From NCBI GenBank assembly GCA_029953675.1, contig JAMWBK010000012.1, positions 434,001-498,000 of the forward strand: a DNA stretch of 64,000 nucleotides, written 5' to 3'. This document shows, one piece after another, positions 1 to 64,000 of the stretch; positions within the stretch are counted from its first letter, which is position 1, and every line of letters starts with the position of its first letter. Position numbers and translations under genes: made by a program. The notes under the pieces are model-generated. The model was given only the letters and a program-made list of their open reading frames with translations. It searched no databases and was not told the origin of the DNA. Origin of the DNA: Rhodosorus marinus CCMP1338. Lineage: Eukaryota > Plantae > Rhodophyta.

Positions 1-168
1 TCTCCCTTTGGCGATATTCCAGCGACATGCTTTCCGAGGCGCGCCATCGGCGCCTGGGGTTGCATACTTCCCTCCCTAGTTATTAGTTCATCTTCACGCC
101 TTGCGTAGCGCTTCAGGCTATGCTAGTAAAGTCCAGTAAAGCCAATAAAGCCAGCCAGTAAAGCCACC
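1..168 (+). mobile_element. Family A non-LTR retrotransposon, 3' end with (AGTAAAGTCC/AATAAAGCC)-type tail; continues beyond the window start
   Basis: Matches the 3' end of the full copy at 4467-4650: ...WRYSSDMLSEARHRRLGLH, 3' hairpin GCGTAGC-gcttcag-GCTATGC (103-123), then the tail. Confidence 0.95.
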
Positions 169-217
169 AGATTTGTTTCGGGATGGGCAAGAGCCCTGTT
201 GCTAGGTTTACTTTTAC

Positions 218-232
218 TATGCTAGTAAAGTC
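218..232 (+). mobile_element. Tail-only family A micro-insertion (15 nt)
   Basis: tatgctagtaaagtc flanked by direct repeat cttttac (211-217 and 233-239). Confidence 0.8.
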
Positions 233-350
233 CTTTTACCGAAGGCTTGCCTCCTGACGTCAACGGGCTTCCCAGTGGCGACTCAGCTTCGCCTGAAGGA
301 GACGTGATGATGTCCGCTAGACAAGTGTATACTGGGCTTGACTTAGGCTA

Positions 351-715
351 TATTAGCATTACTGGCTTTATTAACATACCCTACAGCGCTACGCAAACCG
401 TGAAAAGGAACTATTAGCGTTACTAGCATAGCCTGAAGCGCTACGCAAGGCGTGAAAAAGAACTAAGAACTAGGGAGGGAAGCGTGCAAACCCAGGCGCC
501 GATGGCGTGCCTCGGCAAACATACTGCTAGAATATCGCCACAGGGCGGCACTCAAACGCCGTAAAAGCGCCAAGTACTCAGTAGGATGCTCAGCGAAACA
601 TTTCCGCAACCACTCTAAACCCGACTTATCCACGTGACCAAAACTCTCCACAATGAAAGGCTGGAACCGGTGGGAGCGACCCTCGGCGTAGGGCAGACTG
701 GCCATGCTCGCAGCA
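351..715 (-). mobile_element. Two head-to-tail family A 3' fragments (~295 nt plus ~65 nt) with tail
   Basis: ORF 463-705 encodes the RLE C-terminus (FQPFIVESFG...); a second hairpin/tail unit lies at about 351-415. Confidence 0.9.
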
Positions 716-1524
716 TTTTGAGTATGCTCAAGTAGTGGGTTTGACTACTGGGTTTGGTAATTCTTGATAGAGACGTCATCTGCGTATCGATTTCGATAGT
801 TGAGAGGTTCGTGACAAACCAAACAGACGACGAGAAAGTAGGAGAGCAAGCCGAGCTGAGGTGGTATTATAGTCGCTCCATCGCATGATGCTCCACAAGG
901 AGCCGTTCATAAAATGATCGTTTTTGTAAGCTAAAAGAAACACCCGGTGCAGCCTAGTGGCGACCGTCTGCCCTGACACGTATGTGAGAAACTCAATATA
1001 GGAGCTTATAGATTTGGTTACAGAACCCAGCGAATCAGAAAGCCATAGAGAAAAAAACAAGCCATAGAGAAAAAAAAAAGCCAGCTTTGTTAGCCCACGT
1101 CTGAGCGAAGGTCTACACAGTGAGGATACGTCCACAACTCTCTCGAAAGTTAGATGGATGGGGTCAATAATGATCAAGTCATCTAAAATCCGCAGTTTTC
1201 AGCGAACGGAATCCGCGGCTAGGTATCTCAAGAGGCGGTAGAATAGGGGCTGACCGGATCGATATCGCTTACTCCGACCGAAAAACCGAGCGAATGATAG
1301 AATAAGTATCATCTTCATCATCGAAGATAGCCCAGCTTGACTGGTTTGAACACTTGCTGCTTGTGAGTTTTAAAAATTTGTAGGGCGGTACCAACACTTG
1401 TTCCGTTCGACCTAAACTGATCCCAACGTTGGTTGATATAAAGCGCCATGCCCAGCTTGCCGAACATGGAATTTGCTTGTGAGGAGCAGGAGAAGGAGAA
1501 GTGAGAACTGGTGGAATACGCGAG

Positions 1525-2163
1525 ATGCAGAAACTTGGATATAGTCTTCTTTTGGTGTTTTCGGGGGTAGTATGCGTGTCTACTGCACTGAAGTTGCGGG
1601 ACCCGTACGACCCGGAGCCGGAACCTCCGTTCCCGATCCCAACGCCGGGAAAGCCAGATTGTAGCCCAAACCCGTGCAGGAACGGAGGTACCTGCTCTGA
1701 AACAAGCACCGGGTACAGATGCACGTGCCCTGCTGGAACCCTTGGAACTCGGTGTGAGAGAATGCGCGGCACTCTAGAGGTCTATGTGGAAGACGCTTTC
1801 AGGTTGGGGGATGAGGATTTCTGGTCGCGCTCAGATCCGTATGTTAGGGTGATCGGGGTCAACTACTACAATCAGGAACTCACTCTGAACACAGAGAGGT
1901 GTAACGATTGTGACCTCCGCGTGCGCTTCCGCGAGAATCTGCAGTTCGGAAGAAACTATTGGAAGGCCATCAGGGTTTCAGTCTGGGACCATGACGATGA
2001 ATGGTACGATCGTACGGATGATGAGTTGATCCCGCAGAAGACTTTCTATCTCAAGACTCCCTGGGCCTTTCCCAGCTATAGACGTGATCTGGTTACGGCT
2101 TGCAAAGACAGCAACTGCAATACTCGTGTGAACGTGTACTACAAGTTTTGGCACAACGTTTAG
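1525..2163 (+). CDS. Secreted protein: signal peptide, Pro-rich linker, EGF-like domain, C2 domain (212 aa from ATG 1525)
   Basis: Hydrophobic N-terminus MQKLGYSLLLVFSGVVCVSTA; EGF pattern CSPNPCRNGGTC...YRCTCPAGTLGTRCE; C2 motifs SDPYVRV and VSVWDHDD. Intronless ORF. Confidence 0.85.
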   Translation: MQKLGYSLLLVFSGVVCVSTALKLRDPYDPEPEPPFPIPTPGKPDCSPNPCRNGGTCSETSTGYRCTCPAGTLGTRCERMRGTLEVYVEDAFRLGDEDFWSRSDPYVRVIGVNYYNQELTLNTERCNDCDLRVRFRENLQFGRNYWKAIRVSVWDHDDEWYDRTDDELIPQKTFYLKTPWAFPSYRRDLVTACKDSNCNTRVNVYYKFWHNV

Positions 2164-2267
2164 GACAAAACTCTATCTTGTTCGCTGCAATTAGCCCGCA
2201 GAGGAACATGTTTTGGTGGAGTGGATCAAAGTAAATCAACGTCCTCTAGGCAGAACGATTCTTATAT

Positions 2268-2511
2268 GGACTGGACTTTACTAGCATAGCCTGAAGCGCT
2301 ACGCAAGGCGTGAAGATGAACTAATAACTAGGGAGGGAAGTATGCCTCGGAAAGCATGTCGCTGGAATATCGCCAAAGGGAGACACTTAAACGCCTCAAG
2401 AGCGCCAAATATTCAGTAGGATGCTCAGCAAAACATTTCCGCAACCACTCTAAACCCGACTTATCCACGTGACCAAAGCTTTCCACAATGAATGGCTGGA
2501 ACCGGTGAGAG
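2268..2511 (-). mobile_element. 5'-truncated family A copy carrying a 23-nt deletion, with 12-bp TSD
   Basis: TSD cgattcttatat at 2256-2267 and 2512-2523; tail ggactggactttac. Confidence 0.92.
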
Positions 2512-2804
2512 CGATTCTTATATTGACGCAATTCTTATGCTCTGTCCGAGCCCAGCACGTTTGTGCACCACCATATCTTGATGATGCGCATTTTTCATGA
2601 CTGTCATGGTTCGACGAAAATACAACCCAAACAGCAGATATCATACTTCATGCAGGGTGGTGGCAAAGCTACTCCGCAGTCAGAGGTTGAAACTAGGTCT
2701 CACGATTCTGTGCTGGGGCTACGTTAGAAGGACGGTCATAAAAACCTTCAAGTCACTGGAAATATGACTGCCTTTCCATGAAAACGCTTCTCACAGACGC
2801 ACTT

Positions 2805-2990
2805 TCAGTGTGGCTCTTCAAACGTGTTTACTGGCCCTCTTGCCGGTATCTTGTACTTCTATGCTGCGAGCGATGGCGATATTCTAGGAACATTCTAGCC
2901 GAGGTTTGGCTTGCATGGGTTTTTTTCCTCGCTACTAGTTCGCCGTACGCCCCGTTTAGCGCTTAGGCCTGTGGTAGTACAACCATCACC
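2805..2990 (+). mobile_element. Degenerate old family A 3' fragment
   Basis: Recognisable WLFKRV..., WRYSRNILAE and a decayed hairpin/tail. Confidence 0.6.
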
Positions 2991-3354
2991 AAGATCAGTG
3001 AAACGACAAACCGTTTCTTTTCCATGCGGTTTCCTTTCTCAGTCCCCGAATAAACACGCTCATTCCTCTGCAGAAGCCGGGGGGGATTCGCAATTGCTCT
3101 TAGAATCATGGAAGACTACTTAACTTCCAACGGAGAATAAACTACAGGTAGTTCGGCGTTGTTTTTACGAACACAACGTCAACGGGCGACTCAGGGCGTA
3201 GCGCGAAAGATAGTGGACAAATGCTTGCAAGTCAAGGCGCCGGTGAGGAGCCTCGGCTAGTATACAGCTAGAAATAGGGCCAAAATTATAGTAGCGTATT
3301 CCAAGTTACTAGGTCGATGCCCACGTCCGCCATTGTTGCCCTTCCGCCGAACCT

Positions 3355-3611
3355 TCCTGGGAAGGCTGCCCATGCTCTCAGCGTACCATCGTTCCTTCAC
3401 GCGGCGAAGGACGGAAGCTGCTGCCCCCCAGCGGAGAGCGGCAGAAGGGAGATAGGTGCCGGACGCGCGGCAATCATAAGTGTCGAGGAGCCCATCGCGC
3501 CTGGGTTTGCACGCTCTTCACCCCAGTCCCTAGTTTCCTTTTACGTCTTGCGTAGACATCAGGCTGTTTTAGTAAAACCACTATGTATAAATAGAACCAG
3601 TAAAACCACTG
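3355..3611. mobile_element. Old family A pieces: minus-strand RLE segment (~3355-3480) followed by plus-strand 3' end (~3491-3611)
   Basis: Similarity to A; tail agtaaaacca at 3600-3610. Confidence 0.6.
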
Positions 3612-4456
3612 GTTTTTATTAGCATAGCCTAAAGCGCTACGCAAGGCGTGAAAGGGAACTAAGAACTAGGTAGGGAAGCGTGCAAATCCAGGCGCCGATG
3701 GCTCGCCTCGGCAAGCATGCTTCTAGAAGATCGCCACAGAGAGACACTTGAACGGCGTAAGAGTTCCAAGTATTCCGTAGGATGCTCAGCGAAACCTTTC
3801 CGCAACCACTCCAAACTCGACTTCTCCACGTGACCAAAGATTTCCACGATTAAAGGCTGGAACCGGTGGGAGCGACCCTCTGCGCAAGGCAGACTGGCCA
3901 CACTCTCAGCATACCGTCGTTCTTTCACTCGGCGAAAGGCCGAAGCGGCTGCTCCTCGGCGACGGGCGGCAGAGCTGAGATGAGCGCTAGCCACAGGGTA
4001 TGTGATCGCGAGTCCACATATGCTGAGCGCCTGGCGGCAGTGTCGGAGACGAGGAGATACGCGATGCAGCGAGGCGCTGCAGTGTCCGAGACCGATCTGG
4101 GCAGTTCCAATTCCACCTCAACCGTATGCCCTACCTGAGTCAAAGATTCGCTGAGAATGTACTTGAGGTGAGTGTTACGCCTAGTACGAAGACCTCTCAA
4201 CAGTCCGCATGAACCTAAGAAGTGGTAGCCACACGCGTCAATCCAACTCTCACATCCGTGGCAGAAAGACGGCCGATTAGAGTGCCAGGGAACTTGTGGC
4301 ACCCTGGTAGATCTTTGCAGCAGTGCGGAACTGGAAGGCGTCGAAGCGGTGTCCCAGTTACGACGGCAAAGCGGTTAACCACACCCGCGATAGATGGCCT
4401 CCCAGGCCGCGGGAGCGAGCGGCGGTAGGCGGTGTGAGGGGATAGTTGAGCAAGAC
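3612..4456 (-). mobile_element. Family A' (related subfamily) 5'-truncated copy
   Basis: ORFs 3925-4302 and 3659-3994 encode the CCHC (CHGC...H...C) and RLE regions; tail ggtttttattagc. Confidence 0.9.
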
Positions 4457-4524
4457 TGCCACCACTGGACTTTACTGGACTTTACTAGCATAGCCTGAAG
4501 CGCTACGCAAGGCGTGAAGATGAA

Positions 4525-7500
4525 CTAATAACTAGGGAGGGAAGCATGCAACCCCAGGCGCCGATGGCGCGCCTCGGAAAGCATGTCGCTGGAATATCGC
4601 CAAAGGGAGACACTTAAACGCCTCAAGAGCGCCAAATATTCAGTAGGATGCTCAGCAAAACATTTCCGCAACCACTCTAAACCCGACTTATCGACGTGAC
4701 CAAAGCTTTCCACAATGAATGGCTGGAACCGGTGAGAGCGACCCTCAGCGCAAGGCAGACTGGCCATGCTCTCAGCATACCGTCGTTCCTTAACTCTTCG
4801 AAGGGCTGAAGCCGCGGCCCCCCGGCGGCGGGCGGCTGCGGTGAGGTGGGCGCTGGCCACGGGGCAGGTAATCGCAAGGTCCACATATGTTGAGCGTCTG
4901 GCAGCAGCGTCGGAGACGAGGAGATCGGCTATACAACGGGGCGGTGCAGAGTCCGAGATGGATCTGGGCAGTTCCGACTCAACCTCAACCGTATGCCCTA
5001 TCCGAGTCAAAAATTCGCTGAGGATGTACTTGAGGCGAGTGTGACGCCTCGTACGGAGACCTCGCAACAGTCCGCAGGAACCCAGGAAGTGGTAGCCACA
5101 AGCGTCAATCCGGCTCTCACATCCCTGACAGAAAGACGGCCGATTAGAGTGCCACGGAGCCTGTGGCAAACCGAGATAGATGCGTGCGGCAGAACGGAAC
5201 TGGAAAGCATCGAGACGATGACTCAATGACGACGGTAGAGTGGTTAACCACAAGTGCGAGAGGTGGCCTCCCATGCCGCGGAGACGAGCGGCAGTGGTAG
5301 GCGGCGTGAGAGGAGAATTGAGCATGACTGTGTGAGCGGCACTGTGTTGGCCCCAGGTGAGGCTATGTTGAATCACATCAGTGCGGGAGCTCCACAATCG
5401 GCTCAAACCCGGGTAGTCTGCAACAGGGGACCCGGGGCTAGCCTCTCCGTCATCGGCAAGAACTCGGTCGAGGGGACAATCCTCAATCGCTTCAGCTCGT
5501 CCCCATAACAGCTCCCTCCAGGAACGAAAGCGGGACCTATTTGCGTCCGGCACGGCGTTGCACCTCCTGAACGCGTGTTGAAGACCATCATAAATTGTCA
5601 AAGCCGGGGGCGGCAGGGTCACTGGATCCTCGTTGGTCAAAGCTCGAGCCAAGAGGCAGGCACTTCGCATCCGGAAGGTCACCAACGTTCGCAGCGCGGT
5701 AGCCCAGGAGGCAACCGCCGCTGGCGAGCATACCAGCCCACGGTCTGCGACGCCGAATCCCCTAATCGCAACGGTAGAGCGATCTGTGCACGAATAAAGT
5801 CCCTGTCGGGAGCAGCTTCAAGATCGAGGGGCTCATCCAAGAGCGTTCCCCAGTGTTGCAGGGTCATTTCGTCGGCTTTAGCCGCGATCCACGAGCCCCA
5901 AGCTGGAGGCAGGCTGCGCAACCAGTAGTTGAGTCTGGGACCGGCACAAAAGCGGGAAAGCAAGCAGGCCGATTGCAGCATGCTGTCGGGTAGGTGCTCA
6001 ATGGCGTCGGTGAGTTGCTTGTGCCGTGCCAAAACTCGCTCGCAGGATGCTTGGACAAAGTTGTCAGTCCCCAATCCGACGCCGTGGTGTTCGAACCCTT
6101 CACGTTCGCTGATTAGTCGCAGAGTGGGTGGCAGAGAGTTCAGCGACACGTCCCTCGGGGGGAGAAAGCGACATTTTTCTGTTTCCACAGTCAAACCGAC
6201 GCGACGTGCAATCGCTTCGATCGCGGTCAGTCCCCTAGCCAGGGTGTCAGGGGTGCCCAGCAATGTTACGTCATCGTGGTACGCGCAGATTCGAAGATCC
6301 GAGACCTCAGTCGAAAGACGTAAAAGTACGAGCTGTAGGGCACAGGCATGAAGAAGAGGTCCGCAAGGGTCGCCTTGTTGGACGCCAGTATGTGCTTGAA
6401 AAACAGTGCCCTCCGTTGTCAAGTAGGGGAGGCTCTCCCCTCCGTAAATACCCGATAGAAACGGCCACGCCTCCGGAAACACACGTCGGAGCACCTCTAG
6501 CGCATGCGTCCGCGACACGCTGTTGAATGCATTCCGGAAATCAACCACCAAGACTCCCCACTCCGGCCTACTGGCGCGTTCTAGCTCGATCCCATGGGTG
6601 ATCAGTTCGCAACCCCAGAAAATCCCACCCCTACTTGCAAGGGCGCCATAAAAGCTGTGACGCGCTGGCGAAGGCGCTGGCATAGCCACCTCCCGGCTAA
6701 CTTCCGTAGGCTCTCCACCATCCCGATCGGCCGGAGACGCGGGTGGGCCGGCTGGTGGTCAGGTTTCGTGAGCAAGCAAAGCTGTGCCTGCCGGAGATGT
6801 TCCCATGGCGCGGACGCACCCGATACGCCCTGGAACAACTTGTTAAGGATCCTCAGAAGCGCGCTCTGGCCAGGCTGGCTCAGGGCCTGCAATAGCTCTG
6901 TTCTTAGTCCGGAGGGTCCAGGACAGCGTCCCCGACGCGAGGTACGAAGCAAATCCTCCAGGTCAGACTCACTGAGCGTCAGATCGATGCGAAACCTGGC
7001 CAACTCCGGACGGTCCAAGAATACCTCGAATTCAGGGGACAAATCCACGTCGGACTCAGGGAACAAAGACGACACCGTCTGGGCGAGACTATCATCGTAG
7101 GGGAGGACAGGCGCCTGGCCCTCCAAAACCCGCGCCGCTCGACTTAAATCGCCCACTGCTACCAATTTCTGTACTCGAGCTGGCACGGGCGACACTGTGC
7201 CATGCCGAGTCCGACGGGCGGATGGTGCTGACGACGCCAAATAGCTGCGCTGTAGTACTTCGAAGTCTCCCTTCAAGAACAGGGCCAGTCGGTCTCGTAC
7301 TCGCCATCTGCGCTCCGATGTGTGAATGGGGGCCAGAATCATGCGCGGCATGACCCCCAGAAAAACCCAAATGACTGTGTCCCGAATGTTGCGAGCCAGG
7401 CTCGTGAAGATGAAATCGAGAATGGTTCCAGCTACCAGAAGGTCTCCACGAGGAAGGACGACTGGGGGAATGCCCCCACGGAGGGGAAGCGAGCCTCCTT

Positions 7501-7594
7501 CCAAAGAAATCCACCGCCGGAGCCAACTCCGAAAACGCGTACGCCAAATGCCCCAGTCTCCGCCCTCCTTCAGGACATAAGACTGTAGATCCAT
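4525..7594 (-). CDS. Family A ORF2: reverse transcriptase + CCHC + restriction-like endonuclease; two single-base frameshifts (1023 aa if repaired)
   Basis: LRPIG, QVGVGFSG[G]CE, DFRNAFNSVSR, GVQQGDP, YHDD, CQGC-x-H-x-C, RTRRH, ADLLV...YVDL, FIVESFG. Frameshifts lie at C4 runs 6613-6616 and 5759-5762. Confidence 0.9.
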
Positions 7595-7625
7595 AGGCTG
7601 CGACCTCGCAGCCGTGCCTGGAGCG

Positions 7626-9035
7626 CTAATCGTGCTTCTCCCCCTTAGACCCGGGGGAGTCGGTCCTCGCTCTCTTACCTCCTATCCGCACCAAAGTCGT
7701 GAGCCTCCCACTCCGCGAGGCTCGCGGAACGGATCCCGCGGGCTTCAGCAAAGTAACCTGGGCGTCCTCCACCGCCATGCCCTCAGTCTGCTCCCCTGCC
7801 TCACCACTCTCGCTGGAAGTAGTGCTGGAAGCAGAGCCCTCCAAAATCCCCACCCGCTGCAGCTCTGTCTTGTAGCGCGAAGTCAGCACAAGTCGCCTCT
7901 CCAGATCGAAGAAACTGGAAACCGCCATGCGCAGGTGACGAGGGCCCGACCGGAACCGCGCCAACAAGATCCTCTCAAGGCGCTGAATCCGTAGCCAATG
8001 GATCGCTGCCGCCTTCACGCTGCTCTCATGCTCAGAGAGCCCTGCCGTTTCTCCCGGAGACAGGAAATTGCCCGAGAAACGGTCAAAATCGAAGTGCAAA
8101 ACCACCTGCGGGTTGCAGCGCAGCCACCGGGCGCTCTCAGGCCACTGCTCGGTAGGCTTCGCCAGCAAGGCCTCCAGGTACTTGGCGGCGGTTGCGGAGA
8201 CTAAAAACAGCACATCGCGGCCCTCATAGTTTGCGAAGAAGAAATCACCCCTGCTGCACCCTAACGATTCCGCAAAAGTGTCCCGGAAGTCTCGCATAGA
8301 CGGAACCTGTCCTCGTGTAGTCTGGGGCCGGACATTTCGCACCCACAGAAATTGGAGAGTGGTCTCCACAGGTCCATCCTGAGGCTCGCGAGATGGTATG
8401 AAACGGAGCATAGCCGCCGTACGTGTGGCAGTGGTGCCCTTCCGCAAGACTGATGCGTACGAAGCGCCCCCCTTGCGGCCACCACGTGCCCCCGAAGTAG
8501 CCGGGAGCTGGTGACGACCTGAGGGCTGGTCCAAGAGAGGGAAGTCCACAGCTGCAGTCTCCTCCACACCGGTTGCCGCACAGTCACCACCACCATTGCC
8601 TCGAGTCCCCGAGCGCTGAAGCGCGTTTTGGCCCGGCCTGCCGCTCCCCAACGTCGTACTGTCCCGCGCAGAAGCAACAGCCCTCGCCTGTCCCGGGACA
8701 GGTTCATGTTGATTGACCGGATGTTGACTGCCTTCAGCCAACGCTGCCACTCTGGGGCAATTCAAATTCTCGTCCGAATTTGAATTTGACCTGGCCAGCA
8801 ATCCCGATTCCAGCCCACCTAGCTTCTGGGTGAGCTGAGGGAGCACTCCACGATCACTCGCAGCCGTGATCAGGCTGGTGACAGCGGAGATAAGTGAACG
8901 CGCCTGGGTGCCAGAAGCGCCTTCCAAGTCAACCTCGGAAGAAAACGTGCCGCAGCTGAGGCGAACACGGAGTCCCCCACCTGGCAGTGCCTCCTTGGGA
9001 GGAGGCTCCGTCGAGTGCGGAGATATCCCTACCAT
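7626..9035 (-). CDS. Family A ORF1 (469 aa from first ATG), unknown gag-like/RNA-binding protein
   Basis: Long open frame ending 31 nt before the ORF2 ATG; second copy at 17860-18650; SYASVLRKG motif; no zinc knuckle visible. Confidence 0.75.
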   Translation of the reverse strand: MVGISPHSTEPPPKEALPGGGLRVRLSCGTFSSEVDLEGASGTQARSLISAVTSLITAASDRGVLPQLTQKLGGLESGLLARSNSNSDENLNCPRVAALAEGSQHPVNQHEPVPGQARAVASARDSTTLGSGRPGQNALQRSGTRGNGGGDCAATGVEETAAVDFPLLDQPSGRHQLPATSGARGGRKGGASYASVLRKGTTATRTAAMLRFIPSREPQDGPVETTLQFLWVRNVRPQTTRGQVPSMRDFRDTFAESLGCSRGDFFFANYEGRDVLFLVSATAAKYLEALLAKPTEQWPESARWLRCNPQVVLHFDFDRFSGNFLSPGETAGLSEHESSVKAAAIHWLRIQRLERILLARFRSGPRHLRMAVSSFFDLERRLVLTSRYKTELQRVGILEGSASSTTSSESGEAGEQTEGMAVEDAQVTLLKPAGSVPRASRSGRLTTLVRIGGKRARTDSPGSKGEKHD

Positions 9036-9216
9036 CCTGAGGGAATCCGCCAAGGAAACGTTGCACCACCAATATGAAACCGCACCGAGAGAATAATCGA
9101 CCAAACCCAACCCAAATAGGAAAGGCCCCGCAACTCCACCACTAGGTCGGCAACAAGGCGTTCTTCCCTCTGTTAGTCCGCCACAGGCAGGGACTTCTCA
9201 AATTAATGATACATCT

Positions 9217-9250
9217 AGTAAATCCCAGCCCAGTAAAACCACCACCACCC
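9217..9250 (+). mobile_element. Solo old-type family A tail
   Basis: tagtaaatcccagcccagtaaaaccaccaccacc, same type as the tails at 19031 and 24830. Confidence 0.55.
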
Positions 9251-9400
9251 CATCTCCCTCGTCAGACCCGACGAATTGTTAATCATGCATCATCAATAAA
9301 CGCGCGCGTACATTATGTGTCTCCGAATTATTAACACAATTCAGCACAATGGTTGAATTTCCCGCACTTCCAGCGGCTGACAGTTCTCCCGAAAAAAGGA

Positions 9401-9484
9401 ATATTCCTCTTCCACCCCTCGGACAACCACGAACTGCATTATTTCATATATTATAAATATTAATTAAACATTTTTACGTTTTAG
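9401..9484 (+). repeat. 84-bp AT-rich dispersed repeat, copy 1 (copy 2 at 18696-18779)
   Basis: Near-identical sequence, 2 mismatches by eye. Confidence 0.9.
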
Positions 9485-12400
9485 CTTAGTTACAATCCGT
9501 CGTCACAGAGGCTCAACATCAGATTGGATCTTAAATACACTACGGGTAGTTCACGTACTGGCACTAATAGTCTCCTAGTGCTCCCTCAGCTTTTAGGTCT
9601 TCTCGACAGAATCGGGCGCGTCACGCGGTGGCAGGCGGTGATCTGCGGCGGGCAGCCGGGATCCTCCAGCAGCGGCAACCTGTGGTTCCATACTCCGATG
9701 ATCTTTCTTCACCGCTCCGTTTGCTCTTTCCCTCGGAAGGTTCCCCTTGGGACCCCTCGTTTGAATCAGTATTGGAAGAGTACCGCGCCGCGCCACATCC
9801 CAGTGCGCGGTTAGTGGTCAATCTGGAGGCGGTGCGTGAGTTGGTTCATGATGCTCCGAAGGGCCGTTCCCCAGGGCCCTCGGGGCTGCGGGTGGAATAT
9901 CTCCGTTTCTTAAGTGATGAAGGTTTGAAGGCGTTGGCGTGGGTGGTCGAAGCGCTTGTGAATGGTGATCCCCTGTGTGAGTGTGCGTGGTTCTTGGTCG
10001 GGCGTTCTCAGTTGTGTCTGCTTTCGAAGCCCGGCCACACGGCCTCGAGCCCTGCTATTCGCCCTATTGGCCTGGTTGAGGTGGTCCGCAAATTGGCGGC
10101 GCGATGGTTAGTGAAAATCCTGGTTCCCGAATCCCGCCGTCTCTTTGGGCACGTGCAGTTAGGCGTGGGCTATCGTGGTGGCTGTGAGTTGTTGTCTGTT
10201 TTACTCCGTTCGGAAATGGCGTACTCCCCAGATTCTGGGCTCCTCTCTGTAGATTTTACCAATGCGTTCAACCGCGTCTCTCGTCCGGCTCTCATGCACG
10301 TGGTGCGCGAAGTCTTCCCTGTAGACTTTCCCTTTGTTAGTAGACTTTATTCTCCGCTTGGTCGTGGGGCTACCTATGACACCCTTGGCGCTTCCTCACA
10401 CACGTTTGCGGCGCGCACAGGGGTACAACAGGGTGATCCCTTGTCCCCTTTCCTACATGCCTGTGGACTACAACTCGTCTTGCTTTGTCTTCGCTCCGAA
10501 TTCCCGCAGGTTCGTACGGTTGCATACCACGACGACGTGTGCCTCCTGGGGCCCCCTGATACTCTAGCACTCGCTTATGATCGTCTCCGCTCCTTGGCTT
10601 CGCGGGTTGACCTGGAGGTTAATCATCACAAATCGTTCTACTGGGGAGGTGTAGCTGCACAAGAGCAGCAGGTACCTGCGTCGTTCCAGGATATTTGGAG
10701 ACCGGATGGTTTTGTCCACTTAGGCATCCCCTACGGGTCGCCGTCCTTCGTTGAAGGCGAGTTGCTGCAGCTCCTCGGTTAGCACAGACAGCTGGTTGCA
10801 GAGCTTCGACGGCTACCTCCGGGCTTTCTCCAGTGCTCGTTGTTGCTGTTTCGGTATTGTTGCAGCCAGCGGTTAACCTATTGGCTTCGCTCACTTCCAA
10901 CTCATTGGGGCCCGTGGTTGGCCACTCGTGCGGATGCTGAAAGTTTCCGTGACCTGGGGTATTTTCTCGATGAAGAGCTGAGCGCTCTGCCGCGACCCAC
11001 CTGTGATGTTGTGCGCGCCCAGGTAGGCCTCCCATTGCGATTGGGGGGACTGGGCCTCTGCAATCGTGTTGTGGTCCAACCTGCAGCCGCAGTAGGGGCC
11101 TGGGGAACCGCACTTCCCACTTTGAGCAGCTTGGGTATCTCGAAGTTCCGCAATTTGATGGCGAGCCTCTCGCGGGGTGTCTTGCTTCCCAGCGTACCGG
11201 AAAGCGCCCAAGACTTGTTTCTGGAGCTCCAAACCGCCCTGAATTCCTGTACTAGTCTCCCCGAAACCGTTCAACCCCGTCTTCCTGACTGGCGAGCTGT
11301 ATTTAACCGCTCTCGAGGCTCCGCCCCGGGGATTCGTCCTGCGCCTGAACCTGTTCTAGGGGAGATTGACCCAGTGGTTGCCGCAGAAGAAGAAGTTCCA
11401 GTTGATGCTCCTGATGATTCCCAGCGCGCTGGGAGCCGAGCTCAAGCACGCACGGATGCGCTGCAAAATATCCTTTCTTGGGACTTGCACCGTGCTGCAT
11501 ATGGCCGACTCCTCGCGCAGATGGTCTCATCTTCTCGCGCTCGCGCCCGCCTACGTAGTCTTGGAGGGGTTATTAGCTCTCAGTGGCTCATGACCGTACC
11601 AGCCTTTCCGCCACTCACACTGTCGGATTTCGAAGTGCGTACTTCACTGCGCTTATACCTCGGCTTACATCAGCCCCCTTGGCCGTACGAGATGGGTTCG
11701 TCGTGCCCTCTCTGCTCTCAGACTGAAGACAACGCAGATTTTGGCGCCCACCTGCTCGCTAGTTGCCCGGCGGTGAAAGGTGCTCGAACCCGCCGCCACA
11801 CACGGATCTTGAACCTGTTATACCGGGAACTTCGGCCTATAGTCCGGCAAGCCGGTCTGGAAATCGAACGTGAGAAACCTTTACCCGTCGCGGACTTTCA
11901 AAATGATGAACGCCGTGTAGCCGACCTGGTGATCACCTGTGACGACAGCCGCCGTACCACATACGTTGATCTTGCTGTTCCTAACCCTCAAGCTAGTCGT
12001 TATCTCCCGGCTGCGGGGGAGCGCCGTGGATCTGCCTCCGCCAGCATGAGACGCCGCAAAGAGATCAAATACGCGGGGGCTTTGTCTTCCCCTGGTGTTC
12101 GTGCTTCGGCACTAGCACATCGCTTGGTACCCCTGATCATTGAGTGCTTTGGGTTCATGGACTCTGTTGGTTCTCGCTGGCTTCGGGAGTTGTTCCGCGA
12201 ACGCCCTGACCGTCTTCAATCGTTGTTTACCCGCTTAAGTTTCCTGCTGTAGCGCATGAATGCCGCTTTGATGTTGGAGGCGCGAGTACTTCGCCGCGCT
12301 TAGTCTTTTTTTCCCCTCGGGGTTTTTTTTTCAGCCTCCGATTAAACCATTCGTTCGTCGCAATAGTAGTGGTGCTATAGTAGACCCTACTACTGGAGAT

Positions 12401-12682
12401 ATTAAGGATCACGAAATCTGTGAGCCCTTGATTAGAGCAGAAGGTGGACCGGGGAATTCAGCCATCGTAAGTGTGGAAAATCTGCAGCTAGAAATCGAAG
12501 GCACCGAAGTTTTCGATCTCGGGACCTTCTCCCACAACAGCGATGACGGTGGCTCGACACTTGTGAAATTCTGTCGTGACGACTACGGTGGAGGTTTCGT
12601 GTTCACAGGCGATATCGAGCTCGACGGAGAGTTGGGGGATTGGACTGTTCAAATTAAATGCGGCACTCGCCCACTAACGTAA
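9485..12682 (+). pseudogene. Putative host ORF remnant interrupted in frame by the family B insertion
   Basis: Removing 9572-12367 (element plus one TSD copy aatagt) joins 9485-9571 and 12368-12682 into one 133-codon open frame. Confidence 0.5.
9572..12361 (+). mobile_element. Family B non-LTR retrotransposon, 5'-truncated 2.8 kb copy (RT/CCHC/RLE) with two nonsense codons
   Basis: IRPIG, QLGVG...GGCE, GVQQGDP, YHDD, CPLC...H...C, RRVADLV...YVDL. TAG at 10780 and 12250 (TGG in sister copies at the latter site). U-rich 3' UTR and attaaaccattcgttcg tail. Confidence 0.93.
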
Positions 12683-13119
12683 ATGCCCTTCGACCCCGCA
12701 GCACTACTCACTCTGTTGCAGTAGTGTTTTGGAGGCTCGTGATCTTCGGCTTTGGCGGTCTTGTTTCCCACTTGTGCTGTTTTCCTCAAATTAGCGAATA
12801 AACGCCGTCGTTCCAAACCCGCAAATAGTCTGCCTTCGAAGGCGGATCACCCTGTTAACAGACGGCAGCTGATCTGCATCTGTGGAATGCTTCCCTTAAG
12901 CTCCACGTAAATGATGTAAATCTGCAAACTTCAGTCTGTTTGCTAACACCCCCAAACCATTAATTTCAGCATCTTCCACTTGACATTTGGTGCCGCATAA
13001 TGATGGATTCTTCTGGTAACGGGTTTCGTCAGAAAATCTGCTACCATCTCTTTTGTCGAACGATGGTGCATGTCCATTGTCTTGGTCCTTACGAGATCTC
13101 TGAGCCATTACTTGCGTCA

Positions 13120-14318
13120 GCTCTATGCTGGGGTTAATCCTGGACCACCATTTCCCTGAGCTGGAAGCAGTGTACCGGCTTGGCTACGGAAATGACGGCA
13201 CGATGCTCCTACACTCTTCGGATGGCGTGATAACCACGTTCCAGGCCAAGACGACACCCATCGCTTGAAGCTTCGGGCCACAACGGGAGTTCAACAAGGA
13301 GATCCCGTGGGTCCGATCCTACATGCGCTCTCCCTGGCGCGTTTCTCAACAAAGCCCCTGATTTAGCCGTTGTGGCGATTCACGATGAGATAACCATCGT
13401 AGGGCCGCTAAAACTACTGAAAGATTCAATACACGGGGGTCAGACTCCACTTCCCTTACTCGGAGCCCGACTGCAGCTTGCCAAAAGCACCTTCTACGGC
13501 ATCACGTTGAGCACGCCTCGACTGCTCAGCCGCGACATCACTGGAGTCACGGCGACGCGAGACGGAGTTACCATCCATTCGATTCCGATTGGAACACGCG
13601 CTTACATCCAAAGCGAGTGCCGTCGGCTACAAAACAACCACGAGAAACTATTTAAGGAGATAGTTCACCTGCCTCCTGAGCAACTGACTACGAAAATGGC
13701 CCTCTTTCGGTATTGTTCTGAGTCACGCCTGGACTAATTTCTACGCTGCCTCGCCTACGCCTTTTGAGGAACACTTTCACGGGAGGCGGACGCCCTGACG
13801 CGTTATCACCTAGATACGCTATTTGGAGGCCTCATTACCACGGCCGTCGAGGACCCTGACTACGAAAACCCTACACTAGACCAGATCCCACTCCCCTGTC
13901 GATGGGGAGGACTGGGATTCACTACGAGACAACGGATCCAGCCCATCGCCTTCTACTCGGATTGGTGCAAAACTTTCAAAGGTAATCACGGGCAACGGCC
14001 ATAACCTCACCGAGGTACAAGAACAATCATCTTCGGAGGCGCATCCAGACACACACAAACTGAGGAGAATCCAAAGGTCAACAGCACAGCTTCCTGACCG
14101 AATCCGCGCGTCTGCAGCAGCAACACAACGCAGACTGCGACCAGAGGCCCCCGAGCGAACAAAAAATCTAGCCACCCTGAGGCAGAGAACCGAAACCGCT
14201 CCAGGAGCAGACGAAGCCGATCCCCCTGCATGGTAACATGGTTCCATTCAACAAACCCTCTCCAGAGAGGCACACCTTGCAGCTTTCCAAAGACTGGTAT
14301 CCCACGGGCAAATTTCGG
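13120..14318 (+). mobile_element. Degenerate family C-like RT fragment
   Basis: HFPELEAVYRLGYG, TGVQQGDPVGP, IHDE, KMALFRYC, LPCRWGGLG resemble ORF 27235-30380. Confidence 0.8.
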
Positions 14319-14483
14319 CAGGGTGGCTAGATTTTTTATTCGCTCGGGGGCCTCTGGTCGCAGTCTGCGTTGTGTTGCTGCTGCAGACGCGCGGATTCGG
14401 TCAGGTTGTAAGCTGTGCTGTTGACCTTTGGATTCTCCTCAGTTTGTGTGTGTCTGAATGCGCTTCCGAAGATGATTGCTCTT
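14019..14483. repeat. Inverted repeat: ~160-bp arms (14019-14179 and 14319-14483), ~140-bp spacer
   Basis: Arms are near-perfect reverse complements (a 4-nt insertion and a few substitutions). Confidence 0.92.
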
Positions 14484-14614
14484 ACCCCAGTCTAATTGGA
14501 TACCTCCAAGCAATGTACCGTCCTCGTCCACCAAATCCACAGTGAAGAGATTACAAGAAATCTCTTGAACAGGGGCACTTCACCACATGTTGGGGCGCAG
14601 CTGACAACACCCAA

Positions 14615-16044
14615 CAGCCTTCAACCGCACTGGGGCTCGTGGATGGGTGCAGCCAAGGCAGACGAGGCGACGCTGAAGCACTGGGGAACGCTCTTGGATG
14701 AACTGGATGTGGAAGCGGCTCCTGACCGGGACCTAATTCGTGGCCAGATTGCCCTACCTTTACGATTAGGCGGATTTGGAGTGGCCGACCGTGGACTCGT
14801 ATGCTCGGCTGCGGAGGTCGCCTCCTGAGCTACCGCGCTTCGCACCTTGGTGAGTTTTCGGATGCGAAGTGCCTGCCTTTTGGCTAGGGCACTGACTAGC
14901 GAATACCCCGTGATCCTTCCGCCACCGCTTTCGAGTATTTATGATGCTTTCCAACAGGCGTTCAGTAAGTGAACGCCGTGCCGGACGAGAGCCGATCCTG
15001 ATTTCGCCTGGAAGGAGCTCTTATTGGGACGAACTGAGGCGATCGAGGACTCTCCCATCAACAGAGTACTACCGACGAGGGGGAAGCTAGCCCCGGGTCA
15101 CCGGTTGCCGATTACCCGGGTCTGGGCCGATTGTGGAGCTCGCGCACTGATGTGATTCAACACAGTCTCACCTGGGGCCAACACAGTGCCGCTCAGGCAA
15201 TCTTGCTCAACTATCCTCTCACACCGCCCACCACCGCCGTTCGCCTCCACGGCATGGGAGGCCATCTATCACATTTGTGGTTTACGACTGTGTCATCCCT
15301 GGGTCACCGTCTGGATGCCTTCCAGTTTCGCTCTGCCGCACGGATTTACCTGGGTTTGCCGCAAGCTCCGTGGCACTCTAATCGGCCGTCTTTCCATCGG
15401 GGATGTGAGGGTCGGATCGATGCGTGTGGTTACCATTTCCTAGGTTCATGCGGACTGTTGAGAGGTCTTCGTACGAGGCGTCACACTCGCTTCAAGTACA
15501 TCCTTAGCGAATGTTTGACTCGGGTAGGGCATACGGTTGAGGTGGAATCGGAACTACTCAGATCGCTCTCGGATAGGGCAACGCCCCGCTGTATCGCAGA
15601 TCTCCTCGTCTCCGATGCTCCCGCCAGACGCTCAGCTTATGTTGACCTCGCGATTACATGCCCTGTGGCAAGCGCCCATCTCACGGCCGCCGCCCGCCGC
15701 CGGGGAGCAGCTGATTCGGCCCTTCGCCGAGTGAAGGAACGACGGTATGCTGAGAGTATGGCCAGTCTGCCTCGCGCTGAGGGTTGCTCCCATCGGTTCC
15801 AGCCTTTCATTGTGGAAAGCTTTGGTCACGTGGAGAACCACTCGGGTTTAGAGTGGTTGCGGAAATGTTTTACTGAGCATCCTGTTGAATACTTGGAACT
15901 TTTGCGGCGTTTAAGAGTCTCTCTGTGGCGATATTCGAGCAGCATGCTTGCCGAGGCGCGCCATCGGCGCCTAGGCTTGCAGGCTTCCCTACCCAGTTCT
16001 TAGTTCCTTTTCACGCTTTGTGTAGCGCTTTAGGCTATGCTAAT
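14615..16044 (+). mobile_element. Family A' 5'-truncated copy with stops and frameshifts
   Basis: QIALPLRLGGFGVADRGLV and ORF 15131-16003 (CCHC/RLE); ends gctatgctaat. Confidence 0.9.
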
Positions 16045-16164
16045 GATATTCCAGCGACATGCTTTCCGAGGCGCGCCATCGGCGCCTGGGGTTGTATACT
16101 TCCCTCCCTAGTTATTAGTTCATCTTCACGCCTTGCGTAGCGCTTCAGGCTATGCTAGTAAAGT
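16045..16164 (+). mobile_element. Family A 120-nt 3' fragment fused to the 5' side of U2
   Basis: gatattccagcgac...gctatgctagtaaagt, matching the A 3' end. Confidence 0.93.
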
Positions 16165-16353
16165 CTTCTCGGCCTTTTGGCTAAGATCAAGTGTAGTATC
16201 TGTTCTATCAAGTGTAACAACTTGATGCATCTAAATTTTAGATGCTTTTGTTACAAATATTTTTCTGGAGGGGTTTATGTTTGGTTAGTGGCTTGCCACG
16301 CCCGTTTACCGCGCTTTGCTCAGATTTTGCACTGCTTTCTGTTGCGGAGCACC
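16165..16353 (+). ncRNA. U2: U2 spliceosomal snRNA sequence, missing about 4 nt at the 5' end; probably a retrocopy
   Basis: CTTCTCGGCCTTTTGGCTAAGATCAAGTGTAGTATCTGTTCT; branch-point recognition GTAGTA (16193-16198); stem IIa (16207-16226), IIb (16227-16245), IIc complement (16213-16220/16248-16255); Sm-like ATTTTTCTGG; stem III with CTTG loop; stem IV with TTGCAC loop. Confidence 0.97.
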
Positions 16354-16355
16354 TC

Positions 16356-16468
16356 TTCAGCGACATGCTTTCCGAGGCGCGCCATCGGCGCCTGGGGTTG
16401 CATACTTCCCTCCCTAGTTATTAGTTCATCTTCACGCCTTGCGTAGCGCTTCAGGCTATGCTAGTAAA
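16356..16468 (+). mobile_element. Family A ~112-nt 3' fragment fused to the 3' side of U2
   Basis: cagcgacatgc...gctatgctagtaaa. Confidence 0.93.
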
Positions 16469-17598
16469 TTTATGATGGTCTTCAACACGCGTTCAGGAGG
16501 TGCAACGCCGTGCCGGACGCAAATCGGTCCCGCTTTCGTTCCTGGAGGGAGCTGTTATGGGGACGAGCTGAAGCGATTGAGGATTGTCCCCTCGACCGAG
16601 TTCTTGCCGATGACGGAGAGGCTAGCCCCGGGCCCCCTGTTGCAGACTACCCGGGTTTGAGCCGATTGTGGAGCTCCCGCGCTGATGTGATTCAACATAG
16701 CCTCACCTGGGGCCAACACAGTGCCGCTCACACAGTCATGCTCAATTCTCCTCTCACGCCGCCTACCACTGCCGCTCGTCTCCGCGGCATGGGAGGCCAC
16801 CTCTCGCACTTGTGGTTAACCACTCTACCGTCGTCATTGAGTCATCGTCTCGATGCTTTCCAGTTCCGTTCTGCCGCACGGATCTATCTCGGTTTGCCAC
16901 AGGCTCCGTGGCACTCTAATCGGCCGTCTTTCTGTCAGGGATGTGAGAGCCGGATTGACGCTTGTGGCTACCACTTCCTGGGTTCCTGCGGACTGTTGCG
17001 AGGTCTCCGTACGAGGCGTCACACTCGCCTCAAGTACATCCTCAGCGAATTTTTGACTCGGATAGGGCATACGGTTGAGGTTGAGTCGGAACTGCCCAGA
17101 TCCATCTCGGACTCTGCACCGCCCCGTTGTATAGCCGATCTCCTCGTCTCCGACGCTGCTGCCAGACGCTCAACATATGTGGACCTTGCGATTACCTGCC
17201 CCGTGGCCAGCGCCCACCTCACCGCAGCCGCCCGCCGCCGGGGGGCCGCGGCTTCAGCCCTTCGAAGAGTTAAGGAACGACGGTATGCTGAGAGCATGGC
17301 CAGTCTGCCTTGCGCTGAGGGTCGCTCTCACCGGTTCCAGCCATTCATTGTGGAAAGCTTTGGTCACGTGGATAAGTCGGGTTTAGAGTGGTTGCGGAAA
17401 TGTTTTGCTGAGCATCCTACTGAATATTTGGCGCTCTTGAGGCGTTTAAGTGTCTCCCTTTGGCGATATTCCAGCGACATGCTTTCCGAGGCATACTTCC
17501 CTCCCTAGTTATTAGTTCATCTTCACGCCTTGCGTAGCGCTTCAGGCTATGCTAGTAAATTCCAGTAAAGTCCAGTAAAGTCCAATAAAGTCCAGCAA
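16469..17598 (+). mobile_element. Family A 1.1-kb 3' fragment with the 23-nt deletion and a long tail
   Basis: ORF 16510-17508, near-identical to 4525-5590 but ending EAYFPP. Confidence 0.95.
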
Positions 17599-18668
17599 GG
17601 GGTTTTTGCTGGGGTTTTGTTGTGAACATTGGGGTTTTGTTTCTTTTTCGGTCGTGAGCGTGTTCGTTTACGGGAAGCGCTTTCTCTGGTACGCCTTCCC
17701 CTCGATTTTCCGCGGTGCGTCGTTTGCATTTGCAACTACTTCTGTCTTCGGGGTGGGTGTGTTGCGGGGCCTTTCCTATTTGGGTTGGGTGTGGTCGATT
17801 ATTCTCTCGGTGCGGTTTCATATTGGTGGTGCAACGTTTCCTTTGCGCATTCCCTCAGGATGGTAGGGATATCTCCGCGCTCGACGGAGCCTCATCCCAA
17901 GGAGGCACTGCCAGGTGGGGGACTCCGTGTTCGCCTCAGCTGCGGCACCTTTTCCTCCGAGGTTGACTTGGAAGGCGCTTCTGGCACCCAGGCGCGTGCA
18001 CTTATCTCCGCTGTCACCAGCCTGATCACGGCTGTGAGTGATCGTGGAGTGCTCCCTCAGCTCACCCAGAAGCTAAGTGGGCTGAAATCGGGATTGCTGG
18101 CCAGGTCAAATTCAAATTCGGACGAGAATTTGAATTGCACCAGAGTGGCAGCGTTGGCTGAAGGCAGTCAACATCAGGTCAATCAACATGAACCTGTCCC
18201 GGGACAGGCGAGGGCGGTTGCTTCTGCGAGGGACAGTACGACGTTGGGGAGCGGCAGGCAGGGCCAAAACGCGCTTCAGCGATCGGGGACTCGAGGCAAT
18301 GGTGGTGATGACTGTGCGGCAACCGGTGTGGAGGAGACTGCAGCTGTGGACTTCCCTCTCTTGGGCCAGTCCTCAGGTGGTCACCAGCTCCCGGTTACTG
18401 CGGGGGCACGTGGAGGCCGCAAGGGGGGCCCTTCGTACGCCTCAGTCTTGCGGAAGGGCACCACTGCCACACGTACGGCGGCTATGCTCCGTTTCCTACC
18501 ATCTCGCGAGCCTCAGGATGGACCTGTGGAGACAACTCTCCAATTTCTGTGGGTGAGAAATGTCCGGCCCCAGACTACACGAGGCCAGGTTCCATCTATG
18601 AGAGACTTCGGGGGGACACTTTTGCGGAACGCTAGGGTGGAGCCGGGGTGATTTCTTCTTCGCAAACT
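17599..18668 (+). mobile_element. Family A 5' part (5' leader + N-terminal half of ORF1), 3'-truncated
   Basis: Homologous to the reverse complement of 8230-9135 and extends about 160 nt further 5'. Confidence 0.88.
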
Positions 18669-18695
18669 ATATATGTAACCCCAGACTATATATAT

Positions 18696-18779
18696 ATATT
18701 CCTCTTCCACCCCTCGGACAACCGCGAACTGCATTATTTCATATATTATTAATATTAATTAAACATTTTTACGTTTTAG
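18696..18779 (+). repeat. 84-bp AT-rich dispersed repeat, copy 2
   Basis: Matches 9401-9484. Confidence 0.9.
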
Positions 18780-19030
18780 GCAGAAGGCTAAAAAAAGATG
18801 AATCTATATTCAATCAGATATGATAGGTTCAATCAATAGCAAATGCTTCACTACCCCGCTTACGACAGGGCGTATATCTGCAGATGATCTCGTACAATGA
18901 AATTATTTTCTACATTCTTCTTTCTTACGCGTTCCATTTAGGGGTGAACGATATGTACGAGTGCGAATCTTTACTTCAATCCATTGTTCCATAGTCAATC
19001 AATGTGAGAGTTTTTGATAGGGGGAGCACT

Positions 19031-19193
19031 TGGTGGTGGTGGTTTTACTGGTTTTTCTTAGCATAGCCTAAAGCGCTACGAAAGGCGTGAAAAGGAACTA
19101 AGAACCCGGGAGGGAAGCGTGCAAACCCAGGCGCCGATGGCGCGACTCGGCGAGCATGTTGTTAAAATACCGCCAGAGTGCGATACTTAAACG
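19031..19193 (-). mobile_element. Older family A 3' fragment with (AGTAAAACCACC)-type tail
   Basis: ggtggtggtggttttactgg...gcatagcctaaagcgctacg. Confidence 0.85.
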
Positions 19194-20425
19194 AGGGAGA
19201 TGGGATGGTGGTGATTTTTCTAGATGTATCCTTAATTTGAGAAGTTCCTGCCTGTGGCAGACTACCAGAGGGATGAACTCCGTGTTGACGACCTGGTTGT
19301 TGCAATCTACTCTCCCCTCACACCGCCTACTTGGAGAGCGCGTGCACGAGCACCATGACTCAGGAGGTGATCCAAGCGCAAGTACCTAACAAACGAGCCC
19401 ATCCACACTAACGTAACCTCCAGTGCGCTAGGTACTGCCTTAACACCTATCACCATCATCACCTGTCACTGTAGCAAAAATAAGACCACTTTCGGCCTTT
19501 GTTCCATACATAGCCATCTCCCTCCAATTACATATGAAGTTTACGACATCTCGGCTCGATGTGTCCACCCAGAAGAGCATCTCACACTCTAGCCCCTCTC
19601 TCGAAGATAGCAAGTCTTGCTCTCTTGTTTTTAAAAATCGCGCGGATCCATCCGAACTTCGCCGAGCTCTGGTGACAAGCTCTCCATAGTGCGGAATTTA
19701 CCTCAACTTCCATAAAAGCTACCCCCCGTGTACTTTCCCCTCTCCTCCTTCCTGCATCACAAATATTGAAATAATTAAAATCTGACCATAAAATAGATAT
19801 CTGTCCGCATCTTATGCGGGGTGGGGAAAACCTTTTCTTCGAGTAACTGTCAGCCGCATCGGAACGAATATACGGCCCAACGTTTCAGATCCGCTAGCCT
19901 CGGACGCCGCCGCCCGACAGTCAATGTATATGGACCTCGCTGCTTTTGGAGTAGCTCCGGGAATGTTCTACCACTATCCCGCCGAATATCTGGTGTACCC
20001 CTACGCCGATTAAGTGTCCTTCTATTGAACTAATATTAGCAATCTACTGGGCTCGCCCACTTCTGTCCCTGGTAGCTAGTTCGGGTTAACGCCCTGCATA
20101 GTACTTAAAGCTAAGCTAGTATCCCAACCGTATAAAGAGTTGATCAAGGGGGCCTGACTCCAGTTTTTTTTATGTAGTCCTCTCTAGAGAAGTTTACCAT
20201 GTTTACACAACTAAGGTCGACGAACCTTAGAATCATCCATCTACGTATAGTGGTTATCCATAACACACGAAAAGTCTGCTCGGACTAGATAAGATAATCA
20301 GGGGTTCTCAAAAGCGTGGAACCTTCATGTAGTCTGCGGCAAGTCATTGTCCAAACAACTCAGCTCTCATTCCTCTATAGGCAGTGGTTCCTGAGCTCAA
20401 AGTATTTTGCTCAGTTCTTCATTAC

Positions 20426-20514
20426 GGTTTACACTTACACTTTTCATTTTATTCTTACACTTTATGACATTTTACACTTTTGGACACTTTTTTACACTTT
20501 TATACACTTTTTGG
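20426..20514. repeat. Degenerate (TTTTACAC)n low-complexity tract
   Basis: About 8 imperfect units of ttttacac/ttacactt. Confidence 0.75.
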
Positions 20515-20856
20515 TCTGATACCCTTCCAGGTGGGAATACACCCACTCACTTGCAACTATTAAAATGGGAGGGAGGTAAACTCTGGACGGCAGAGGTGTC
20601 ATATCGATGTGGGCTGGTGGGTGAAGAGATCCGTAAAAGTATGATATTTCATGAGCTTGGTTAAGAGATTGGATAGATCTGTTTAAGGTGTGATATTCCT
20701 GAGGTGAGTTGTCGGGCGGCATTCGTCGTCTTGGGGGTTGTGGTGGTGGAGTATTGGATGTAGCATTTTGTGTTCAAAGCCTTTTCGAAAGTATTGTTCG
20801 ATGCTGTAGACGAGTGGCCGGTACCTCTCCGAGTAAGAAACAGCTGTTTTGTAAGG

Positions 20857-23316
20857 ATGAGATTCTTCAGGAGAGCGAGAGGCGAGGAGGAAATTGAGGA
20901 AGATAAGGTTGTGCATGCCGCGACTGCAGACCTGAATAGGGCTGGGGATACGGGCAGCAAGGTGTCTAACATGGAGAGTGGTAAGGAAAACTGCGCAGAT
21001 GAGAAGAACGGGGATGCTCGAGGGTCAAATTTGGACGCCGTGGTGGATATGGAAGACTTGAAAACGAATCACATCAAGGTGGAGTATGACGAGCTGCCAC
21101 AGAAGAACATTGGCCTTGAGGTCCGTGGTGCTAAGGATATCCAGAGGCTCGCTGAGGAAACGAACTTTGACGCACCAACTGACTCTGTTGTTATGCTTGA
21201 CGTTGAAGCCTCGAACCCGTCGACAGTTCTCGATGTTGCCATGAAAGGCCTCGTGGAGTACGCAGCGTTTCCTGCCAGCCTTGCCGGCGAGGCTAGGGCT
21301 AACCTCTTGATCCAGGACGTGGACAGGTCAGTTGACCAACTTCAAGGTGACAAATACGTGTCTGGAAAGGCTTCCACCGAATTCATGTGGCGTAGATACA
21401 TCCAAGGGAACGGTTTTATCGTCACCTACGGGCGTGTGTACGGACTCGACAGGAGACTTTCGGTGATACTGCGCTTAGTGAAACAGGAAAACTGTTCCAA
21501 GTTCGATCCATCCGCTCCTGCGTTCGTAGCAATAGCGATAGCTCCGACGATCGAGCAGAAGGCTACCAAAACTGAATATGAAGTAGCTCGGAACTTTGCC
21601 GCAATGCTCCAGGACGAGGAGTTCTACAAGGAAGCATATTCTGCTCCGAATGAAGAGCACGTGAGATCTGCGGCGGCCAACTATGTGGAAAAGAGGGTGG
21701 TTTACGAGGATGACATGTACGCAAACGGATTGAAAGGAGGAGATGTCGGATTTGAGGATATGAGGCGAACTGGAAAACTCTTTGGGGGTTTAATTGCGGA
21801 TATCAAGAGGAAATATAAGTGGTCTGTGTATAAATCGGATTGGACCGATGGAATGACGGAGTGGAGAAGTATTTTGAAGTATATCTCGACAACCGCATGG
21901 CTGTATTTTGCTGTTATAATGCCCGTCATCGCCTTTGGATCCCTCAACAATGTGAACACGCGGCAGCAAATTGGGGTTTCCGAAACTGTTCTCTCGCAGG
22001 CAATATGTGGTGGCCTCAGTGCTCTGTTTTCAGGCCAGCCCTTGGCAATATCAATGACCACGGGACCTGTGACTGTGTTTATCGGTATCCTCTTCTCGTG
22101 GTCGGAGGGACTGAGAATTCCTTTCCTTCCGTTGTACGCGTGGACGGGGATCTGGACAGCGATAATACTGACTCTGATTGTCATGTTCGACCTCATAGCT
22201 TACGTACGATTTGTGGGGCAGTTCACGGAAGAGATCTTCTCAATGCTCGTGGCGCTTATCTTCATTTCGAACTATATCCAACCGTTGGTGAACACTGCAT
22301 ACGAAGAGACTACGGACATATTTTTGCTATCTTTCCTCCTGGCCGCCGGGATGTACGTCATGTCTAGGTGGTTCAGTTTGTTTGAGCGAAGATACATATT
22401 GAATGGAATCACGAGGACGTTGCTGGCGGACTTTGGAATGCCTTTTTCCGTCCTTGTTTGGTCGGGAATAAGGCAAATCTTCACCAACGTAAATGTGGAA
22501 ATGCTTCAGGTTCCAGAGAGTGGTGGAATCGTCACAACCAACGGTCGTTCTTGGATTGTGCCTCTAGGCGATTTACCCGTTGGATGCGTATTTCTCGCCT
22601 TTGTTCCGGGCCTCCTCCTTGCTATGTTGTACTGTGTTGACCAAAATGTCGCTGTACTACTCACCAACAAGAAGGAGAACAAGCTTAATAAGGGCGTCGG
22701 ATACTTTCTGGACATGCAGGTGGTCGCTGTTTCCGTATTCGTTTGTTCACTTCTGGGTATACCATGGGCAAACGCGGCCATCCCACATTCACATCTTCAT
22801 GCAAGGATACTCTCGGAGAAAGAGGAGTACGAATCTCATGGCAGAGTCGAGTATAGGGTTGTCCAAGCCAGGGAGGTTCGGATCACCAATTTTTTGACGC
22901 ACGTTCTGATTTTTGCCTCCATGTTCCTTCTATTTATCGTGGGATATATTCCAACATCTGTGGTCTGGGGTTTCTTCCTGTACATTGGTGTGGCAACTTT
23001 GGATGGAAACCAAATGTTCGAGAGGCTACTTCTGGTATTCACCCAGCCTACAAAATATCCACCAAACCACTACGTGAGACGCGTTCCGATGATGCGCATA
23101 GTTCTGTACACTCTGATTCAGTATGCTCTGCTAGTCCTGCTTTGGTTCGTGAATGTGAACTTCTATTTGCCTCCGGGTGGCGTCTTTAACGCGGGGCTCT
23201 TATTTCCATTTGTTATCATATTGTTTGTGCCAATTCGAATGTTCTTGCTCCCAAAGATTTTCCTGCGCAAGGAACTCCACGCCCTGGAAATGGAAAAGGA
23301 AGACTTTAGCGACTAG
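20857..23316 (+). CDS. SLC4: SLC4/band-3-family anion (bicarbonate/borate) transporter; start uncertain (ATG 20857 or ~20971)
   Basis: GKLFGGLIADIKRKY...SDWTDG, AFGSLN, ALFSGQPLAI, TGPV, FTEEIFS, DQN, KGVGYFLD, HLHA, VREVRITN, FLYIGV, NQMFER; many TM segments; intronless. Confidence 0.93.
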   Translation: MRFFRRARGEEEIEEDKVVHAATADLNRAGDTGSKVSNMESGKENCADEKNGDARGSNLDAVVDMEDLKTNHIKVEYDELPQKNIGLEVRGAKDIQRLAEETNFDAPTDSVVMLDVEASNPSTVLDVAMKGLVEYAAFPASLAGEARANLLIQDVDRSVDQLQGDKYVSGKASTEFMWRRYIQGNGFIVTYGRVYGLDRRLSVILRLVKQENCSKFDPSAPAFVAIAIAPTIEQKATKTEYEVARNFAAMLQDEEFYKEAYSAPNEEHVRSAAANYVEKRVVYEDDMYANGLKGGDVGFEDMRRTGKLFGGLIADIKRKYKWSVYKSDWTDGMTEWRSILKYISTTAWLYFAVIMPVIAFGSLNNVNTRQQIGVSETVLSQAICGGLSALFSGQPLAISMTTGPVTVFIGILFSWSEGLRIPFLPLYAWTGIWTAIILTLIVMFDLIAYVRFVGQFTEEIFSMLVALIFISNYIQPLVNTAYEETTDIFLLSFLLAAGMYVMSRWFSLFERRYILNGITRTLLADFGMPFSVLVWSGIRQIFTNVNVEMLQVPESGGIVTTNGRSWIVPLGDLPVGCVFLAFVPGLLLAMLYCVDQNVAVLLTNKKENKLNKGVGYFLDMQVVAVSVFVCSLLGIPWANAAIPHSHLHARILSEKEEYESHGRVEYRVVQAREVRITNFLTHVLIFASMFLLFIVGYIPTSVVWGFFLYIGVATLDGNQMFERLLLVFTQPTKYPPNHYVRRVPMMRIVLYTLIQYALLVLLWFVNVNFYLPPGGVFNAGLLFPFVIILFVPIRMFLLPKIFLRKELHALEMEKEDFSD

Positions 23317-24140
23317 ATGCAATTGAGCGGCTTCCTCACGGTATGCTGCAGTCGTTGAGGTTAGGGGGTTTAGAGTACGCGAATTTCCACACTGTTATTA
23401 TTCCCTCGGTTTTATTTTTTCAGTCTCCGAATAAACACGTTCAGGGATTATTGAATGAATGGGTTATAATATTGGGGTGATTAATATACAAAGCTATGAA
23501 ATCATAGTTTTTTACCCAGGACTAAATTTTCTTTGCCAACGTCACCCTCATCATCCTAAAACACTAGCTTTATGAGCCTGAAAACCTCCAGACGGGATTT
23601 CGAATCTGTTGCCCACCTCCGGTAACCCTCGTGCGACTCCAGGCCGTGGATTTCATGAATGCCTGCAGGATCAAACCGTCCCCAGCATCTCCCTCTATGC
23701 TTGCTTCTTTCACCAGCACTCTAACCACCGGTCCTCTTTACAGCTCAAGCGTGAGCTGAGCCCGTAGCTAGTGAACCAGATGTGTGAGTGTCGTAGATCC
23801 AATCGTTCTACGCTTATTCCGAACCAGCCGCACTTGATAGCTTCTACGACCACTATCTATAGAAAAACCACCACCACATATACAATTCCAGTCACCCTGA
23901 GATCTTTGGACTTAGGCAAAACGTTCATGCAGATGCAAGCGTGCAAAAAAATCTATGCATACACAAGCGTGGTCCGAAATAATCTAGTAGCTGACAAACT
24001 ACGAATCACTACAGGCGATTGCAGTGGCTCTCGGTTAGTAACCCAGTCCGCCACCAACTCCGACTGGCACAGAACCCCTTTCTAAGTTCAGTCAATATAA
24101 ATATCTTGATTGTCAACTGTCCTTTTCGATTGACGCATGA

Positions 24141-24158
24141 CGAACGAACGACGAACGA
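24141..24158 (-). mobile_element. Family B (TTCG)n tail-only insertion (18 nt)
   Basis: Flanked by atga (24137-24140 and 24159-24162); the paralogous sequence at ~47557-47640 lacks it. Confidence 0.7.
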
Positions 24159-24384
24159 ATGAGGGTCCCCCGGATTTGGACTTGTTCGATTGGTTTGTAC
24201 AAGAACCCCTCTGAATACAGATGGCATTCCTGTGCAGCTTTAGGAGCATTCGATAGGTGAGCTGATCACCTGCAACCTTCTAAGATTTTGTTCGTGGTAG
24301 AGTTCTTACAGACAGTCCGATAACGTTTATCGGACGCGCGTCCGATAAGGTTTTCAAGTGCATGGACTATTGACTTCGCCGTGT

Positions 24385-24610
24385 GAGGGAACGACTGTAC
24401 GCCGAGAGCATGGCCAGTCTTCCCCGGGAAGAGGGCCGGGATCACACGTTCGAGCCTTTCCTAGTGGAAAGCTTTAGGCATGTGGAAAATCGATTTTTCC
24501 ATCGTCGCCTGGGCTTACATGCTCTTCTCCCTAGTCCCTAGTTTCCTTTCCGTGTTGCGCAGCGCATCAGATTACGTTTGTAAAATCACCACTATTGACA
24601 ACCAGTAGCA
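24385..24610 (+). mobile_element. Old family A 3' fragment with internal deletion
   Basis: YAESMASLP...FEPFLVESF, then the 3' UTR and gtaaaatcacc tail. Confidence 0.7.
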
Positions 24611-24825
24611 AGATATGGGGGGGGTGATTGACATTATTTAAGAAACATGTCCGGTTGCCCCTTCCGATAAACGGGTCCGACAAACCGTCGAATATTACTA
24701 CTCCTTCCAGGAGAAGCTCTCTCTCATATCGTGAATCATCAGTGTTTATAGAATGAGAAGATGACAGTATGATAGAATGAATCAAGATTGCTTCTGAAAT
24801 CACAAGCTGTCGTAGCATGGTTAAG

Positions 24826-25420
24826 GCGGTTGGTGGTGGTTTTACTGGTGGTTTTACAAACATAGCCTGAAGCGCTATGCAGTACGTGAAAAGGAATTAG
24901 GAGCTAGGGAGAAAAGCGTGCAATGGCGCAGCTCGGCGAGCATAATGCTAGAACATCGCCCGAGAGCGACACTTAACCGGCACAGGAGTCCCAGATATAC
25001 AACAGGATGGCCAGTAAAACATTTTCGCAGCCACTCCAAGCTGGACTTTCCAGATGCACAAAGCCTTCCACAATGAAAGGGGTTGTCGCCTGACCTGCTA
25101 CGCATGACGTGAAAGGGAAATAGGAGCTAAGGAGAAAAGAGTGCAAATTCAGGCGGCCATGGCGCAGCTCGGCAAGAGCGCGGCTAGAATATCACCACAG
25201 AGCGCCACTTAAACGGCGTAGTGCCAGCTACTCAACAAGATGGTCAGCAAAGCATTTTCGCATCCACTTCAACCTGGACTTTCCAGATCCACAAAGCTCT
25301 CCACAATGAAAGGCTGGAACCTGTGAGAACGGCCCTCTGCCCAGCGGGGACTGGCATAGATCCATCTCATCTGACTGAAGCAAACCAGCGACCCTCGGGT
25401 AGGTGGTAAGGACTTGGAGT
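24826..25420 (-). mobile_element. Two tandem old family A 3' fragments
   Basis: Two successive 3' UTR-like units (~24860 and ~25100) with GKSSLEWLRKCF-like coding remnants. Confidence 0.7.
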
Positions 25421-25514
25421 AGAACAAGCACATTCCGCGAGGGAGGACAGCAATCGGTCGTTATCGAACCATTTTTCCCTCGAAGGTTTTTACTTCTTTT
25501 CTACCCAGGTTCGA

Positions 25515-25554
25515 TATGCTAGTAAAGCACATAGTAAAGTCCAGTAAAGCACAT
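25515..25554 (+). mobile_element. Family A tail-only insertion with a target-derived repeat unit
   Basis: tatgct agtaaagcacat agtaaagtcc agtaaagcacat. Confidence 0.7.
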
Positions 25555-25907
25555 TGCTGCGCTTTACTACTTAAATAGCTAGTGGAGAATTTGTGAATAG
25601 TTGGACTACGAGGGTGGAATTTTGCTTGATATCAAAGACATACAAGTCGTTGTGTGCGTTGTGTACGAGAAGAAGCCCGGGCAGCGATGGATATAGGGCA
25701 AGGAGAAACCCCGGGCCCTCAAAACCTCACCACTGCGAGTTCTACGAAAAGTACCAATGGGACTGTGACGGAAGGAGGCCGGCAGGCTGTACAAGAGAGG
25801 GCCACGGTACCTGTACCCCTTTCTTCTGAGCAAAGCACCAACCTAGCCGCTACTACGCGCCACGGGGACTGTTTGATGCCCAAACTTTCCTCGCCCGGTG
25901 CTCCGCA

Positions 25908-27068
25908 ATGACGACAGCTTACCTGCAACTGGATACTCCCCAAGCCGAGATCAGTCGGTTTTTCCACCTTGTGGAAGACCTCTACACTCACGCAACTCGA
26001 AAGGAAGAGTTGCAGAACCTGAACGCCAGACTCCATGACCTCTGCCGCCTGTCAACCCGTAATGCCCCGTGCCAGAGTATGCCACGACGCACACACCCCG
26101 ACGCACCGCCACCGGCCGCCGACTTGAGATTCGCCCCAAGACTTGACAATCAACATAACGATAATGACTGCGCAAACAATCAACTTACTAATGCTGACTT
26201 CCCAGCGCTAATGGTCGATGGGCCTCAGCTGCGTCGTTCGACCGGCAGCTACGCCCAGGCGGCTCGAGCTGCCCCCTCTGTGCTTCCTACTCGGCGTGCT
26301 CCTGCTTATTCACCCGCTAATGACCTAACGCAGCAGCAAGGTCTGAGGCATCTACATGCAGCAGTCGGTGCTACTACATGGACGCTTGATACCACACCGG
26401 TGTTTGGCACGTTTACCAACCTCCGGCCTCCCCGCGCAGATCCTACGTCGCCAAGGGACTTGTCCGCCTATCTAGAAAGAGCTCTTGGGCTGAATTCCCA
26501 ACAGCTCGTGCATGTGGACTACATCTCGGCACATGTGTTCGCGGTTCTACACCCTGATGCTGTTCCCCTCGTGCAGAGTGCCATCGACAGGGGTGTCTTT
26601 CGTAAAGGCATGTTCGCTGCCTACGCCAGTCGCTCTGCCCAGTCCCAGATCACGTTTGATACCACTCGGACCCCGAAAGTCTCTCTCCTTGTAGGCTTCA
26701 CGGAGAGCCGCGGTTTGACAGCGAATGAATGCTCGAAACTCGCGTTACGACGCGCCGAAGAACAAATGGACAGGCTGCGGAGTCAAATCTCCAGGAGGCC
26801 AGTCGGCTTCCGGATCATGAACCTCGTTTTTCAAGCTATCGATGCTCGCTTGGAGTATTTACGAGGCTTGGACACAACCAATCCTACCACGAGTCCTGTT
26901 GATGACGCCGCTGGGACCGGGAGCGAGGAGCTCGATGGGTCTCCTTCTCCACACCTGGCTACGGAAGGTGATTCATTGCATGTCTCAGATGCTGGGGTTT
27001 CGTCCACGGGTCCTCCAGACGCGCAGGTAGACAGTACAACGGACGTTCGCCAAGGTGCAGCTCCATAG
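25908..27068 (+). CDS. Family C ORF1 (386 aa as read; true C-terminus may extend to 27238)
   Basis: Long ORF upstream of the RT ORF; SYAQAARAAP motif echoes SYASVLRKG of A ORF1. Confidence 0.7.
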   Translation: MTTAYLQLDTPQAEISRFFHLVEDLYTHATRKEELQNLNARLHDLCRLSTRNAPCQSMPRRTHPDAPPPAADLRFAPRLDNQHNDNDCANNQLTNADFPALMVDGPQLRRSTGSYAQAARAAPSVLPTRRAPAYSPANDLTQQQGLRHLHAAVGATTWTLDTTPVFGTFTNLRPPRADPTSPRDLSAYLERALGLNSQQLVHVDYISAHVFAVLHPDAVPLVQSAIDRGVFRKGMFAAYASRSAQSQITFDTTRTPKVSLLVGFTESRGLTANECSKLALRRAEEQMDRLRSQISRRPVGFRIMNLVFQAIDARLEYLRGLDTTNPTTSPVDDAAGTGSEELDGSPSPHLATEGDSLHVSDAGVSSTGPPDAQVDSTTDVRQGAAP

Positions 27069-27234
27069 ACAACTCGTCACCGGACCCCTTCTTCGCCACC
27101 GTCCACCTCTGAGCCCTTGACTCCGCGAGTGCACCTGAACCTGGTCGGCAGATACCTGAGGATGAGAGCGAGAGCCCGCAAAGCAAGAAACCCCGTGTTA
27201 CGATTGCTGAACAAGAGGACCTTTCTCACCAAGC

Positions 27235-30200
27235 ATGACTGGGCGTCGTCCAAGTTCCAGTTCCCGCACGCGTAAGAGAGTCCGCCACCCGCAGCTGTTC
27301 TACATGGACGTGGACCGCTGGGTTACTCGGCTTGACCTGTTCCTGCAAACCCACACCGAGAATGGCACCCTTTGGTGGGCTTTGACTCACTCCCCTACGA
27401 ATACGCGAGAACACGTCCCTTCGGGACAAGTCCCAGCATGGAGCGCGCTTTTCAAATATGCCCTGGAAGTGGCCCTGGATGGCAGCGCCCCGGACCTCCG
27501 CCGCCTTTTTGTCCAGGTACTGCCTAGTCTGATCCTGGGATATGCTCGTGATCTTACCATGCCTGCCCAAGTCGAGATGCTGCTTGAGGGCGACTTCGAA
27601 CCCTTGTGGCGTGCAATTTCTGCTACTCGTCAGCGCACAACTGCCGCTTCTTCTGCAACTCGTACTCCGCGCTCGCCGTTTTCCTCCCGTCGTGTCCTCC
27701 ATAAGGCGAAAAATCGCCGCCTCTCTCAAGCAGCACAGCACATCCTTTCGACCCCGCTTGCCCCGAGAACTCAACAAACCTGGGAGGTCCTCGAAGCGAT
27801 GTTCCCGGACCTTCCCGACGCGGTCCTACATCCCCAACTGGAGGAGTGTTTGTCGGCCAGTCTCCATGCTTCTGCACCTCGGCCGAGTCCCTTATGGGAA
27901 GCTCGGCTGGCTTCGGATGAATCGATACTTGTACTTTTACAACGACTCCCCGCTGGTATAAGCCCTGGCCCGAGTGGCCTTCGGGTAGAGCACCTGCAGG
28001 CTCTCGAACACCATGTCCGCCCAGCCCTAGTCCGGTTCCTTCGAATGATTAGCACGGACCCCGAGACTCTGCCAGAGATCCTACTCCACAGCCTCCGGAG
28101 TAGTCGTATCGTGCCTCTGGCTAAGAACCCCACCTCGGAGCCGGGGACTTCTTCACCCCGCCTACGCCCCATTGGCATTCCCGAGGTGCTGCGCAAGGTT
28201 GCTTCACAATGGGTCTTACAACACGTCGTGCCCCGCGCTCGTGATTTCCTGCTGCCTACTCAACTCGGTGTTGGCGTCTCCGGGGGCTGTGAAGCAGTCC
28301 TCCACACGCTCCAGGCTCATCTACACTATGAACCTGACCACATTCTACTGAAACTCGAACTGGAGAACGCGTTTAACCGCATCGATCGCCGTCTGGCGAA
28401 ACGCATTATCGAAGCGCGCTTTCCGGAGTTGCTCCCCCTCTATGTGCTCGGGTATGGTCCTGATTCCGCGGATGGTTCGTACCACTTCGGCTGGCTTCCT
28501 GACGACAGCTCCCCTTCTTCCGCTCGAGACGGCTTCTTCCTCCGATCGCGTACTGGCGTTCAACAAGGGGATCCTCTCGCACCGGCGCTGCATGCCCTGG
28601 CCCTTTCGCCTTTTCTTATGGCGATGCGCACTCTCTTTCCCCGCATCACGGTGCTCGCGCTCCATGACGACATTAGCTTGGCGGGCCCCTACTACGATAT
28701 TCACGAGGCATTTCAGTGGAGTCAACGAGTTTTAAGCTCGCTCGGCGCGAGACTGCAACCGGATAAATGCGTCCTCTTTGGCCATCGGATTGACTCGCCA
28801 AGGCTTGTCAACCACGACTTCCCCGAAGTTCACGTTACGCGGCACGGCGTCATGCTGCACTCTGTTCCAGTAGGCACCCGGGCCTTTGTCATCGGAGCCT
28901 GCCGAAAGCTGCAAAACACACACGCCAAGCTTGTCAAAGGGATTCAGAAACTCCCCGAAGGCGAGTTGCAGACGAAGTTGGCGCTCTTCCGCTACTGTGC
29001 TGGTCCGCGGTTAGGCTATCATCTCCGCTGCCGGGCTCTTCCTTTTGGCGCGCTTCTTGCTACTGAGGCGGACACCATCACAATGCACGAGTTGGATACG
29101 TTGTGCGGAAGTCTGCTTCTTCTCCAAGGGCTTCCACGGGAGGAGTTGGAGACCGTGAAAGCCCAAATTCGCTTACCTGGCAAGTGGGGTGGCCTTGGCC
29201 TGGCTACGCGCGTTCGTATTCACCCGATTGCTTTTTATTCCGCTTGGACTCGCACGCGTCAGACTAACGCCGCTGACAATACCTTTCTGAGACGTCTGGG
29301 TACGGCGTGCCGCGGGACCGATCCCAATGCCGAACCTATTCTCGAGGATCTCTCCAGCTCAACGGATCTTCTGGACCAGCAGCTCTCGCTCGCTAGCCGC
29401 TGGACCACTTCTCGCCTCAGCTCCCGCACTTCTGCTCGTATTCGCGCCCTCGCTCTTTGGTCCAAGGCGCTTCCAACAGATGATGCCGCTCCAGCTTCCA
29501 TCAATCCTCCGCTCGCAGGTCCTCTACCACAAATATTCTCTCAGGAGAGTCACCGTAGAGCGTTTGAGGATATCGTGGATGATTCCGCGCTCGACGATTG
29601 CACTCGTGCTCGTGTCCGCTCTGCTTCTGGTGCTGGCGCTGGTGGCTGGCTTCGGGACCTCCCTAGCACAGGGTCTGAACCCCTTTCCACCGAAGAAATC
29701 CGATGCAGTTTACGCTTGCTTTTGGGGCTCCCGGTACCTGGTCTCCGCACTACCCCTGAATGCACAGTCTGTGGCAAAGCACACGCTGCGGATGGGACCC
29801 AACGTCTTTTTCACTGTTCCACTTCGGCTGGGAATAGGACTCTGCGCCATAATCGGATTCGTGATGAGCTCGTGAGTCACCTTCGGCGGTGGCACCTTCC
29901 GGATGTTCAGGTTGAGCCTTATGGGTTTTTTGAGGGTAGTCGTCTCCGCCCTGACATAGTCGTCCGTCATCACCGCACGGGTAAGCAGTACGTTATCGAT
30001 GTCAAGGTGGAATCCCCATGGCCCATCTCCTCGCTCGCGCCGCATGTCAATCGGGTTATGCCGCCGCCAATGCTGAAGCCGGGAAACGAGCCAAGTATCG
30101 GGATGCCATCGGTGACCACAATGATTTCCACTTTGTACCCTTCGCCATCGAAGGTTTTGGACGACTTGGCCAAGCGGCCCAAGACTTCATTACAGAAATT

Positions 30201-30380
30201 ACTGATCATCTTGAGCACAAAGCGGACGCGCAAACGCTCGTGCGGGTGGACCTTAATCGCGAGCTATGGCGTGGTACGGCTCGCCTGGCGATCCATGCCA
30301 TGCGCAAAGATAATCATTTTCGGACGATGTTCCCTATAGAAACTAGTCTTCTACCCCGCTCTGGGGTCTCCTTAGCCTAG
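27235..30380 (+). CDS. Family C ORF2: RT + Zn-knuckle-like + RLE; one single-base frameshift (1048 aa if repaired)
   Basis: LRPIG, QLGVGVSGGCE, ENAFNRIDR, GVQQGDP, LHDD, CTVC, RTLRH, RPDI...IDV, FVPFAIEGFG. Frameshift at C4 run 30014-30017. Confidence 0.9.
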
Positions 30381-30450
30381 CCCCTCCTGTTTTTCTCTCG
30401 TCCCTCTAGCGCTACATTCGGTAGTTGAAGTAAATGAAAGAGTAAAGTCC

Positions 30451-31037
30451 GAGGCGTCACACTCGCCTCAAGTACATCCTCAGCGAATTTTTGACTCGGA
30501 TAGGGCATACGGTTGAGGTTGAGTCGGAACTGCCCAGATCAATCTCGGACTCTGCACCGCCCCGTTGTATAGGCGATCTCCTCGTCTCCGACGCTGCTGC
30601 CAGACACTCAACATATGTGGACCTTGCGATTACCTGCCCCGTGGCCAGCGCCTACCTCACCGCAGCCGCCCGCCGCCGGGGGGGCCGCGGCTTCAGCCCT
30701 TCGAAGAGTTAAGGAACGACGGTATGCTGAGAGCATGGCCAGTCTGCCTTGCGCTGAGGGTCGCTCTCACCGGTTCCAGCCATTCATTGTGGAAAGCTTT
30801 GGTCACGTCGATTAGTCGGGTTTAGAGTGTTGCGGAAATGTTTTGCCGAGCATCCTACTGAATATTTGGCGCTCTTGAGGCGTTTAAGTGTCTCCCTTTG
30901 GCGATATTCCAGCGACATGCTTTCCGAGGCGCGCCATCGGCGCCTGGGGTTGCATGCTTCCCTCCCTAGTTATTAGTTCATCTTCACTCCTTGCGTAGCG
31001 CTTCAGGCTATGCTAGTAAAGTCCAGTAAAGTCCAGT
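30451..31037 (+). mobile_element. Young family A 3' fragment attached directly to the family C 3' end
   Basis: Near-identical to 4467-5050; agtaaagtcc on both sides. Confidence 0.92.
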
Positions 31038-31169
31038 ATAGGATGGAAATCCGCCGTAAAGGGCACTTTTTTATGGGTTTGATAAATGTTCCTCAGACCG
31101 TTCGATATTCGTCTGACGCCACTGGACTTCTTGTATTATCGGAAAGAGATGACAACCCGCTTCCAACCG

Positions 31170-31510
31170 GATTGTGGCGTATGAACGCTGCTTTATGTTG
31201 GAGGCGTGCGACCCGCGCATAGTCTTTCTTTCCGCTCCGGAGTTTATTCTTTCAGTCTCTGTTCAGGCAAATTCATTCGTTTCACCCTGGTCATTGAGTG
31301 CTTTGGGTTTATGGATTCCGTTGGTTCTCGTTGGCTTCGGGAGTTGGGTCCGCGAACGTCCTGATCGTCTCTCCTCGTTGTTTACCCGTTCAAGTTTCTT
31401 GCTGTGGCGTAGGAACGCAGCTTTCATGTTGGAGGCGCGAGATCTTCGCCACCCGTAGTCATTTTCTTCCTCTCGGGGTTGCCTTTCTTCCAGTCCCGGA
31501 TTTAACAAAG
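31170..31510 (+). mobile_element. Two tandem older family B' 3' fragments
   Basis: LWRMNAALMLEA-like ends occur twice, each followed by a U-rich UTR. Confidence 0.75.
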
Positions 31511-31804
31511 GCACGCAGTAGCCAACGCACAATATACGCTGGTCGCACATTTTAAAAACCTTCAGACCGTTCCCATCGGCTTTCGTTGCCAACGGGTTTT
31601 TAGTTTTCTGCTTACCATTTTGCGGACTCTCAGCAAATGTGTTTATTCCGAGACAGGAAGAAAATCATGTTTTTGTCGCTTTTTATTTTTTGTACTTTTG
31701 TATTTCCCTTCAATACTTTCTAGCTATATCACTTTGGCAGGGGTTCCGCCCGTCAACTTAGCGCGATGCAATTTCCATGCTCCCGCTCGCAGATGCCACT
31801 AGAA

Positions 31805-32371
31805 TCAGTTGCACAAATAAGCTATAGGGCAGATTTGTCGGAATGGTTTCTTCGCATCGGGCGTTCTGCAGCGAGGGTGTTTCATATACACTCGCTCAGG
31901 CGGCCCACCTCTCACACTGACCACGGCAAATGCGTATAGATCGAACTCTCTGCGGTTACCACAGCACGATGCGAGCTGTTGCACCTTGATCCTTCCGGGA
32001 CAAATGGCTATATCGGCAGTGTGAATCGTCTTTCCCTCGATCTGAGAAACATGCTTCTTCCGTGGAAATCTGTCCTTGCCAGTAGGCGTTCTCCCATCTG
32101 AAACAGGGAAGAGTCCTGCCCTGAGCTTCAGAAGACCGACCTCTTCCAAAGTTGTAAATGTCCCTACATAACAGTTTCTGTTCGGTCGGCTTGTGTCCAT
32201 ATACCACGATATCCTCCCGCGTAGTAGCCCGTCAGCGTCCACGAGCTCCATGCCCCAGATACTGGCAAAAAATTTCTTGAACCTGGGCTCATCAGAGCAT
32301 GGAAGTAGTTCGGAACTGACAAGACCCAGCAGCGCTAGGTTGAACACAACGAACGTGACGGCTCTCACCAT
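31805..32371 (-). CDS. Secreted Cys-containing hypothetical protein (188 aa from second ATG), weakly CHRD-like
   Basis: Signal-like MVRAVTFVVFNLALLGLVSS; uninterrupted ORF. The domain call is only a resemblance. Confidence 0.65.
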   Translation of the reverse strand: MVRAVTFVVFNLALLGLVSSELLPCSDEPRFKKFFASIWGMELVDADGLLRGRISWYMDTSRPNRNCYVGTFTTLEEVGLLKLRAGLFPVSDGRTPTGKDRFPRKKHVSQIEGKTIHTADIAICPGRIKVQQLASCCGNRREFDLYAFAVVSVRGGPPERVYMKHPRCRTPDAKKPFRQICPIAYLCN

Positions 32372-33789
32372 CTTACCTCTGCACTCAACCACTCCCTGCG
32401 CGTCCTACTCCTCCTTATCGACGAACACAAAAATCACTAGACGCCACAGCTCAAAACATCTGCTGCCAAGCTCTGTCAACCTCCCTACACCATCCGAGAC
32501 CTACAGCATATGTATATATAGCCAACTGGGCCAGCTTGTCAAAGCGCACCTGAAGATGTCCAGAGAGTACACATAAGCACAAGTAAAACCACCACCAATA
32601 GCAATGAAACCCGCAAAAAACCCTTTTCCTGGGTGAAAAGGAGACCAAGCGTGCTAGTGGTGTTCTTGGGGGTAGGTAGCTGCCGAATAACAACTGCCGG
32701 GCATGGTCGTGTCCGTCGCAAGCGCCCATAACCCGGCCTCCAACCATCACTTAATCGCCAGTCCACGGGTTTTCACTAGGGGTACAGAGCTTTACGCGAA
32801 GGTGAGCAATCCTTATATCTATCAAAGCCAAGCCATCTAAGCGAAGCAGCAGGGTAACTTGTACACAACGGTAGGAAACACCTAGTAACCCACGGGGGAC
32901 GAGCATAGGGGAAGTAAAACTATCAACTGTTCGGGAGCCGTCAGCCGTCACTTGGCTCTCACGGAACAGTCATCGAAGCCAACGGGAGCTAAGCGACTTT
33001 GATTAATTAACGAGATATTCGCAAAGTCCCCATACTTCAGAAGAAAATACGCTCTGTACCGCGGACACGGGAGAATACTGGTGGTTTGCTGAACCAATCG
33101 GCGTGAAAAAAAAACATTGTTGGCGTCACTAAATACGGACAAGAGAGATTACCCCTACCTCCCCCCTCCTCCCGCCCCCCCCCCGCAACTTGGTCCCTCT
33201 TCAGCCTTTTCGCTCCGCTGCTTTTTTAGTGAAATATAAGATGATTCTGAGCGCTGGGCTTTACTAACGGAAGCATCACCGTTTTTGAGAAAGGAAGAGG
33301 AAGGGGGGAAAGCTCACTGTTTTTGATCCAGCAGTCGTTGTAGCCGCGAAGCATGGCATATTTAGAGTTCTCGATGGGATGACAAGTTGTGCTATAAGAC
33401 TAAAAACATCGTTGGGAAAGAATGACCACTGTCGCCTACACACCAACACGCCACTCCAACGGAAAAAAAGAAGAAAAGCGATGGGAAACAAGGGTTGCTG
33501 ACGTCGTAACATGGAATGAACGTTGTAGCCTGGCGTCGTTCTAACAGACAAACAAGAAACGCAAAAAAAGGCGTTGGGAAACGGTTGAGGACTCCTACTT
33601 CACGGTGGATGCCACTTCTGTGCATTTTTTTTGCGAGGGGTCCCGTGCCCGGGAAAATCTGGCTTTTTCTAGGTGCCGTGGTCCGGAGGGGGCGTTTACT
33701 GTTTCCGTTGGGTGCGCCAGAGACGTGTGGTATTCGTTTATTCTGTAGTACGTGTTCTAACTTTGCTATTCGACAAAACTAAGACAAAT

Positions 33790-36215
33790 ATATCTGGAAA
33801 AGTCAAGCTTGGAGTGGCTGCGCAAGAATTTTACCGAACATCCTTAAGAATTTCTGTGCTCCTCCCCCGCCGTTTAAGCATCGCTCTCTGGTGGTATTCT
33901 AGCAACATGCTCGACGAGGGCCGCCATCGCCGCCTGGGCTTACATGCTCTTATCTCTAGTCCCTAGTTTCCTTTTACGTCGTAGAGCATATGCCAGTAAG
34001 CCAGTAAAACCACGCCCAGATCAATCTCGGACTCTGCACCGCCCCGTTGTATAGCCGATCTCCTCGTCTCCGACGCTGCTGCCAGACGCTCAACATATGT
34101 GGACCTTGCGATTACCTGCCCCGTGGCCAGCGCCCACCTCACCGCAGCCGCCCGCCGCCGGGGGGCCGCGGCTTCAGCCCTTCGAAGAGTTAAGGAACGA
34201 CGGTATGCTGAGAGCATGGCCAGTCTGCCTTGCGCTGAGGGTCGCTCTCACCGGTTCCAGCCATTCATTGTGGAAAGCTTTGGTCACGTGGATAAGTCGG
34301 GTTTAGAGTGGTTGCGGAAATGTTTTGCTGAGCATCCTACTGACTATTTGGCGCTCTTGAGGCGTTTAAGTGTCTCCCTTTGGCGATATTCCAGCGACAT
34401 GCTTTCCGAGGCGCGCCATCGGCGCCTGGGGTTGCATGCTTCCCTCCCTAGTTATTAGTTCATCTTCACTCCTTGCGTAGCGCTTCAGGCTATGCTAGTA
34501 AAGTCCAAGTCCAGTAAAGTCCAGTCCAATAAAACCAGTAAACGAGTGACAACTTCGTGCAAGACTTCTGCGAACGAGTTTTAGCGCGCCATAAGCAGTT
34601 CACTGACGCCATTGAGCGCATACCGGACAGCATGCTACAAACTGCAAGCCTGCTTTCCCGCTTTTGTGCCGCCCCCCGGCTGAATTACTGGCTGCGAAGC
34701 CTTCCACCACTTTGGGGTTCGTGGATGGCAGCCAAGGCGGACGAGGCGATGCTTAAGCACTGGGGAACTCTCTTGGGTGAACCTCTGGATGTTGAAGCGG
34801 CTCCTGAGAGGGACCTAATTCGTGCCCAGATTTCCCTACCGTTGCGATTAGGTGGATTTGGAGTGGCCGACCGTGGACTTGTATCCTCGCCCGCGGCAGT
34901 CGCCTCCTGGGCTACCGCGCTTCGCACCTTGGTGAGTTTTCGGATGCGAAGTGCCTGCCTTTTGGCTAGAGCACTGACTAGCGAAGACCCCGCGACCCTT
35001 CCGCCACCGCTTTTGAGTATCTACGATGCTCTGTAACAGGCGTTTAGTAAGTTCAACGCCGTGCCGGACGAGAATCGATCCAGGTTCCGCTCCTGGAGAA
35101 AGCTGTTATGGGGACGTACTGAGGCGATCGAGGACTCTCCCATCGACAGAGTCCTCGTAGACGAGGGGGAAGCCAGTCCCGGGTCATCTGTTCCAGATTA
35201 CCCGGGTCTGAGCCGATTGTGGAGCTAGCGCACTGATGTGATTCAACATAGACTCACCTGGGGCCAACACAATGCCGCTCACGCAATCTTGCTCAACTCT
35301 CCCCTCACACAACCTACCACCGCCGCTCCCCTCCGCGGCATGGGAGGCAACCCGTCGCACTTGTGGTTGACCACGCTTCCTTCGTCAATGGGTCGCCGTC
35401 TCGATGCATTTCAGTTCCGCTCTGCTGCACAGATCTATCTGGGTTTACCACAAGCTCCGTGGCACTCTAATCGGCCGTATTTCTGTCAGGGATGTGAGAG
35501 TCGGATCGATGCTTGTGGTTACCACTTCTTAGGTTCATGCGGACTGTTGAGAGGTCTTCGTACGAGGCGTCACAGTCGCTTCAAGTACATTCTCAGCGAA
35601 TGTTTGACTCGGGTAGGGCATACGGTTGAGGCGGAATCGGAACTATCCAGATAGGTCTCGGACACGGCACCGCCCTGCTGTATCGTAGATCTCCTCGTCT
35701 CTGATGCAGCCGCCAGACGCTCAGCATATGTTGATCTCGCGATTACATGCCCTGTGACAAGCGTCCATCTCACGGCTGCCGCCCGCCGTCGGGGAGCAGC
35801 GGTTTCGGCCCTTCGCCGCGTGAAGGAACGACGGTATGCTGAGAGTATGGAAAGTATGCCTGGCGCTGAGGGTCGCTCCCACCGGTTCCAGCCTTTCATT
35901 GTGGAAAGCTTTGCTCACGTGGAGAAGTCGGGTTTGGAGTGGTTGCGGAAATGTTTTACTGAGCATCCTGTTGAATACTTGGAACTTTTTCGGCGTTTAA
36001 GTGTCTCTCTGTGGCGATATTCGAGCAGCACACTTGCCGAAGCGCGCCATAGGCGCCTGGGTTTGCATGCTTCCCTACCTAGTTCTTAGTTCCTTTTCAG
36101 GCCTTGAGTAGCGCTTCAGGCTATGCTAATAAAGCAGCGTAGCGCTTTAGGCTATGCTAGTGCTAGTAAAGCCCAATAAAACCTAATAAAGCAGTAAACG
36201 AACAAAACCAGTAGA
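33790..36215 (+). mobile_element. Head-to-tail array: old A (33790-34013), young A (34014-34543), A' (34548-36135), mini A (36136-36160), tail
   Basis: Each unit ends in hairpin/tail and abuts the truncated 5' end of the next. Confidence 0.88.
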
Positions 36216-36339
36216 CCATCAGTATTTGTCACCCTCCGTGGTGTCATTGTCCTCCTTCTGTTGCGGAAATTTGTCTGCTTGTTACAGTGTCGGTTTTCCC
36301 AGCATGGTCTTAAGCACTTGCGCATAAATTAATACGAGC

Positions 36340-36960
36340 TGATACTGCTTACTCGAACTACAGAATGTAGTGCTAGGGTTTGGATGCGCTGGAAAGGTAA
36401 AAGAGAGGCCGTACTAAGGACACCCAAGGGCGGGGTACAATGCTACATTCTATGGGAAACAGTGTCCAAACGTTATCACCTTTGCATGGATCGCCAAGCG
36501 AGCGGTACCACACCATATTTCTCGATTCAGATCCTTTCGCACAGGATTTTGTGCGTCCGTGTTGTGTGCGAGATGTTTAGTAGCAAACTGAGGACGAGAA
36601 ACGAAAGCGCGCCAGTCGAGGTGGCAGTAGCGAGACTCGGCTTGCGTGCTGCTAGGATATCGCCATGCCAGAGACATTGAATCGGCGTAGGAGGACAAGA
36701 TATTGCACGGTTTTGATAGGCAGAGCAAAATTTGCGAAACACTCCAAGCTTGGCTTTTTAAAATGACCAAAGTTTGCCACTAAGGGTGAAATCACCTTTG
36801 CGGGCAGACCTCAGCACGATTGCCATTGTTCTCAGCGTACCGGCGCTCATTCTGTCGGCGAAGAATAGCAGAGGATGCACATCGGTGTAGGGCAGAGCAT
36901 CGGAGAAGTGTACTTGACACTGGGAAGGTGACGGCGAGGTCGTCATATTCTGAGCGTCTG
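36340..36960 (-). mobile_element. Degenerate family C 3' fragment
   Basis: DLNREIWCGTARLAIHA vs DLNRELWRGTARLAIHA in C; hairpin actac-agaat-gtagt (36357-36371). Confidence 0.75.
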
Positions 36961-38545
36961 GCTACGGTTTCCTTCTGCCATATGAACGCGTTTTGATGCT
37001 GGGGGCCTGTGATATTCGCCTTCAGTATTCTACTTCTTCTCCATTGGGTTGTTTTCTTCAGTCTTCGAAGAATCTTCATCTCCAGAATAAACACATTCAT
37101 CCAATGCCGTTCTTGAAAGCGAAATTGAGTCGGCTGAATCTGTTTCTAAAATTAGCTCTGCGCTTGTGGAGAAATTTATAATTTTATATTTATTTTCGAT
37201 ATATGGCGAATAATTAGTGATATTCACCTTTTGGGATGTATGTGATGGATGGATTCTCGGGTGGATTTAATGGTTTTTACGAACATACCCTGAGGCGCTA
37301 CTCTAGTGCTGGAAGGGAAATTTGGTTCCATAGGTAGTAGCAAGTTGACAAAGAAGCGAGAGTACACTCAGGGGAGGGAAGGTAGCACCTATCTTTTTGG
37401 AGGTTTGCTTCTAGTGGGGATGTGCCAAGCCATGTAGTGGAAAAGGCGATCTTGAACGCAATGGATGCGAGTGGATTCTGGGATTAATAGAGCGCTACGG
37501 TAGATAGCAGCTGAATAAAGGCTACGGGGTTGGTACGATACGGAAAGTATGTTCGGCGAGTTGGAAGAAGGGGACAAGCTGAGGCGATCAAAACCGTGGA
37601 AGGGGTGAAAATGAATTATACCCTGCTGGAAGCGTGTATTCCCTTTTTTTTCAATATTTCTTAGTCCCGTTCTCTGCAAAAAAGAAAGTTTGAATGAATG
37701 CATTTATTCGCAATCAGTGGTAATCGCGGCACCCGAAAATCCGCAGGGACGAGCTGATTCCAAAGGCTAGCCTTTCCCTGGCTGATTGTGGGCATTCAGA
37801 AGAGCTTGAATTTTGATAGTCCAGTTGGAGTTTTATTAGACCCTCTTGGCTCTGTCAAGGTTCGTGCTGCCCCGCCTCACGTAAATGTCGGGGGAGACCA
37901 ATACAGTACTCGATGTGGAACCCTCTCTCAGAAACATCTGCACGGACGAGCTGAAGCGGAAAGCTAGCCTTTTCTCTGCCGAACGTGGAGGTTAAGAAGG
38001 GGTTGGAAGGCGGCTTGTTATTCTATACCAACTCTTGGTTCCGTGAAGGGTTTCGATTGTACCACCCTGCTCCACCCCAAAACTATAAAAAATCTGACCA
38101 ATGTCCACATGCAGCCAAGGCACTTCCCGCAGCGAGCCTGGATTTTCTCCATGCAGCCAACATCCGAGTAAGTTGGCTCCTTGCAAGAAAGCAGTACGTA
38201 CCGCACTCTGGAATGACTGCTTTTTCCCGGGCGACGCGTCTGATTGGAGGGTAAAGCTACAACTGTTATGAAGTAACCATGAATGTACTAGCAACCACGG
38301 ACAGTGGGGCCAAAGAGCGCTACACAACTATAGAACGTAAGGAGCCCCCTCAGCCGGTACCTTGGACTGAATGAATTTGTTTACCTTAGACTACCGCATA
38401 TACCAATGCAGCTGGAAGACAAAGACCAACACGGAATCCAAAAGTGTTTATATAGAGATACAAGGATTGAACTGTTTACTATGGCCTCTGCTCGTCTCAG
38501 CTGAAAAACTCTACACCTTGGATTGGAAGAGACACATACTGAATC

Positions 38546-39529
38546 ATGGCGTGGAGAAGAACACTATTGCTCGGGTTCATTGGTATTGTTTGGGGGGCAT
38601 CGCTGGCAACGGCTTTGGTGATAAGCACTCGGACCTCTACCAGTGAGCTGTACCAGCGACAGTTTGATAATGAAGTTGCCACGCGTGCCGCGGACGGTAT
38701 ACATCTAGCTGCTGAATATGGGATTCAGCTTGTTGCAGCCGCAAAAACGAACCTTACGGGATGTATCGAGGTACAAGATATTATGATGGAGAGGATGGCT
38801 GCTAATATAGACTGCGACGCGACCTCAGTGTTAAGGCAGACAAGTGATGAATGCACCAACTGCTGCCCAACGATGAGAGCCCTAATATTGGCCATCTCCG
38901 TTGGAGTTCTGGAGCTCCCACCTTCTTCGTTGACGGTGTACATCGGGAACAAAAACTTACCGATAGTTTCTAAAACGGTTTCCTACAAATACGAATCGAC
39001 GGATAAGCGCGACGAACAACTCAATTGCCCTCTAACAAAGATTATCAAGGTTAAAAAACTAGTTGTCGCCGGGGTGAAGATATCAAAATCTGAAAGTACC
39101 CAAGGTTACTCAATCGAGGAGAGCTGTGTTTCGCTGAGGATTCTCGAGAGTAAGAATCTTCTTGAATTAGTTGACAATGTGAACAGCTCCCAAGAACGTT
39201 ACGACAACGCGCTCGAAGAAAACGCAGATGCGGTTTTTGGGAGCACTATTAGCGTTGAAAATCTTATGGACGAGGGTGCGCTCGAATGTGATCGGACCAT
39301 CTCCAGTTGTGGAAATAGCAAAGCGGATGTGTATCTCAAATGCAATGCAAACGCAATCTCAAAGGAGGACGGTTCGTTCTCGTCGGAATCTTGCACAGGT
39401 GAGCGGACCGTCGAAGTTGAAATTGGCGATGCGGTCGCCATGGAAAGCGGATTGGAAATCCTTTTCCAACAAGTCAGTGACCAACTTGTCGGTAAGATTA
39501 CGCAAACAATGAGTGAGCCCGATCGATAG
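38546..39529 (+). CDS. Secreted or membrane-anchored Cys-rich hypothetical protein (327 aa)
   Basis: N-terminal hydrophobic segment, long intact ORF, 12 Cys. Confidence 0.7.
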   Translation: MAWRRTLLLGFIGIVWGASLATALVISTRTSTSELYQRQFDNEVATRAADGIHLAAEYGIQLVAAAKTNLTGCIEVQDIMMERMAANIDCDATSVLRQTSDECTNCCPTMRALILAISVGVLELPPSSLTVYIGNKNLPIVSKTVSYKYESTDKRDEQLNCPLTKIIKVKKLVVAGVKISKSESTQGYSIEESCVSLRILESKNLLELVDNVNSSQERYDNALEENADAVFGSTISVENLMDEGALECDRTISSCGNSKADVYLKCNANAISKEDGSFSSESCTGERTVEVEIGDAVAMESGLEILFQQVSDQLVGKITQTMSEPDR

Positions 39530-40194
39530 GGCGAGAGGAATACCCTCGGCTAACATCAAACTACCTACTTGAGCGTGGGTTGAACGCTGACTAACCCATC
39601 TAGAAGTATAGCGGTAAGCCACACGGGCCATGGTAAATATTCTGCTCCCTGGTGCATGATTAGTGTTTCTCTATTCGGCCGTAAATAAATTCATAGAAGA
39701 AGCTGGTTCTCTAAATATTGCCTCGTTTTCATTTGCCTGATTAAACCTCTGCCCAGAGTTGTTTTCCGCCGTACTGTCAATCTCAGGGGGCAACAGAGCC
39801 GATTACAAATGAAAGAGCCCCCTTGACGTGGTAGGAGACTAGCAAACCATCACAGAACCGCCATGACTATAGTAACTCACCTCTTGCATTTTCTCCTTAT
39901 GTTCTCCCTTCTGTTTTGTCTCGTGGTAGTGCCACCGCCCGTGGTTGAATGTAAAATCCTCGATAAGACCACCCAAGAAGCCGCTCCTTAACCTCGGCGA
40001 AGGTATTGGCTTGCACGCTGTGCAGATATGTTTCATAGCGCGCAAATCATTCCAAGCTCGGAACTTCCTGCCAATCATCCTTTATCGCTGTGTTATTAGC
40101 GATTATGTCGGTGCAAAAGTCTCCCAGCTAAACGCAGACTTAGGTCAAGGACATGCACCTACCCCCTGGCTCCCGTTGAATGAATTTATTTAAC

Positions 40195-40458
40195 AGGAGA
40201 CCCTAAAAAGAAAAACAACCCGAGAGCAAAAAAAAAGACTAAGCGCGGCGAAGATCGCGTGTCTCCAACATCAAAGCAGCGTTCACACGCACCAGCAAGA
40301 AGCATAAACGGGTGAACAACGACGACAGACCGTCAGGGCGTTCGCGGAACAATTGCCGAAGCCAAAGAGAACCAACGGAATCCATAAACCCAAAGCACTC
40401 AATGACCAGATATATCATGGGTCATTGAATGCTTTGGGTTTATGGATTCCGTTGGTTC
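40195..40458 (-). mobile_element. Family B' 3' fragment ending in a 39-bp fold-back at its 5' truncation point
   Basis: Arms 40369-40407 and 40420-40458 (1 mismatch), 12-nt spacer. Confidence 0.85.
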
Positions 40459-40509
40459 ACGAATGTCGGGGAAATACAAAGCCCATACATTTTTCAACTC
40501 TTTGCGAGT

Positions 40510-41740
40510 TCTCATACTGGCGAGGTTAAATCCACGACGTTCTACCGCAGCCGGCAAATATCGGAGCTAGCCTGAGGATTAGGATCGGCAACATCAACGT
40601 ACGTTGTACGGCGGTTACCTCGAGGTCAGCCACTCGGTGTTCTTCATTTAGTAGTCGGCGACAAGCACGGCATGTACAGGAAGCTGTGCGGGTCGCGGGG
40701 CCTCGAACACACGCAAAAGCGACTCCCCAGACAGTTGCTTGCACGCCGGCAGGGGGGCTGTTCAGGAGGACGTCGCCGATTGGAGCTCCAGGAACAAAGT
40801 ACGGGCATTTTCAGAGCCACTAGAATGTAGATAATCACTGGAAAGACTGACCTCCACTATCTGGCAACTTGACACGCCCAACGCTCTCAACGTCGTCGGG
40901 AGAGCGGTTCCCCAAGATGCGACCACGGCCACTGGCTGGAAAGCAGCTCGATTACAGAGGCCTAGACCGCCCAGCCGCAGGGAGGCCCACTTGGGCACGA
41001 ACGACATCACGGGTTGGGTGCGGAAGATGACCCAGCTCCTCAGCTAAGAAATATCGCAGCTCAACAAATCTCTCGTCGTCGGCACGGGTTGCCAGCCTCC
41101 GGCCCCAGCGAGTCGGGAGCGAGCAGAACCAATAGGTGAGCCGTTGACGGCAACAATATCGATACAGCAGCAACGAACACTACAGGAAGTGACGTGGCGA
41201 AGAGGACCCATAGGGGATGTCCACGTAGAAAAACCCTCCGGACACCAAATATCCCGCAAACGAGCGGGGACCTGCTGCTCTTGAATGCCCCCTCCTCCCC
41301 AGAGGAACAACTTTGCATGATTGACTTCGAAATCGATGGGGGATGCCAGTGTACGGAGACGATCATAAGCCGCCGCGAAATCATCTGGAGGCCTAATGAG
41401 GCAGACATCATCGTTGTAACCCACTGTGCGGACTTCCGGGAACTCGGAACGCAGCTCAGCAAAATGACCTGGCGCCCACAGGTGTGCAACAAAGCCGCCA
41501 AGGGGTCACTCTGTAGAACCCCCCTCCGCGCCTCAAAGGAGTGCGAGGAAGGATCGAGGGTGTCATAGGTGGGCCCTAAACCCATCAAAGAGTAAGACGA
41601 CTAACAAAAGGAAAAGCTACAGAAGACCTGATGCACCACATGCCTGATGCCCGCTCGAGAGAGCGATTAAAGGGATTCCTAAAGTCCATGGATAATAACC
41701 CGTAACCCGGCTAGTAGGCCTTCATGCCCGTGTGGTTTCT
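40510..41740 (-). mobile_element. Degenerate family B-related RT/RLE fragment
   Basis: GVLQSDPLAALLHTCG, YNDDVCL, LLYRYCCRQRLTYW, LRLGGLGLCNR. Confidence 0.8.
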
Positions 41741-43357
41741 CGTTCGCAGCTCTCTCTGGAGTACACACGAGTCCAGAAAGTAGTAACCTAGAATGGGAAA
41801 CCACAACCGTGGATATGAATCTCATGGTCTTGACAAAAGGAGGGTCGGCTGCATTGTCAAGAGGCCTGGGGCAAACTAAGGTAGATCCATTCCTTAGTCC
41901 TGAATTGGAAAAAGTCCAGAAGCTCGCCCATCGACGAGGGTATTTTTATTGAACACCGGTTTCGCTCAAGATGTTGCGTAACGTCCACAAGAAATTCCGT
42001 CCTCGCCGGCCTAGTGCCAAAAGCCTCAACAGTAAAATGAACAAGGATACAACTATATAATATTGTGTCCCGGTATGGGCCAATTCAAAACCTCGAAGCC
42101 CTTTACTGTGCAGCCATGGTGGTTACGGCTAGGACTTTAGCCAGATTGGCTGCGGGAAACATTCCCAGGCAATTCTGGATGCGGTACAAGGTAATATTTT
42201 CTCGACGAACAAAGTGCCAGAACTCCCACATAGAGCTCTTCTCAGCGGCTACCATCCGAACAGTCATTTCGAATCACAATGGTTTGAAACTCCCGCATTG
42301 ATGCAAAAAAGATGAGCTCCAGCAATGCTCGAGAAGAACTCGCAATGTTCAAAAATAGCACTGGCGAAGAGTTGAGGAACATCATCGTATCCTCACACAG
42401 TGATCCTCCCGTATAGCAGGTTTTCGTCCATCCCGGTCTTGACAACCTGGCCGTGGCTCCTTGGGTCCGGCCCGCCTTGCCAAAGTCTACGTACACACCG
42501 CCATTGCTGACACTCACCGACCAGTAATTAAATAATCTATCAAACTTTAAGCCACAAGATGCTTTGGATGAAATCAAAACAGACCTCTATTCGTCTAAAT
42601 CAGCCATTGCCAGTACGGATTGGTTTAAAAACCCTGTTTAACCATATAATAAATAGTATATATCAAAATAGCCGATATGTATTGGATGAACCATTTATGA
42701 GGTCAAAACTAACAATATAAAGGATATAGCGCTTGACATAAGTATGGAATTACATAAATAAATTGACTTCTCGGAAGCCCAATGAGTAATTTTCAAAGAC
42801 AAAACCTGAACCTATCGAATCTATGAATAAAGTTATTATATCAGGGATTGCCTTCATGAATGATTTGTATTGGCTGTATCAATGTCATCCCGCCAGCACG
42901 AATTGGCTAGCATGATATTGTATTTAAGTATTAAATAATCAATATACAGATAAAATCATGTTTAACGAATAATTATTGGCTTATATGCCGGTGGACTTAC
43001 ATTAAAATGGGCTTCCTCTCTGCTTCCGTCAGATCCGATTTTAGAAACTCTACATCTAAGGTCTTACGTGCCCAAAACTAGAATTTTAAGTTCTAATCTA
43101 TTCTGGATTTTACAGGAATGAAGTACTTACTCATATATTGAGAGTGAATTGGCATAATCGGGTTATACTATAGCCTTGATCTTTAAAGTAGAATATTATT
43201 GACGTAAAAATTTGCTTGCGGGGATGAGAGAGTTGAGCAGAGTCAAGAAGATGGCGAGCCGATGCAACGCCATCTAGTGGATGGGCAGCCCACTTGGTGA
43301 GAATTCACAGTTTAGTCTATCAATCAAATGGATCTCTGGTTTATGCAGTATTGATAT

Positions 43358-43396
43358 TTTTTTATTTTTTTCAGCCTCCGATTAAACCATTCGTTC
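43358..43396 (+). mobile_element. Family B 39-nt 3' micro-insertion with 8-bp TSD
   Basis: TSD attgatat at 43350-43357 and 43397-43404; insert ...ttcagcctccgattaaaccattcgttc. Confidence 0.88.
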
Positions 43397-44160
43397 ATTG
43401 ATATGCTTTGCATTGGGCAATGGTTGGCTAATCAACTTGTCGCTGATGCAAGGTTGATGGGTTTGCCGGTTGTGCAGACAGGTGTCCGGGTTTTTGAGGA
43501 GGTGGTAGAAGGGGTATTCTGGCGGATGCTGAGTGCCCTGAGTCAAACTGCTTGCCCTTGCCGGTTCTGTGCGGACCGGAAATGGCATCCTTGCTGGCTA
43601 AAGTAACCAGAATTGGGACTCAGAGTAACCCGATCACTGGCTCCCGACCTCTGTTGAATATTTCTAAACCGTAAGCTGAATCCCACACGCCAAGCGTGTC
43701 CTTAACCCTCCCGCCCGCGTCGCTTTGCGAAGTCTATCGCCGGTCTGCTAACATCGTAATCTGATCAATGCTACCACACGGCCTTACAATGAAACCTCGC
43801 TTGCCTTGGATTTGCAGGTATCGAACAGGAGCCTCGCAAGACTTGCTGAAATCTGGACCCGAAATCACAGATCCCGGACCTGAACTCCTCACCGAGAAGC
43901 TCACTGGAGGAGAACCTTACTGACGTTACCCGAGCTCGAGATGGCTATTGTTCTGAGCCTTCGGCAAAAGTTACTGAGTCGTCCACACGGGGTCTGTATT
44001 GAGTACCGACTCAACGGAGACTTGAGATATGAGGCTTTCAAGTGTATAAAAGGAGGTGCGAGCGTAGTCTCTGTTGATGGTTGCTCTGGGTTGCTAGTCA
44101 GTAGACAAGGAGAAGAACAAGAAGACCGACAGAGAGACAGAGAGAACCAGCACAAGAAAG

Positions 44161-45561
44161 ATGAAGACCGGAGCAGTGTTGGCACTGATCCTGGCGTTCC
44201 TCGTTGTGGGAAGCCAGGCGACATATGAAGAGAGGGAGTTCTGCCTTCCTCGTGGTCCAGCGACGATAGGCATTCAGACCTACCTCAACTCGATCCACAT
44301 GTGTCTCGACAACTGGGGACCGTGGAAGGGAATCGGCCAGAGGTGGTACAATCCGGATGGAAGCTTCGTCGTCTTTCCTTCGGGAAAACAAATCCAACTG
44401 AAGGTGCTTCCGAGCAAGGCCAAGAAGGTCCCGAACAAGCCTGGTTTCAACCGTTGGTACGAGGCGTACGTCAAGGACGTATGCACTCAGGATATCGATT
44501 TCTACCCATATACCCACCCCAAACGGGGCCAGCTCAACGTTCTGAGGATCCACATGGAGAGCGCAGGACCGGAAGTGAAGATCGGATGCAGTAACACACG
44601 TACCGATAAGCCATGCAAGGCGCACTTCCTGAACCACGATATCTCCTTGAACAACTTCAACATCAGGATTTACTTCAAGTTGATGTCAACCAAAAACAAA
44701 CCGTCGTTTGTTCAGATGGTTCCCCAGTACGTCAAGGTGGACTTTGACATCAAGCCGGACTCGTGGGTCCTCGACAAACTGAACAACGTGATCAACTACT
44801 TCTACGACCTGAAGGGTTACCTTGTCAACGAAGTTGAGGAGGCTGTGATGGACGAACTGGAGAGAGATGACATCCAGGAGCAGCTCACCTTCGACCTGAA
44901 CGGAATGATCACAGACAAACTCATTGACTTTGTCAAATCGAGACTAGGAGATAGCAGCACGGTGTCCAAGTGGGTTGAAGACAACACGTCGATGAAGAGC
45001 TTCAAGGAGAAGAAGACTGAACTCTGCTTCACGGTCAGATATCCCAAGCCAGTGCACGCGCTCACGACCAAGATCCACTACTTCAGGGCGGTCGACCCTC
45101 TCGTGAAGAGGATGTGTCCATTCCAGTTTCCTTTCGAGAGCAGGGTCAGCGCAGACGCTCCTGTCAGCGGTTATGGTTATATCAGATATTCCGATGGAAC
45201 GAAGAGCGGCAACTTCAACTGGGGATTCTCGAAGCCCGGAAGCAGCACCGCTAAATTTTACAAGACCATTAGCGAGAATAAGTCCGGTAGGGCGATCCTC
45301 TACCTCAGGCATAAACTGTGGCATGGCGGTTGGATCACGAAGAGGTCGGCCTTCCTCATGAGGTTTGGATCTCCCTACAATGGACAATGTGAACTTGGGA
45401 TCAAGCTCAAGATGGGAACTTCCAGAATCGAGGCGGAGGAGGAGGAAGCCACCGCTGATGATTCGGGATTCGTCCACGGCGAGTACACCGGAGAGACTGA
45501 CCCGAATGAAGCTGATGATGATTTTGAGGAGGAGTTCGCTGATCTCAAAGATGAGGAGTGA
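44161..45561 (+). CDS. Secreted hypothetical protein (466 aa) with acidic C-terminal tail
   Basis: Signal peptide MKTGAVLALILAFLVVGSQA; intact intronless ORF with strong third-position C/G bias. Confidence 0.85.
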   Translation: MKTGAVLALILAFLVVGSQATYEEREFCLPRGPATIGIQTYLNSIHMCLDNWGPWKGIGQRWYNPDGSFVVFPSGKQIQLKVLPSKAKKVPNKPGFNRWYEAYVKDVCTQDIDFYPYTHPKRGQLNVLRIHMESAGPEVKIGCSNTRTDKPCKAHFLNHDISLNNFNIRIYFKLMSTKNKPSFVQMVPQYVKVDFDIKPDSWVLDKLNNVINYFYDLKGYLVNEVEEAVMDELERDDIQEQLTFDLNGMITDKLIDFVKSRLGDSSTVSKWVEDNTSMKSFKEKKTELCFTVRYPKPVHALTTKIHYFRAVDPLVKRMCPFQFPFESRVSADAPVSGYGYIRYSDGTKSGNFNWGFSKPGSSTAKFYKTISENKSGRAILYLRHKLWHGGWITKRSAFLMRFGSPYNGQCELGIKLKMGTSRIEAEEEEATADDSGFVHGEYTGETDPNEADDDFEEEFADLKDEE

Positions 45562-46189
45562 GGAGGTGCATTCCTTGTTTGTGAGGAAGACCCTCACCCA
45601 CAACGCACAGAGTCAAAAGTCTTTGTTGATATCGGTTGTAGTACGGGGTTGCATATAGCCGTCTAACTTCGGTGTTTCAATAAAAGTGAGAAGCGTTTTC
45701 ATACCATCGCTTGCCTCGAAGACGATGGGCAGAAACACATCCCGTGGGCAATGGTCCTAAAACGGGAATCCTTCGTCGGCATATCTTAGTCGTTTCGATT
45801 GGGAACGAGGGCCACCGCGTCGTGCATGACAAGCTAAAGACTGGCTCAAGTCGTGAAGAACAATGTAACTAGTTCTAGGGTGCTTCTAGTATGGTTACAA
45901 TCTCAAACATGGTCCTCCCTGCATGTCTTCGTAATGTCCTGGACTAACGTAATCCATTTATAGGACTGGACTGGACTGGAGAGCACCACCGAAAGCTTCA
46001 ACAGGGACATTGGGCCGAGGAGCGCGAGCACCACAAGAATCGAACACCTCCGATCTATTTGTTCATTCCGATATTGACTTATGCAGATGCAACCAGCGCC
46101 CGCTCTGTACAGTGTGAACTCATGTACAAGTCCTCCACTCCTCTCTGGCGTTGCTCGTCTTGGCCTGACTTCAATGAGTAATCGTGTGG

Positions 46190-46345
46190 CGTTTTTACTA
46201 TCATAACCTGAACCGCTCCTGCAGGGCGTGAAAGGTAGCCAGGAACTAGGGAGAAAAGCGTGCAAACCCAGGAGTCGATGCCGCGGCTCGGCGAGCCTGG
46301 GCTAGAACATCGCCAGGGAGCGGCACTTAAACGGCGTTGGAGTCT
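46190..46345 (-). mobile_element. Old family A 3' fragment
   Basis: Decayed hairpin/3' UTR and aaagcgtgcaaacccagg. Confidence 0.6.
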
Positions 46346-46502
46346 CGTTTCAGTCAGTGCGATACATGAAAAGGCCCCCAACGAACTGCACATGATCATC
46401 CGCTAAAGGTTTGCAGATGTGCTATAAATTTGTTAGCACATTACGACTGATCTGCACGTATCCAATGCTCCCCTGAAGCTCCACGTGAATACCTTCTTGT
46501 TC

Positions 46503-47540
46503 CGCCCCGGGGATTCGTCCTGCGCCTGAACCTGTTCTAGGGGAGATTGACCCAGTGGTTGCCGCAGAAGAAGAAGTTCCAGTTGATCCTCCTGATGATT
46601 CCCAGCGCGCTGGGAGCCGAGCTCAAGCACGCACGGATGCGCTGCAAAATATCCTTTCTTGGGACTTGCACCGTGCTGCATATGGCCGACTCCTCGCGCA
46701 GATGGTCTCATCTTCTCGCGCTCGCGCCCGCCTACGTAGTCTTGGAGGGGTTATTAGCTCTCAGTGGCTCATGACCGTACCAGCCTTTCCGCCACTCACA
46801 CTGTCGGATTTCGAAGTGCGTACTTCACTGCGCTTATACCTCGGCTTACATCAGCCCCCTTGGCCGTACGAGATGGGTTCGTCGTGCCCTCTCTGCTCTC
46901 AGACTGAAGACAACGCAGATTTTGGCGCCCACCTGCTCGCTAGTTGCCCGGCGGTGAAAGGTGCTCGAACCCGCCGCCATACACGGATCTTGAACCTGTT
47001 ATACCGGGAACTTCGGCCTATAGTCCGGCAAGCCGGTCTGGAAATCGAACGTGAGAAACCTTTACCCGTCGCGGACTTTCAAAATGATGAACGCCGTGTA
47101 GCCGACCTGGTGATCACCTGTGACGACAGCCGCCGTACCACATACGTTGATCTTGCTGTTCCTAACCCTCAAGCTAGTCGTTATCTCCCGGCTGCGGGGG
47201 AGCGCCGTGGATCTGCCGCCGCCAGCATGAGACGCCGCAAAGAGATCAAATACGCGGGGGCTTTGTCTTCCCCTGGTGTTCGTGCTTCGGCACTAGCACA
47301 TCGCTTGGTACCCCTGATCATTGAGTGCTTTGGGTTCATGGACTCTGTTGGTTCTCGCTGGCTTCGGGAGTTGTTCCGCGAACGCCCTGACCGTCTTCAA
47401 TCGTTGTTTACCCGTTTAAGTTTCCTGCTGTGGCGCATGAATGCCGCTTTGATGTTGGAGGCGCGAGTACTTCGCCGCGCTTAGTCTTTTTTTCCCCTCG
47501 GGGTTTTTTTTTTCAGCCTCCGATTAAAACCATTCGTTCG
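46503..47540 (+). mobile_element. Young family B 1.04-kb 3' fragment with 9-bp TSD
   Basis: ORF 46555-47484 is open; TSD ttcttgttc at 46494-46502 and 47541-47549. Confidence 0.95.
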
Positions 47541-48874
47541 TTCTTGTTCAGTATGGTCCGTTATAAGTCCAGATCTGGGACCCTATGGGTCAATCGAAAA
47601 GGCGGAAACCAATCAAGCTCATATTGACTGAACTTAGATGGGGGGTTTCTGGCAGTCGGACTTCGTCACTGATAAGCGCTCTGCGAGTGGAACAGTTGGC
47701 GAATGCAATGGTTCCTGTTTTTCAAGATCTTGGAGACTGGATTCGTCTATAGACTGATCCTAGAAGCAGTCAAGTGTGTTTGGTTGGGAATAAAGTAAGA
47801 ACAAAAGGAATCTGCGCTGCTCATATACATTGGTTTTGTTAATAGACAATGACTAGAAACGCACCAACCAGCAACCTACCCCATGTGTAGGCCAGTGGAT
47901 GCCGGGCAAGCATGAGTAGTTCTACTTTGACTTTTTGGTGAGGACATTGAATAGGGTTTGGGAGTTTGGTCTTGATGACATTGAGAATGTGCTAATCTGT
48001 GATCATCTCCCGTAGTTGAAGCTTTCAGCGGACTACAGACGCCAATTCTGAACCCTGGGCTTTCAGCCGAATCCTTGCTCATCTCTTTCGTCCCGCACTC
48101 TTCGTTGCGCGTTCGTATCTTTTTCATTGAAGAGGCTTGAAGCCTGTGCTTCGTTTTTCTTAAGGACTAGGCCCAATATTCAAGGATGCCCTCTAATAAG
48201 TCTCGCTTTCTTGAGTTTTCTGCTTGATGCTCCCTCCTCCTAGCTGTGTCAAGTCGTTTTGATGGAGAGTCTCTCAAGTTTTAAGATAATAAGTTGATGT
48301 TTAATCTGTTCACGTGAGGCAGCACCCCCGCAGCCTATGAAATTTGAAGTTGAGGTCAAAAGTATATGTTCGACGGGGTCCCTTCACAGATCATCGAAAA
48401 GTTCGATCTTGCTGTCGGTGATGCTATCGAGCACCGCGGAATGCCCAAGTACGTCCGTCCCACTCAACCAGTTTTCCGTGTCTCCTACAACTGAATTCAT
48501 GCTGTTGCCCTTGTTCGTCTCATTCTTGGTTTTTTGGTCACTGTCGGTCAAAGTCAGGCTCGATCCGCGCAGCCGGAAAGACCTCATCGAACCCAGCGAT
48601 GCGAGCTATCTTCCTTCTCAAAACTCAACAAAGAACCTTTTCTCGTTGCTCAACAATGTTCAGATCCAGTTAATCCTCTTCTAGTCTCCTCCCTTATAGC
48701 CCCCGAACCCATGATATACTGCTTCATACCTAAAAAGTCCTACCCATCCCCAGCGAACGCTCGTACTCCAGTTGTTTCTCCCCACTTACACATTACTCCA
48801 GATCTCCCACGACTTCTACCGATCTCGGGAATATGAGACCATCTGCGCGAGAAGAGTGGTGTTGTGCCGAAGAA

Positions 48875-49480
48875 AGAATTGAAAGAACGTGTTCAATCGA
48901 AGACTGAAAAAAAACCAGGTGGGGAAGGGAAAAAAAAGGATTATGGTCGGCGAAGATTGCGCGCCTCCAACATCAAAGCAGCGCTCATACGCCACAGCAG
49001 AAAGCTTCGTCGGGTAAACAACGAAGAAAGAAGCTCAGGGCGTTCTCGGAATAACTCCCGAAGCCCTCGAAACACGGAATCCACAAATCCGATTCTGAGT
49101 GTGGTGTGCCAGGTCTTCCGGGTAGCTTTTCCCTTTGTTACTAGTCTTCACTCTTTGATTGGTCAAGCGCCAGCTTATGACACCCTCGGCCCTTGCTCGC
49201 ACTCCTTCCAGGCGTGGACCGGTGTTTCAACAGGGTGACCCCTTGGCGCCACTTTTTGCACGCCTGTGGGCTTCAGGTCGCTTTTCTTAGCCTGGGTTCA
49301 GAGTTCCCGGAGGTCCACACACGTGGGTTACCACGGTGATGCAGACATCAATGTGGTAACTCAGGCTCAATGAGACAGATCTCATTGAGCCTGCAGATGC
49401 TCTCGCGGCGGCGTACGATCGTCTCCGCACAGTGGCATCCCTCGTCGATCTCGAAGTCAATCATGCGAAATCGTTCTACA
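48875..49480. mobile_element. Old B' 3' end (minus, ~48875-49090) joined to a plus-strand B-type RT piece (~49095-49480)
   Basis: Similarity to the B 3' UTR and to the TGVQQGDP region; possible 5' inversion. Confidence 0.6.
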
Positions 49481-49959
49481 CATGTTCGTGATTCTACTAG
49501 TCCATATCAGGCAAGTGTTCTTCCGGTGATATCTGACCCCTATCATGGATTGCCGTTACCCAATTCGGGGTCTTGCGCTGGAGTTTTCCGACTCGTAGCA
49601 AACAATCCGGCGACACAAGCCCTTGCAAACTTCCATGTCAAGTCATCGTCATTGAGATGGTAACAAAACTCTCGCTTTCTTGTCCAAGTACTGTGCCTTT
49701 GGTTCGTGCTCCCTGCGTAGCACAGTCTTTGTCATCTTCCTCCATGCGCGCAGTCTTGCTTCGCCTGAGTTCGTAGGCTCTCTGGGTCCGGTTAGCTATG
49801 CTCAATTGCTCTCCAGGAAACCTTCCATGCGGTTCTTTCTAATTTGAGATAGAAATGTTTACCTCTCACTTCGACTCTACTGCAGCCACGGGATGTCGTG
49901 AGGCCAAACCCAAACTCAAGGTCTGACTAAACGGGTGGGTGAAACCCCCTAGTACAACT

Positions 49960-50430
49960 AGCGAAGCCGCAGACCATAGCCGCCATACGACGTACGTTGA
50001 TCTGGACTTTACTAGCATAGCCTGAAAACGTTGATCTTGCTGTTCCTAATCCTCAGGCTAGCGGTTAGTTGCCGGCGGCGTGAGAGCGCCGTGGATTTGC
50101 CGCTGCCAGTATTAGTAAAAACCACCAGTACGGGACGTCGCAAGGAGTTGAAATGTGCGGGGGTTTTGCCATACCCAAGCATTCTTGCTTTGGCTCTACT
50201 CATCGCCTTGTAGCTCTGGTCATTGAGTGCTTTGGGTCTGGCTTCCGTGGTTTCTCGTTGGTTTCGGGAATTTGTTTTTTGTTCCAGGAACGCCCTAACC
50301 GTCTGTCCTCGTTGTGTACTCGTTTAAGTTTCTTGCTGTGGCGTATGAACGCTGCTTTGATGTTGGAGGCGCGCGATGTTCGCCTCGTTTAGTCTTCATT
50401 TTCCCTCGGGTCCCCGATTAAACAAATTCA
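49960..50430 (+). mobile_element. Old family B 3' fragment containing a 24-nt family A insertion (50004-50027, minus)
   Basis: TYVDLAVPNP remnant; A insert flanked by TSD acgttgatct (49994-50003 and 50028-50037). Confidence 0.85.
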
Positions 50431-52146
50431 TCCAGTACAACTCAGCAGGACCCTGACATTAAAAAGCTGACCTTTGTCAGCGATTGCCAACAGAGCAAAG
50501 GACGAAAGGGCGCAGGACCACCAGACTACTGTTGGGCTACAAAACGGCAGCCTATTAATATCTCGTTCTTCTGTTCCTCTCAAACTTTGTTTTCAAGGCA
50601 ACAGACCTGTCGATATATGCGATTAATCTCTAAACCCGACATCCAGTTTGTCATCGAAATAGACGAGAACAATCACTTAAGTATGTAAATCTCAGCAAGA
50701 CCAACCAAACCCTTGCCCTCCTTCCCAATCCGAACCTGAAACCGACAGTTCCAGCCTTCCACATGAGAACGGACGCCAGCTGACAGTAGCTTTTGAAAAT
50801 ATTGGGGCCCCCTGTCGATCAGAACATATTTATTCTGTCGGATCAAAAGGGTGTACAAGTTTTCTAGACAATCATATTATTTGTATTAGGTACAATTTAG
50901 AAGGGTTAATTTTCGAAGTTGGAAGTTTACTGGTTTCTTAAATTCCCCCCTCCCCGCGCGTGTTTATCATATACCCCCTTGGGCGCTTGTGGGTCCCAAA
51001 AGGTGGTTTCCTAAATCCGATGTTGTCTGACGGTGTGAGACCGCTCTGGTTGGTTCCCTAGCCATGTTGGATGATTCTTGACTGTGCGAGACCGCTCTGG
51101 TGGGTTCGATCGGTCCGCGAACGTAGAATTGCAGCTCATATACATGAAGCGCGCAACCAAGCGTCTCTAACCTCTCCACGCTTGTTGACTCAAGCTGGAA
51201 AATAAGAGCAAGCGTTCAAAACCACCACCGGAGAGAAAATCCGCATGGGCGAACTGGAATAAAATCTGCATCCGCACCTGAAAATGGTATCAAAACTCTC
51301 CAGGCGCCCGCTCATGGTTCTATCTAGCGGCTGGAGGGCGGGCTGTGGATCTATCAATGCCGCTAGGTGACGATACGAAGGTGCCTTGTCCTTCCCCCCG
51401 GACCTCGAACTTCGACTTTAGCACATCATCTGATACCCTCGATAATTGAGTGTTTTGGCTTTATGGATTCCATTAGTTCCCACTGGCTTCGCGAATTGTT
51501 CCGCGAGGTCTTTGCCATATTAAAATCTGTTGAGCTTTACATCGCGAAGTCAATACGCATTGGAGCGGAAGCCACATCACACATCACGTCCAGGAGATGA
51601 TGGCAGAGCTCGTCATAGGTAAGAATGGATAAGCTGATGGCAGGATAGGTGAGAGAAGAGTCTCTAATAGGTGAGGTTTGATTTGTACACCTAGGTTTGA
51701 ACCCCGACCTCCATACCAGTGATAGAGTATCTGTTTAATTTATACTGATAGCTTGGGGTTTGGAAGACTGCCGAGTAAAATCCACGAACGGGACTGAAGC
51801 GCTGGACTGAAGCGCTTGGCTCGGGTTTGACGTGGTCGCATCGACTGAACAGGGCGGCTGCCACGCCAGTCTCCATTCAAAAGACCGCTGTGGAAAGTGT
51901 TTTTATGGCAACAAAGGCCCCGCGCCCTCAGTTGGCGTTTGTCAGTTGAGTCTCAGATTTTTTGAGGGGGACTGTACGAACGATCCCGGCGAGGGGCAGC
52001 CTGGGTGGTACATGGATCAGAGCTCATCATCATCATAGGTTTATACCTCTGCGTTATAAGAATAAGGCTGAGCCGTCCTGAGCAGAGGTGGTTAGAACTC
52101 AAAACTAATCAAGAAGACGACTGGAACAAGGGAAACGAGGCAGAAA

Positions 52147-53238
52147 ATGGCGAAAACGATACTGTTCGGATGCGTTTTGGTGGGGGCGCTCTATGTGAGC
52201 GTCGCCTTGGGTGCCAATGTGGTCGCTATCACTGGTGACACTCAGGACACGATTCAGGTCAATGATGTGGATACGTTGAGTACGGTCCAGACCATTGTTC
52301 AATTTTTAGCCGTGAAGCTGTCGCATCTCATTTCGTTGGAGAACTATATATACGCGGTGGGGGTGAACTCGGCGGGCGAAGGTGTAGTTCTCCAATTCGA
52401 AATTCTGAACGGAAACAACAAGCTTGAGTTTGTGACCTCGACATCGTATGGTACTGAGTGCACACAACCGTCCGCGCTGACTGCGACCTACGACTACAGC
52501 GACGAGCCGGCCCTGGCAATGTCGTGCATAGGTTCGGGAACGACCTTAGTGATGGATCCTGAGACGCTGCAGTTGATCCAGCTCTATATTCTACCCGAGA
52601 TATCGGACATCAGTGCCTCGAAGGTCGGGGATGTTGCGATGACCGCCAATTACCTCTACGCCACCTACACAACCCTCCCGCAGAGTGATGACGACAAGAG
52701 CGAGGGATTACTTGTCCAGTACAGCACGGACAGTTGGGAGATCGTCAACTGGTCAATCATTCGTGGACCGTCGTCTCACCTCAAGATCGGCGGAAGTAGT
52801 GATCTGTTCCTGACTTCAACGGGCAACGGTGCATCTTACTTGAGCCAGTTGAACCCGAACACCCTCGAGGAAGTTAATCGTAGAAATCCCCAAGGCTTTG
52901 AATTTCTCCAGATGAACTTGACGCCCAACCTGAAGAGTCTCTTCCTGTACATCCAGAAGTCAGGCCTCAACGCTGGAAGGGTAAGAAATTTCGACCAGAC
53001 AAAGTACCCGGCCGAGAAGTCCTGCGACGACGTCCGAATCGAACTCTCTCCGGCTACAAGTCAGCCTTTGGTCTTTGGCGAATACCTTTTCATCAGGTCC
53101 AGCTCCTCGATGACAAGGTTCACCTTCGGTCATGGATGTCCTCGTCAGAAATCTCAGACATCCTATGGCCTAACAGAACCGGATAACTACAGCACCTCGA
53201 TCGCTATAGCCTGCCGGTCGTGCGTCTCGATCTCTTAA
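52147..53238 (+). CDS. Secreted beta-strand-rich hypothetical protein (363 aa), possible beta-propeller
   Basis: Signal peptide MAKTILFGCVLVGALYVSVALG; intact ORF. The fold is inference. Confidence 0.8.
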   Translation: MAKTILFGCVLVGALYVSVALGANVVAITGDTQDTIQVNDVDTLSTVQTIVQFLAVKLSHLISLENYIYAVGVNSAGEGVVLQFEILNGNNKLEFVTSTSYGTECTQPSALTATYDYSDEPALAMSCIGSGTTLVMDPETLQLIQLYILPEISDISASKVGDVAMTANYLYATYTTLPQSDDDKSEGLLVQYSTDSWEIVNWSIIRGPSSHLKIGGSSDLFLTSTGNGASYLSQLNPNTLEEVNRRNPQGFEFLQMNLTPNLKSLFLYIQKSGLNAGRVRNFDQTKYPAEKSCDDVRIELSPATSQPLVFGEYLFIRSSSSMTRFTFGHGCPRQKSQTSYGLTEPDNYSTSIAIACRSCVSIS

Positions 53239-53849
53239 AGTGGGTTTGAGCCTGCGAGGTAGAAATCTCTCCGTCTTAAAGCTCTGCAGCGCTGAAGAAT
53301 TCTTAGTGAGAACGCGAACTGGATGCTCCAGCTTATCTGGAGAGCCAGACTATGAGTTCTTTTGAGAATGGTGTAAATGTGTTGAATGGAGAGGAATTTT
53401 TTCTCTCTATCTCACCCTGTATGTCCCTCTCCCCGTACCTCCCCACTGCCATCCACCCGTTTGAGGAGTCGTGATTTAGTAAAGGCTACTATGAAACGAA
53501 CATCTGTGTTGAACGGCAGACGACGGAAATATCGGAAACATCTGGTGTGCGATTTGGGTTCAGTTGGATTCGAACCCATCATGTCTAAGCGCAGAATTTT
53601 GTTCTGCTCCCATTGGTACCTCAACCAGCCTTGATTCATAACCCGCGGACAGACTCTATCCCGGGATGGAACAGGAATGTGTGCGCAGCGCTGAAACACT
53701 GTTCTTGAGGTTGGAATAAAGGGTGCAATGAGTGATGTAAAGTTCCTAATCCTCGCTCTGTCTGTAGCTCTGAAATCCGTCTACTTTACTCCCGTTTGGC
53801 GGATCTCACTTCACGTCGCTTTTCGACAAGTGTTTACGACCTTGTGAAC

Positions 53850-54360
53850 GTTCAGGCGGTAATCTCCCAGTGCTTTGTGGGTTTCTGGATTCCGTTGGTT
53901 CTCGATGGCTTCGGGAAATTGTTCCACGTACGCCCTGACCGTCTTTCCTCGTTGTTTACCTCTTGAATTTTCTTCCTGTGGCGTATGAACGCTGCTTTGA
54001 TGTTGGCGGCGCGCGATCTTCGCCGCGCTTAGTCTTCTTTTTCCCCCCGCGTTTTTTTCCTTCAGCCCCCGATTAAACACATTCGTTCAATCTCAAACCT
54101 GCAAAACCACACTCGTGGACACTAGAGTTCTCCGGTAGACGTCTTATTCATACGATGATCGTCAGTTCTTTTGAGCGGGATCCACTCAAGCACTTATGAT
54201 TCGTGCCCAGATCAACTCTTCTCGTTTTTACCCGTTTGAGTTTCCTGTTGGGGGGTATGGACACTGCTTTGATGTTGAAGGCGCGCAATCTTCTTCTTCA
54301 GAAACTTTTTGTTCCGCTCGGGCTTTTGCTCAGTCTCCGAATAAACACATTCATTCATAT
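53850..54360 (+). mobile_element. Two older B' 3' fragments (~53850-54090 and ~54200-54360)
   Basis: LLWRMNAALMLAAR remnants; attaaacacattcg and aataaacacattcattc tails. Confidence 0.75.
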
Positions 54361-54441
54361 CTTTCCCACGAACTTGGTTTTCACACCTCATTCAAACGAA
54401 CTTCTGTCGTTCCAGTGCCGACGTGAATTCCGAGTGAACTG

Positions 54442-54457
54442 GACTTTACTAGCAGAA
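54442..54457 (-). mobile_element. Family A 16-nt tail-only insertion with 12-bp TSD
   Basis: ccgagtgaactg (54430-54441) gactttactagcagaa ccgagtgaactg (54458-54469). Confidence 0.85.
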
Positions 54458-54472
54458 CCGAGTGAACTGAAT

Positions 54473-54935
54473 CGAACGAATGGTTTAATCGGAGGCTGAA
54501 AAAAAAAACCCCGAGGGGAAAAAAAGACTAAGCGCGGCGAAGTACTCGCGCCTCCAACATCAAAGCGGCATTCATGCGCCACAGCAGGAAACTTAAGCGG
54601 GTAAACAACGATTGAAGACGGTCAGGGCGTTCGCGGAACAACTCCCGAAGCCAGCGAGAACCAACAGAGTCCATCAACCCAAAGCACTCAATGATCAGGG
54701 GTACCAAGCGATGTGCTAGTGCCGAAGCACGAACACCAGGGGAAGACAAAGCCCCCGCGTATTTGATCTCTTTGCGGCGTCTCATGCTGGCGGCGGCAGA
54801 TCCACGGCGCTCCCCCGCAGCCGGGAGATAACGACTAGCTTGAGGGTTAGGAACAGCAAGATCAACGTATGTGGTACGGCGGCTGTCGTCACAGGTGATC
54901 ACCAGGTCGGCTACACGGCGTTCATCATTTTGAAA
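54473..54935 (-). mobile_element. Young family B 3' fragment
   Basis: Near-identical to 47075-47540. Confidence 0.95.
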
Positions 54936-55113
54936 GAGACAAGTCGACGCAGCAAGCCGACAGTGTTCAGAGACATAGAGAAACTGCACCCTACCTCTGC
55001 CTGAAATTACGGGGAAAAAATTGACATCTAGGTGGGCGGAAGAACGAAAAAACTAAAGAAAAAGCCTACAAAGAAGGTTGTGTGGGTATGTGCGGCCATC
55101 GATGTTGGAACTG

Positions 55114-56683
55114 GCTTTATTGGACTGGACTGGACTTTACTAGCATAGCCTGAAGCGCTACGCAAGGCGTGAAGATGAACTAATAACTAGGGAGGGAAGC
55201 ATGCAACCCCGGGCGCCGATGGCGCGCCTCGGAAAGCATGTGGCTGGAATATCCCCAAAGGGAGACACTTAAACGCCTCAAGAGCGCCAAATATTCAGTA
55301 GGATGTTCAGCAAAACATTTCCGCAACCACTCTAAACCCGACTTATCCACGTGACCAAAGCTTTCCACAATGAATAGCTGGAACCGGTGAGAGCGACCCT
55401 CAGCGCAAGGCAGACTGGCCATGCTCTCAGCATACCGTCGTTCCTTAACTCTTCGAAGGGCTGAAGCCGCGGCCCCCCGGCGGCGGGCGGCTGCGGTGAG
55501 GTGGGCGCTGGCCACGGGGCAGGTAATCGCAAGGTCCACATATGTTGAGCGTCTGGCAGCAGTGTCGGAGACGAGGAGATCGGCTATACAACGGGGCGGG
55601 GCAGAGTCCGAGATTGATCTGGGCAGTTCCGACTGAGCCTCAACCGTATGCCCTAGCCGAGTCAAAAATTCGCTGAGGATGTACTTGAGGCGAGTGTGAC
55701 GCCTCGTACGGAGACCTCTCAACAGTCCGCAGGAACCCAGGAATTGGTAGCCACAAGCGTCAATCCGGCTCTCACATCCCTGACAGAAAGACGGCCGATT
55801 AGAGTGCCACGGAGCCTGTGGCAAACCGAGATAGATCCGTGAGGCAGAACGGAACTGGAAAGCATCGAGACGATGACTCAATGACGACGGTAGAGTGGTT
55901 AACCACAAGTGCGAGAGGTGGCCTCCCATGCCGCGGAGACGAGCGGCAGTGGTAGGCGGCGTGAGAGGAGAATTGAGCATGACTGTGTGAGCGGCACTGT
56001 GTTGGCCCCAGGTGAGGCTATGTTGAATCACATCAGTGCGGGAGCTCCACAATCGGCTCAAACCCGGGTAGTCTGCAACAGGTGACCCGGGGCTAGCCTC
56101 TCCGTCATCGGCAAGAACTCGGTCGAGGGGAGAATTTTTATTTTTTTTTGGCTTTATTAGCATAGCCTACAGCGCTACGCAAACCGTGAAAAGGAACTAA
56201 GAACTAGGTAGGGAAGCGTGCAAACCCAGGCGCCGATGGCGCGCCTCGGCAAGCATGCTGCTCGAATATCGCCACAGAGAGACACGTAAGCGCCGCAAAA
56301 TTTCCAAATATTCAACAGGATGCTCAGTGAAACATTTCCACAACCACTCCAAACCCGACTTCTCCACGTGACCGAAGCTTTCCACAATGAAAGGCTGGAA
56401 CCGGTGGGAGCGACCCTCAACGAGAGGCAGGCTGGCAATATTACCGTCGTTCCTTCACGCGGCGAAGGGCCGAAGCAGCTGCTCCCCGGCGGCGGGCGGC
56501 AGCCGTGAGACGGGCGCTTGCCACTGGGCATGTAATCGCGAGGTCAACATATGCTGAGCGTCTGGCGGCAGCATCGGAGACGCGGAGATCTGCGATACAG
56601 CGGAGCGGTGCCCTATCCGAGACCGATCTGGGTAGTTTCGATTCCCCCTCAACCGTATGCCCTACCCGAGTCAGACATTCGCT
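55114..56683 (-). mobile_element. Composite insertion: young A (55114-56131) + oligo(A) linker + A' (56150-56683) inside one 12-bp TSD
   Basis: TSD atgttggaactg at 55102-55113 and 56684-56695. Confidence 0.9.
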
Positions 56684-56702
56684 ATGTTGGAACTGCATAT
56701 GC

Positions 56703-56978
56703 GATGAATGAACGAACGGGTTTAATCGGAGGCTGAAAAAGATAAAAACCCCGCGGAGAAAAAAGACTAAGCGCGAGGGAAAATCGCGCGCCTCCAACAT
56801 CAAAACAGCGTTCATACGCCACAGCAAGAAACTCAAACGGATATACAACGAAGGCAGACGGTCAGGGCGTTCGCGGAACAATCCCCGAAGCCAACGAATA
56901 CCCAACGGAATCCATAAACCCAAAGCACTCAATGACCAGAGGTACTAGGCGATGGCCTAGAGCCGAAGTGTGATCAAA
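56703..56978 (-). mobile_element. Family B' 3' fragment
   Basis: RERPDRLPSL...LLWRMNAVLMLEAR; tail aaacccgttcgttcattc. Confidence 0.85.
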
Positions 56979-56992
56979 GCACCTCATACTGG

Positions 56993-58747
56993 ATGGATTT
57001 ACTGGCTTTATTGGACTTGACTTTACTAGCATAGCCTGAAGCGCTACGCAAGGCGTGAAGATGAACTAATAACTAGGGAGGGAAGCATGCAACCCCAGGC
57101 GCCGATGGCGCGCCTCGGAAAGCATGTCGCTGGAATATCGCCAAAGGGCGTTATTAGCATAGCCTACAGCGCTACGCAAACCGCGAAAAGGAACTAAGAA
57201 CTAGGTAGGGAAACGTGCAAACCCAGGCGCCGATGGCGCGCCTCGGCCAGCATGCTGCTCGAATATCGCCACAGAGAGACACTTAAGCGCCGCAAAATTT
57301 CCAAGTATTCAACAGGATGCTCAGTGAAACATTTCCGCAACCACTCCAAACCCGACTTCTCCACGTGACCAAAGCTTTCCACAATGAAAGGCTGGAACCG
57401 GTGGGAGCGACCCTCAGCGCGAGGCAGGCTGGCCATACTCTCAGCATACCGTCGTTCCTTCACGCGGCGAAGGGCCGAAGCAGCTGCTCCCCGGCGGCGG
57501 GCGGCAGCCGTGAGATGGGCGCTTGCCACAAAAATCCATCTCATCTGCCGGAATCGAAGCAGCGACCCTAGGATAGCTGCCGCAACTACAGTCATTCATT
57601 CAACTACAGTCCCATGCTCTGCCAACTGAGCTAAGATGAGTGGTGTATGGATTTACTGGACTTTACTAGCATAGCCTGAAGCGCTACGCAAGGCGTGAAG
57701 ATGAACTAATAACTAGGGAGGGAAGCATGCAACCCCAGGCGCCGATGGCGCGCCTCGGAAAGCATGTCGCTGGAATATCGCCAAAGGGAGACACTTAAAC
57801 GCCTCAAGAGCGCCAAATATTCAGTAGGATGCTCAGCAAAACATTTCCGCAACCACTCTAAACCCGACTTATCGACGTGACCAAAGCTTTCCACAATGAA
57901 TGGCTGGAACCGGTGAGAGCGACCCTCAGCGCAAGGCAGACTGGCCATGCTCTCAGCATACCGTCGTTCCTTAACTCTTCGAAGGGCTGAAGCCGCGGCC
58001 CCCCGGCGGCGGGCGGCTGCGGTGAGGTGGGCGCTGGCCACGGGGCAGGTAATCGCAAGGTCCACATATGTTGAGCGTCTGGCAGCAGCGTCGGAGACGA
58101 GGAGATCGGCTATACAACGGGGCGGTGCAGAGTCCGAGATGGATCTGGGCAGTTCCGACTCAACCTCAACCGTATGCCCTATCCGAGTCAAAAATTCGCT
58201 GAGGATGTACTTGAGGCGAGTGTGACGCCTCGTACGGAGACCTCGCAACAGTCCGCAGGAACCCAGGAAGTGGTAGCCACAAGCGTCAATCCGGCTCTCA
58301 CATCCCTGACAGAAAGACGGCCGATTAGAGTGCCACGGAGCCTGTGGCAAACCGAGATAGATGCGTGCGGCAGAACGGAACTGGAAAGCATCGAGACGAT
58401 GACTCAATGACGACGGTAGAGTGGTTAACCACAAGTGCGAGAGGTGGCCTCCCATGCCGCGGAGACGAGCGGCAGTGGTAGGCGGCGTGAGAGGAGAATT
58501 GAGCATGACTGTGGATTTACTAGCACAGTCTGAAGCGCTTCGCAGGGTGTGAAAGGAAACCAGAAACTAGGGAGAAAAGCGTGCAAACTCAGGCGGCGAT
58601 GGCGCGCCTCGGCGAGCATGCTCCCATAGCGCGACAATTAACCGGGTAGGGTCCCAGATATTCAACCGAATGGGCAGTAAAACATTTCCGCATCCACTCC
58701 AAGCTGGACTTTTCCATTTGCCCAAGGTTTTCCACCATGAAACGTAG
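56993..58747 (-). mobile_element. Five-unit array: A (56993-57148), A' (57151-57529), pre-tRNA (57530-57648), A (57649-58513), older-type A (58514-58747)
   Basis: All units co-oriented and abutting; candidate TSD gcacctcat(a/g)ct(g/a)g at 56979-56992 and 58748-58761. Confidence 0.85.
57539..57640 (-). tRNA. tRNA-Tyr: tRNA-Tyr(GTA) with 11-nt canonical 37/38 intron; disrupted (7-nt insertion plus 11-bp TSD, and G53C)
   Basis: Acceptor stem CTCATCT/AGATGAG + A73; D arm GCTC-AGTTGGCA-GAGC; anticodon arm TGGGA-CTGTAG[intron]A-TCCTA; T loop TTCGATT; no encoded CCA; TTTTT 4 nt downstream. Confidence 0.93.
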
Positions 58748-58849
58748 GCACCTCATGCTAGTCTCGGGCTAATAACTAAAGACCAGACTTGGTTGGAGAC
58801 AGACGGGAGCGCGGATTAAGCTACGACACACCGATGGCGTGCCCTATTC

Positions 58850-59125
58850 ACCGGGCCAACGACTGCACGCCTTCCAGTTCCGGACTCCGGCCGCACTGGG
58901 CAAACCCAAGTAGGCCTCATCTGCTTGGGTTTGCCACAGGCCCCTTGGCATTCCAATCACTTTTCCTTTCTGCCAAGGTTGTAGGAGCCGTATCGACGGA
59001 TGCAGGTACCATTATCTGGGCTCCTGCGGATTACTGCGAGGTATTCGCGCGAAGAGACACAGTCACCTGAAATACACCCTGAGCGAACACTTGACAAGAG
59101 TTGGCTGCACGGTCGAGGTGGAATA
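58850..59125 (+). mobile_element. Old family A CCHC-region fragment
   Basis: LGLPQAPWHSN...GCRYHYLGSCG remnants. Confidence 0.7.
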
Positions 59126-59193
59126 GCCCCTACCTAGTACACCCTCCGCAACCACCTCTAACCCCATCTCAAAGATTTCGCTTATAGAAACAC

Positions 59194-59795
59194 GTTAGTT
59201 GCCCGGCGGTGAAAGGTGCTCGAACCCGCCGCCACACACGGATCTTGAACCTGTTATACCGGGAACTTCGGCCTATAGTCCGGCAAGCCGGTCTGGAAAT
59301 CGAACGTGAGAAACCTTTACCCGTCGCGGACTTTCAAAATGATGAACGCCGTGTAGCCGACCTGGTGATCACCTGTGACGACAGCCGCCGTACCACATAC
59401 GTTGATCTTGCTGTTCCTAACCCTCAAGCTAGTCGTTATCTCCCGGCTGCGGGGGAGCGCCGTGGATCTGCCGCCGCCAGCATGAGACGCCGCAAAGAGA
59501 TCAAATACGCGGGGGCTTTGTCTTCCCCTGGTGTTCGTGCTTCGGCACTAGCACATCGCTTGGTACCCCTGATCATTGAGTGCTTTGGGTTGATGGACTC
59601 TGTTGGTTCTCGCTGGCTTCGGGAGTTGTTCCGCGAACGCCCTGACCGTCTTCAATCGTTGTTTACCCGCTTAAGTTTCCTGCTGTGGCGCATGAATGCC
59701 GCTTTGATGTTGGAGGCGCGAGTACTTCGCCGCGCTTAGTCTTTTTTTCCCCTCGGGGTTTTTTTTTTTCAGCCTCCGATTAAACCATTCGTTCG
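59194..59795 (+). mobile_element. Young family B 0.6-kb 3' fragment with 11-bp TSD
   Basis: TSD tatagaaacac at 59183-59193 and 59796-59806. Confidence 0.95.
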
Positions 59796-59823
59796 TATAG
59801 AAACACATTGACTCTGATTCAGT

Positions 59824-61101
59824 CCAACCTGCAGCCGCAGTAGGGGCCTGGGGAACCGCACTTCCCACTTTGAGCAGCTTGGGTATCTCGAAGTTCCGCA
59901 ATTTGATGGCGAGCCTCTCGCGGGGTGTCTTGCTTCCCAGCGTACCGGAAAGCGCCCAAGACTTGTTTCTGGAGCTCCAAACCGCCCTGAATTCCTGTAC
60001 TAGTCTCCCCGAAACCGTTCAACCCCGTCTTCCTGACTGGCGAGCTGTATTTAACCGCTCTCGAGGCTCCGCCCCGGGGATTCGTCCTGCGCCTGAACCT
60101 GTTCTAGGGGAGATTGACCCAGTGGTTGCCGCAGAAGAAGAAGTTCCAGTTGATCCTCCTGATGATTCCCAGCGCGCTGGGAGCCGAGCTCAAGCACGCA
60201 CGGATGCGCTGCAAAATATCCTTTCTTGGGACTTGCACCGTGCTGCATATGGCCGACTCCTCGCGCAGATGGTCTCATCTTCTCGCGCTCGCGCCCGCCT
60301 ACGTAGTCTTGGAGGGGTTATTAGCTCTCAGTGGCTCATGACCGTACCAGCCTTTCCGCCACTCACACTGTCGGATTTCGAAGTGCGTACTTCACTGCGC
60401 TTATACCTCGGCTTACATCAGCCCCCTTGGCCGTACGAGATGGTTCGTCGTGCCCTCTCTGCTCTCAGACTGAAGACAACGCAGATTTTGGCGCCCACCT
60501 GCTCGCTAGTTGCCCGGCGGTGAAAGGTGCTCGAACCCGCCGCCACACACGGATCTTGAACCTGTTATACCGGGAACTTCGGCCTATAGTCCGGCAAGCC
60601 GGTCTGGAAATCGAACGTGAGAAACCTTTACCCGTCGCGGACTTTCAAAATGATGAACGCCGTGTAGCCGACCTGGTGATCACCTGTGACGACAGCCGCC
60701 GTACCACATACGTTGATCTTGTTGTTCCTAACCCTCAAGCTAGTCGTTATCTCCCGGCTGCGGGGGAGCGCCGTGGATCTGCCGCCGCCAGCATGAGACG
60801 CCGCAAAGAGATCAAATACGCGGGGGCTTTGTCTTCCCCTGGTGTTCGTGCTTCGGCACTAGCACATCGCTTGGTACCCCTGATCATTGAGTGCTTTGGG
60901 TTGATGGACTCTGTTGGTTCTCGCTGGCTTCGGGAGTTGTTCCGCGAACGCCCTGACCGTCTTCAATCGTTGTTTACCCGCTTAAGTTTCCTGCTGTGGC
61001 GCATGAATGCCGCTTTGATGTTGGAGGCGCGAGTACTTCGCCGCGCTTAGTCTTTTTTTCCCCTCGGGGTTTTTTTTTCAGCCTCCGATTAAACCATTCG
61101 T
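59824..61101 (+). mobile_element. Young family B 1.28-kb 3' fragment
   Basis: Near-identical to 11077-12358; single-G loss at 60442-60443. Confidence 0.95.
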
Positions 61102-61229
61102 TCGACTTGTCTCTTTAGGCCATGTCTAGTTTTAGGATTTTTCTCTACTTAAGGTCTTTTGACCTTGGTTTAAGATCGGAGTCAACATAAACACATGCTG
61201 GATTTAGAAGTCCAGCTTGTCTTTACTGC

Positions 61230-61380
61230 TATGACACTAGGGGCAAAAACGTGTATACCCAGGCGGCGATGGCGCGCCTCGGCGAGCATGCTGCTAGAAT
61301 ACCACCACAGAGCGACGCTTAACGGTGAAAAGGAACTAAGAACTAGGTAGAGAAGTATGCAAACCCAGGCGCCGATGATG
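61230..61380 (-). mobile_element. Two short old family A 3' remnants
   Basis: ggcggcgatggcgcgcctcggcgagcatg and gaaaaggaactaagaactagg. Confidence 0.6.
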
Positions 61381-61631
61381 CACTGCTATGACACGGCTTG
61401 TGAAATTTTGGTCCTTGCCCAACAAGCAATGCAACGTCTTTGATGGTCTTCCTAACGTCTTTCATAGCCTTACTAGGAATCAGCCTTCCCGATTAGAGGC
61501 TTGTAACGCAAGAAGTAAAAGCAAAACTAGTTCAATACACCTTTCATGGTCTACCTACCTCCTCTTATCACCGCAAAAAAATCTGGAGATACCGGATTAC
61601 AAGACTTTTCTGACAGACCGCACTGAAGATT

Positions 61632-62055
61632 GGAACAGCCTTCTCACGGAATTGTCTCTGACTCTCTGGTTTACTGGAAAACTAACAACTCCGGGTGCCT
61701 GTCTGGGGAGAGGAAAAAGGGAAGGGACTATCTGGTGTTCGACCGCTGCTTTGTTGTTGGACGCGTCATCAGCGTCCCTCTTTCCGCTCCTCAGGGTACA
61801 TAGGCTCCGAATACGGATTCCAAGACTTTTCCGACCTCCCAACATCGAACCGCACCAAAACAACGGTTGACGATGGGAACAGCCTTCTCACGGAACTGTC
61901 TCTGGCTCTCTGGTTCCTGGAAAACTAACAACTCCGGGTGCGTGGTCTACGAGAGTAAAAAGGGAAATGACTGTCTGGTGTTCGACCGCTGCTTTGTTGT
62001 TGGACCCGTCATCAGCGCCCCACTTCGGCTCCTCAGGATCCATAGCTCCGAATAA
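61632..62055. repeat. Diverged direct duplication, period 244 bp
   Basis: ggaacagccttctcacgga...ctccgaata at 61632 and 61876. Confidence 0.85.
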
Positions 62056-62181
62056 ACTGTTCATCATCACATCAACGAAGTTGCGGTTGGAGCTCGCCGG
62101 GGATTTCTAGATTCACGACACTTTTTATTTATCAGTCGTGGGGAAGTTTGTGGAGTCCGAACCGGATATGCATCGACTAGT

Positions 62182-62205
62182 TAATTAAACCATTCGTTCG
62201 TTCGT
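62182..62205 (+). mobile_element. Family B 24-nt tail-only insertion
   Basis: taattaaaccattcgttcgttcgt flanked by tcgactagt (62173-62181) and tcgactcgt (62206-62214). Confidence 0.75.
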
Positions 62206-64000
62206 TCGACTCGTATACCGGATTCCCTCCCAATTAGCCAACACGTGTACCTAGGTGCTCTAATAATCCTCCAATTTTTTCCATTCATTCAATAATCCTC
62301 CAATACATGATGACCACTTTTGTCAGGAATCCTCATTGATTCTAATTCGGTTCTACTGTACACTATCTACACACCAATTGTATTATCCCACCCACGGTTT
62401 CTACTCTGTAACTTTCCAACTATCCCAAGCACAAGTTCAGTCCCGTAAAACAGACGAGGAGGGCCGTTTCCTTCGTCATTGCCGAGGAAACGGAAAAACC
62501 TAGATATACGGAGAGAACATATGTAGTATATGTTCTGAGGATTTTTTTGTTTAATTAAGGTTTACATCTGTAAACAATAGGGAATATTCTAGGCTCTATT
62601 GGCATTAGATATAGTACGAAGAACTATAAATATATATAGAAAGGTATAAAATTCTCGAACGTGAATTTTATATAGGGTACCCTATAAATTCCAAGTCCCT
62701 CCCAGTCCGGCTCCATGCGCAGGTCTACAAGTGTCCCAATGTACAATGCCGGCGACTCTCATCCGTAAATGTACTTTCATTTCCTCGGGAACCGCATCAT
62801 CTTCATTCGGGAACATAAATTCGCGTCTTGCACCCCGTTGGGTGCTACGCGCGAAGCTGTTCCTCGTCCGCAAGGTCGCGTTAGGCCTGCTCCTGCTTAG
62901 GGCCAGAAGCTATGTTAGTAAAGCCACCGTCAAGAGAAGTCGACGTTCCTGAACATGGGTTGTTTGGGGTCAGTTTGCCGCGATTCGTGTAAGAGAGTGA
63001 ACTCTAATCGTCATTGGCACGCAGAGGCCGGGGGAGAGGAGACAAGACTAATTCATTATTCTTTTGGAGCGCTGGGAGTTTCTTCCGTGACCACACTGAC
63101 GCTCTCGAGAATATTATATTTCTTTTCGGATTCTCCGTCTCCGCACCGCCGTTCTTAGTTGGGAGGCCAGCTCCCGCATGTTCCCTGGGCTCCCGCACCT
63201 TCCCTAGCGTGCTACATTCCGGAATCTTACCATGCTACTAAACAGATCTTTCCGTCTGCACGGACACGAATAAATTTTGTTTCTATTCCCCTAGTAATTC
63301 CGGAGGCGCACTCCCGTGCCGCATTCCGCAACTTTAGCCTTCTATTAAACTGATCATTCCCCCTGAAATGACATGAATAAAAGCTTGTTTCTACACTGGT
63401 GGTTTTACTAATTCAATTGAAGTCTGCACCGCTCTGCACCGCTCCATACAGCCCGTTCTTGAAATTCAGAGGGGAATTGAACTGGCAGCGCTGGGTGTTT
63501 GCCTGTCGCGTGTGCACAAATTTCGGGGAAAAATCCGGTCTTTGCTCGTATTTCCCAAGCTCTTCTTCGTTGAAGACGGAGAGTCAGCCGTCGTCTCATC
63601 GCGAGTTCTCTGGATCATTCGAAGTATTTCATTCTCCATTTTTGGTGTATCTAGAGCGAAATAAGAGCCTTAATGGTGCGGCTCGGTAGATAGTTGCCAA
63701 CCAACGGCCACAAGGTCCCCCCGTTCCCGCCCAACGCGAGCTACTTCCGGAGGAATATTGCATGTCGTAGCGTTTTTTAGCGCCACTGTGAGTGGTTGCC
63801 AATGCAGCTACGGTTCTACGAACAGACTGTCTTCAAATAGAAGTTGAATAAGCTCAACTGTCGATTGTCTACGAAATCCTTGACCTCCAATTCATCTCAC
63901 TAAACTTCTGTCCCCTCTCCGTAGTTTCCCCAACCTGTAATCCCGCATTGTGTGACTAGGCAATCTATTCCTGCAACACATGATGACAATTTGGGTCAGC

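Follow-up and report, generated by a model that had tools for sequence, protein, structure and literature searches.

Chimeras of U6 snRNA and the L1 retrotransposon are known, reportedly, from the work of Buzdin in 2002/2003 and Garcia-Perez in 2007. In vitro, jumping between templates has been thoroughly described for reverse transcriptases of the R2 type, and RNA sequencing and gene insertion now make use of it; Bibillo and Eickbush reportedly found in 2004 that R2 jumps often add a few untemplated nucleotides. To our knowledge, natural genomic records of such jumping are few. The chimeric snRNA/L1 retrocopies of mammals, which are of the U6/L1 type, have been ascribed to template switching by the reverse transcriptase (PMC4476161, PMC11838501), and a few published U1 and U2 cases are cited in PMC4494074. 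In Magnaporthe grisea, WEIRD, Mg-SINE, and MGL form bipartite and tripartite chimeras with preferred switch positions, the tripartite ones lying within 14-bp repeats (PMC2104539). SINEU are crocodilian SINEs headed by U1 or U2 that have been amplified and end in poly(A); the addition of their snRNA head has been ascribed to a template switch, and SINEU-2 and SINEU-3 are thought to be mobilized by Tx1 LINEs (PMC4494074). The LINEs Utopia, with a restriction-like endonuclease (RLE), and Keno, of the APE type, insert at a fixed site in U2, and the U2 downstream of the insertion starts at nt 39 (PMC4640811). For the R2 reverse transcriptase, end-to-end template jumping in vitro is attributed to Bibillo and Eickbush in PMC4494074 and is also treated in PMC8594491 and PMC8857657.

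In the 64-kb stretch of Rhodosorus marinus DNA that we analyzed (the window), a U2 snRNA sequence lies between 3' ends ("tails") of a LINE that we call A. It is probably a pseudogene retrocopy of a mature-length U2 snRNA made by the A-family reverse transcriptase. An Rfam scan of the window matched RF00004 at 16161-16357 on the forward strand with 147.6 bits (E = 2.3e-30; gathering score, 46), covering model positions 1-192 without truncation. On contig JAMWBK010000012.1 of assembly GCA_029953675.1, this U2 corresponds to about 450161-450357. The U2-specific sequence sets in at about nt 5, with CTTCTCGGCC at 16165, and the 5' junction reads ...GCTAGTAAA(16162) GTC(16165) TTCTCGGCC or, taken further upstream, ...GCTATGCTAGTAAA GTC TTCTCGGCC... 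C16165 is common to the A tail and the U2 copy, and the AAAGTC at this junction is the A tail's own continuation in the consensus (GCTAGTAAAGTCCAGTAAA). The Rfam-aligned positions 1-4 (AAGT) are tail sequence, so U2 proper begins at C5 or U6. Canonical nt 1-4 are thus missing, with AAGT of the tail in their place; the loss of 4 to 5 nt is counted against the Rfam consensus and one foreign U2 (L005), and the ends of R. marinus U2 itself may differ. The 3' junction reads ...GGAGCACCTCTT(16357)|CAGCGACATGC(16358), where 16357 is the last Rfam model position and 16358 is A position 4552. The ACCTCTT that extends 7 nt past stem IV fits the model, and part of it could be precursor sequence or added bases. 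The 22-mers spanning the junctions of the composite are GGAGCACCTCTTCAGCGACATG and GCTAGTAAAGTCTTCTCGGCC.

No spacer, promoter, or 3' box stands between the U2 copy and the flanking A tails: LINE sequence is found on both sides, where a functional gene would have a complete 5' end, an upstream promoter, and a downstream 3' box. We know of no promoter motifs of red-algal snRNA genes. The sequence-only reading had described an intact U2, starting at about nt 5 and joined directly between A 3' ends without promoter or flanking DNA. This description holds in each respect, given the Rfam match, the onset of U2-specific sequence at C5/U6, and flanks that are 98.3% and 99.1% identical to A, the A tail running to 16165 and resuming at 16358. 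A permissive Rfam scan and a short-word BLAST search found no further U2 fragments in the window; when another ~35 kb of Rhodosorus DNA (L001-L003, L007, L008) is added to these 64 kb, the U2 count is still one. In metagenome contigs, a lineage-specific 32-nt U2 pattern had no match, and a relaxed 29-nt pattern retrieved only two U2 genes, both of other organisms (L005, L006).

The source of the copy looks like a functional U2. The IIa hairpin (ATCAAG-TGTAACAA-CTTGAT, at 16207-16226) has a loop at 16213-16220 whose exact 8-nt reverse complement, TTGTTACA, is present at 16248-16255 as the IIc partner. At the corresponding places, the Rfam consensus pairs UUUAAUAU with AUAUUAAA, its complement, and the unrelated U2 of another organism (L005, with the 5' sequence AUACCUUCUCGG) has the covarying pair UGUGAAAA/UUUUCACA. 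The branch-point-binding GTAGTA is found at 16193; in the Rfam alignment, stems I, IIa, IIb, and IV are intact and stem III has two mismatched pairs. A working U2 source and a young copy are indicated by the agreement of nt 5-46 with the consensus and by a score on the level of a bona fide gene (the L005 U2, at 147.9 bits). The conserved elements speak to the source and to the youth of the copy, not to function at this locus. It had been proposed earlier that unusual IIa loop bases were compensated in IIc and that the source was functional; the exact complement bears out the former, and the covariation together with the match of nt 5-46 makes the latter look right.

The U2 copy is one of five pieces of a composite at 14616-17597 (Table 1). 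All five pieces have the same orientation, and every downstream piece is 5'-truncated. The A' copy at the upstream end shares 88% identity with the one at 34698-36130. The tail of the upstream copy stops at GCTATGCTAAT (cut at GCTAAT), without the usual terminal AAA, and is directly joined to the 121-nt A tail fragment, which itself ends GCTAGTAAA plus GTC, the start of a terminal-repeat unit. The 111-nt fragment downstream of U2 ends GCTAGTAAA with no terminal repeats and overlaps the following 1.1-kb A copy by 2 nt (AA). A canonical LINE 3' terminus closes the composite, namely, GCTAGTAAA followed by 4.2 units of AGTAAAGTCC. The 1.1-kb A copy carries a 23-nt internal tail deletion that is shared with the copy at 2270-2514 and absent from the two short tails, so these pieces derive from different source RNAs. 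A simple local duplication of the 111-nt tail and the 1.1-kb copy was considered and is excluded, since the tails are different variants. No unambiguous target-site duplication (TSD) was found around the U2 composite. The sole candidate is the 9-mer AGTAAAGTC, which ends the upstream tail and is seen again at 17563-17591, where the composite closes; it is also the unit with which the terminal repeat of the element begins.

Table 1. Positions in the window of the pieces of the two small-RNA composites and of the reference copy of A
Feature	Position	Strand	Remarks
Reference long copy of A, 4679 bp, frameshifted	4464..9142	-	Longest A copy
A' subfamily copy, 5'-truncated	14616..16044	+	~83% identity to A
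A tail fragment, 121 nt	16045..16165	+	98.3% to A positions 4545-4665
U2 snRNA copy (probable retrocopy)	16165..16357	+	From ~nt 5 to last Rfam model position
A tail fragment, 111 nt	16358..16468	+	99.1% to A positions 4552-4662
A copy, 1.1 kb, 5'-truncated	16467..17559	+	A positions 3547-4662, 97.4%
Terminal repeat array AGTAAAGTCC, 4.2 units	17554..17597	+	3' end of U2 composite
tRNA-Tyr composite	56993..57659	-	Pieces below listed 5' to 3' on minus strand
TSD-like CCAGTAAATCCAT, first copy	57659-57647	-	
Leader ACACCA	57646-57641	-	
tRNA-Tyr(GUA) with 32-nt intron	57640-57539	-	Rfam 44.6 bits
Trailer TGGATTTTT (T5 run)	57538-57530	-	
A' fragment, directly after trailer	57529-57151	-	
A tail, 134 nt, and repeats	57148-57015	-	
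TSD-like CCAGTAAATCCAT, second copy	57005-56993	-	Then unrelated DNA

The window holds, besides A, a second LINE, B, and the enzymes of both belong to the R2-like type. The reverse transcriptase (RT) domain of A is in the ORF at 5679-6689 (Pfam RVT_1, E = 1.5e-13), and its C-terminal Cys/His and restriction-like-endonuclease motif is in the ORF at 4525-5685, with the sequence CQGC...CGYHFLGSC...RRH...E...ADLLV...YVDL. B has an intact 1034-aa ORF at 27235-30339 with CTVC...HC...RHN...E...RPDIV...IDVK. The patterns are CxxC...C..H....C...RH...E...AD...D for A and CxxC...HC...RHN...E...PD...D.K for B, and the C terminus of A aligns to the Cys/His-endonuclease region of B (BLASTP, E = 1e-4). Both elements have the order RT, C-terminal Cys/His, PD-(D/E)xK-type endonuclease and lack an APE domain. 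A PDB search with the sequence of B ORF2 gave only weak L1 RT matches and did not reach R2. For an AlphaFold model of B ORF2 (26-row alignment; pLDDT, 72; pTM, 0.74), whose endonuclease part is of low to moderate confidence (pLDDT, ~50-70), the seven best PDB matches were R2 proteins (E = 1.6e-18 to 7e-16), ranking above L1 ORF2p. The RT, the C-terminal motifs, and the fold match of B together identify A and B as R2-like restriction-like-endonuclease LINEs. They are not R2 proper, an element inserted in 28S rDNA, since they lie outside rDNA; there is no rRNA match in the window, and the A tails adjoin their own repeats and diverse sequences. A protein search with A gave five matches, one of them from the R. 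marinus assembly itself (P0178, locus L002). The window also encodes an 819-aa bicarbonate-transporter gene.

The 23-nt end of the A tail, GCGCTTCAGGCTATGCTAGTAAA, occurs 19 times in the window versus 0 expected by chance and usually continues GTCCAGTAAAG... Because the A ORF stops ~45 nt before the end of the element, most of what we call the tail is coding, and a short 3' untranslated region (UTR) follows. A 7-bp hairpin lies at the terminus of this UTR, and one variant of it is compensatory (L002, on another contig of the assembly); a search of the 160-nt A tail for an exceptional fold found none (z = -1.56). A copies that end next to non-element DNA have GCTAGTAAA followed by 0.3 to 4.2 units of the 10-nt AGTAAAGTCC.

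The sequence-only reading had called for a search for other small-RNA segments abutting A tails, and within the window this search returned a composite headed by a tRNA-Tyr precursor (Table 1). The intron-containing tRNA was missed by ARAGORN and detected by Rfam, which at E ≤ 1 gave no additional small-RNA fragments in the whole window. An A copy at 58513-57648 on the minus strand, ending GCTAGTAAA GTCCAGTAAATCCAT, precedes the leader ACACCA, and a CG filler lies between the A' fragment (57151) and the A tail (57148). The composite is placed within the repeats of this older A copy. The 13-mer CCAGTAAATCCAT occurs at only two places in the 64 kb, the two ends of the composite, which indicates a target-site duplication around one multitemplate cDNA. 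This cDNA reads as a primary tRNA transcript, with its short leader, intron, and U-run end, followed by two LINE fragments. Elsewhere in the window, at ~25360-25395, an older degenerate tRNA-Tyr 3' half with trailer adjoins an A-like fragment.

The junctions between elements in the window fall into two classes. Repeats are kept between the tail and the next piece at 4464/4458, 34503-34543, 56152-56136, and 57661-57641, and these junctions fit integration into a preexisting tail. A-family elements therefore appear to insert into existing tails. Many other internal junctions lack the AGTAAAGTCC repeats that tails next to non-element DNA carry, or have 2 to 4 odd bases, such as CG or TC, in their place: 16044|16045, 16468|16469, 57151-CG-57148, 58516-TC, 419-441, and 36133, as well as the B-to-A junction 30446|30447 and 3616|3624 of L003, a transcript contig of another Rhodosorus strain. 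The starts of the short tail fragments, at A positions 4523, 4536, 4545, and 4552, fall in a 30-nt zone just 5' of a predicted GC-rich hairpin, and this clustering suggests a preferred switch site. Template switching by the RT would be expected to leave just such marks: junctions without repeats, filler bases, and a preferred donor position. Tail-to-tail junctions were also seen in L002, L003, L007, and L008, with no U2 or tRNA in them.

We propose that the U2 composite arose in the following way. Target-primed reverse transcription would have begun on an A RNA, giving the piece at 16467-17559 and its terminal repeats. Next, the enzyme would have moved onto another A RNA at its 3' end, copying the last 111 nt only, and then onto the 3' end of a U2 snRNA, which it copied to about nt 5. 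The end of the cDNA might finally have been extended by another switch onto a further A 3' end, or an A tail already present in the chromosome might have received it within its first terminal-repeat unit. The shared orientation and the 5' truncations are the geometry expected for cDNA synthesis from the 3' piece to the 5' piece. For the junction 16357|16358, between RNA-like U2 3' sequence and LINE, the simplest origin is a switch from an A RNA, 111 nt off its 3' end, to the 3' end of U2, and this reading is backed by the second, TSD-bracketed pre-tRNA chimera in the window. The pieces and their ends are what the sequence shows; that the enzyme switched, in which order, and how the cDNA was finished we infer. 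The sequence-only reading had the enzyme jump twice, from A RNA to the U2 3' end and again from the U2 5' end. The first of these jumps is the best explanation of its junction. The second is one of two equally good readings, because AGTAAAGTC, present at the upstream tail and in the closing repeats, means that the U2 cDNA may equally have joined an existing tail, as in the tRNA composite. The loss of nt 1-4 could reflect the cap and the 2'-O-methylated first nucleotides, microhomology (the shared C/GTC), or ordinary 5' truncation.

Other histories for the locus deserve consideration. Separate insertions, one after another, into A tail ends or terminal repeats could have brought in a trans-mobilized U2 RNA or else U2 already coupled to the 111-nt tail in a SINE-like unit, with the 1.1-kb A copy arriving later at the tail end of this unit. 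We regard this as unlikely but not far-fetched: the junctions that keep AGTAAAGTCC-type repeats make serial insertion possible for some of the joins in the window, the tRNA composite lies within the repeats of an older A copy, and U2 plus a LINE tail is the architecture of SINEU (PMC4494074). At the U2 composite itself, however, there are no repeats whatever at 16044|16045 and 16468|16469, and exact tail ends would have to have been hit independently three or four times within 1.5 kb. A mobile U2-headed unit sits poorly with a single U2 in 64 kb plus ~35 kb of other Rhodosorus sequence, and the junction of U2 with the tail would still require a template switch or a read-through transcript. The latter leads to a history that we hold to be very unlikely, in which a chimeric RNA existed before reverse transcription, either through RNA ligation or through read-through from a U2 gene into a downstream A fragment, and was retrotransposed as one template. 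The CTCTT that separates stem IV from the A tail might indeed come from the 3' flank of U2. For ligation, RtcB depends on an RNA end with a 2',3'-cyclic phosphate or a 3'-phosphate; U6 ends in this way, but mature U2 and pre-tRNA are not known to. Moreover, the tRNA chimera stops precisely in the terminator U-run, and the starts of A fragments are clustered, as expected of an RT switch site. RNA ligation, as by RtcB, is nevertheless a documented alternative route to U6/L1 chimeras (PMC6789731).

It is highly improbable that the U2 sequence is a genuine chromosomal gene struck by A insertions at both ends. Its score is on a par with that of the L005 gene (147.6 versus 147.9 bits), the conserved elements that we checked are kept, and U2-targeting RLE LINEs such as Utopia exist. 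Yet the first 4 to 5 nt are absent by the count given above, a coding-derived LINE tail stands upstream, and LINE sequence follows from the base after the RNA end, so that a 3' box would have no space. Two insertions would have had to strike the exact boundaries of the RNA, the site used by Utopia and Keno at nt 38/39 is intact, and U2 is adjoined by only 1 of the 19 tails. We give as little credence to an assembly artifact or DNA-level recombination between the 111- and 121-nt tails. These tails are nearly identical, and a repeat-dense region is prone to misjoins; but misjoined tails cannot make the sequences of the U2/tail junctions, the contig (JAMWBK010000012.1) is 1.16 Mb long, and similar tail-to-tail junctions occur in the transcript contigs of another strain (L003, L007) and on another contig (L002).

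Utopia and Keno resemble this locus in that a restriction-like-endonuclease LINE lies beside U2 sequence, and Utopia is also found in tandem (PMC4640811). The difference, which had been pointed out from the sequence alone and is confirmed here, is that this U2 is unbroken from about nt 5 to its 3' end, continuous across nt 38/39 and through GTAGTATCTGTTCT, and only then meets a LINE fragment, while 18 of the 19 tails have no U2. Utopia-like targeting of U2 by A was accordingly rejected, since a single tail in the window abuts U2; in L002 and L003, no U2 was found next to A tails. Like chimeras of the U6/L1 type, the locus has a sense copy of a small RNA whose 3' end is fused to a 5'-truncated LINE part, with no promoter. 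In contrast to that type, the partner here is an R2-like RLE LINE that has a specific tail and 10-nt repeats, where L1 is an APE-type poly(A) element; the host is red-algal; the U2 lacks its first ~4 nt; and the chimera sits inside a longer concatemer. With the Magnaporthe chimeras, our composites share the head-to-tail arrangement of three transcripts, apparently favored switch positions in the donor RNA, and, at the pre-tRNA composite, a 13-bp repeat comparable to their 14 bp. They differ in LINE clade and host, in the capture of a U2 snRNA and a tRNA-Tyr precursor, and in the lack of a clear TSD around the U2 composite.

The SINEU families share with this locus a U2-derived head and a LINE 3' part (here, U2 and the 111-nt A tail). 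Unlike them, our U2 unit occurs once in the 64-kb window and is absent from L001-L003 and L007-L008, and no amplification is seen. The R2 enzyme, on reaching the 5' end of one RNA, resumes without homology at the 3' end of another, and this fits the repeat-less CG and TC junctions; that work, however, is Bombyx R2 biochemistry, and what we have is a genomic footprint in which the donors are internal positions or fragments of RNA. Since snRNA/LINE chimeras, tripartite chimeras, and U1/U2-headed SINEs have all been published, the novelty claimed for this locus at the outset was overstated. What is new is the R2-like LINE clade, the red-algal host, and the co-occurrence of U2 and pre-tRNA chimeras within concatemers. 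The known picture is unchanged by this and is extended to another LINE clade and another eukaryotic lineage.

If the origin proposed above is right, the U2 locus and its pre-tRNA twin would be a natural record, in a red alga, of the jumping known from R2-type enzymes. The record would include cDNAs made from several templates, a zone in which switching is preferred, junctions that have filler and others that do not, and the capture of both a capped snRNA and an unprocessed tRNA precursor. The two loci would also illustrate how small-RNA-headed SINEs could arise from a LINE with a stringent tail. A bolder version, which we consider quite improbable, is that the A-family RT makes serial end-to-end jumps in vivo at high frequency, with a switch zone ~110-135 nt from the RNA 3' end and recurrent capture of Pol II (U2) and Pol III (pre-tRNA-Tyr) transcripts, and that "U2 plus 111-nt tail" and "tRNA-Tyr plus tail" are nascent or amplifying SINEs. 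Were this so, the former would be the first snRNA-headed SINE outside crocodilians, mobilized by an R2-like enzyme. Finally, A transcripts that end ...GCUAGUAAA(GUC) without repeats would, if they exist, explain why the internal junctions lack the repeats.

The composite that carries a copy of a tRNA-Tyr(GUA) precursor has the appearance of a tripartite chimera that was made by template switching and inserted in the terminal repeats (the short units that follow the 3' tail of A, an R2-like restriction-like-endonuclease LINE) of an older A copy. The 13-mer CCAGTAAATCCAT lies at both ends of the composite and has no other occurrence in the window. The precursor copy comprises a 6-nt leader, a 32-nt intron, and the trailer TGGATTTTT; it is fused directly to a fragment of the A' subfamily, and an A tail of 134 nt follows. 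The degenerate tRNA-Tyr piece found elsewhere in the window is a relic of an earlier, independent capture or else belongs, as a diverged copy, to a SINE-like family of the tRNA-Tyr/LINE-tail type. It adjoins an A-like fragment, the junction lying at another position of A, and a further A-like tail comes next.

Features of the window by position
Feature	Coordinates	Strand	Remarks
tRNA-Tyr(GUA) precursor copy + A' fragment + A tail	56993-57659	-	
Degenerate tRNA-Tyr 3' half + trailer	25360-25395	-	86% over 36 nt
A-like fragments beside the degenerate piece	25088-25355; 24841-25080		
Intact R2-like ORF of B	27235-30339	+	1034 aa; preceded by a 386-aa ORF
G/T-rich stretch	17598-17650	+	GGGGTTTT-like units (GGGGTTTTTGCTGGGGTTTTGTTG...ATTGGGGTTTTG)
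Third LINE family copies	11074-12357; 46501-47541; 59193-59796; 59822-61104; 54473-54936		
SLC4-type bicarbonate transporter gene	20857-23316	+	819 aa; intron-less

Tail-to-tail joins are also found in two transcript contigs (JGI 3300016967) from another Rhodosorus strain, L003 (3600-3800) and L007 (1040-1211), in which TCAG separates an A-type tail with the end GCTACTAAAT from the 169-nt A tail fragment that comes after it; concatemers are therefore present and transcribed in a related strain too. Within the window, the 3' end of B, the second R2-like family (...GAAAGAGTAAAGTC; 30420-30447, +), runs directly into a 5'-truncated A copy, and the end AGTAAAGTC is the only part of the B tail common to A. 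A 23-nt tail deletion, through which the GC-rich hairpin GCGCGCCATCGGCGCC is lost, is identical in the A copies at 2270-2514 (-) and 17427-17559 (+), so a source element bearing this deletion has been active.

Repeats resembling those of the tail (CTAGTAAATCCCAGCCCAGTAAAACCACCACC; CCAGTAAAACCACCACCACC) are located beside oppositely oriented element ends at 9225-9260 (+ strand reading) and 19020-19050, and insertion may favour (CCAGTAAA)-type repeats whichever way round they lie. The G/T-rich stretch has on one side the terminal repeats of the composite holding the U2 snRNA retrocopy and, on the other, the 5' end of the A copy that follows.

The third LINE family is distantly A-like (~40% amino acid identity to A), with a T-rich tail unlike that of A. 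Its copies are at least 99% identical among themselves, and the activity of the family seems to be very recent.

Several sub-threshold matches to microRNA precursors fall on both strands of one ~100-nt stretch (40350-40472). This pattern fits a repeat-borne long hairpin or palindrome better than a genuine miRNA. The SLC4-type transporter, with 71% identity to Porphyridium purpureum over a 538-aa C-terminal query, occupies a mid-region position and is surrounded by retrotransposon-rich sequence.

Follow-up and report, generated by a model that had tools for sequence, protein, structure and literature searches.

A two-part LINE chimera in the red alga Rhodosorus marinus, probably produced by template switching during target-primed reverse transcription

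Genomic setting and LINE families

The sequence analysed here is a 64-kb stretch of nuclear DNA of the red alga Rhodosorus marinus CCMP1338 (hereafter, the window), located on contig JAMWBK010000012.1 of the long-read based assembly GCA_029953675.1 (PMC10250338), where record position 434001 corresponds to position 1 of the window. The GC content of the window is 52%. Non-LTR retrotransposons are dense throughout, and the region between 53.8 and 61.4 kb consists almost entirely of LINE copies. At least three LINE families, with about 30% protein identity among them, are represented: E1, A (with a diverged subfamily, A') and B. In the E1 family, both ORF1 and ORF2 are intact, the latter encoding a protein of 1,034 aa. 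Reverse transcriptase (RT) domains were identified in three ORFs of the window, and the coordinates of these and of the other features discussed below are given in Table 1.

A profile of the C-terminal domain, derived from five copies, matched the C-termini of R2 proteins with solved structures (9nl3_A and 9dou_A; E=6e-6), with the C-x2-C...H...C motif of a CCHC zinc knuckle and the RH and PD...D motifs of a restriction-like endonuclease aligned in the match. The nuclease motif reads PD...DVK in the intact element but AD...DLA in the A and B families, which leaves the catalytic lysine of the A and B nucleases uncertain. Neither the intact ORF2 (1,034 aa) nor the upstream ORFs of A matched Exo_endo_phos, the profile indicative of an AP-type endonuclease. 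Judging by this predicted domain content, namely, an RT, the CCHC and PD-(D/E)xK motifs and no AP endonuclease, the elements appear to be non-LTR retrotransposons of the restriction-like-endonuclease (R2) group. Assignment to a named LINE clade through homologues was abandoned because the nearest relatives beyond Rhodosorus are unnamed proteins with at most 33% identity, several of them from sponges. One distant homologue of the intact ORF2 contains a Ulp1 protease domain, as in elements of the NeSL group.

Table 1. Coordinates of the chimera and of related features of the window
Feature	Position	Strand	Evidence or remark
Reverse-transcriptase ORF	5679-6689	-	Pfam RVT_1, E range of three ORFs 1e-9 to 1e-13
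Reverse-transcriptase ORF	9628-10782	+	Pfam RVT_1, same E range of three ORFs
Reverse-transcriptase ORF (E1 ORF2)	27235-30339	+	Pfam RVT_1, same E range of three ORFs
ATATAAGAATCG duplication	2256-67 / 2512-23		around simple 248-bp A copy
Complete U2 snRNA	16161-16357		Rfam 147.6 bits, uninterrupted over model positions 1-192
CAGTTCACTCGG duplication	54430-41 / 54458-69		around 16-nt abortive A-tail micro-insertion
B copy beyond 165-bp flank	54468-54936
Flank unique within window, 165 bp	54937..55101	.	no other match in window or other Rhodosorus loci
Target-site duplication, element 3' side	55102..55113	.	exact 12-mer; element strand CAGTTCCAACAT
A part, 3'-terminal ~1,021 nt of A-subfamily LINE, 5'-truncated internally	55114..56134	-	homology
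Linker A9-T-A5 (15 nt) between A' 3' terminus and A 5' break	56135..56149	-	direct reading
A' part, 3'-terminal 534 nt of A'-subfamily LINE RNA	56150..56683	-	ends GCTATGCTAATAAAGCC (terminus AATAAAGCC)
Target-site duplication, element 5' side	56684..56695	.	exact 12-mer, abuts first A' base
B' context, 3' end of older LINE copy of unrelated family	56705..56968	-	83-84% identity to 3' ends of B copies
CAGTAAATCCAT duplication	56993-57004 / 57647-58		around three-part chimera
Pre-tRNA-Tyr	57539-57640		anticodon GTA (by eye), 6-nt leader, intron, TGGATTTTT trailer (U5)

Anatomy of the chimera

Two LINE fragments of different subfamilies, both on the minus strand, are fused within the LINE-dense region. 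Along the element (minus) strand, the order is a copy of the duplication, the A' 3' fragment, A9-T-A5, the A 3' fragment and the second copy of the duplication. The duplicated 12-mer, ATGTTGGAACTG, occurs in exactly two copies in the 64 kb, precisely at the outer borders of the chimera, and no further copy was detected even when one mismatch was allowed. By our own arithmetic, the chance of a 12-nt identity at two preset homology borders, with a slack of about +/-5 nt at each, is about 1e-5. Whether the duplication measures 11 or 12 bp depends on the assignment of its first base, a C on the element strand, which might just as well terminate the tail AATAAAGCC. Around A alone or A' alone, direct repeats of at least 6 nt are absent. 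The initial annotation, in which a single 12-bp target-site duplication bracketed the entire structure and neither part had a duplication of its own, is borne out on both counts.

The A part, which shares about 98% identity with the youngest A copies (4466-5480, 57648-58513 and 16467-17576), encodes the end of an ORF with the CCHC and restriction-like endonuclease motifs and terminates in the tail ...GCTATGCT AGTAAAGTCC AGTCC AGTCC AATAAAGC(C). For the A' part, identity is 96.8% with the A' copy at 57151-57529 and 92.6% with the copies at 15506-16044 and, on contig 13, L037:10886-11425. The two parts are only 82-84% identical to each other, whereas each is 97-98% identical to its own subfamily. 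Private substitutions number 10/540 (1.85%) in A and 14/530 (2.64%) in A'. An open reading frame (55180-56163) runs across the A/linker/A' junction.

At the end of A' on the element strand, ...AATAAAGCC is followed by AAAAAAAAATAAAAA, and the whole junction of 40 nt reads GCTATGCTAATAAAGCC-A9TA5-TTCTCCCCTCGACC. The A9-T-A5 sequence is absent from the corresponding position of every other A copy compared. This linker had originally been assigned to 56132-56149; its composition stands, but it is 3 nt shorter, and the A part extends to about 1,021 bp, because the A homology already starts at 56134/56135 (ATT[C]TCCCC versus the consensus ATT[G]TCCCC). Outside this locus, the 40-nt junction did not recur in the window, in 21 kb of contig 13 or in five JGI contigs, a comparison that covered about 100 kb of Rhodosorus sequence, against a genome size of 31 Mb.

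The chimera lies about 9 bp downstream of the tail of the B' copy, which ends in ...GATTAAACCCGTTCGTTCATTC. Neither the window nor other Rhodosorus loci contain a paralogous empty site, that is, an uninterrupted counterpart of the joined flanks. The flanking gene, encoding 363 aa, is present in one assembly only, GCA_029953675.1, and a search for genome assemblies of other strains found none.

Several A copies, namely, 4464-9142(-), 16467-17576(+), 14631-16042(+) and 34544-36134(+), reach upstream of the A border of the chimera, and in the first of these the upstream sequence enters a reverse-transcriptase ORF. A thus represents the 3' end of a LINE that is no shorter than 4.7 kb; a non-autonomous A element of 1.0 kb is ruled out, and with it the initial view of the 1.0-kb A segment as an RNA unit. 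It also follows that the A RNA would have been left at an internal position, about 1,021 nt from its 3' end, rather than at its 5' end. The donor break site is GAGGA/UUGUCC, and no pausing hairpin was predicted at this site (z=0.49). The normal 3' ends of the family lack poly(A) and consist of variable units, such as AGTAAAGTCC, AGTCC, AATAAAGCC and AGTAAAACC.

We classify this structure as a chimeric retrocopy because its parts come from different RNAs, are co-oriented and are directly fused; the downstream A part is a 5'-truncated LINE with a normal family 3' tail available for priming; the upstream A' part, read in the direction of cDNA synthesis, starts at the 3' terminus of its own RNA; and one duplication typical of the family surrounds the whole, with none around the parts. 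A single duplication around fused retrocopies is the accepted criterion for such chimeras (PMC2104539), and both the criterion and the mechanism have been established for mammalian L1 chimeras (PMC4476161) and Magnaporthe MGL chimeras (PMC2104539).

Target-site duplications and target preference

Besides that of the chimera, three clean 12-bp duplications of the family were identified, each occurring only twice in the window (Table 1), and a 10-nt sequence, CAGTAAACGA, which starts with CAGT, brackets the composite at 34546-36191. Every resolvable insertion of the LINE family in the window is associated with a duplication of 10-12 bp. Three of the four 12-mers, including that of the chimera, also start with CAGT, which matches the ...CCAGT... 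tail units and suggests that the nicked target end may pair with the RNA tail to begin cDNA synthesis. The plus-strand 3' end of the duplication copy at 55102-55113 is ...AACTG, a candidate primer for first-strand cDNA. Two other candidate duplications were dropped: GTGGTTTTACTGG, considered for the composite at 3609-9242, has five occurrences and reads as a tail unit on the complementary strand, and the 10-mer TGCTGGGGTT, around the chain at 13.1-17.6 kb, is at the chance level.

Other chimeras of the same family

Of the approximately 22 A-type 3' ends present in the window, about 10 adjoin a further segment of RNA origin rather than flanking DNA. In one case, this segment is a complete U2 snRNA, the 5' end of which joins an A tail (...AGTAAAGTC/TTCTCGGCC) and the 3' end an internal position of A. 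This U2 sequence is not an insertion into a single A copy because it sits between two separate 3'-terminal A fragments, of 121 nt and 111 nt. Targeting of U2 in the manner of Utopia elements was ruled out as well, given that U2 is uninterrupted and the LINE fragments abut its termini. In another case, a tRNA-Tyr segment, apparently copied from a primary transcript of polymerase III, joins an internal position of A' directly, followed by A' (379 nt) and A (~149 nt), all within the CAGTAAATCCAT duplication. On contig 13, an A' copy ending in AATAAAGCC is joined to 237 nt of B, and composites are also present in JGI contigs from Rhodosorus-like samples (including L033 and L036).

Three composites join A' to A, at donor positions of about 121, 149 and 1,021 nt, and these different positions indicate separate events. 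The A' terminus AATAAAGCC is used also at 57151, 364 and L037:11425. In the sequence covered, all six A' copies of the type ending in AAUAAAGCC (56150, 57151, 16042, 36134, 364 and L037:11425) are followed by a 3'-terminal fragment of another element, never directly by flank. The locus described here had been put forward as the strongest internal evidence of template jumping; of the cases bracketed by a duplication it is indeed the cleanest, but as evidence of joining at the RNA level the chimeras with U2 and pre-tRNA are no weaker.

The oligo(A) linker

Across the window, the 21 kb of contig 13 and the five JGI contigs, a run of eight or more A's at an element 3' end was found in the linker of the chimera only, that is, at one of about 30 A/A'-type 3' ends examined, and at least two junctions (57151 and L037:11425) join the same A' terminus, AATAAAGCC, to the next segment without any A's. 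Routine polyadenylation of A' RNA is therefore unsupported, and the earlier description of the A' template as a polyadenylated RNA is weak; if such polyadenylation were routine, most jumps onto A' ends should have carried A's. None of the transcript-like JGI contigs (L002, L033-L036) ends in A's. A metagenome scan for A/A' 3' ends was discarded because its 30 matches extended over the queried 16-21 nt only, as expected by chance.

Most likely, the linker derives from a short oligo(A) on one particular A' RNA rather than from a general poly(A) tail, with slippage of the tail, non-templated addition or the copying of a third A-rich template as live alternatives. It is quite possible that the single-event chimera is real and the linker is not poly(A) at all, being instead a slipped, degenerate A-rich tail unit of A', a copy of a third A-rich template or the product of non-templated or surveillance-type oligoadenylation. 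Besides the uniqueness of the oligo(A) and the A-free AATAAAGCC junctions, this possibility is favoured by the spacing between AATAAA and the A-run, which is only 3 nt and thus unusually short for canonical cleavage. The last 8 nt of the linker, owing to the T, read AATAAAAA, the same start as that of the tail unit AATAAAAACC in the A'-like copy at 3608. RTs of the R2 type add non-templated nucleotides before jumping (PMC8857657). On the other side, a run of nine A's is found in no tail of the A/A' family, elements of the family are present in transcriptome assemblies that, as far as the nature of the samples can be inferred, were probably poly(A)-selected, and a single substitution in 15 nt is compatible with the private divergence of about 2% in the flanking parts.

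A single integration event and its alternatives

The structure as a whole is probably a dead, two-part chimeric retrocopy generated by a LINE with a restriction-like endonuclease in one event of target-primed reverse transcription that involved a template switch. The enzyme would nick the plus strand of the window after ATGTTGGAACTG, and the freed ...ACTG-3' end would anneal to CAGU in the repeat tail of an A-subfamily RNA and prime cDNA synthesis. After about 1,021 nt, deep inside the A RNA, the RT would move to the 3' end of an A'-subfamily RNA, which would consist of ...AAUAAAGCC and a short A-rich extension, copy 534 nt of A' and halt. Cleavage of the other strand 12 bp away, followed by fill-in, would then yield the 12-bp duplication around both parts. 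Of this account, the sequence itself shows the anatomy, the lone duplication, the identity of the subfamilies and the internal position of the break, whereas the order of the steps, the template switch and the source of the A-rich linker are inferred.

A single event is supported by the presence of one duplication at the outer borders, its 12-bp length, which is typical of the family, and the absence of a repeat around either part. Consistent with this interpretation, the two parts are co-oriented and each is a 3'-terminal fragment, with the priming tail on the downstream A part and A' starting at the RNA 3' terminus; their private divergence, and hence their age, is similar; and sister chimeras, including those with U2 and pre-tRNA-Tyr, are frequent. 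These same observations uphold the original proposal of one integration that joined the cDNAs of two subfamily RNAs, A first and A' second, the latter from its 3' terminus. That the RT left the A RNA and resumed on the A' RNA likewise is the best explanation, with the amendment that A was left internally. The mechanism is plausible given that the C-terminal domain of these elements is R2-like and that the R2 RT jumps between templates in vitro (PMC8857657), and the three A'-to-A composites with different donor positions represent separate events. Against this explanation count the lack of a predicted pausing hairpin at the donor site and the length of the linker, 15 nt being more than the few nucleotides of non-templated addition by R2.

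It is unlikely, although equally compatible with a single 12-bp duplication and equal ages of the two parts, that retrotransposition used a single template RNA that was already composite, so that one integration occurred without any switch at this site. Such an RNA could originate by read-through of an older tandem locus (A', an A-rich stretch and truncated A) or by ligation of an A' RNA to a broken A RNA before reverse transcription, and we extend the same judgement to the two versions taken jointly. The window contains many tandem A-type arrays that might be transcribed together, such composites are present in the Rhodosorus-like JGI contigs L033 and L036, the interrupted A9-T-A5 appears somewhat more genomic than a fresh poly(A) tail, and RNA ligation has been published as an alternative for U6/L1 chimeras (PMC11838501). 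However, the junction was not encountered a second time in the window, L037 or the JGI contigs, and the junctions of the three A'-to-A composites all differ, as would be expected more readily from repeated fresh events. Moreover, read-through merely shifts the origin of the composite one step back and requires a promoter upstream of a 5'-truncated A'. Sequence alone does not distinguish among a template switch, ligation of RNAs before reverse transcription and transcription of an older composite.

Two successive insertions, either of A' with an A-rich tail and a duplication followed by A landing between this tail and the downstream duplicate, or in the reverse order, seem quite improbable given the lack of an internal duplication and the base-perfect placement at the tail/duplication border that would be required. 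The elements do favour landing at or beside the tails of other copies, the CAGT target resembles tail units, the chimera itself lies 9 bp from a B-family tail, and some R2-type elements, such as Utopia in arthropods, make no duplication (PMC4640811). Nevertheless, duplications of 10-12 bp accompany all insertions of this family that can be resolved in the window, repeats of at least 6 nt around A or A' alone are missing, no other element copy with an A-rich tail is available as a target, and the private divergence of the two parts is similar. Still more remote is an origin at the DNA level, through an assembly error, unequal recombination or capture of fragments at a double-strand break. The near-complete occupation of the 53.8-61.4 kb region by LINE copies might invite such errors, and homopolymer lengths may be inexact in a long-read assembly. 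Recombination between A and A', however, would produce an in-register hybrid rather than a 3' end joined to an internal point, and neither misassembly nor end-joining would be expected to leave non-repeat sequence exactly duplicated over 12 bp at the two outer borders.

Under a broader extension of the single-event switch, template switching would be a routine integration step for this group of red-algal LINEs, and the A' lineage an obligate hitch-hiker on such jumps; we find this extension doubtful. In that case, only RNAs with ...CCAGU... tail units would pair with the nicked CAGT target and so initiate cDNA synthesis, whereas A' RNA ending in AAUAAAGCC, U2 snRNA and nascent pre-tRNA would enter only as second or third templates, and the oligo(A) would be a rarely preserved trace of the genuine 3' terminus of an acceptor RNA.

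Comparison with known systems

Chimeric retrocopies produced by LINEs are already known from mammals and fungi, and the Rhodosorus locus adds one to their number. Mammalian L1 chimeras include U6/L1, U3/L1, 5S/L1, Alu/L1 and mRNA/L1 fusions (PMC4476161, PMC11838501). The Rhodosorus chimera shares with these the head-to-tail, co-oriented fusion, in which the downstream 5'-truncated LINE provides the priming and the upstream part starts from the 3' end of its own RNA, as well as the single duplication around the whole and the junction at an internal LINE position (PMC4476161, PMC11838501). Unlike L1, which combines an AP-type endonuclease with poly(A), the Rhodosorus elements have an R2-like enzyme, tails of the (AGTAAAGTCC)n type and a fixed 12-bp duplication. 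Furthermore, both partners in the Rhodosorus chimera are LINE subfamily RNAs, and junctions are far more frequent than in the case of L1 (~10 of ~22 ends in 64 kb).

The bipartite and tripartite chimeras of Magnaporthe (MINE and WEIRD/Mg-SINE/MGL), likewise from a non-animal host and with internal LINE switch sites, were validated by one flanking direct repeat of 10-20 bp (PMC2104539). MGL, however, belongs to a different LINE clade in a host of a different kingdom and switches at GCC(A/U) near hairpins, whereas the Rhodosorus donor site has another sequence and no predicted structure.

In vitro, the R2 RT performs non-templated addition and end-to-end template jumping, joining cDNA across templates and landing on acceptor 3' ends after the addition (PMC8857657), which resembles the arrangement seen here. 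The two differ in that R2 jumps from the donor 5' end, whereas the Rhodosorus donor was left internally, and in that R2 is specific for a site in 28S rDNA, whereas the Rhodosorus elements are dispersed, with a weak preference for CAGT. The association of restriction-like-endonuclease LINEs with U2, along with the Ulp1 domain in one ORF2 homologue, is reminiscent of the Utopia/NeSL group. However, Utopia inserts at a fixed site inside U2 genes, whereas the Rhodosorus U2 is a full-length, uninterrupted RNA copy fused end-to-end.

Head-to-tail arrays of 5'-truncated LINEs joined through oligo(A) are characteristic of Drosophila telomeres (HeT-A/TART). Those arrays arise by repeated priming at chromosome ends and lack duplications, in contrast to the Rhodosorus chimera, which occupies an internal site, has a 12-bp duplication and carries oligo(A) at one junction only.

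Implications

The locus itself is a textbook-quality chimeric retrocopy without a function, and its value lies in the context: the signature of a template switch is seen here in a new setting, a red alga and an R2-like LINE. Template jumping by this class of enzymes is well documented in vitro, but we know of no catalogue of chimeras that they form in vivo, and our literature searches found none for R2-like LINEs. The junctions also map the 3' ends of the template RNAs, which remain hidden in normal insertions. Given the frequency of the junctions and the capture of U2 and pre-tRNA, Rhodosorus could serve as a natural system for studying how templates are chosen and changed, which also bears on R2-based gene-insertion tools. 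The frequency of junctions in this R2-like LINE group is a more interesting lead than the single locus.

A' copies followed by other elements, and probable chimeric retrocopies

All six A' copies (the diverged subfamily of LINE family A) that carry a GCTATGCTAAT(AAAGCC)-type 3' end are followed by a 3'-terminal fragment of another element, and none abuts flanking DNA directly (see the table below). Where the tail of an A'-like copy contains CCAGT (3608, 19082, and L037:20561), the copy does terminate a chain.

Coordinates of elements, retrocopies and composites in the window, in L037 (another Rhodosorus contig) and in the JGI contigs L033 and L036
Feature	Position	Strand	Remarks
GCTATGCTAAT(AAAGCC)-type A' 3' ends	364, 16042, 36134, 56150, 57151; L037:11425		
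tRNA-Tyr(GTA)+A'+A composite	56993-57658	-	bracketed by CAGTAAATCCAT
U2 snRNA copy, complete	16161-16357, inside 16045-16468	+	between two separate 3'-terminal A fragments
16-nt insertion	54430-54469	-	flanked by 12-bp duplication CAGTTCACTCGG
B-family copies	11895-12357, 47076-47575, 54468-54936, 59331-59795, 60642-61105; L037:15407-17995		
LINE E1	~25550-31041	+	intact ORF1 and ORF2
E1 ORF1, intact	25908-27068	+	386 aa
E1 ORF2, intact	27235-30339	+	1,034 aa, canonical PD...DVK
SLC4/band-3-type bicarbonate transporter ORF, intron-less	20770-23316	+	848 codons; Pfam HCO3_cotransp, E=7e-135
A-like element + A 3' fragment	L033 1-1211; L036 1424-3792		JGI samples 3300016967 and 3300017118

Two chains include copies of small RNAs. 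In the tRNA-Tyr composite, the tRNA copy is fused to A' (379 nt), followed by A (about 149 nt), and a single duplication brackets all three parts. With its intron, U5 trailer and 6-nt leader, the tRNA copy resembles a primary polymerase III transcript that was reverse-transcribed and inserted; less probably, it is a genuine tRNA gene with insertions to either side. The U2 snRNA copy, together with the adjoining A fragments of 121 nt and 111 nt, is part of a head-to-tail chain (14631-17595) that has the appearance of a chimeric retrocopy in several parts; a search for a duplication around this chain gave none that was convincing.

The 16-nt insertion, immediately preceded by a B-family tail, consists of TTC and TGCTAGTAAAGTC, the final 13 nt of an A element, and looks like an integration aborted just after priming.

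Element families and a candidate enzyme source

E1 could be an active element that supplies the enzyme. Its endonuclease motif is PD...DVK, whereas A and B have AD...DLA. E1 and A have a tail motif in common, and a 596-nt A fragment lies directly 3' of E1's own end, ...GAGTAAAGTCC. The long A copy (4464-9142, minus strand) and a truncated copy that lies 50 kb from it (57648-58513, minus strand) share 99.9% identity, yet the coding region of the long copy is broken into four ORFs, which could reflect real frameshifts or long-read homopolymer errors. The B-family copies are 96.6-99.8% identical to one another (>99% in four of them), suggesting very recent activity of this family, and their tails are (GTTC/ATTC)n, unlike the A-type units. 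Host genes are few in the window, the transporter ORF among them.

Composites in probable Rhodosorus transcriptome samples

The two JGI samples appear to be Rhodosorus transcriptomes. Their contigs carry A-like elements that are 86-88% identical and are followed by an A 3' fragment of 157-169 nt (94%). Composites of the same kind are therefore present in another strain, where they are probably transcribed.

Follow-up and report, generated by a model that had tools for sequence, protein, structure and literature searches.

The tRNA-Tyr sequence described here, found in the genome of the red alga Rhodosorus marinus, has kept a leader, an intron and an oligo(T) trailer, and is wedged between fragments of non-LTR retrotransposons. 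It is probably a retrocopy of a nuclear pre-tRNA-Tyr that was neither end-processed nor spliced. This copy would stand at the 5′ end of a composite that an R2-like non-LTR retrotransposon inserted. The original prediction, that an unprocessed nuclear pre-tRNA had been captured by template jumping, is supported by a repeat bracketing the composite, an exact junction, the orientation of the pieces, a parallel case with U2 snRNA, the finding that a tRNA follows 1 of 34 element 3′ ends, and a defect in the tRNA itself.

The whole stretch of DNA that was analysed, hereafter the window, is 64,000 nt long (contig JAMWBK010000012.1, assembly GCA_029953675.1, record positions 434001-498000). This is nuclear DNA of a eukaryote, with one U2 snRNA match; no rRNA was detected in it with Rfam. 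An all-against-all comparison showed that 53% of the window is repeated sequence, near-identical copies included. The comparison set amounted to 171 kb of the R. marinus genome, made up of the window and five further loci (107 kb). Many copies of the element families A and B are present in the five further loci; these 107 kb gave no match to tRNA-Tyr, U2 or other Rfam families, and no second tRNA capture. A “tRNA-Gly” called there by ARAGORN (locus L007, 12095-12259) was rejected as a likely false positive: it has a 76-nt non-canonical intron, lies within A sequence and has no Rfam support. Related elements are also present in the JGI transcript contigs L003 and L004, the tails of which were uninformative. 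Two features of the window lie apart from the elements. At 40351-40472 is a near-perfect inverted repeat of ~44 bp with a 12-nt loop, for which Rfam gave only sub-threshold matches to microRNA families. The other is a bicarbonate-transporter gene (20857-23316, plus strand), of which a second contig of the assembly (locus L009) carries a paralogue, about 86% identical in protein sequence; this paralogue clusters at 90% identity or more with an MMETSP R. marinus transcript, itself 86% identical to the window copy.

Element A is a non-LTR retrotransposon of roughly 4.7-4.8 kb, whose full-length copies include the following:

Window 4466-9142, minus strand: full-length A copy.
Locus L007 12928-17606: full-length A copy.

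The reverse transcriptase of A matched Pfam RVT_1 (E 2.6e-16), and its best matches among solved structures were R2 proteins (E about 1e-10). A profile of the C-terminus, built from five copies, aligned to R2 residues about 933-1083, in the zinc-knuckle/endonuclease part of R2 proteins, with weak statistics (E 6e-4 to 5e-3), and the conserved motifs Cx2C...H...C, RTRRHTR (RRH) and YVDL (D..VD) are found in this region. On these features A is an R2-like element, in which the reverse transcriptase is followed by a predicted C-terminal CCHC knuckle and a predicted restriction-like endonuclease (PD-(D/E)xK-type). Families A′, B, C and D have the same architecture. No called genes are on record for the A reading frames, and a scan of metagenome contigs produced no relatives of the endonuclease region. 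A was not assigned to R2 proper, its copies being located in element tails and other sites, not in 28S rDNA, with no rRNA in the window. Nor was it assigned to Utopia, as the A tail meets U2 at about nt 5, not nt 39.

At its 3′ end A has a conserved GCGTAGCGCTTCAGGCTATGCTA, after which ~10-nt units (for instance GTAAAGTCCA) come in varying number. Folding of the 145-nt A 3′ end gave nothing beyond shuffled controls (z = −0.28), so that a structured binding element in this region is unsupported. Copies of A are mostly 5′-truncated and often joined head to tail. Very short 3′-terminal fragments of A, 105-134 nt long, recur (16045-16165, 16358-16468 and 57015-57148 in the window, 7126-7230 in locus L008); they stand behind truncated tails or behind U2, and their 5′ ends are clustered within about 30 nt, perhaps because jumps favour this point or because a fragment of the RNA is protected there.

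Several further observations were made on these families. An A copy (5′ end at 58513) and a diverged A′ copy (about 4455, minus strand) are both cut at A position 3811, 5 nt upstream of an in-frame ATG (CAGTCATGCTCAA...). About 115 nt are common to window 17640-17752 (plus strand) and L007 12812-12927, in each case 5′ of a full-length A copy, and are absent from the copy that starts at 9142; this is probably the true 5′ UTR of A, which therefore would be about 4.8 kb long. Element C (1034-aa reverse transcriptase ORF, 27235-30339, plus strand) has a GTAAA-rich tail of its own (30340-30460), and this tail runs directly into a 589-nt A 3′ fragment (30447-31035), forming a cross-family junction between a tail and a truncated copy. 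Finally, a 112-nt B-family 3′ fragment lies within an A copy at L008 6501-6639, with a perfect 11-bp duplication, GATCAATCTCG; the B tail there is T-rich, unlike the A tail.

The tRNA-Tyr unit is composed of the following parts, in the order of the element strand except for the first line, which gives the tRNA as a whole:

57539-57640, minus strand: tRNA of the pre-tRNA-Tyr unit (Rfam RF00005; ARAGORN in intron mode).
57641-57646, minus strand: putative 5′ leader ACACCA, 6 nt, with a purine start.
57604-57640, minus strand: tRNA-Tyr exon 1, 37 nt, through the anticodon GTA and one further base (Rfam, ARAGORN).
57575-57603, minus strand: intron, 29 nt, at the canonical 37/38 position (ARAGORN i(38,29)).
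57539-57574, minus strand: tRNA-Tyr exon 2, 36 nt, with the discriminator A at its end and no CCA (Rfam alignment, ARAGORN).
57530-57538, minus strand: 3′ trailer TGGATTTTT, with a T5 run like that of a Pol III terminator at its end (sequence; alignment of A and A′ copies).

The RF00005 match at 57539-57640 (minus strand) scored 44.6 bits, against a gathering score of 29. ARAGORN called a tRNA-Tyr (gta) over the same interval when introns were enabled, with the intron at the canonical 37/38 position; its default bacterial mode reported no tRNA in the window, and the intron mode was needed. The identity first proposed from the letters, a minus-strand tRNA-Tyr(GTA) of 73 nt with no CCA, was thus borne out: the exons total 73 nt (37 + 36) and CCA is not encoded. 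The intron had to be corrected. It had been given as 11 nt (TTGCGGCAGCT) and is actually 29 nt long, 18 nt having been overlooked; the 119-nt span proposed for the unit adds up only with 29 nt. It holds ACUGUAGU, for which the predicted fold allows pairing with the anticodon region. What looks like GACUGUAGUUG repeated in direct orientation is, in the same fold, base-paired to the anticodon region, as CUGUAG is self-complementary via G.U pairs. This predicted pairing resembles the normal anticodon-intron helix of eukaryotic precursors. That the 18 additional bases arose as a copying slip was considered and rejected, since the repeated segment pairs with the anticodon.

Of the features of a functional tRNA, the cloverleaf with anticodon GTA and the 37/38 intron are present and an intact B box is absent. 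The B box consensus is GGTTCGAnTCC, in which the G53:C61 pair is invariant. Here the B box reads GCTTCGATTCC, and this pair is broken: position 53:61 of the T stem is a C.C mismatch, flagged as a non-canonical pair in the Rfam alignment, with the G53 to C change falling inside the B box. Because of this change the copy is probably a pseudogene. Its donor was sought by an exact 37-mer scan of metagenome contigs, and no match was obtained.

Both ends of the unit coincide with repeats. In the all-against-all comparison of the 171 kb, it appeared as a single-copy island (57531-57639) with edges exactly at the neighbouring repeats, and the tRNA and every element fragment that flanks it run in one direction (minus strand). 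On the trailer side, homology to A′ begins at GTGGCAAGC, the base right after the T run, with no spacer, as judged by alignment with five other copies. The trailer had been read as abutting the truncated 5′ end of A′, which is what we found, homology starting right after TGGATTTTT. On the leader side, the A tail expected upstream of the tRNA is there, as the 3′ tail of an A copy. The leader had been read as 8 nt starting with A; the A start holds, and the length is probably 6 nt, the first two bases (AT) being part of AGTAAATCCAT. This 11-mer recurs downstream, and the leader is therefore most likely ACACCA, 57641-57646. In the predicted fold, its CCA is able to pair with UGG of the trailer. 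We take its first base as the likely true start of Pol III transcription.

The unit is the first part of a longer array, listed here in the direction of the elements:

58512-58741, minus strand: D-like 3′ fragment, with its native tail CTAGTAAATCCA and the third and last GTAAATCCA of the window.
57658-58513, minus strand: A copy (A positions 3811-4668 and tail) on the upstream side of the tRNA unit, 99.9% identical to the reference A.
57647-57657, minus strand: putative target-site duplication AGTAAATCCAT, upstream copy; the tail of the preceding A copy ends with it (exact 11-mer).
57151-57529, minus strand: 5′-truncated A′ fragment, 379 nt, A positions 4283-4661, 86.5% identity.
57149-57150, minus strand: CG filler, 2 nt, between the A′ and A fragments.
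57004-57148, minus strand: short 3′-terminal A fragment, 134 nt, A positions 4536-4669, 99.3% identity, with tail GTAAAGTCAAGTCCAATAAAGCC.
56993-57003, minus strand: putative target-site duplication AGTAAATCCAT, downstream copy; next come CCAGTATGAGG and a B-family fragment (56722-56968).

Exactly two copies of the 11-nt direct repeat AGTAAATCCAT are present in the window, where 0.04 would be expected by chance. Its upstream copy is directly 5′ of ACACCA and its downstream copy directly 3′ of the tail of the short A fragment, so that the pair brackets one composite made of ACACCA, the tRNA-Tyr with its intron, TGGATTTTT, 379 nt of A′ (the tail of which is cut down to GCTAATAA), CG, and 134 nt of A with its tail. 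The pair has the look of a target-site duplication left by one insertion. Its length of 11 nt matches the 9-11-bp duplications of these families: among sister insertions, an isolated A fragment in the window (2270-2514) is flanked by a 9-bp target-site duplication, ATATAAGAA, and the B fragment of locus L008 by the 11-bp one given above. The simplest reading is that the whole composite, from the tRNA leader on, entered the tail motif in one retrotransposition event. The A copy at 57658-58513 either provided the targeted tail or inserted later into the same motif. As a caveat, the putative duplication sits in tail-like, low-complexity sequence, and A-family tails have GTAAAT variants. Moreover, the A′ fragment (86.5% identical to A) and the adjoining A fragment (99.3%) could differ in age; the array would then have grown stepwise, and it would be less certain which pieces AGTAAATCCAT brackets. 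The three occurrences in the window of the shorter GTAAATCCA all fall within this array; the D-like family has this sequence as its native tail, and it recurs in locus L008.

A similar arrangement was found in the same window with another small RNA:

16166-16357, plus strand: U2 snRNA retrocopy that begins near U2 nt 5 and reaches the 3′ end of the RNA (Rfam, all-against-all comparison).

The Rfam match extends over 16161-16357, with 147.6 bits. On the 5′ side of U2 stands an A tail (16045-16165) and on its 3′ side a 111-nt A 3′ fragment (16358-16468); the three pieces share the plus strand. The A tail is joined to U2 at about nt 5 (GCTAGTAAAGTC followed by TTCTCGGCC), the first ~5 nt of U2 being missing, and the natural 3′ end of U2 (...GCACCTCTT) is fused to an internal position of A, after which come 111 nt of A 3′ end and a tail. 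It follows from these two junctions that U2 is cargo here, not the target. The tRNA and U2 are the two single-copy islands that were identified as RNA genes, and both are tightly bounded by repeats. No target-site duplication was resolved around the U2 composite. The A fragments on either side of it (121 and 111 nt; window 16045-16468) have in common a variant base that is absent from the other A copies read.

These observations suggest the following series of events. The element endonuclease would nick the tail motif AGTAAATCCAT of an earlier insertion, and reverse transcription would be primed on the 3′ end of an A RNA, about 134 nt being copied. The enzyme would then jump to the 3′ end of an A′ RNA, leaving the 2-nt CG filler, copy 379 nt, and jump again, this time onto a nascent pre-tRNA-Tyr made by Pol III, at its oligo(U) 3′ end; this RNA would be copied to its 5′ end (ACACCA). 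Cleavage of the second strand 11 bp away would produce the flanking duplication of AGTAAATCCAT. Before the insertion, the empty site is expected to have read ...AGTAAATCCATCCAGTATGAGG... / ...CTAGTAAATCCATCCAGTATGAGG... We infer this order of jumps, and the entry of all three pieces in a single event, from the arrangement of the fragments. The short A fragment (57004-57148) is proposed as the first template, and reverse transcription probably starts on the A 3′ end and then switches to the 3′ end of another RNA, because short A 3′ pieces recur behind truncated tails or U2. Leader, intron and trailer are removed from a tRNA precursor by RNase P, the splicing enzymes and RNase Z, respectively. 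As leader, intron and oligo(U) trailer are all kept in the copy, the RNA was most likely unprocessed and the encounter nuclear.

Could the tRNA-Tyr gene instead be an ancestral resident, beside which retrotransposons integrated at random, or were directed by Pol III in the manner of Ty3 or Dictyostelium TRE? Ty3 integrates at about the start sites of Pol III transcription, and the A tail does end 6-8 nt upstream of the mature 5′ end, that is, at about a Pol III start site; the cloverleaf, moreover, is otherwise intact. Against this, two independent junctions would have to hit the transcript boundaries exactly, including the variable truncation of A′, which falls at the last T of the terminator, and the 11-nt repeat around the composite of tRNA, A′ and A would be unexplained. 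U2, which has another type of promoter, is sandwiched in the same way, and B box and T stem of the tRNA are defective. Targeting in particular, which had been put forward as the alternative from the start, found no support: 1 of the 34 A-superfamily 3′ ends in the 171 kb, a sample without other tRNA genes, precedes a tRNA, another precedes U2, and the rest are followed by truncated elements or unique sequence. A resident gene thus appears quite improbable. As to synteny, the closest host gene (52147-53238) is one of a multi-copy family; its paralogues are at most 66% identical to it and are not homoeologues. Its 363-aa product (plus strand) has no Pfam match on record; the family is found in several copies in Rhodosorus, with 52-66% identity between paralogues, and at 4 of 5 member loci A or B arrays lie within a few kb, the L005 locus having B-family matches only.

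The chimera might also have been made at the RNA level, by ligation of the pre-tRNA to an A′ RNA or by Pol III read-through into A′ (5′ transduction). Ligation before retrotransposition is a published model for U6/LINE-1 chimeras (bioRxiv 10.1101/2025.02.02.635956) and would give the same DNA product; jumping between templates and ligation before copying cannot be separated by sequence alone. Nevertheless, the end of a Pol III transcript is unsuited to RtcB-type ligation: the primary transcript ends in a 3′-OH oligo(U), and RtcB-type ligation uses a cyclic phosphate. With read-through, the same exact junction would have to be present at a donor locus, so that the problem is only displaced, and the 2-nt filler between A′ and A, together with the many junctions between tails and truncated copies, fits a jumping polymerase. 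We consider the RNA-level origin unlikely. Extremely improbable, in our view, is a rearrangement of DNA or an assembly artefact that set a tRNA gene among element fragments. Regions such as this one, where 53% of the window is repeated and copies are near-identical, are indeed prone to misassembly and recombination, but the junctions fall at RNA-defined ends (the T5 terminator, the 3′ end of U2), and a duplication of typical length surrounds the composite. As RNA-defined ends are seen twice, random breakpoints are disfavoured.

Capture of the precursor by a jumping reverse transcriptase is therefore the reading that we retain. It involves no new mechanism, since small-RNA/LINE chimeras and pre-tRNA retropseudogenes are established in mammals. 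To our knowledge, such chimeras are undescribed in red algae and in the clade of R2-like elements, and the locus would be an unusually clean natural footprint of serial template jumping in vivo by an R2-like reverse transcriptase, with its target-site duplication intact. Its architecture also matches the prediction of the template-switch model of SINE origin. A bolder proposal is that the composite is a newborn proto-SINE, tRNA-headed and LINE-tailed, which is still transcribable and re-mobilisable. It would have been produced in one jumping event with three templates, by an R2-like element whose copies enter the tails of related elements and which takes up small nuclear RNAs (pre-tRNA, U2) while they are nascent. 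We regard this as very unlikely; if true, the composite would be a natural snapshot of the first step in the origin of a SINE.

Comparison with known systems shows which aspects of the locus are familiar. The template-switch model of SINE origin predicts a tRNA head and a LINE 3′ tail (PMC4476161). Like a tRNA-derived SINE, the composite has a tRNA head and then a LINE 3′ tail; unlike one, it has a T5 terminator between head and body, its B box is mutated, and it was found as a single copy in 171 kb. From Ty3 and TRE it differs in that a fixed tRNA offset does not recur among the A copies of the 171 kb, a sample that contains no other tRNA genes. Utopia elements have a restriction-like endonuclease and target U2 genes, their 3′ end being followed by U2 from nt 39 (PMC4640811). 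The present case resembles them in that a non-LTR element with a restriction-like endonuclease lies beside U2 sequence, sometimes in arrays, and departs from them at both junctions: the A tail is joined to U2 near nt 5, and the 3′ end of U2 continues into A at an internal position.

Small-RNA/LINE-1 chimeras, including U6/LINE-1, are well documented in mammals (PMC4476161), and their origin is put down to a switch of template in the course of target-primed reverse transcription (PMC4476161; bioRxiv 10.1101/2025.02.02.635956). The Rhodosorus composite is built in the same way: a small RNA in sense orientation stands 5′ of a 5′-truncated LINE segment, to which it is joined by its oligo(U) 3′ end, and one target-site duplication (here AGTAAATCCAT, in a tail-like context) surrounds the whole chimera. 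Sense order, junction at a native 3′ end and a single flanking duplication, the marks of a template-switch chimera, are thus all present. The differences are that L1 is of the APE type, whereas the Rhodosorus enzyme is R2-like with a predicted restriction-like endonuclease, that a short tail of ~10-nt repeats takes the place of poly(A), that the host is a red alga, and that apparently three templates were used. Human tRNA/L1 chimeras, recently reported, mostly contain antisense tRNA halves (bioRxiv 10.1101/2025.02.02.635956); the Rhodosorus copy, in contrast, is a full-length, sense, unspliced precursor. Closer in content are the mammalian pre-tRNA and “tailless” tRNA retropseudogenes made by L1 (Schmitz et al. 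2004, cited in PMC4476161). As they are described in the citing paper, these too are retrocopies of tRNA precursors, taken as a sign of nuclear RNA recruitment; they stand alone, whereas the Rhodosorus copy is fused to element fragments and has kept leader, intron and trailer together.

For the enzyme, the nearest comparison is R2, whose reverse transcriptase adds non-templated bases and jumps serially between templates in vitro (PMC8857657; bioRxiv 10.1101/2021.04.30.442027). Those results come from the biochemistry of the Bombyx enzyme, whereas the present case consists of a genomic footprint alone, left by a distant relative (E about 1e-10). The two nevertheless agree, as the CG filler and the homology-free junctions fit the end-to-end jumps that R2 makes in vitro, in which the enzyme leaves one RNA at its 5′ end for the 3′ end of another and adds a few non-templated bases.
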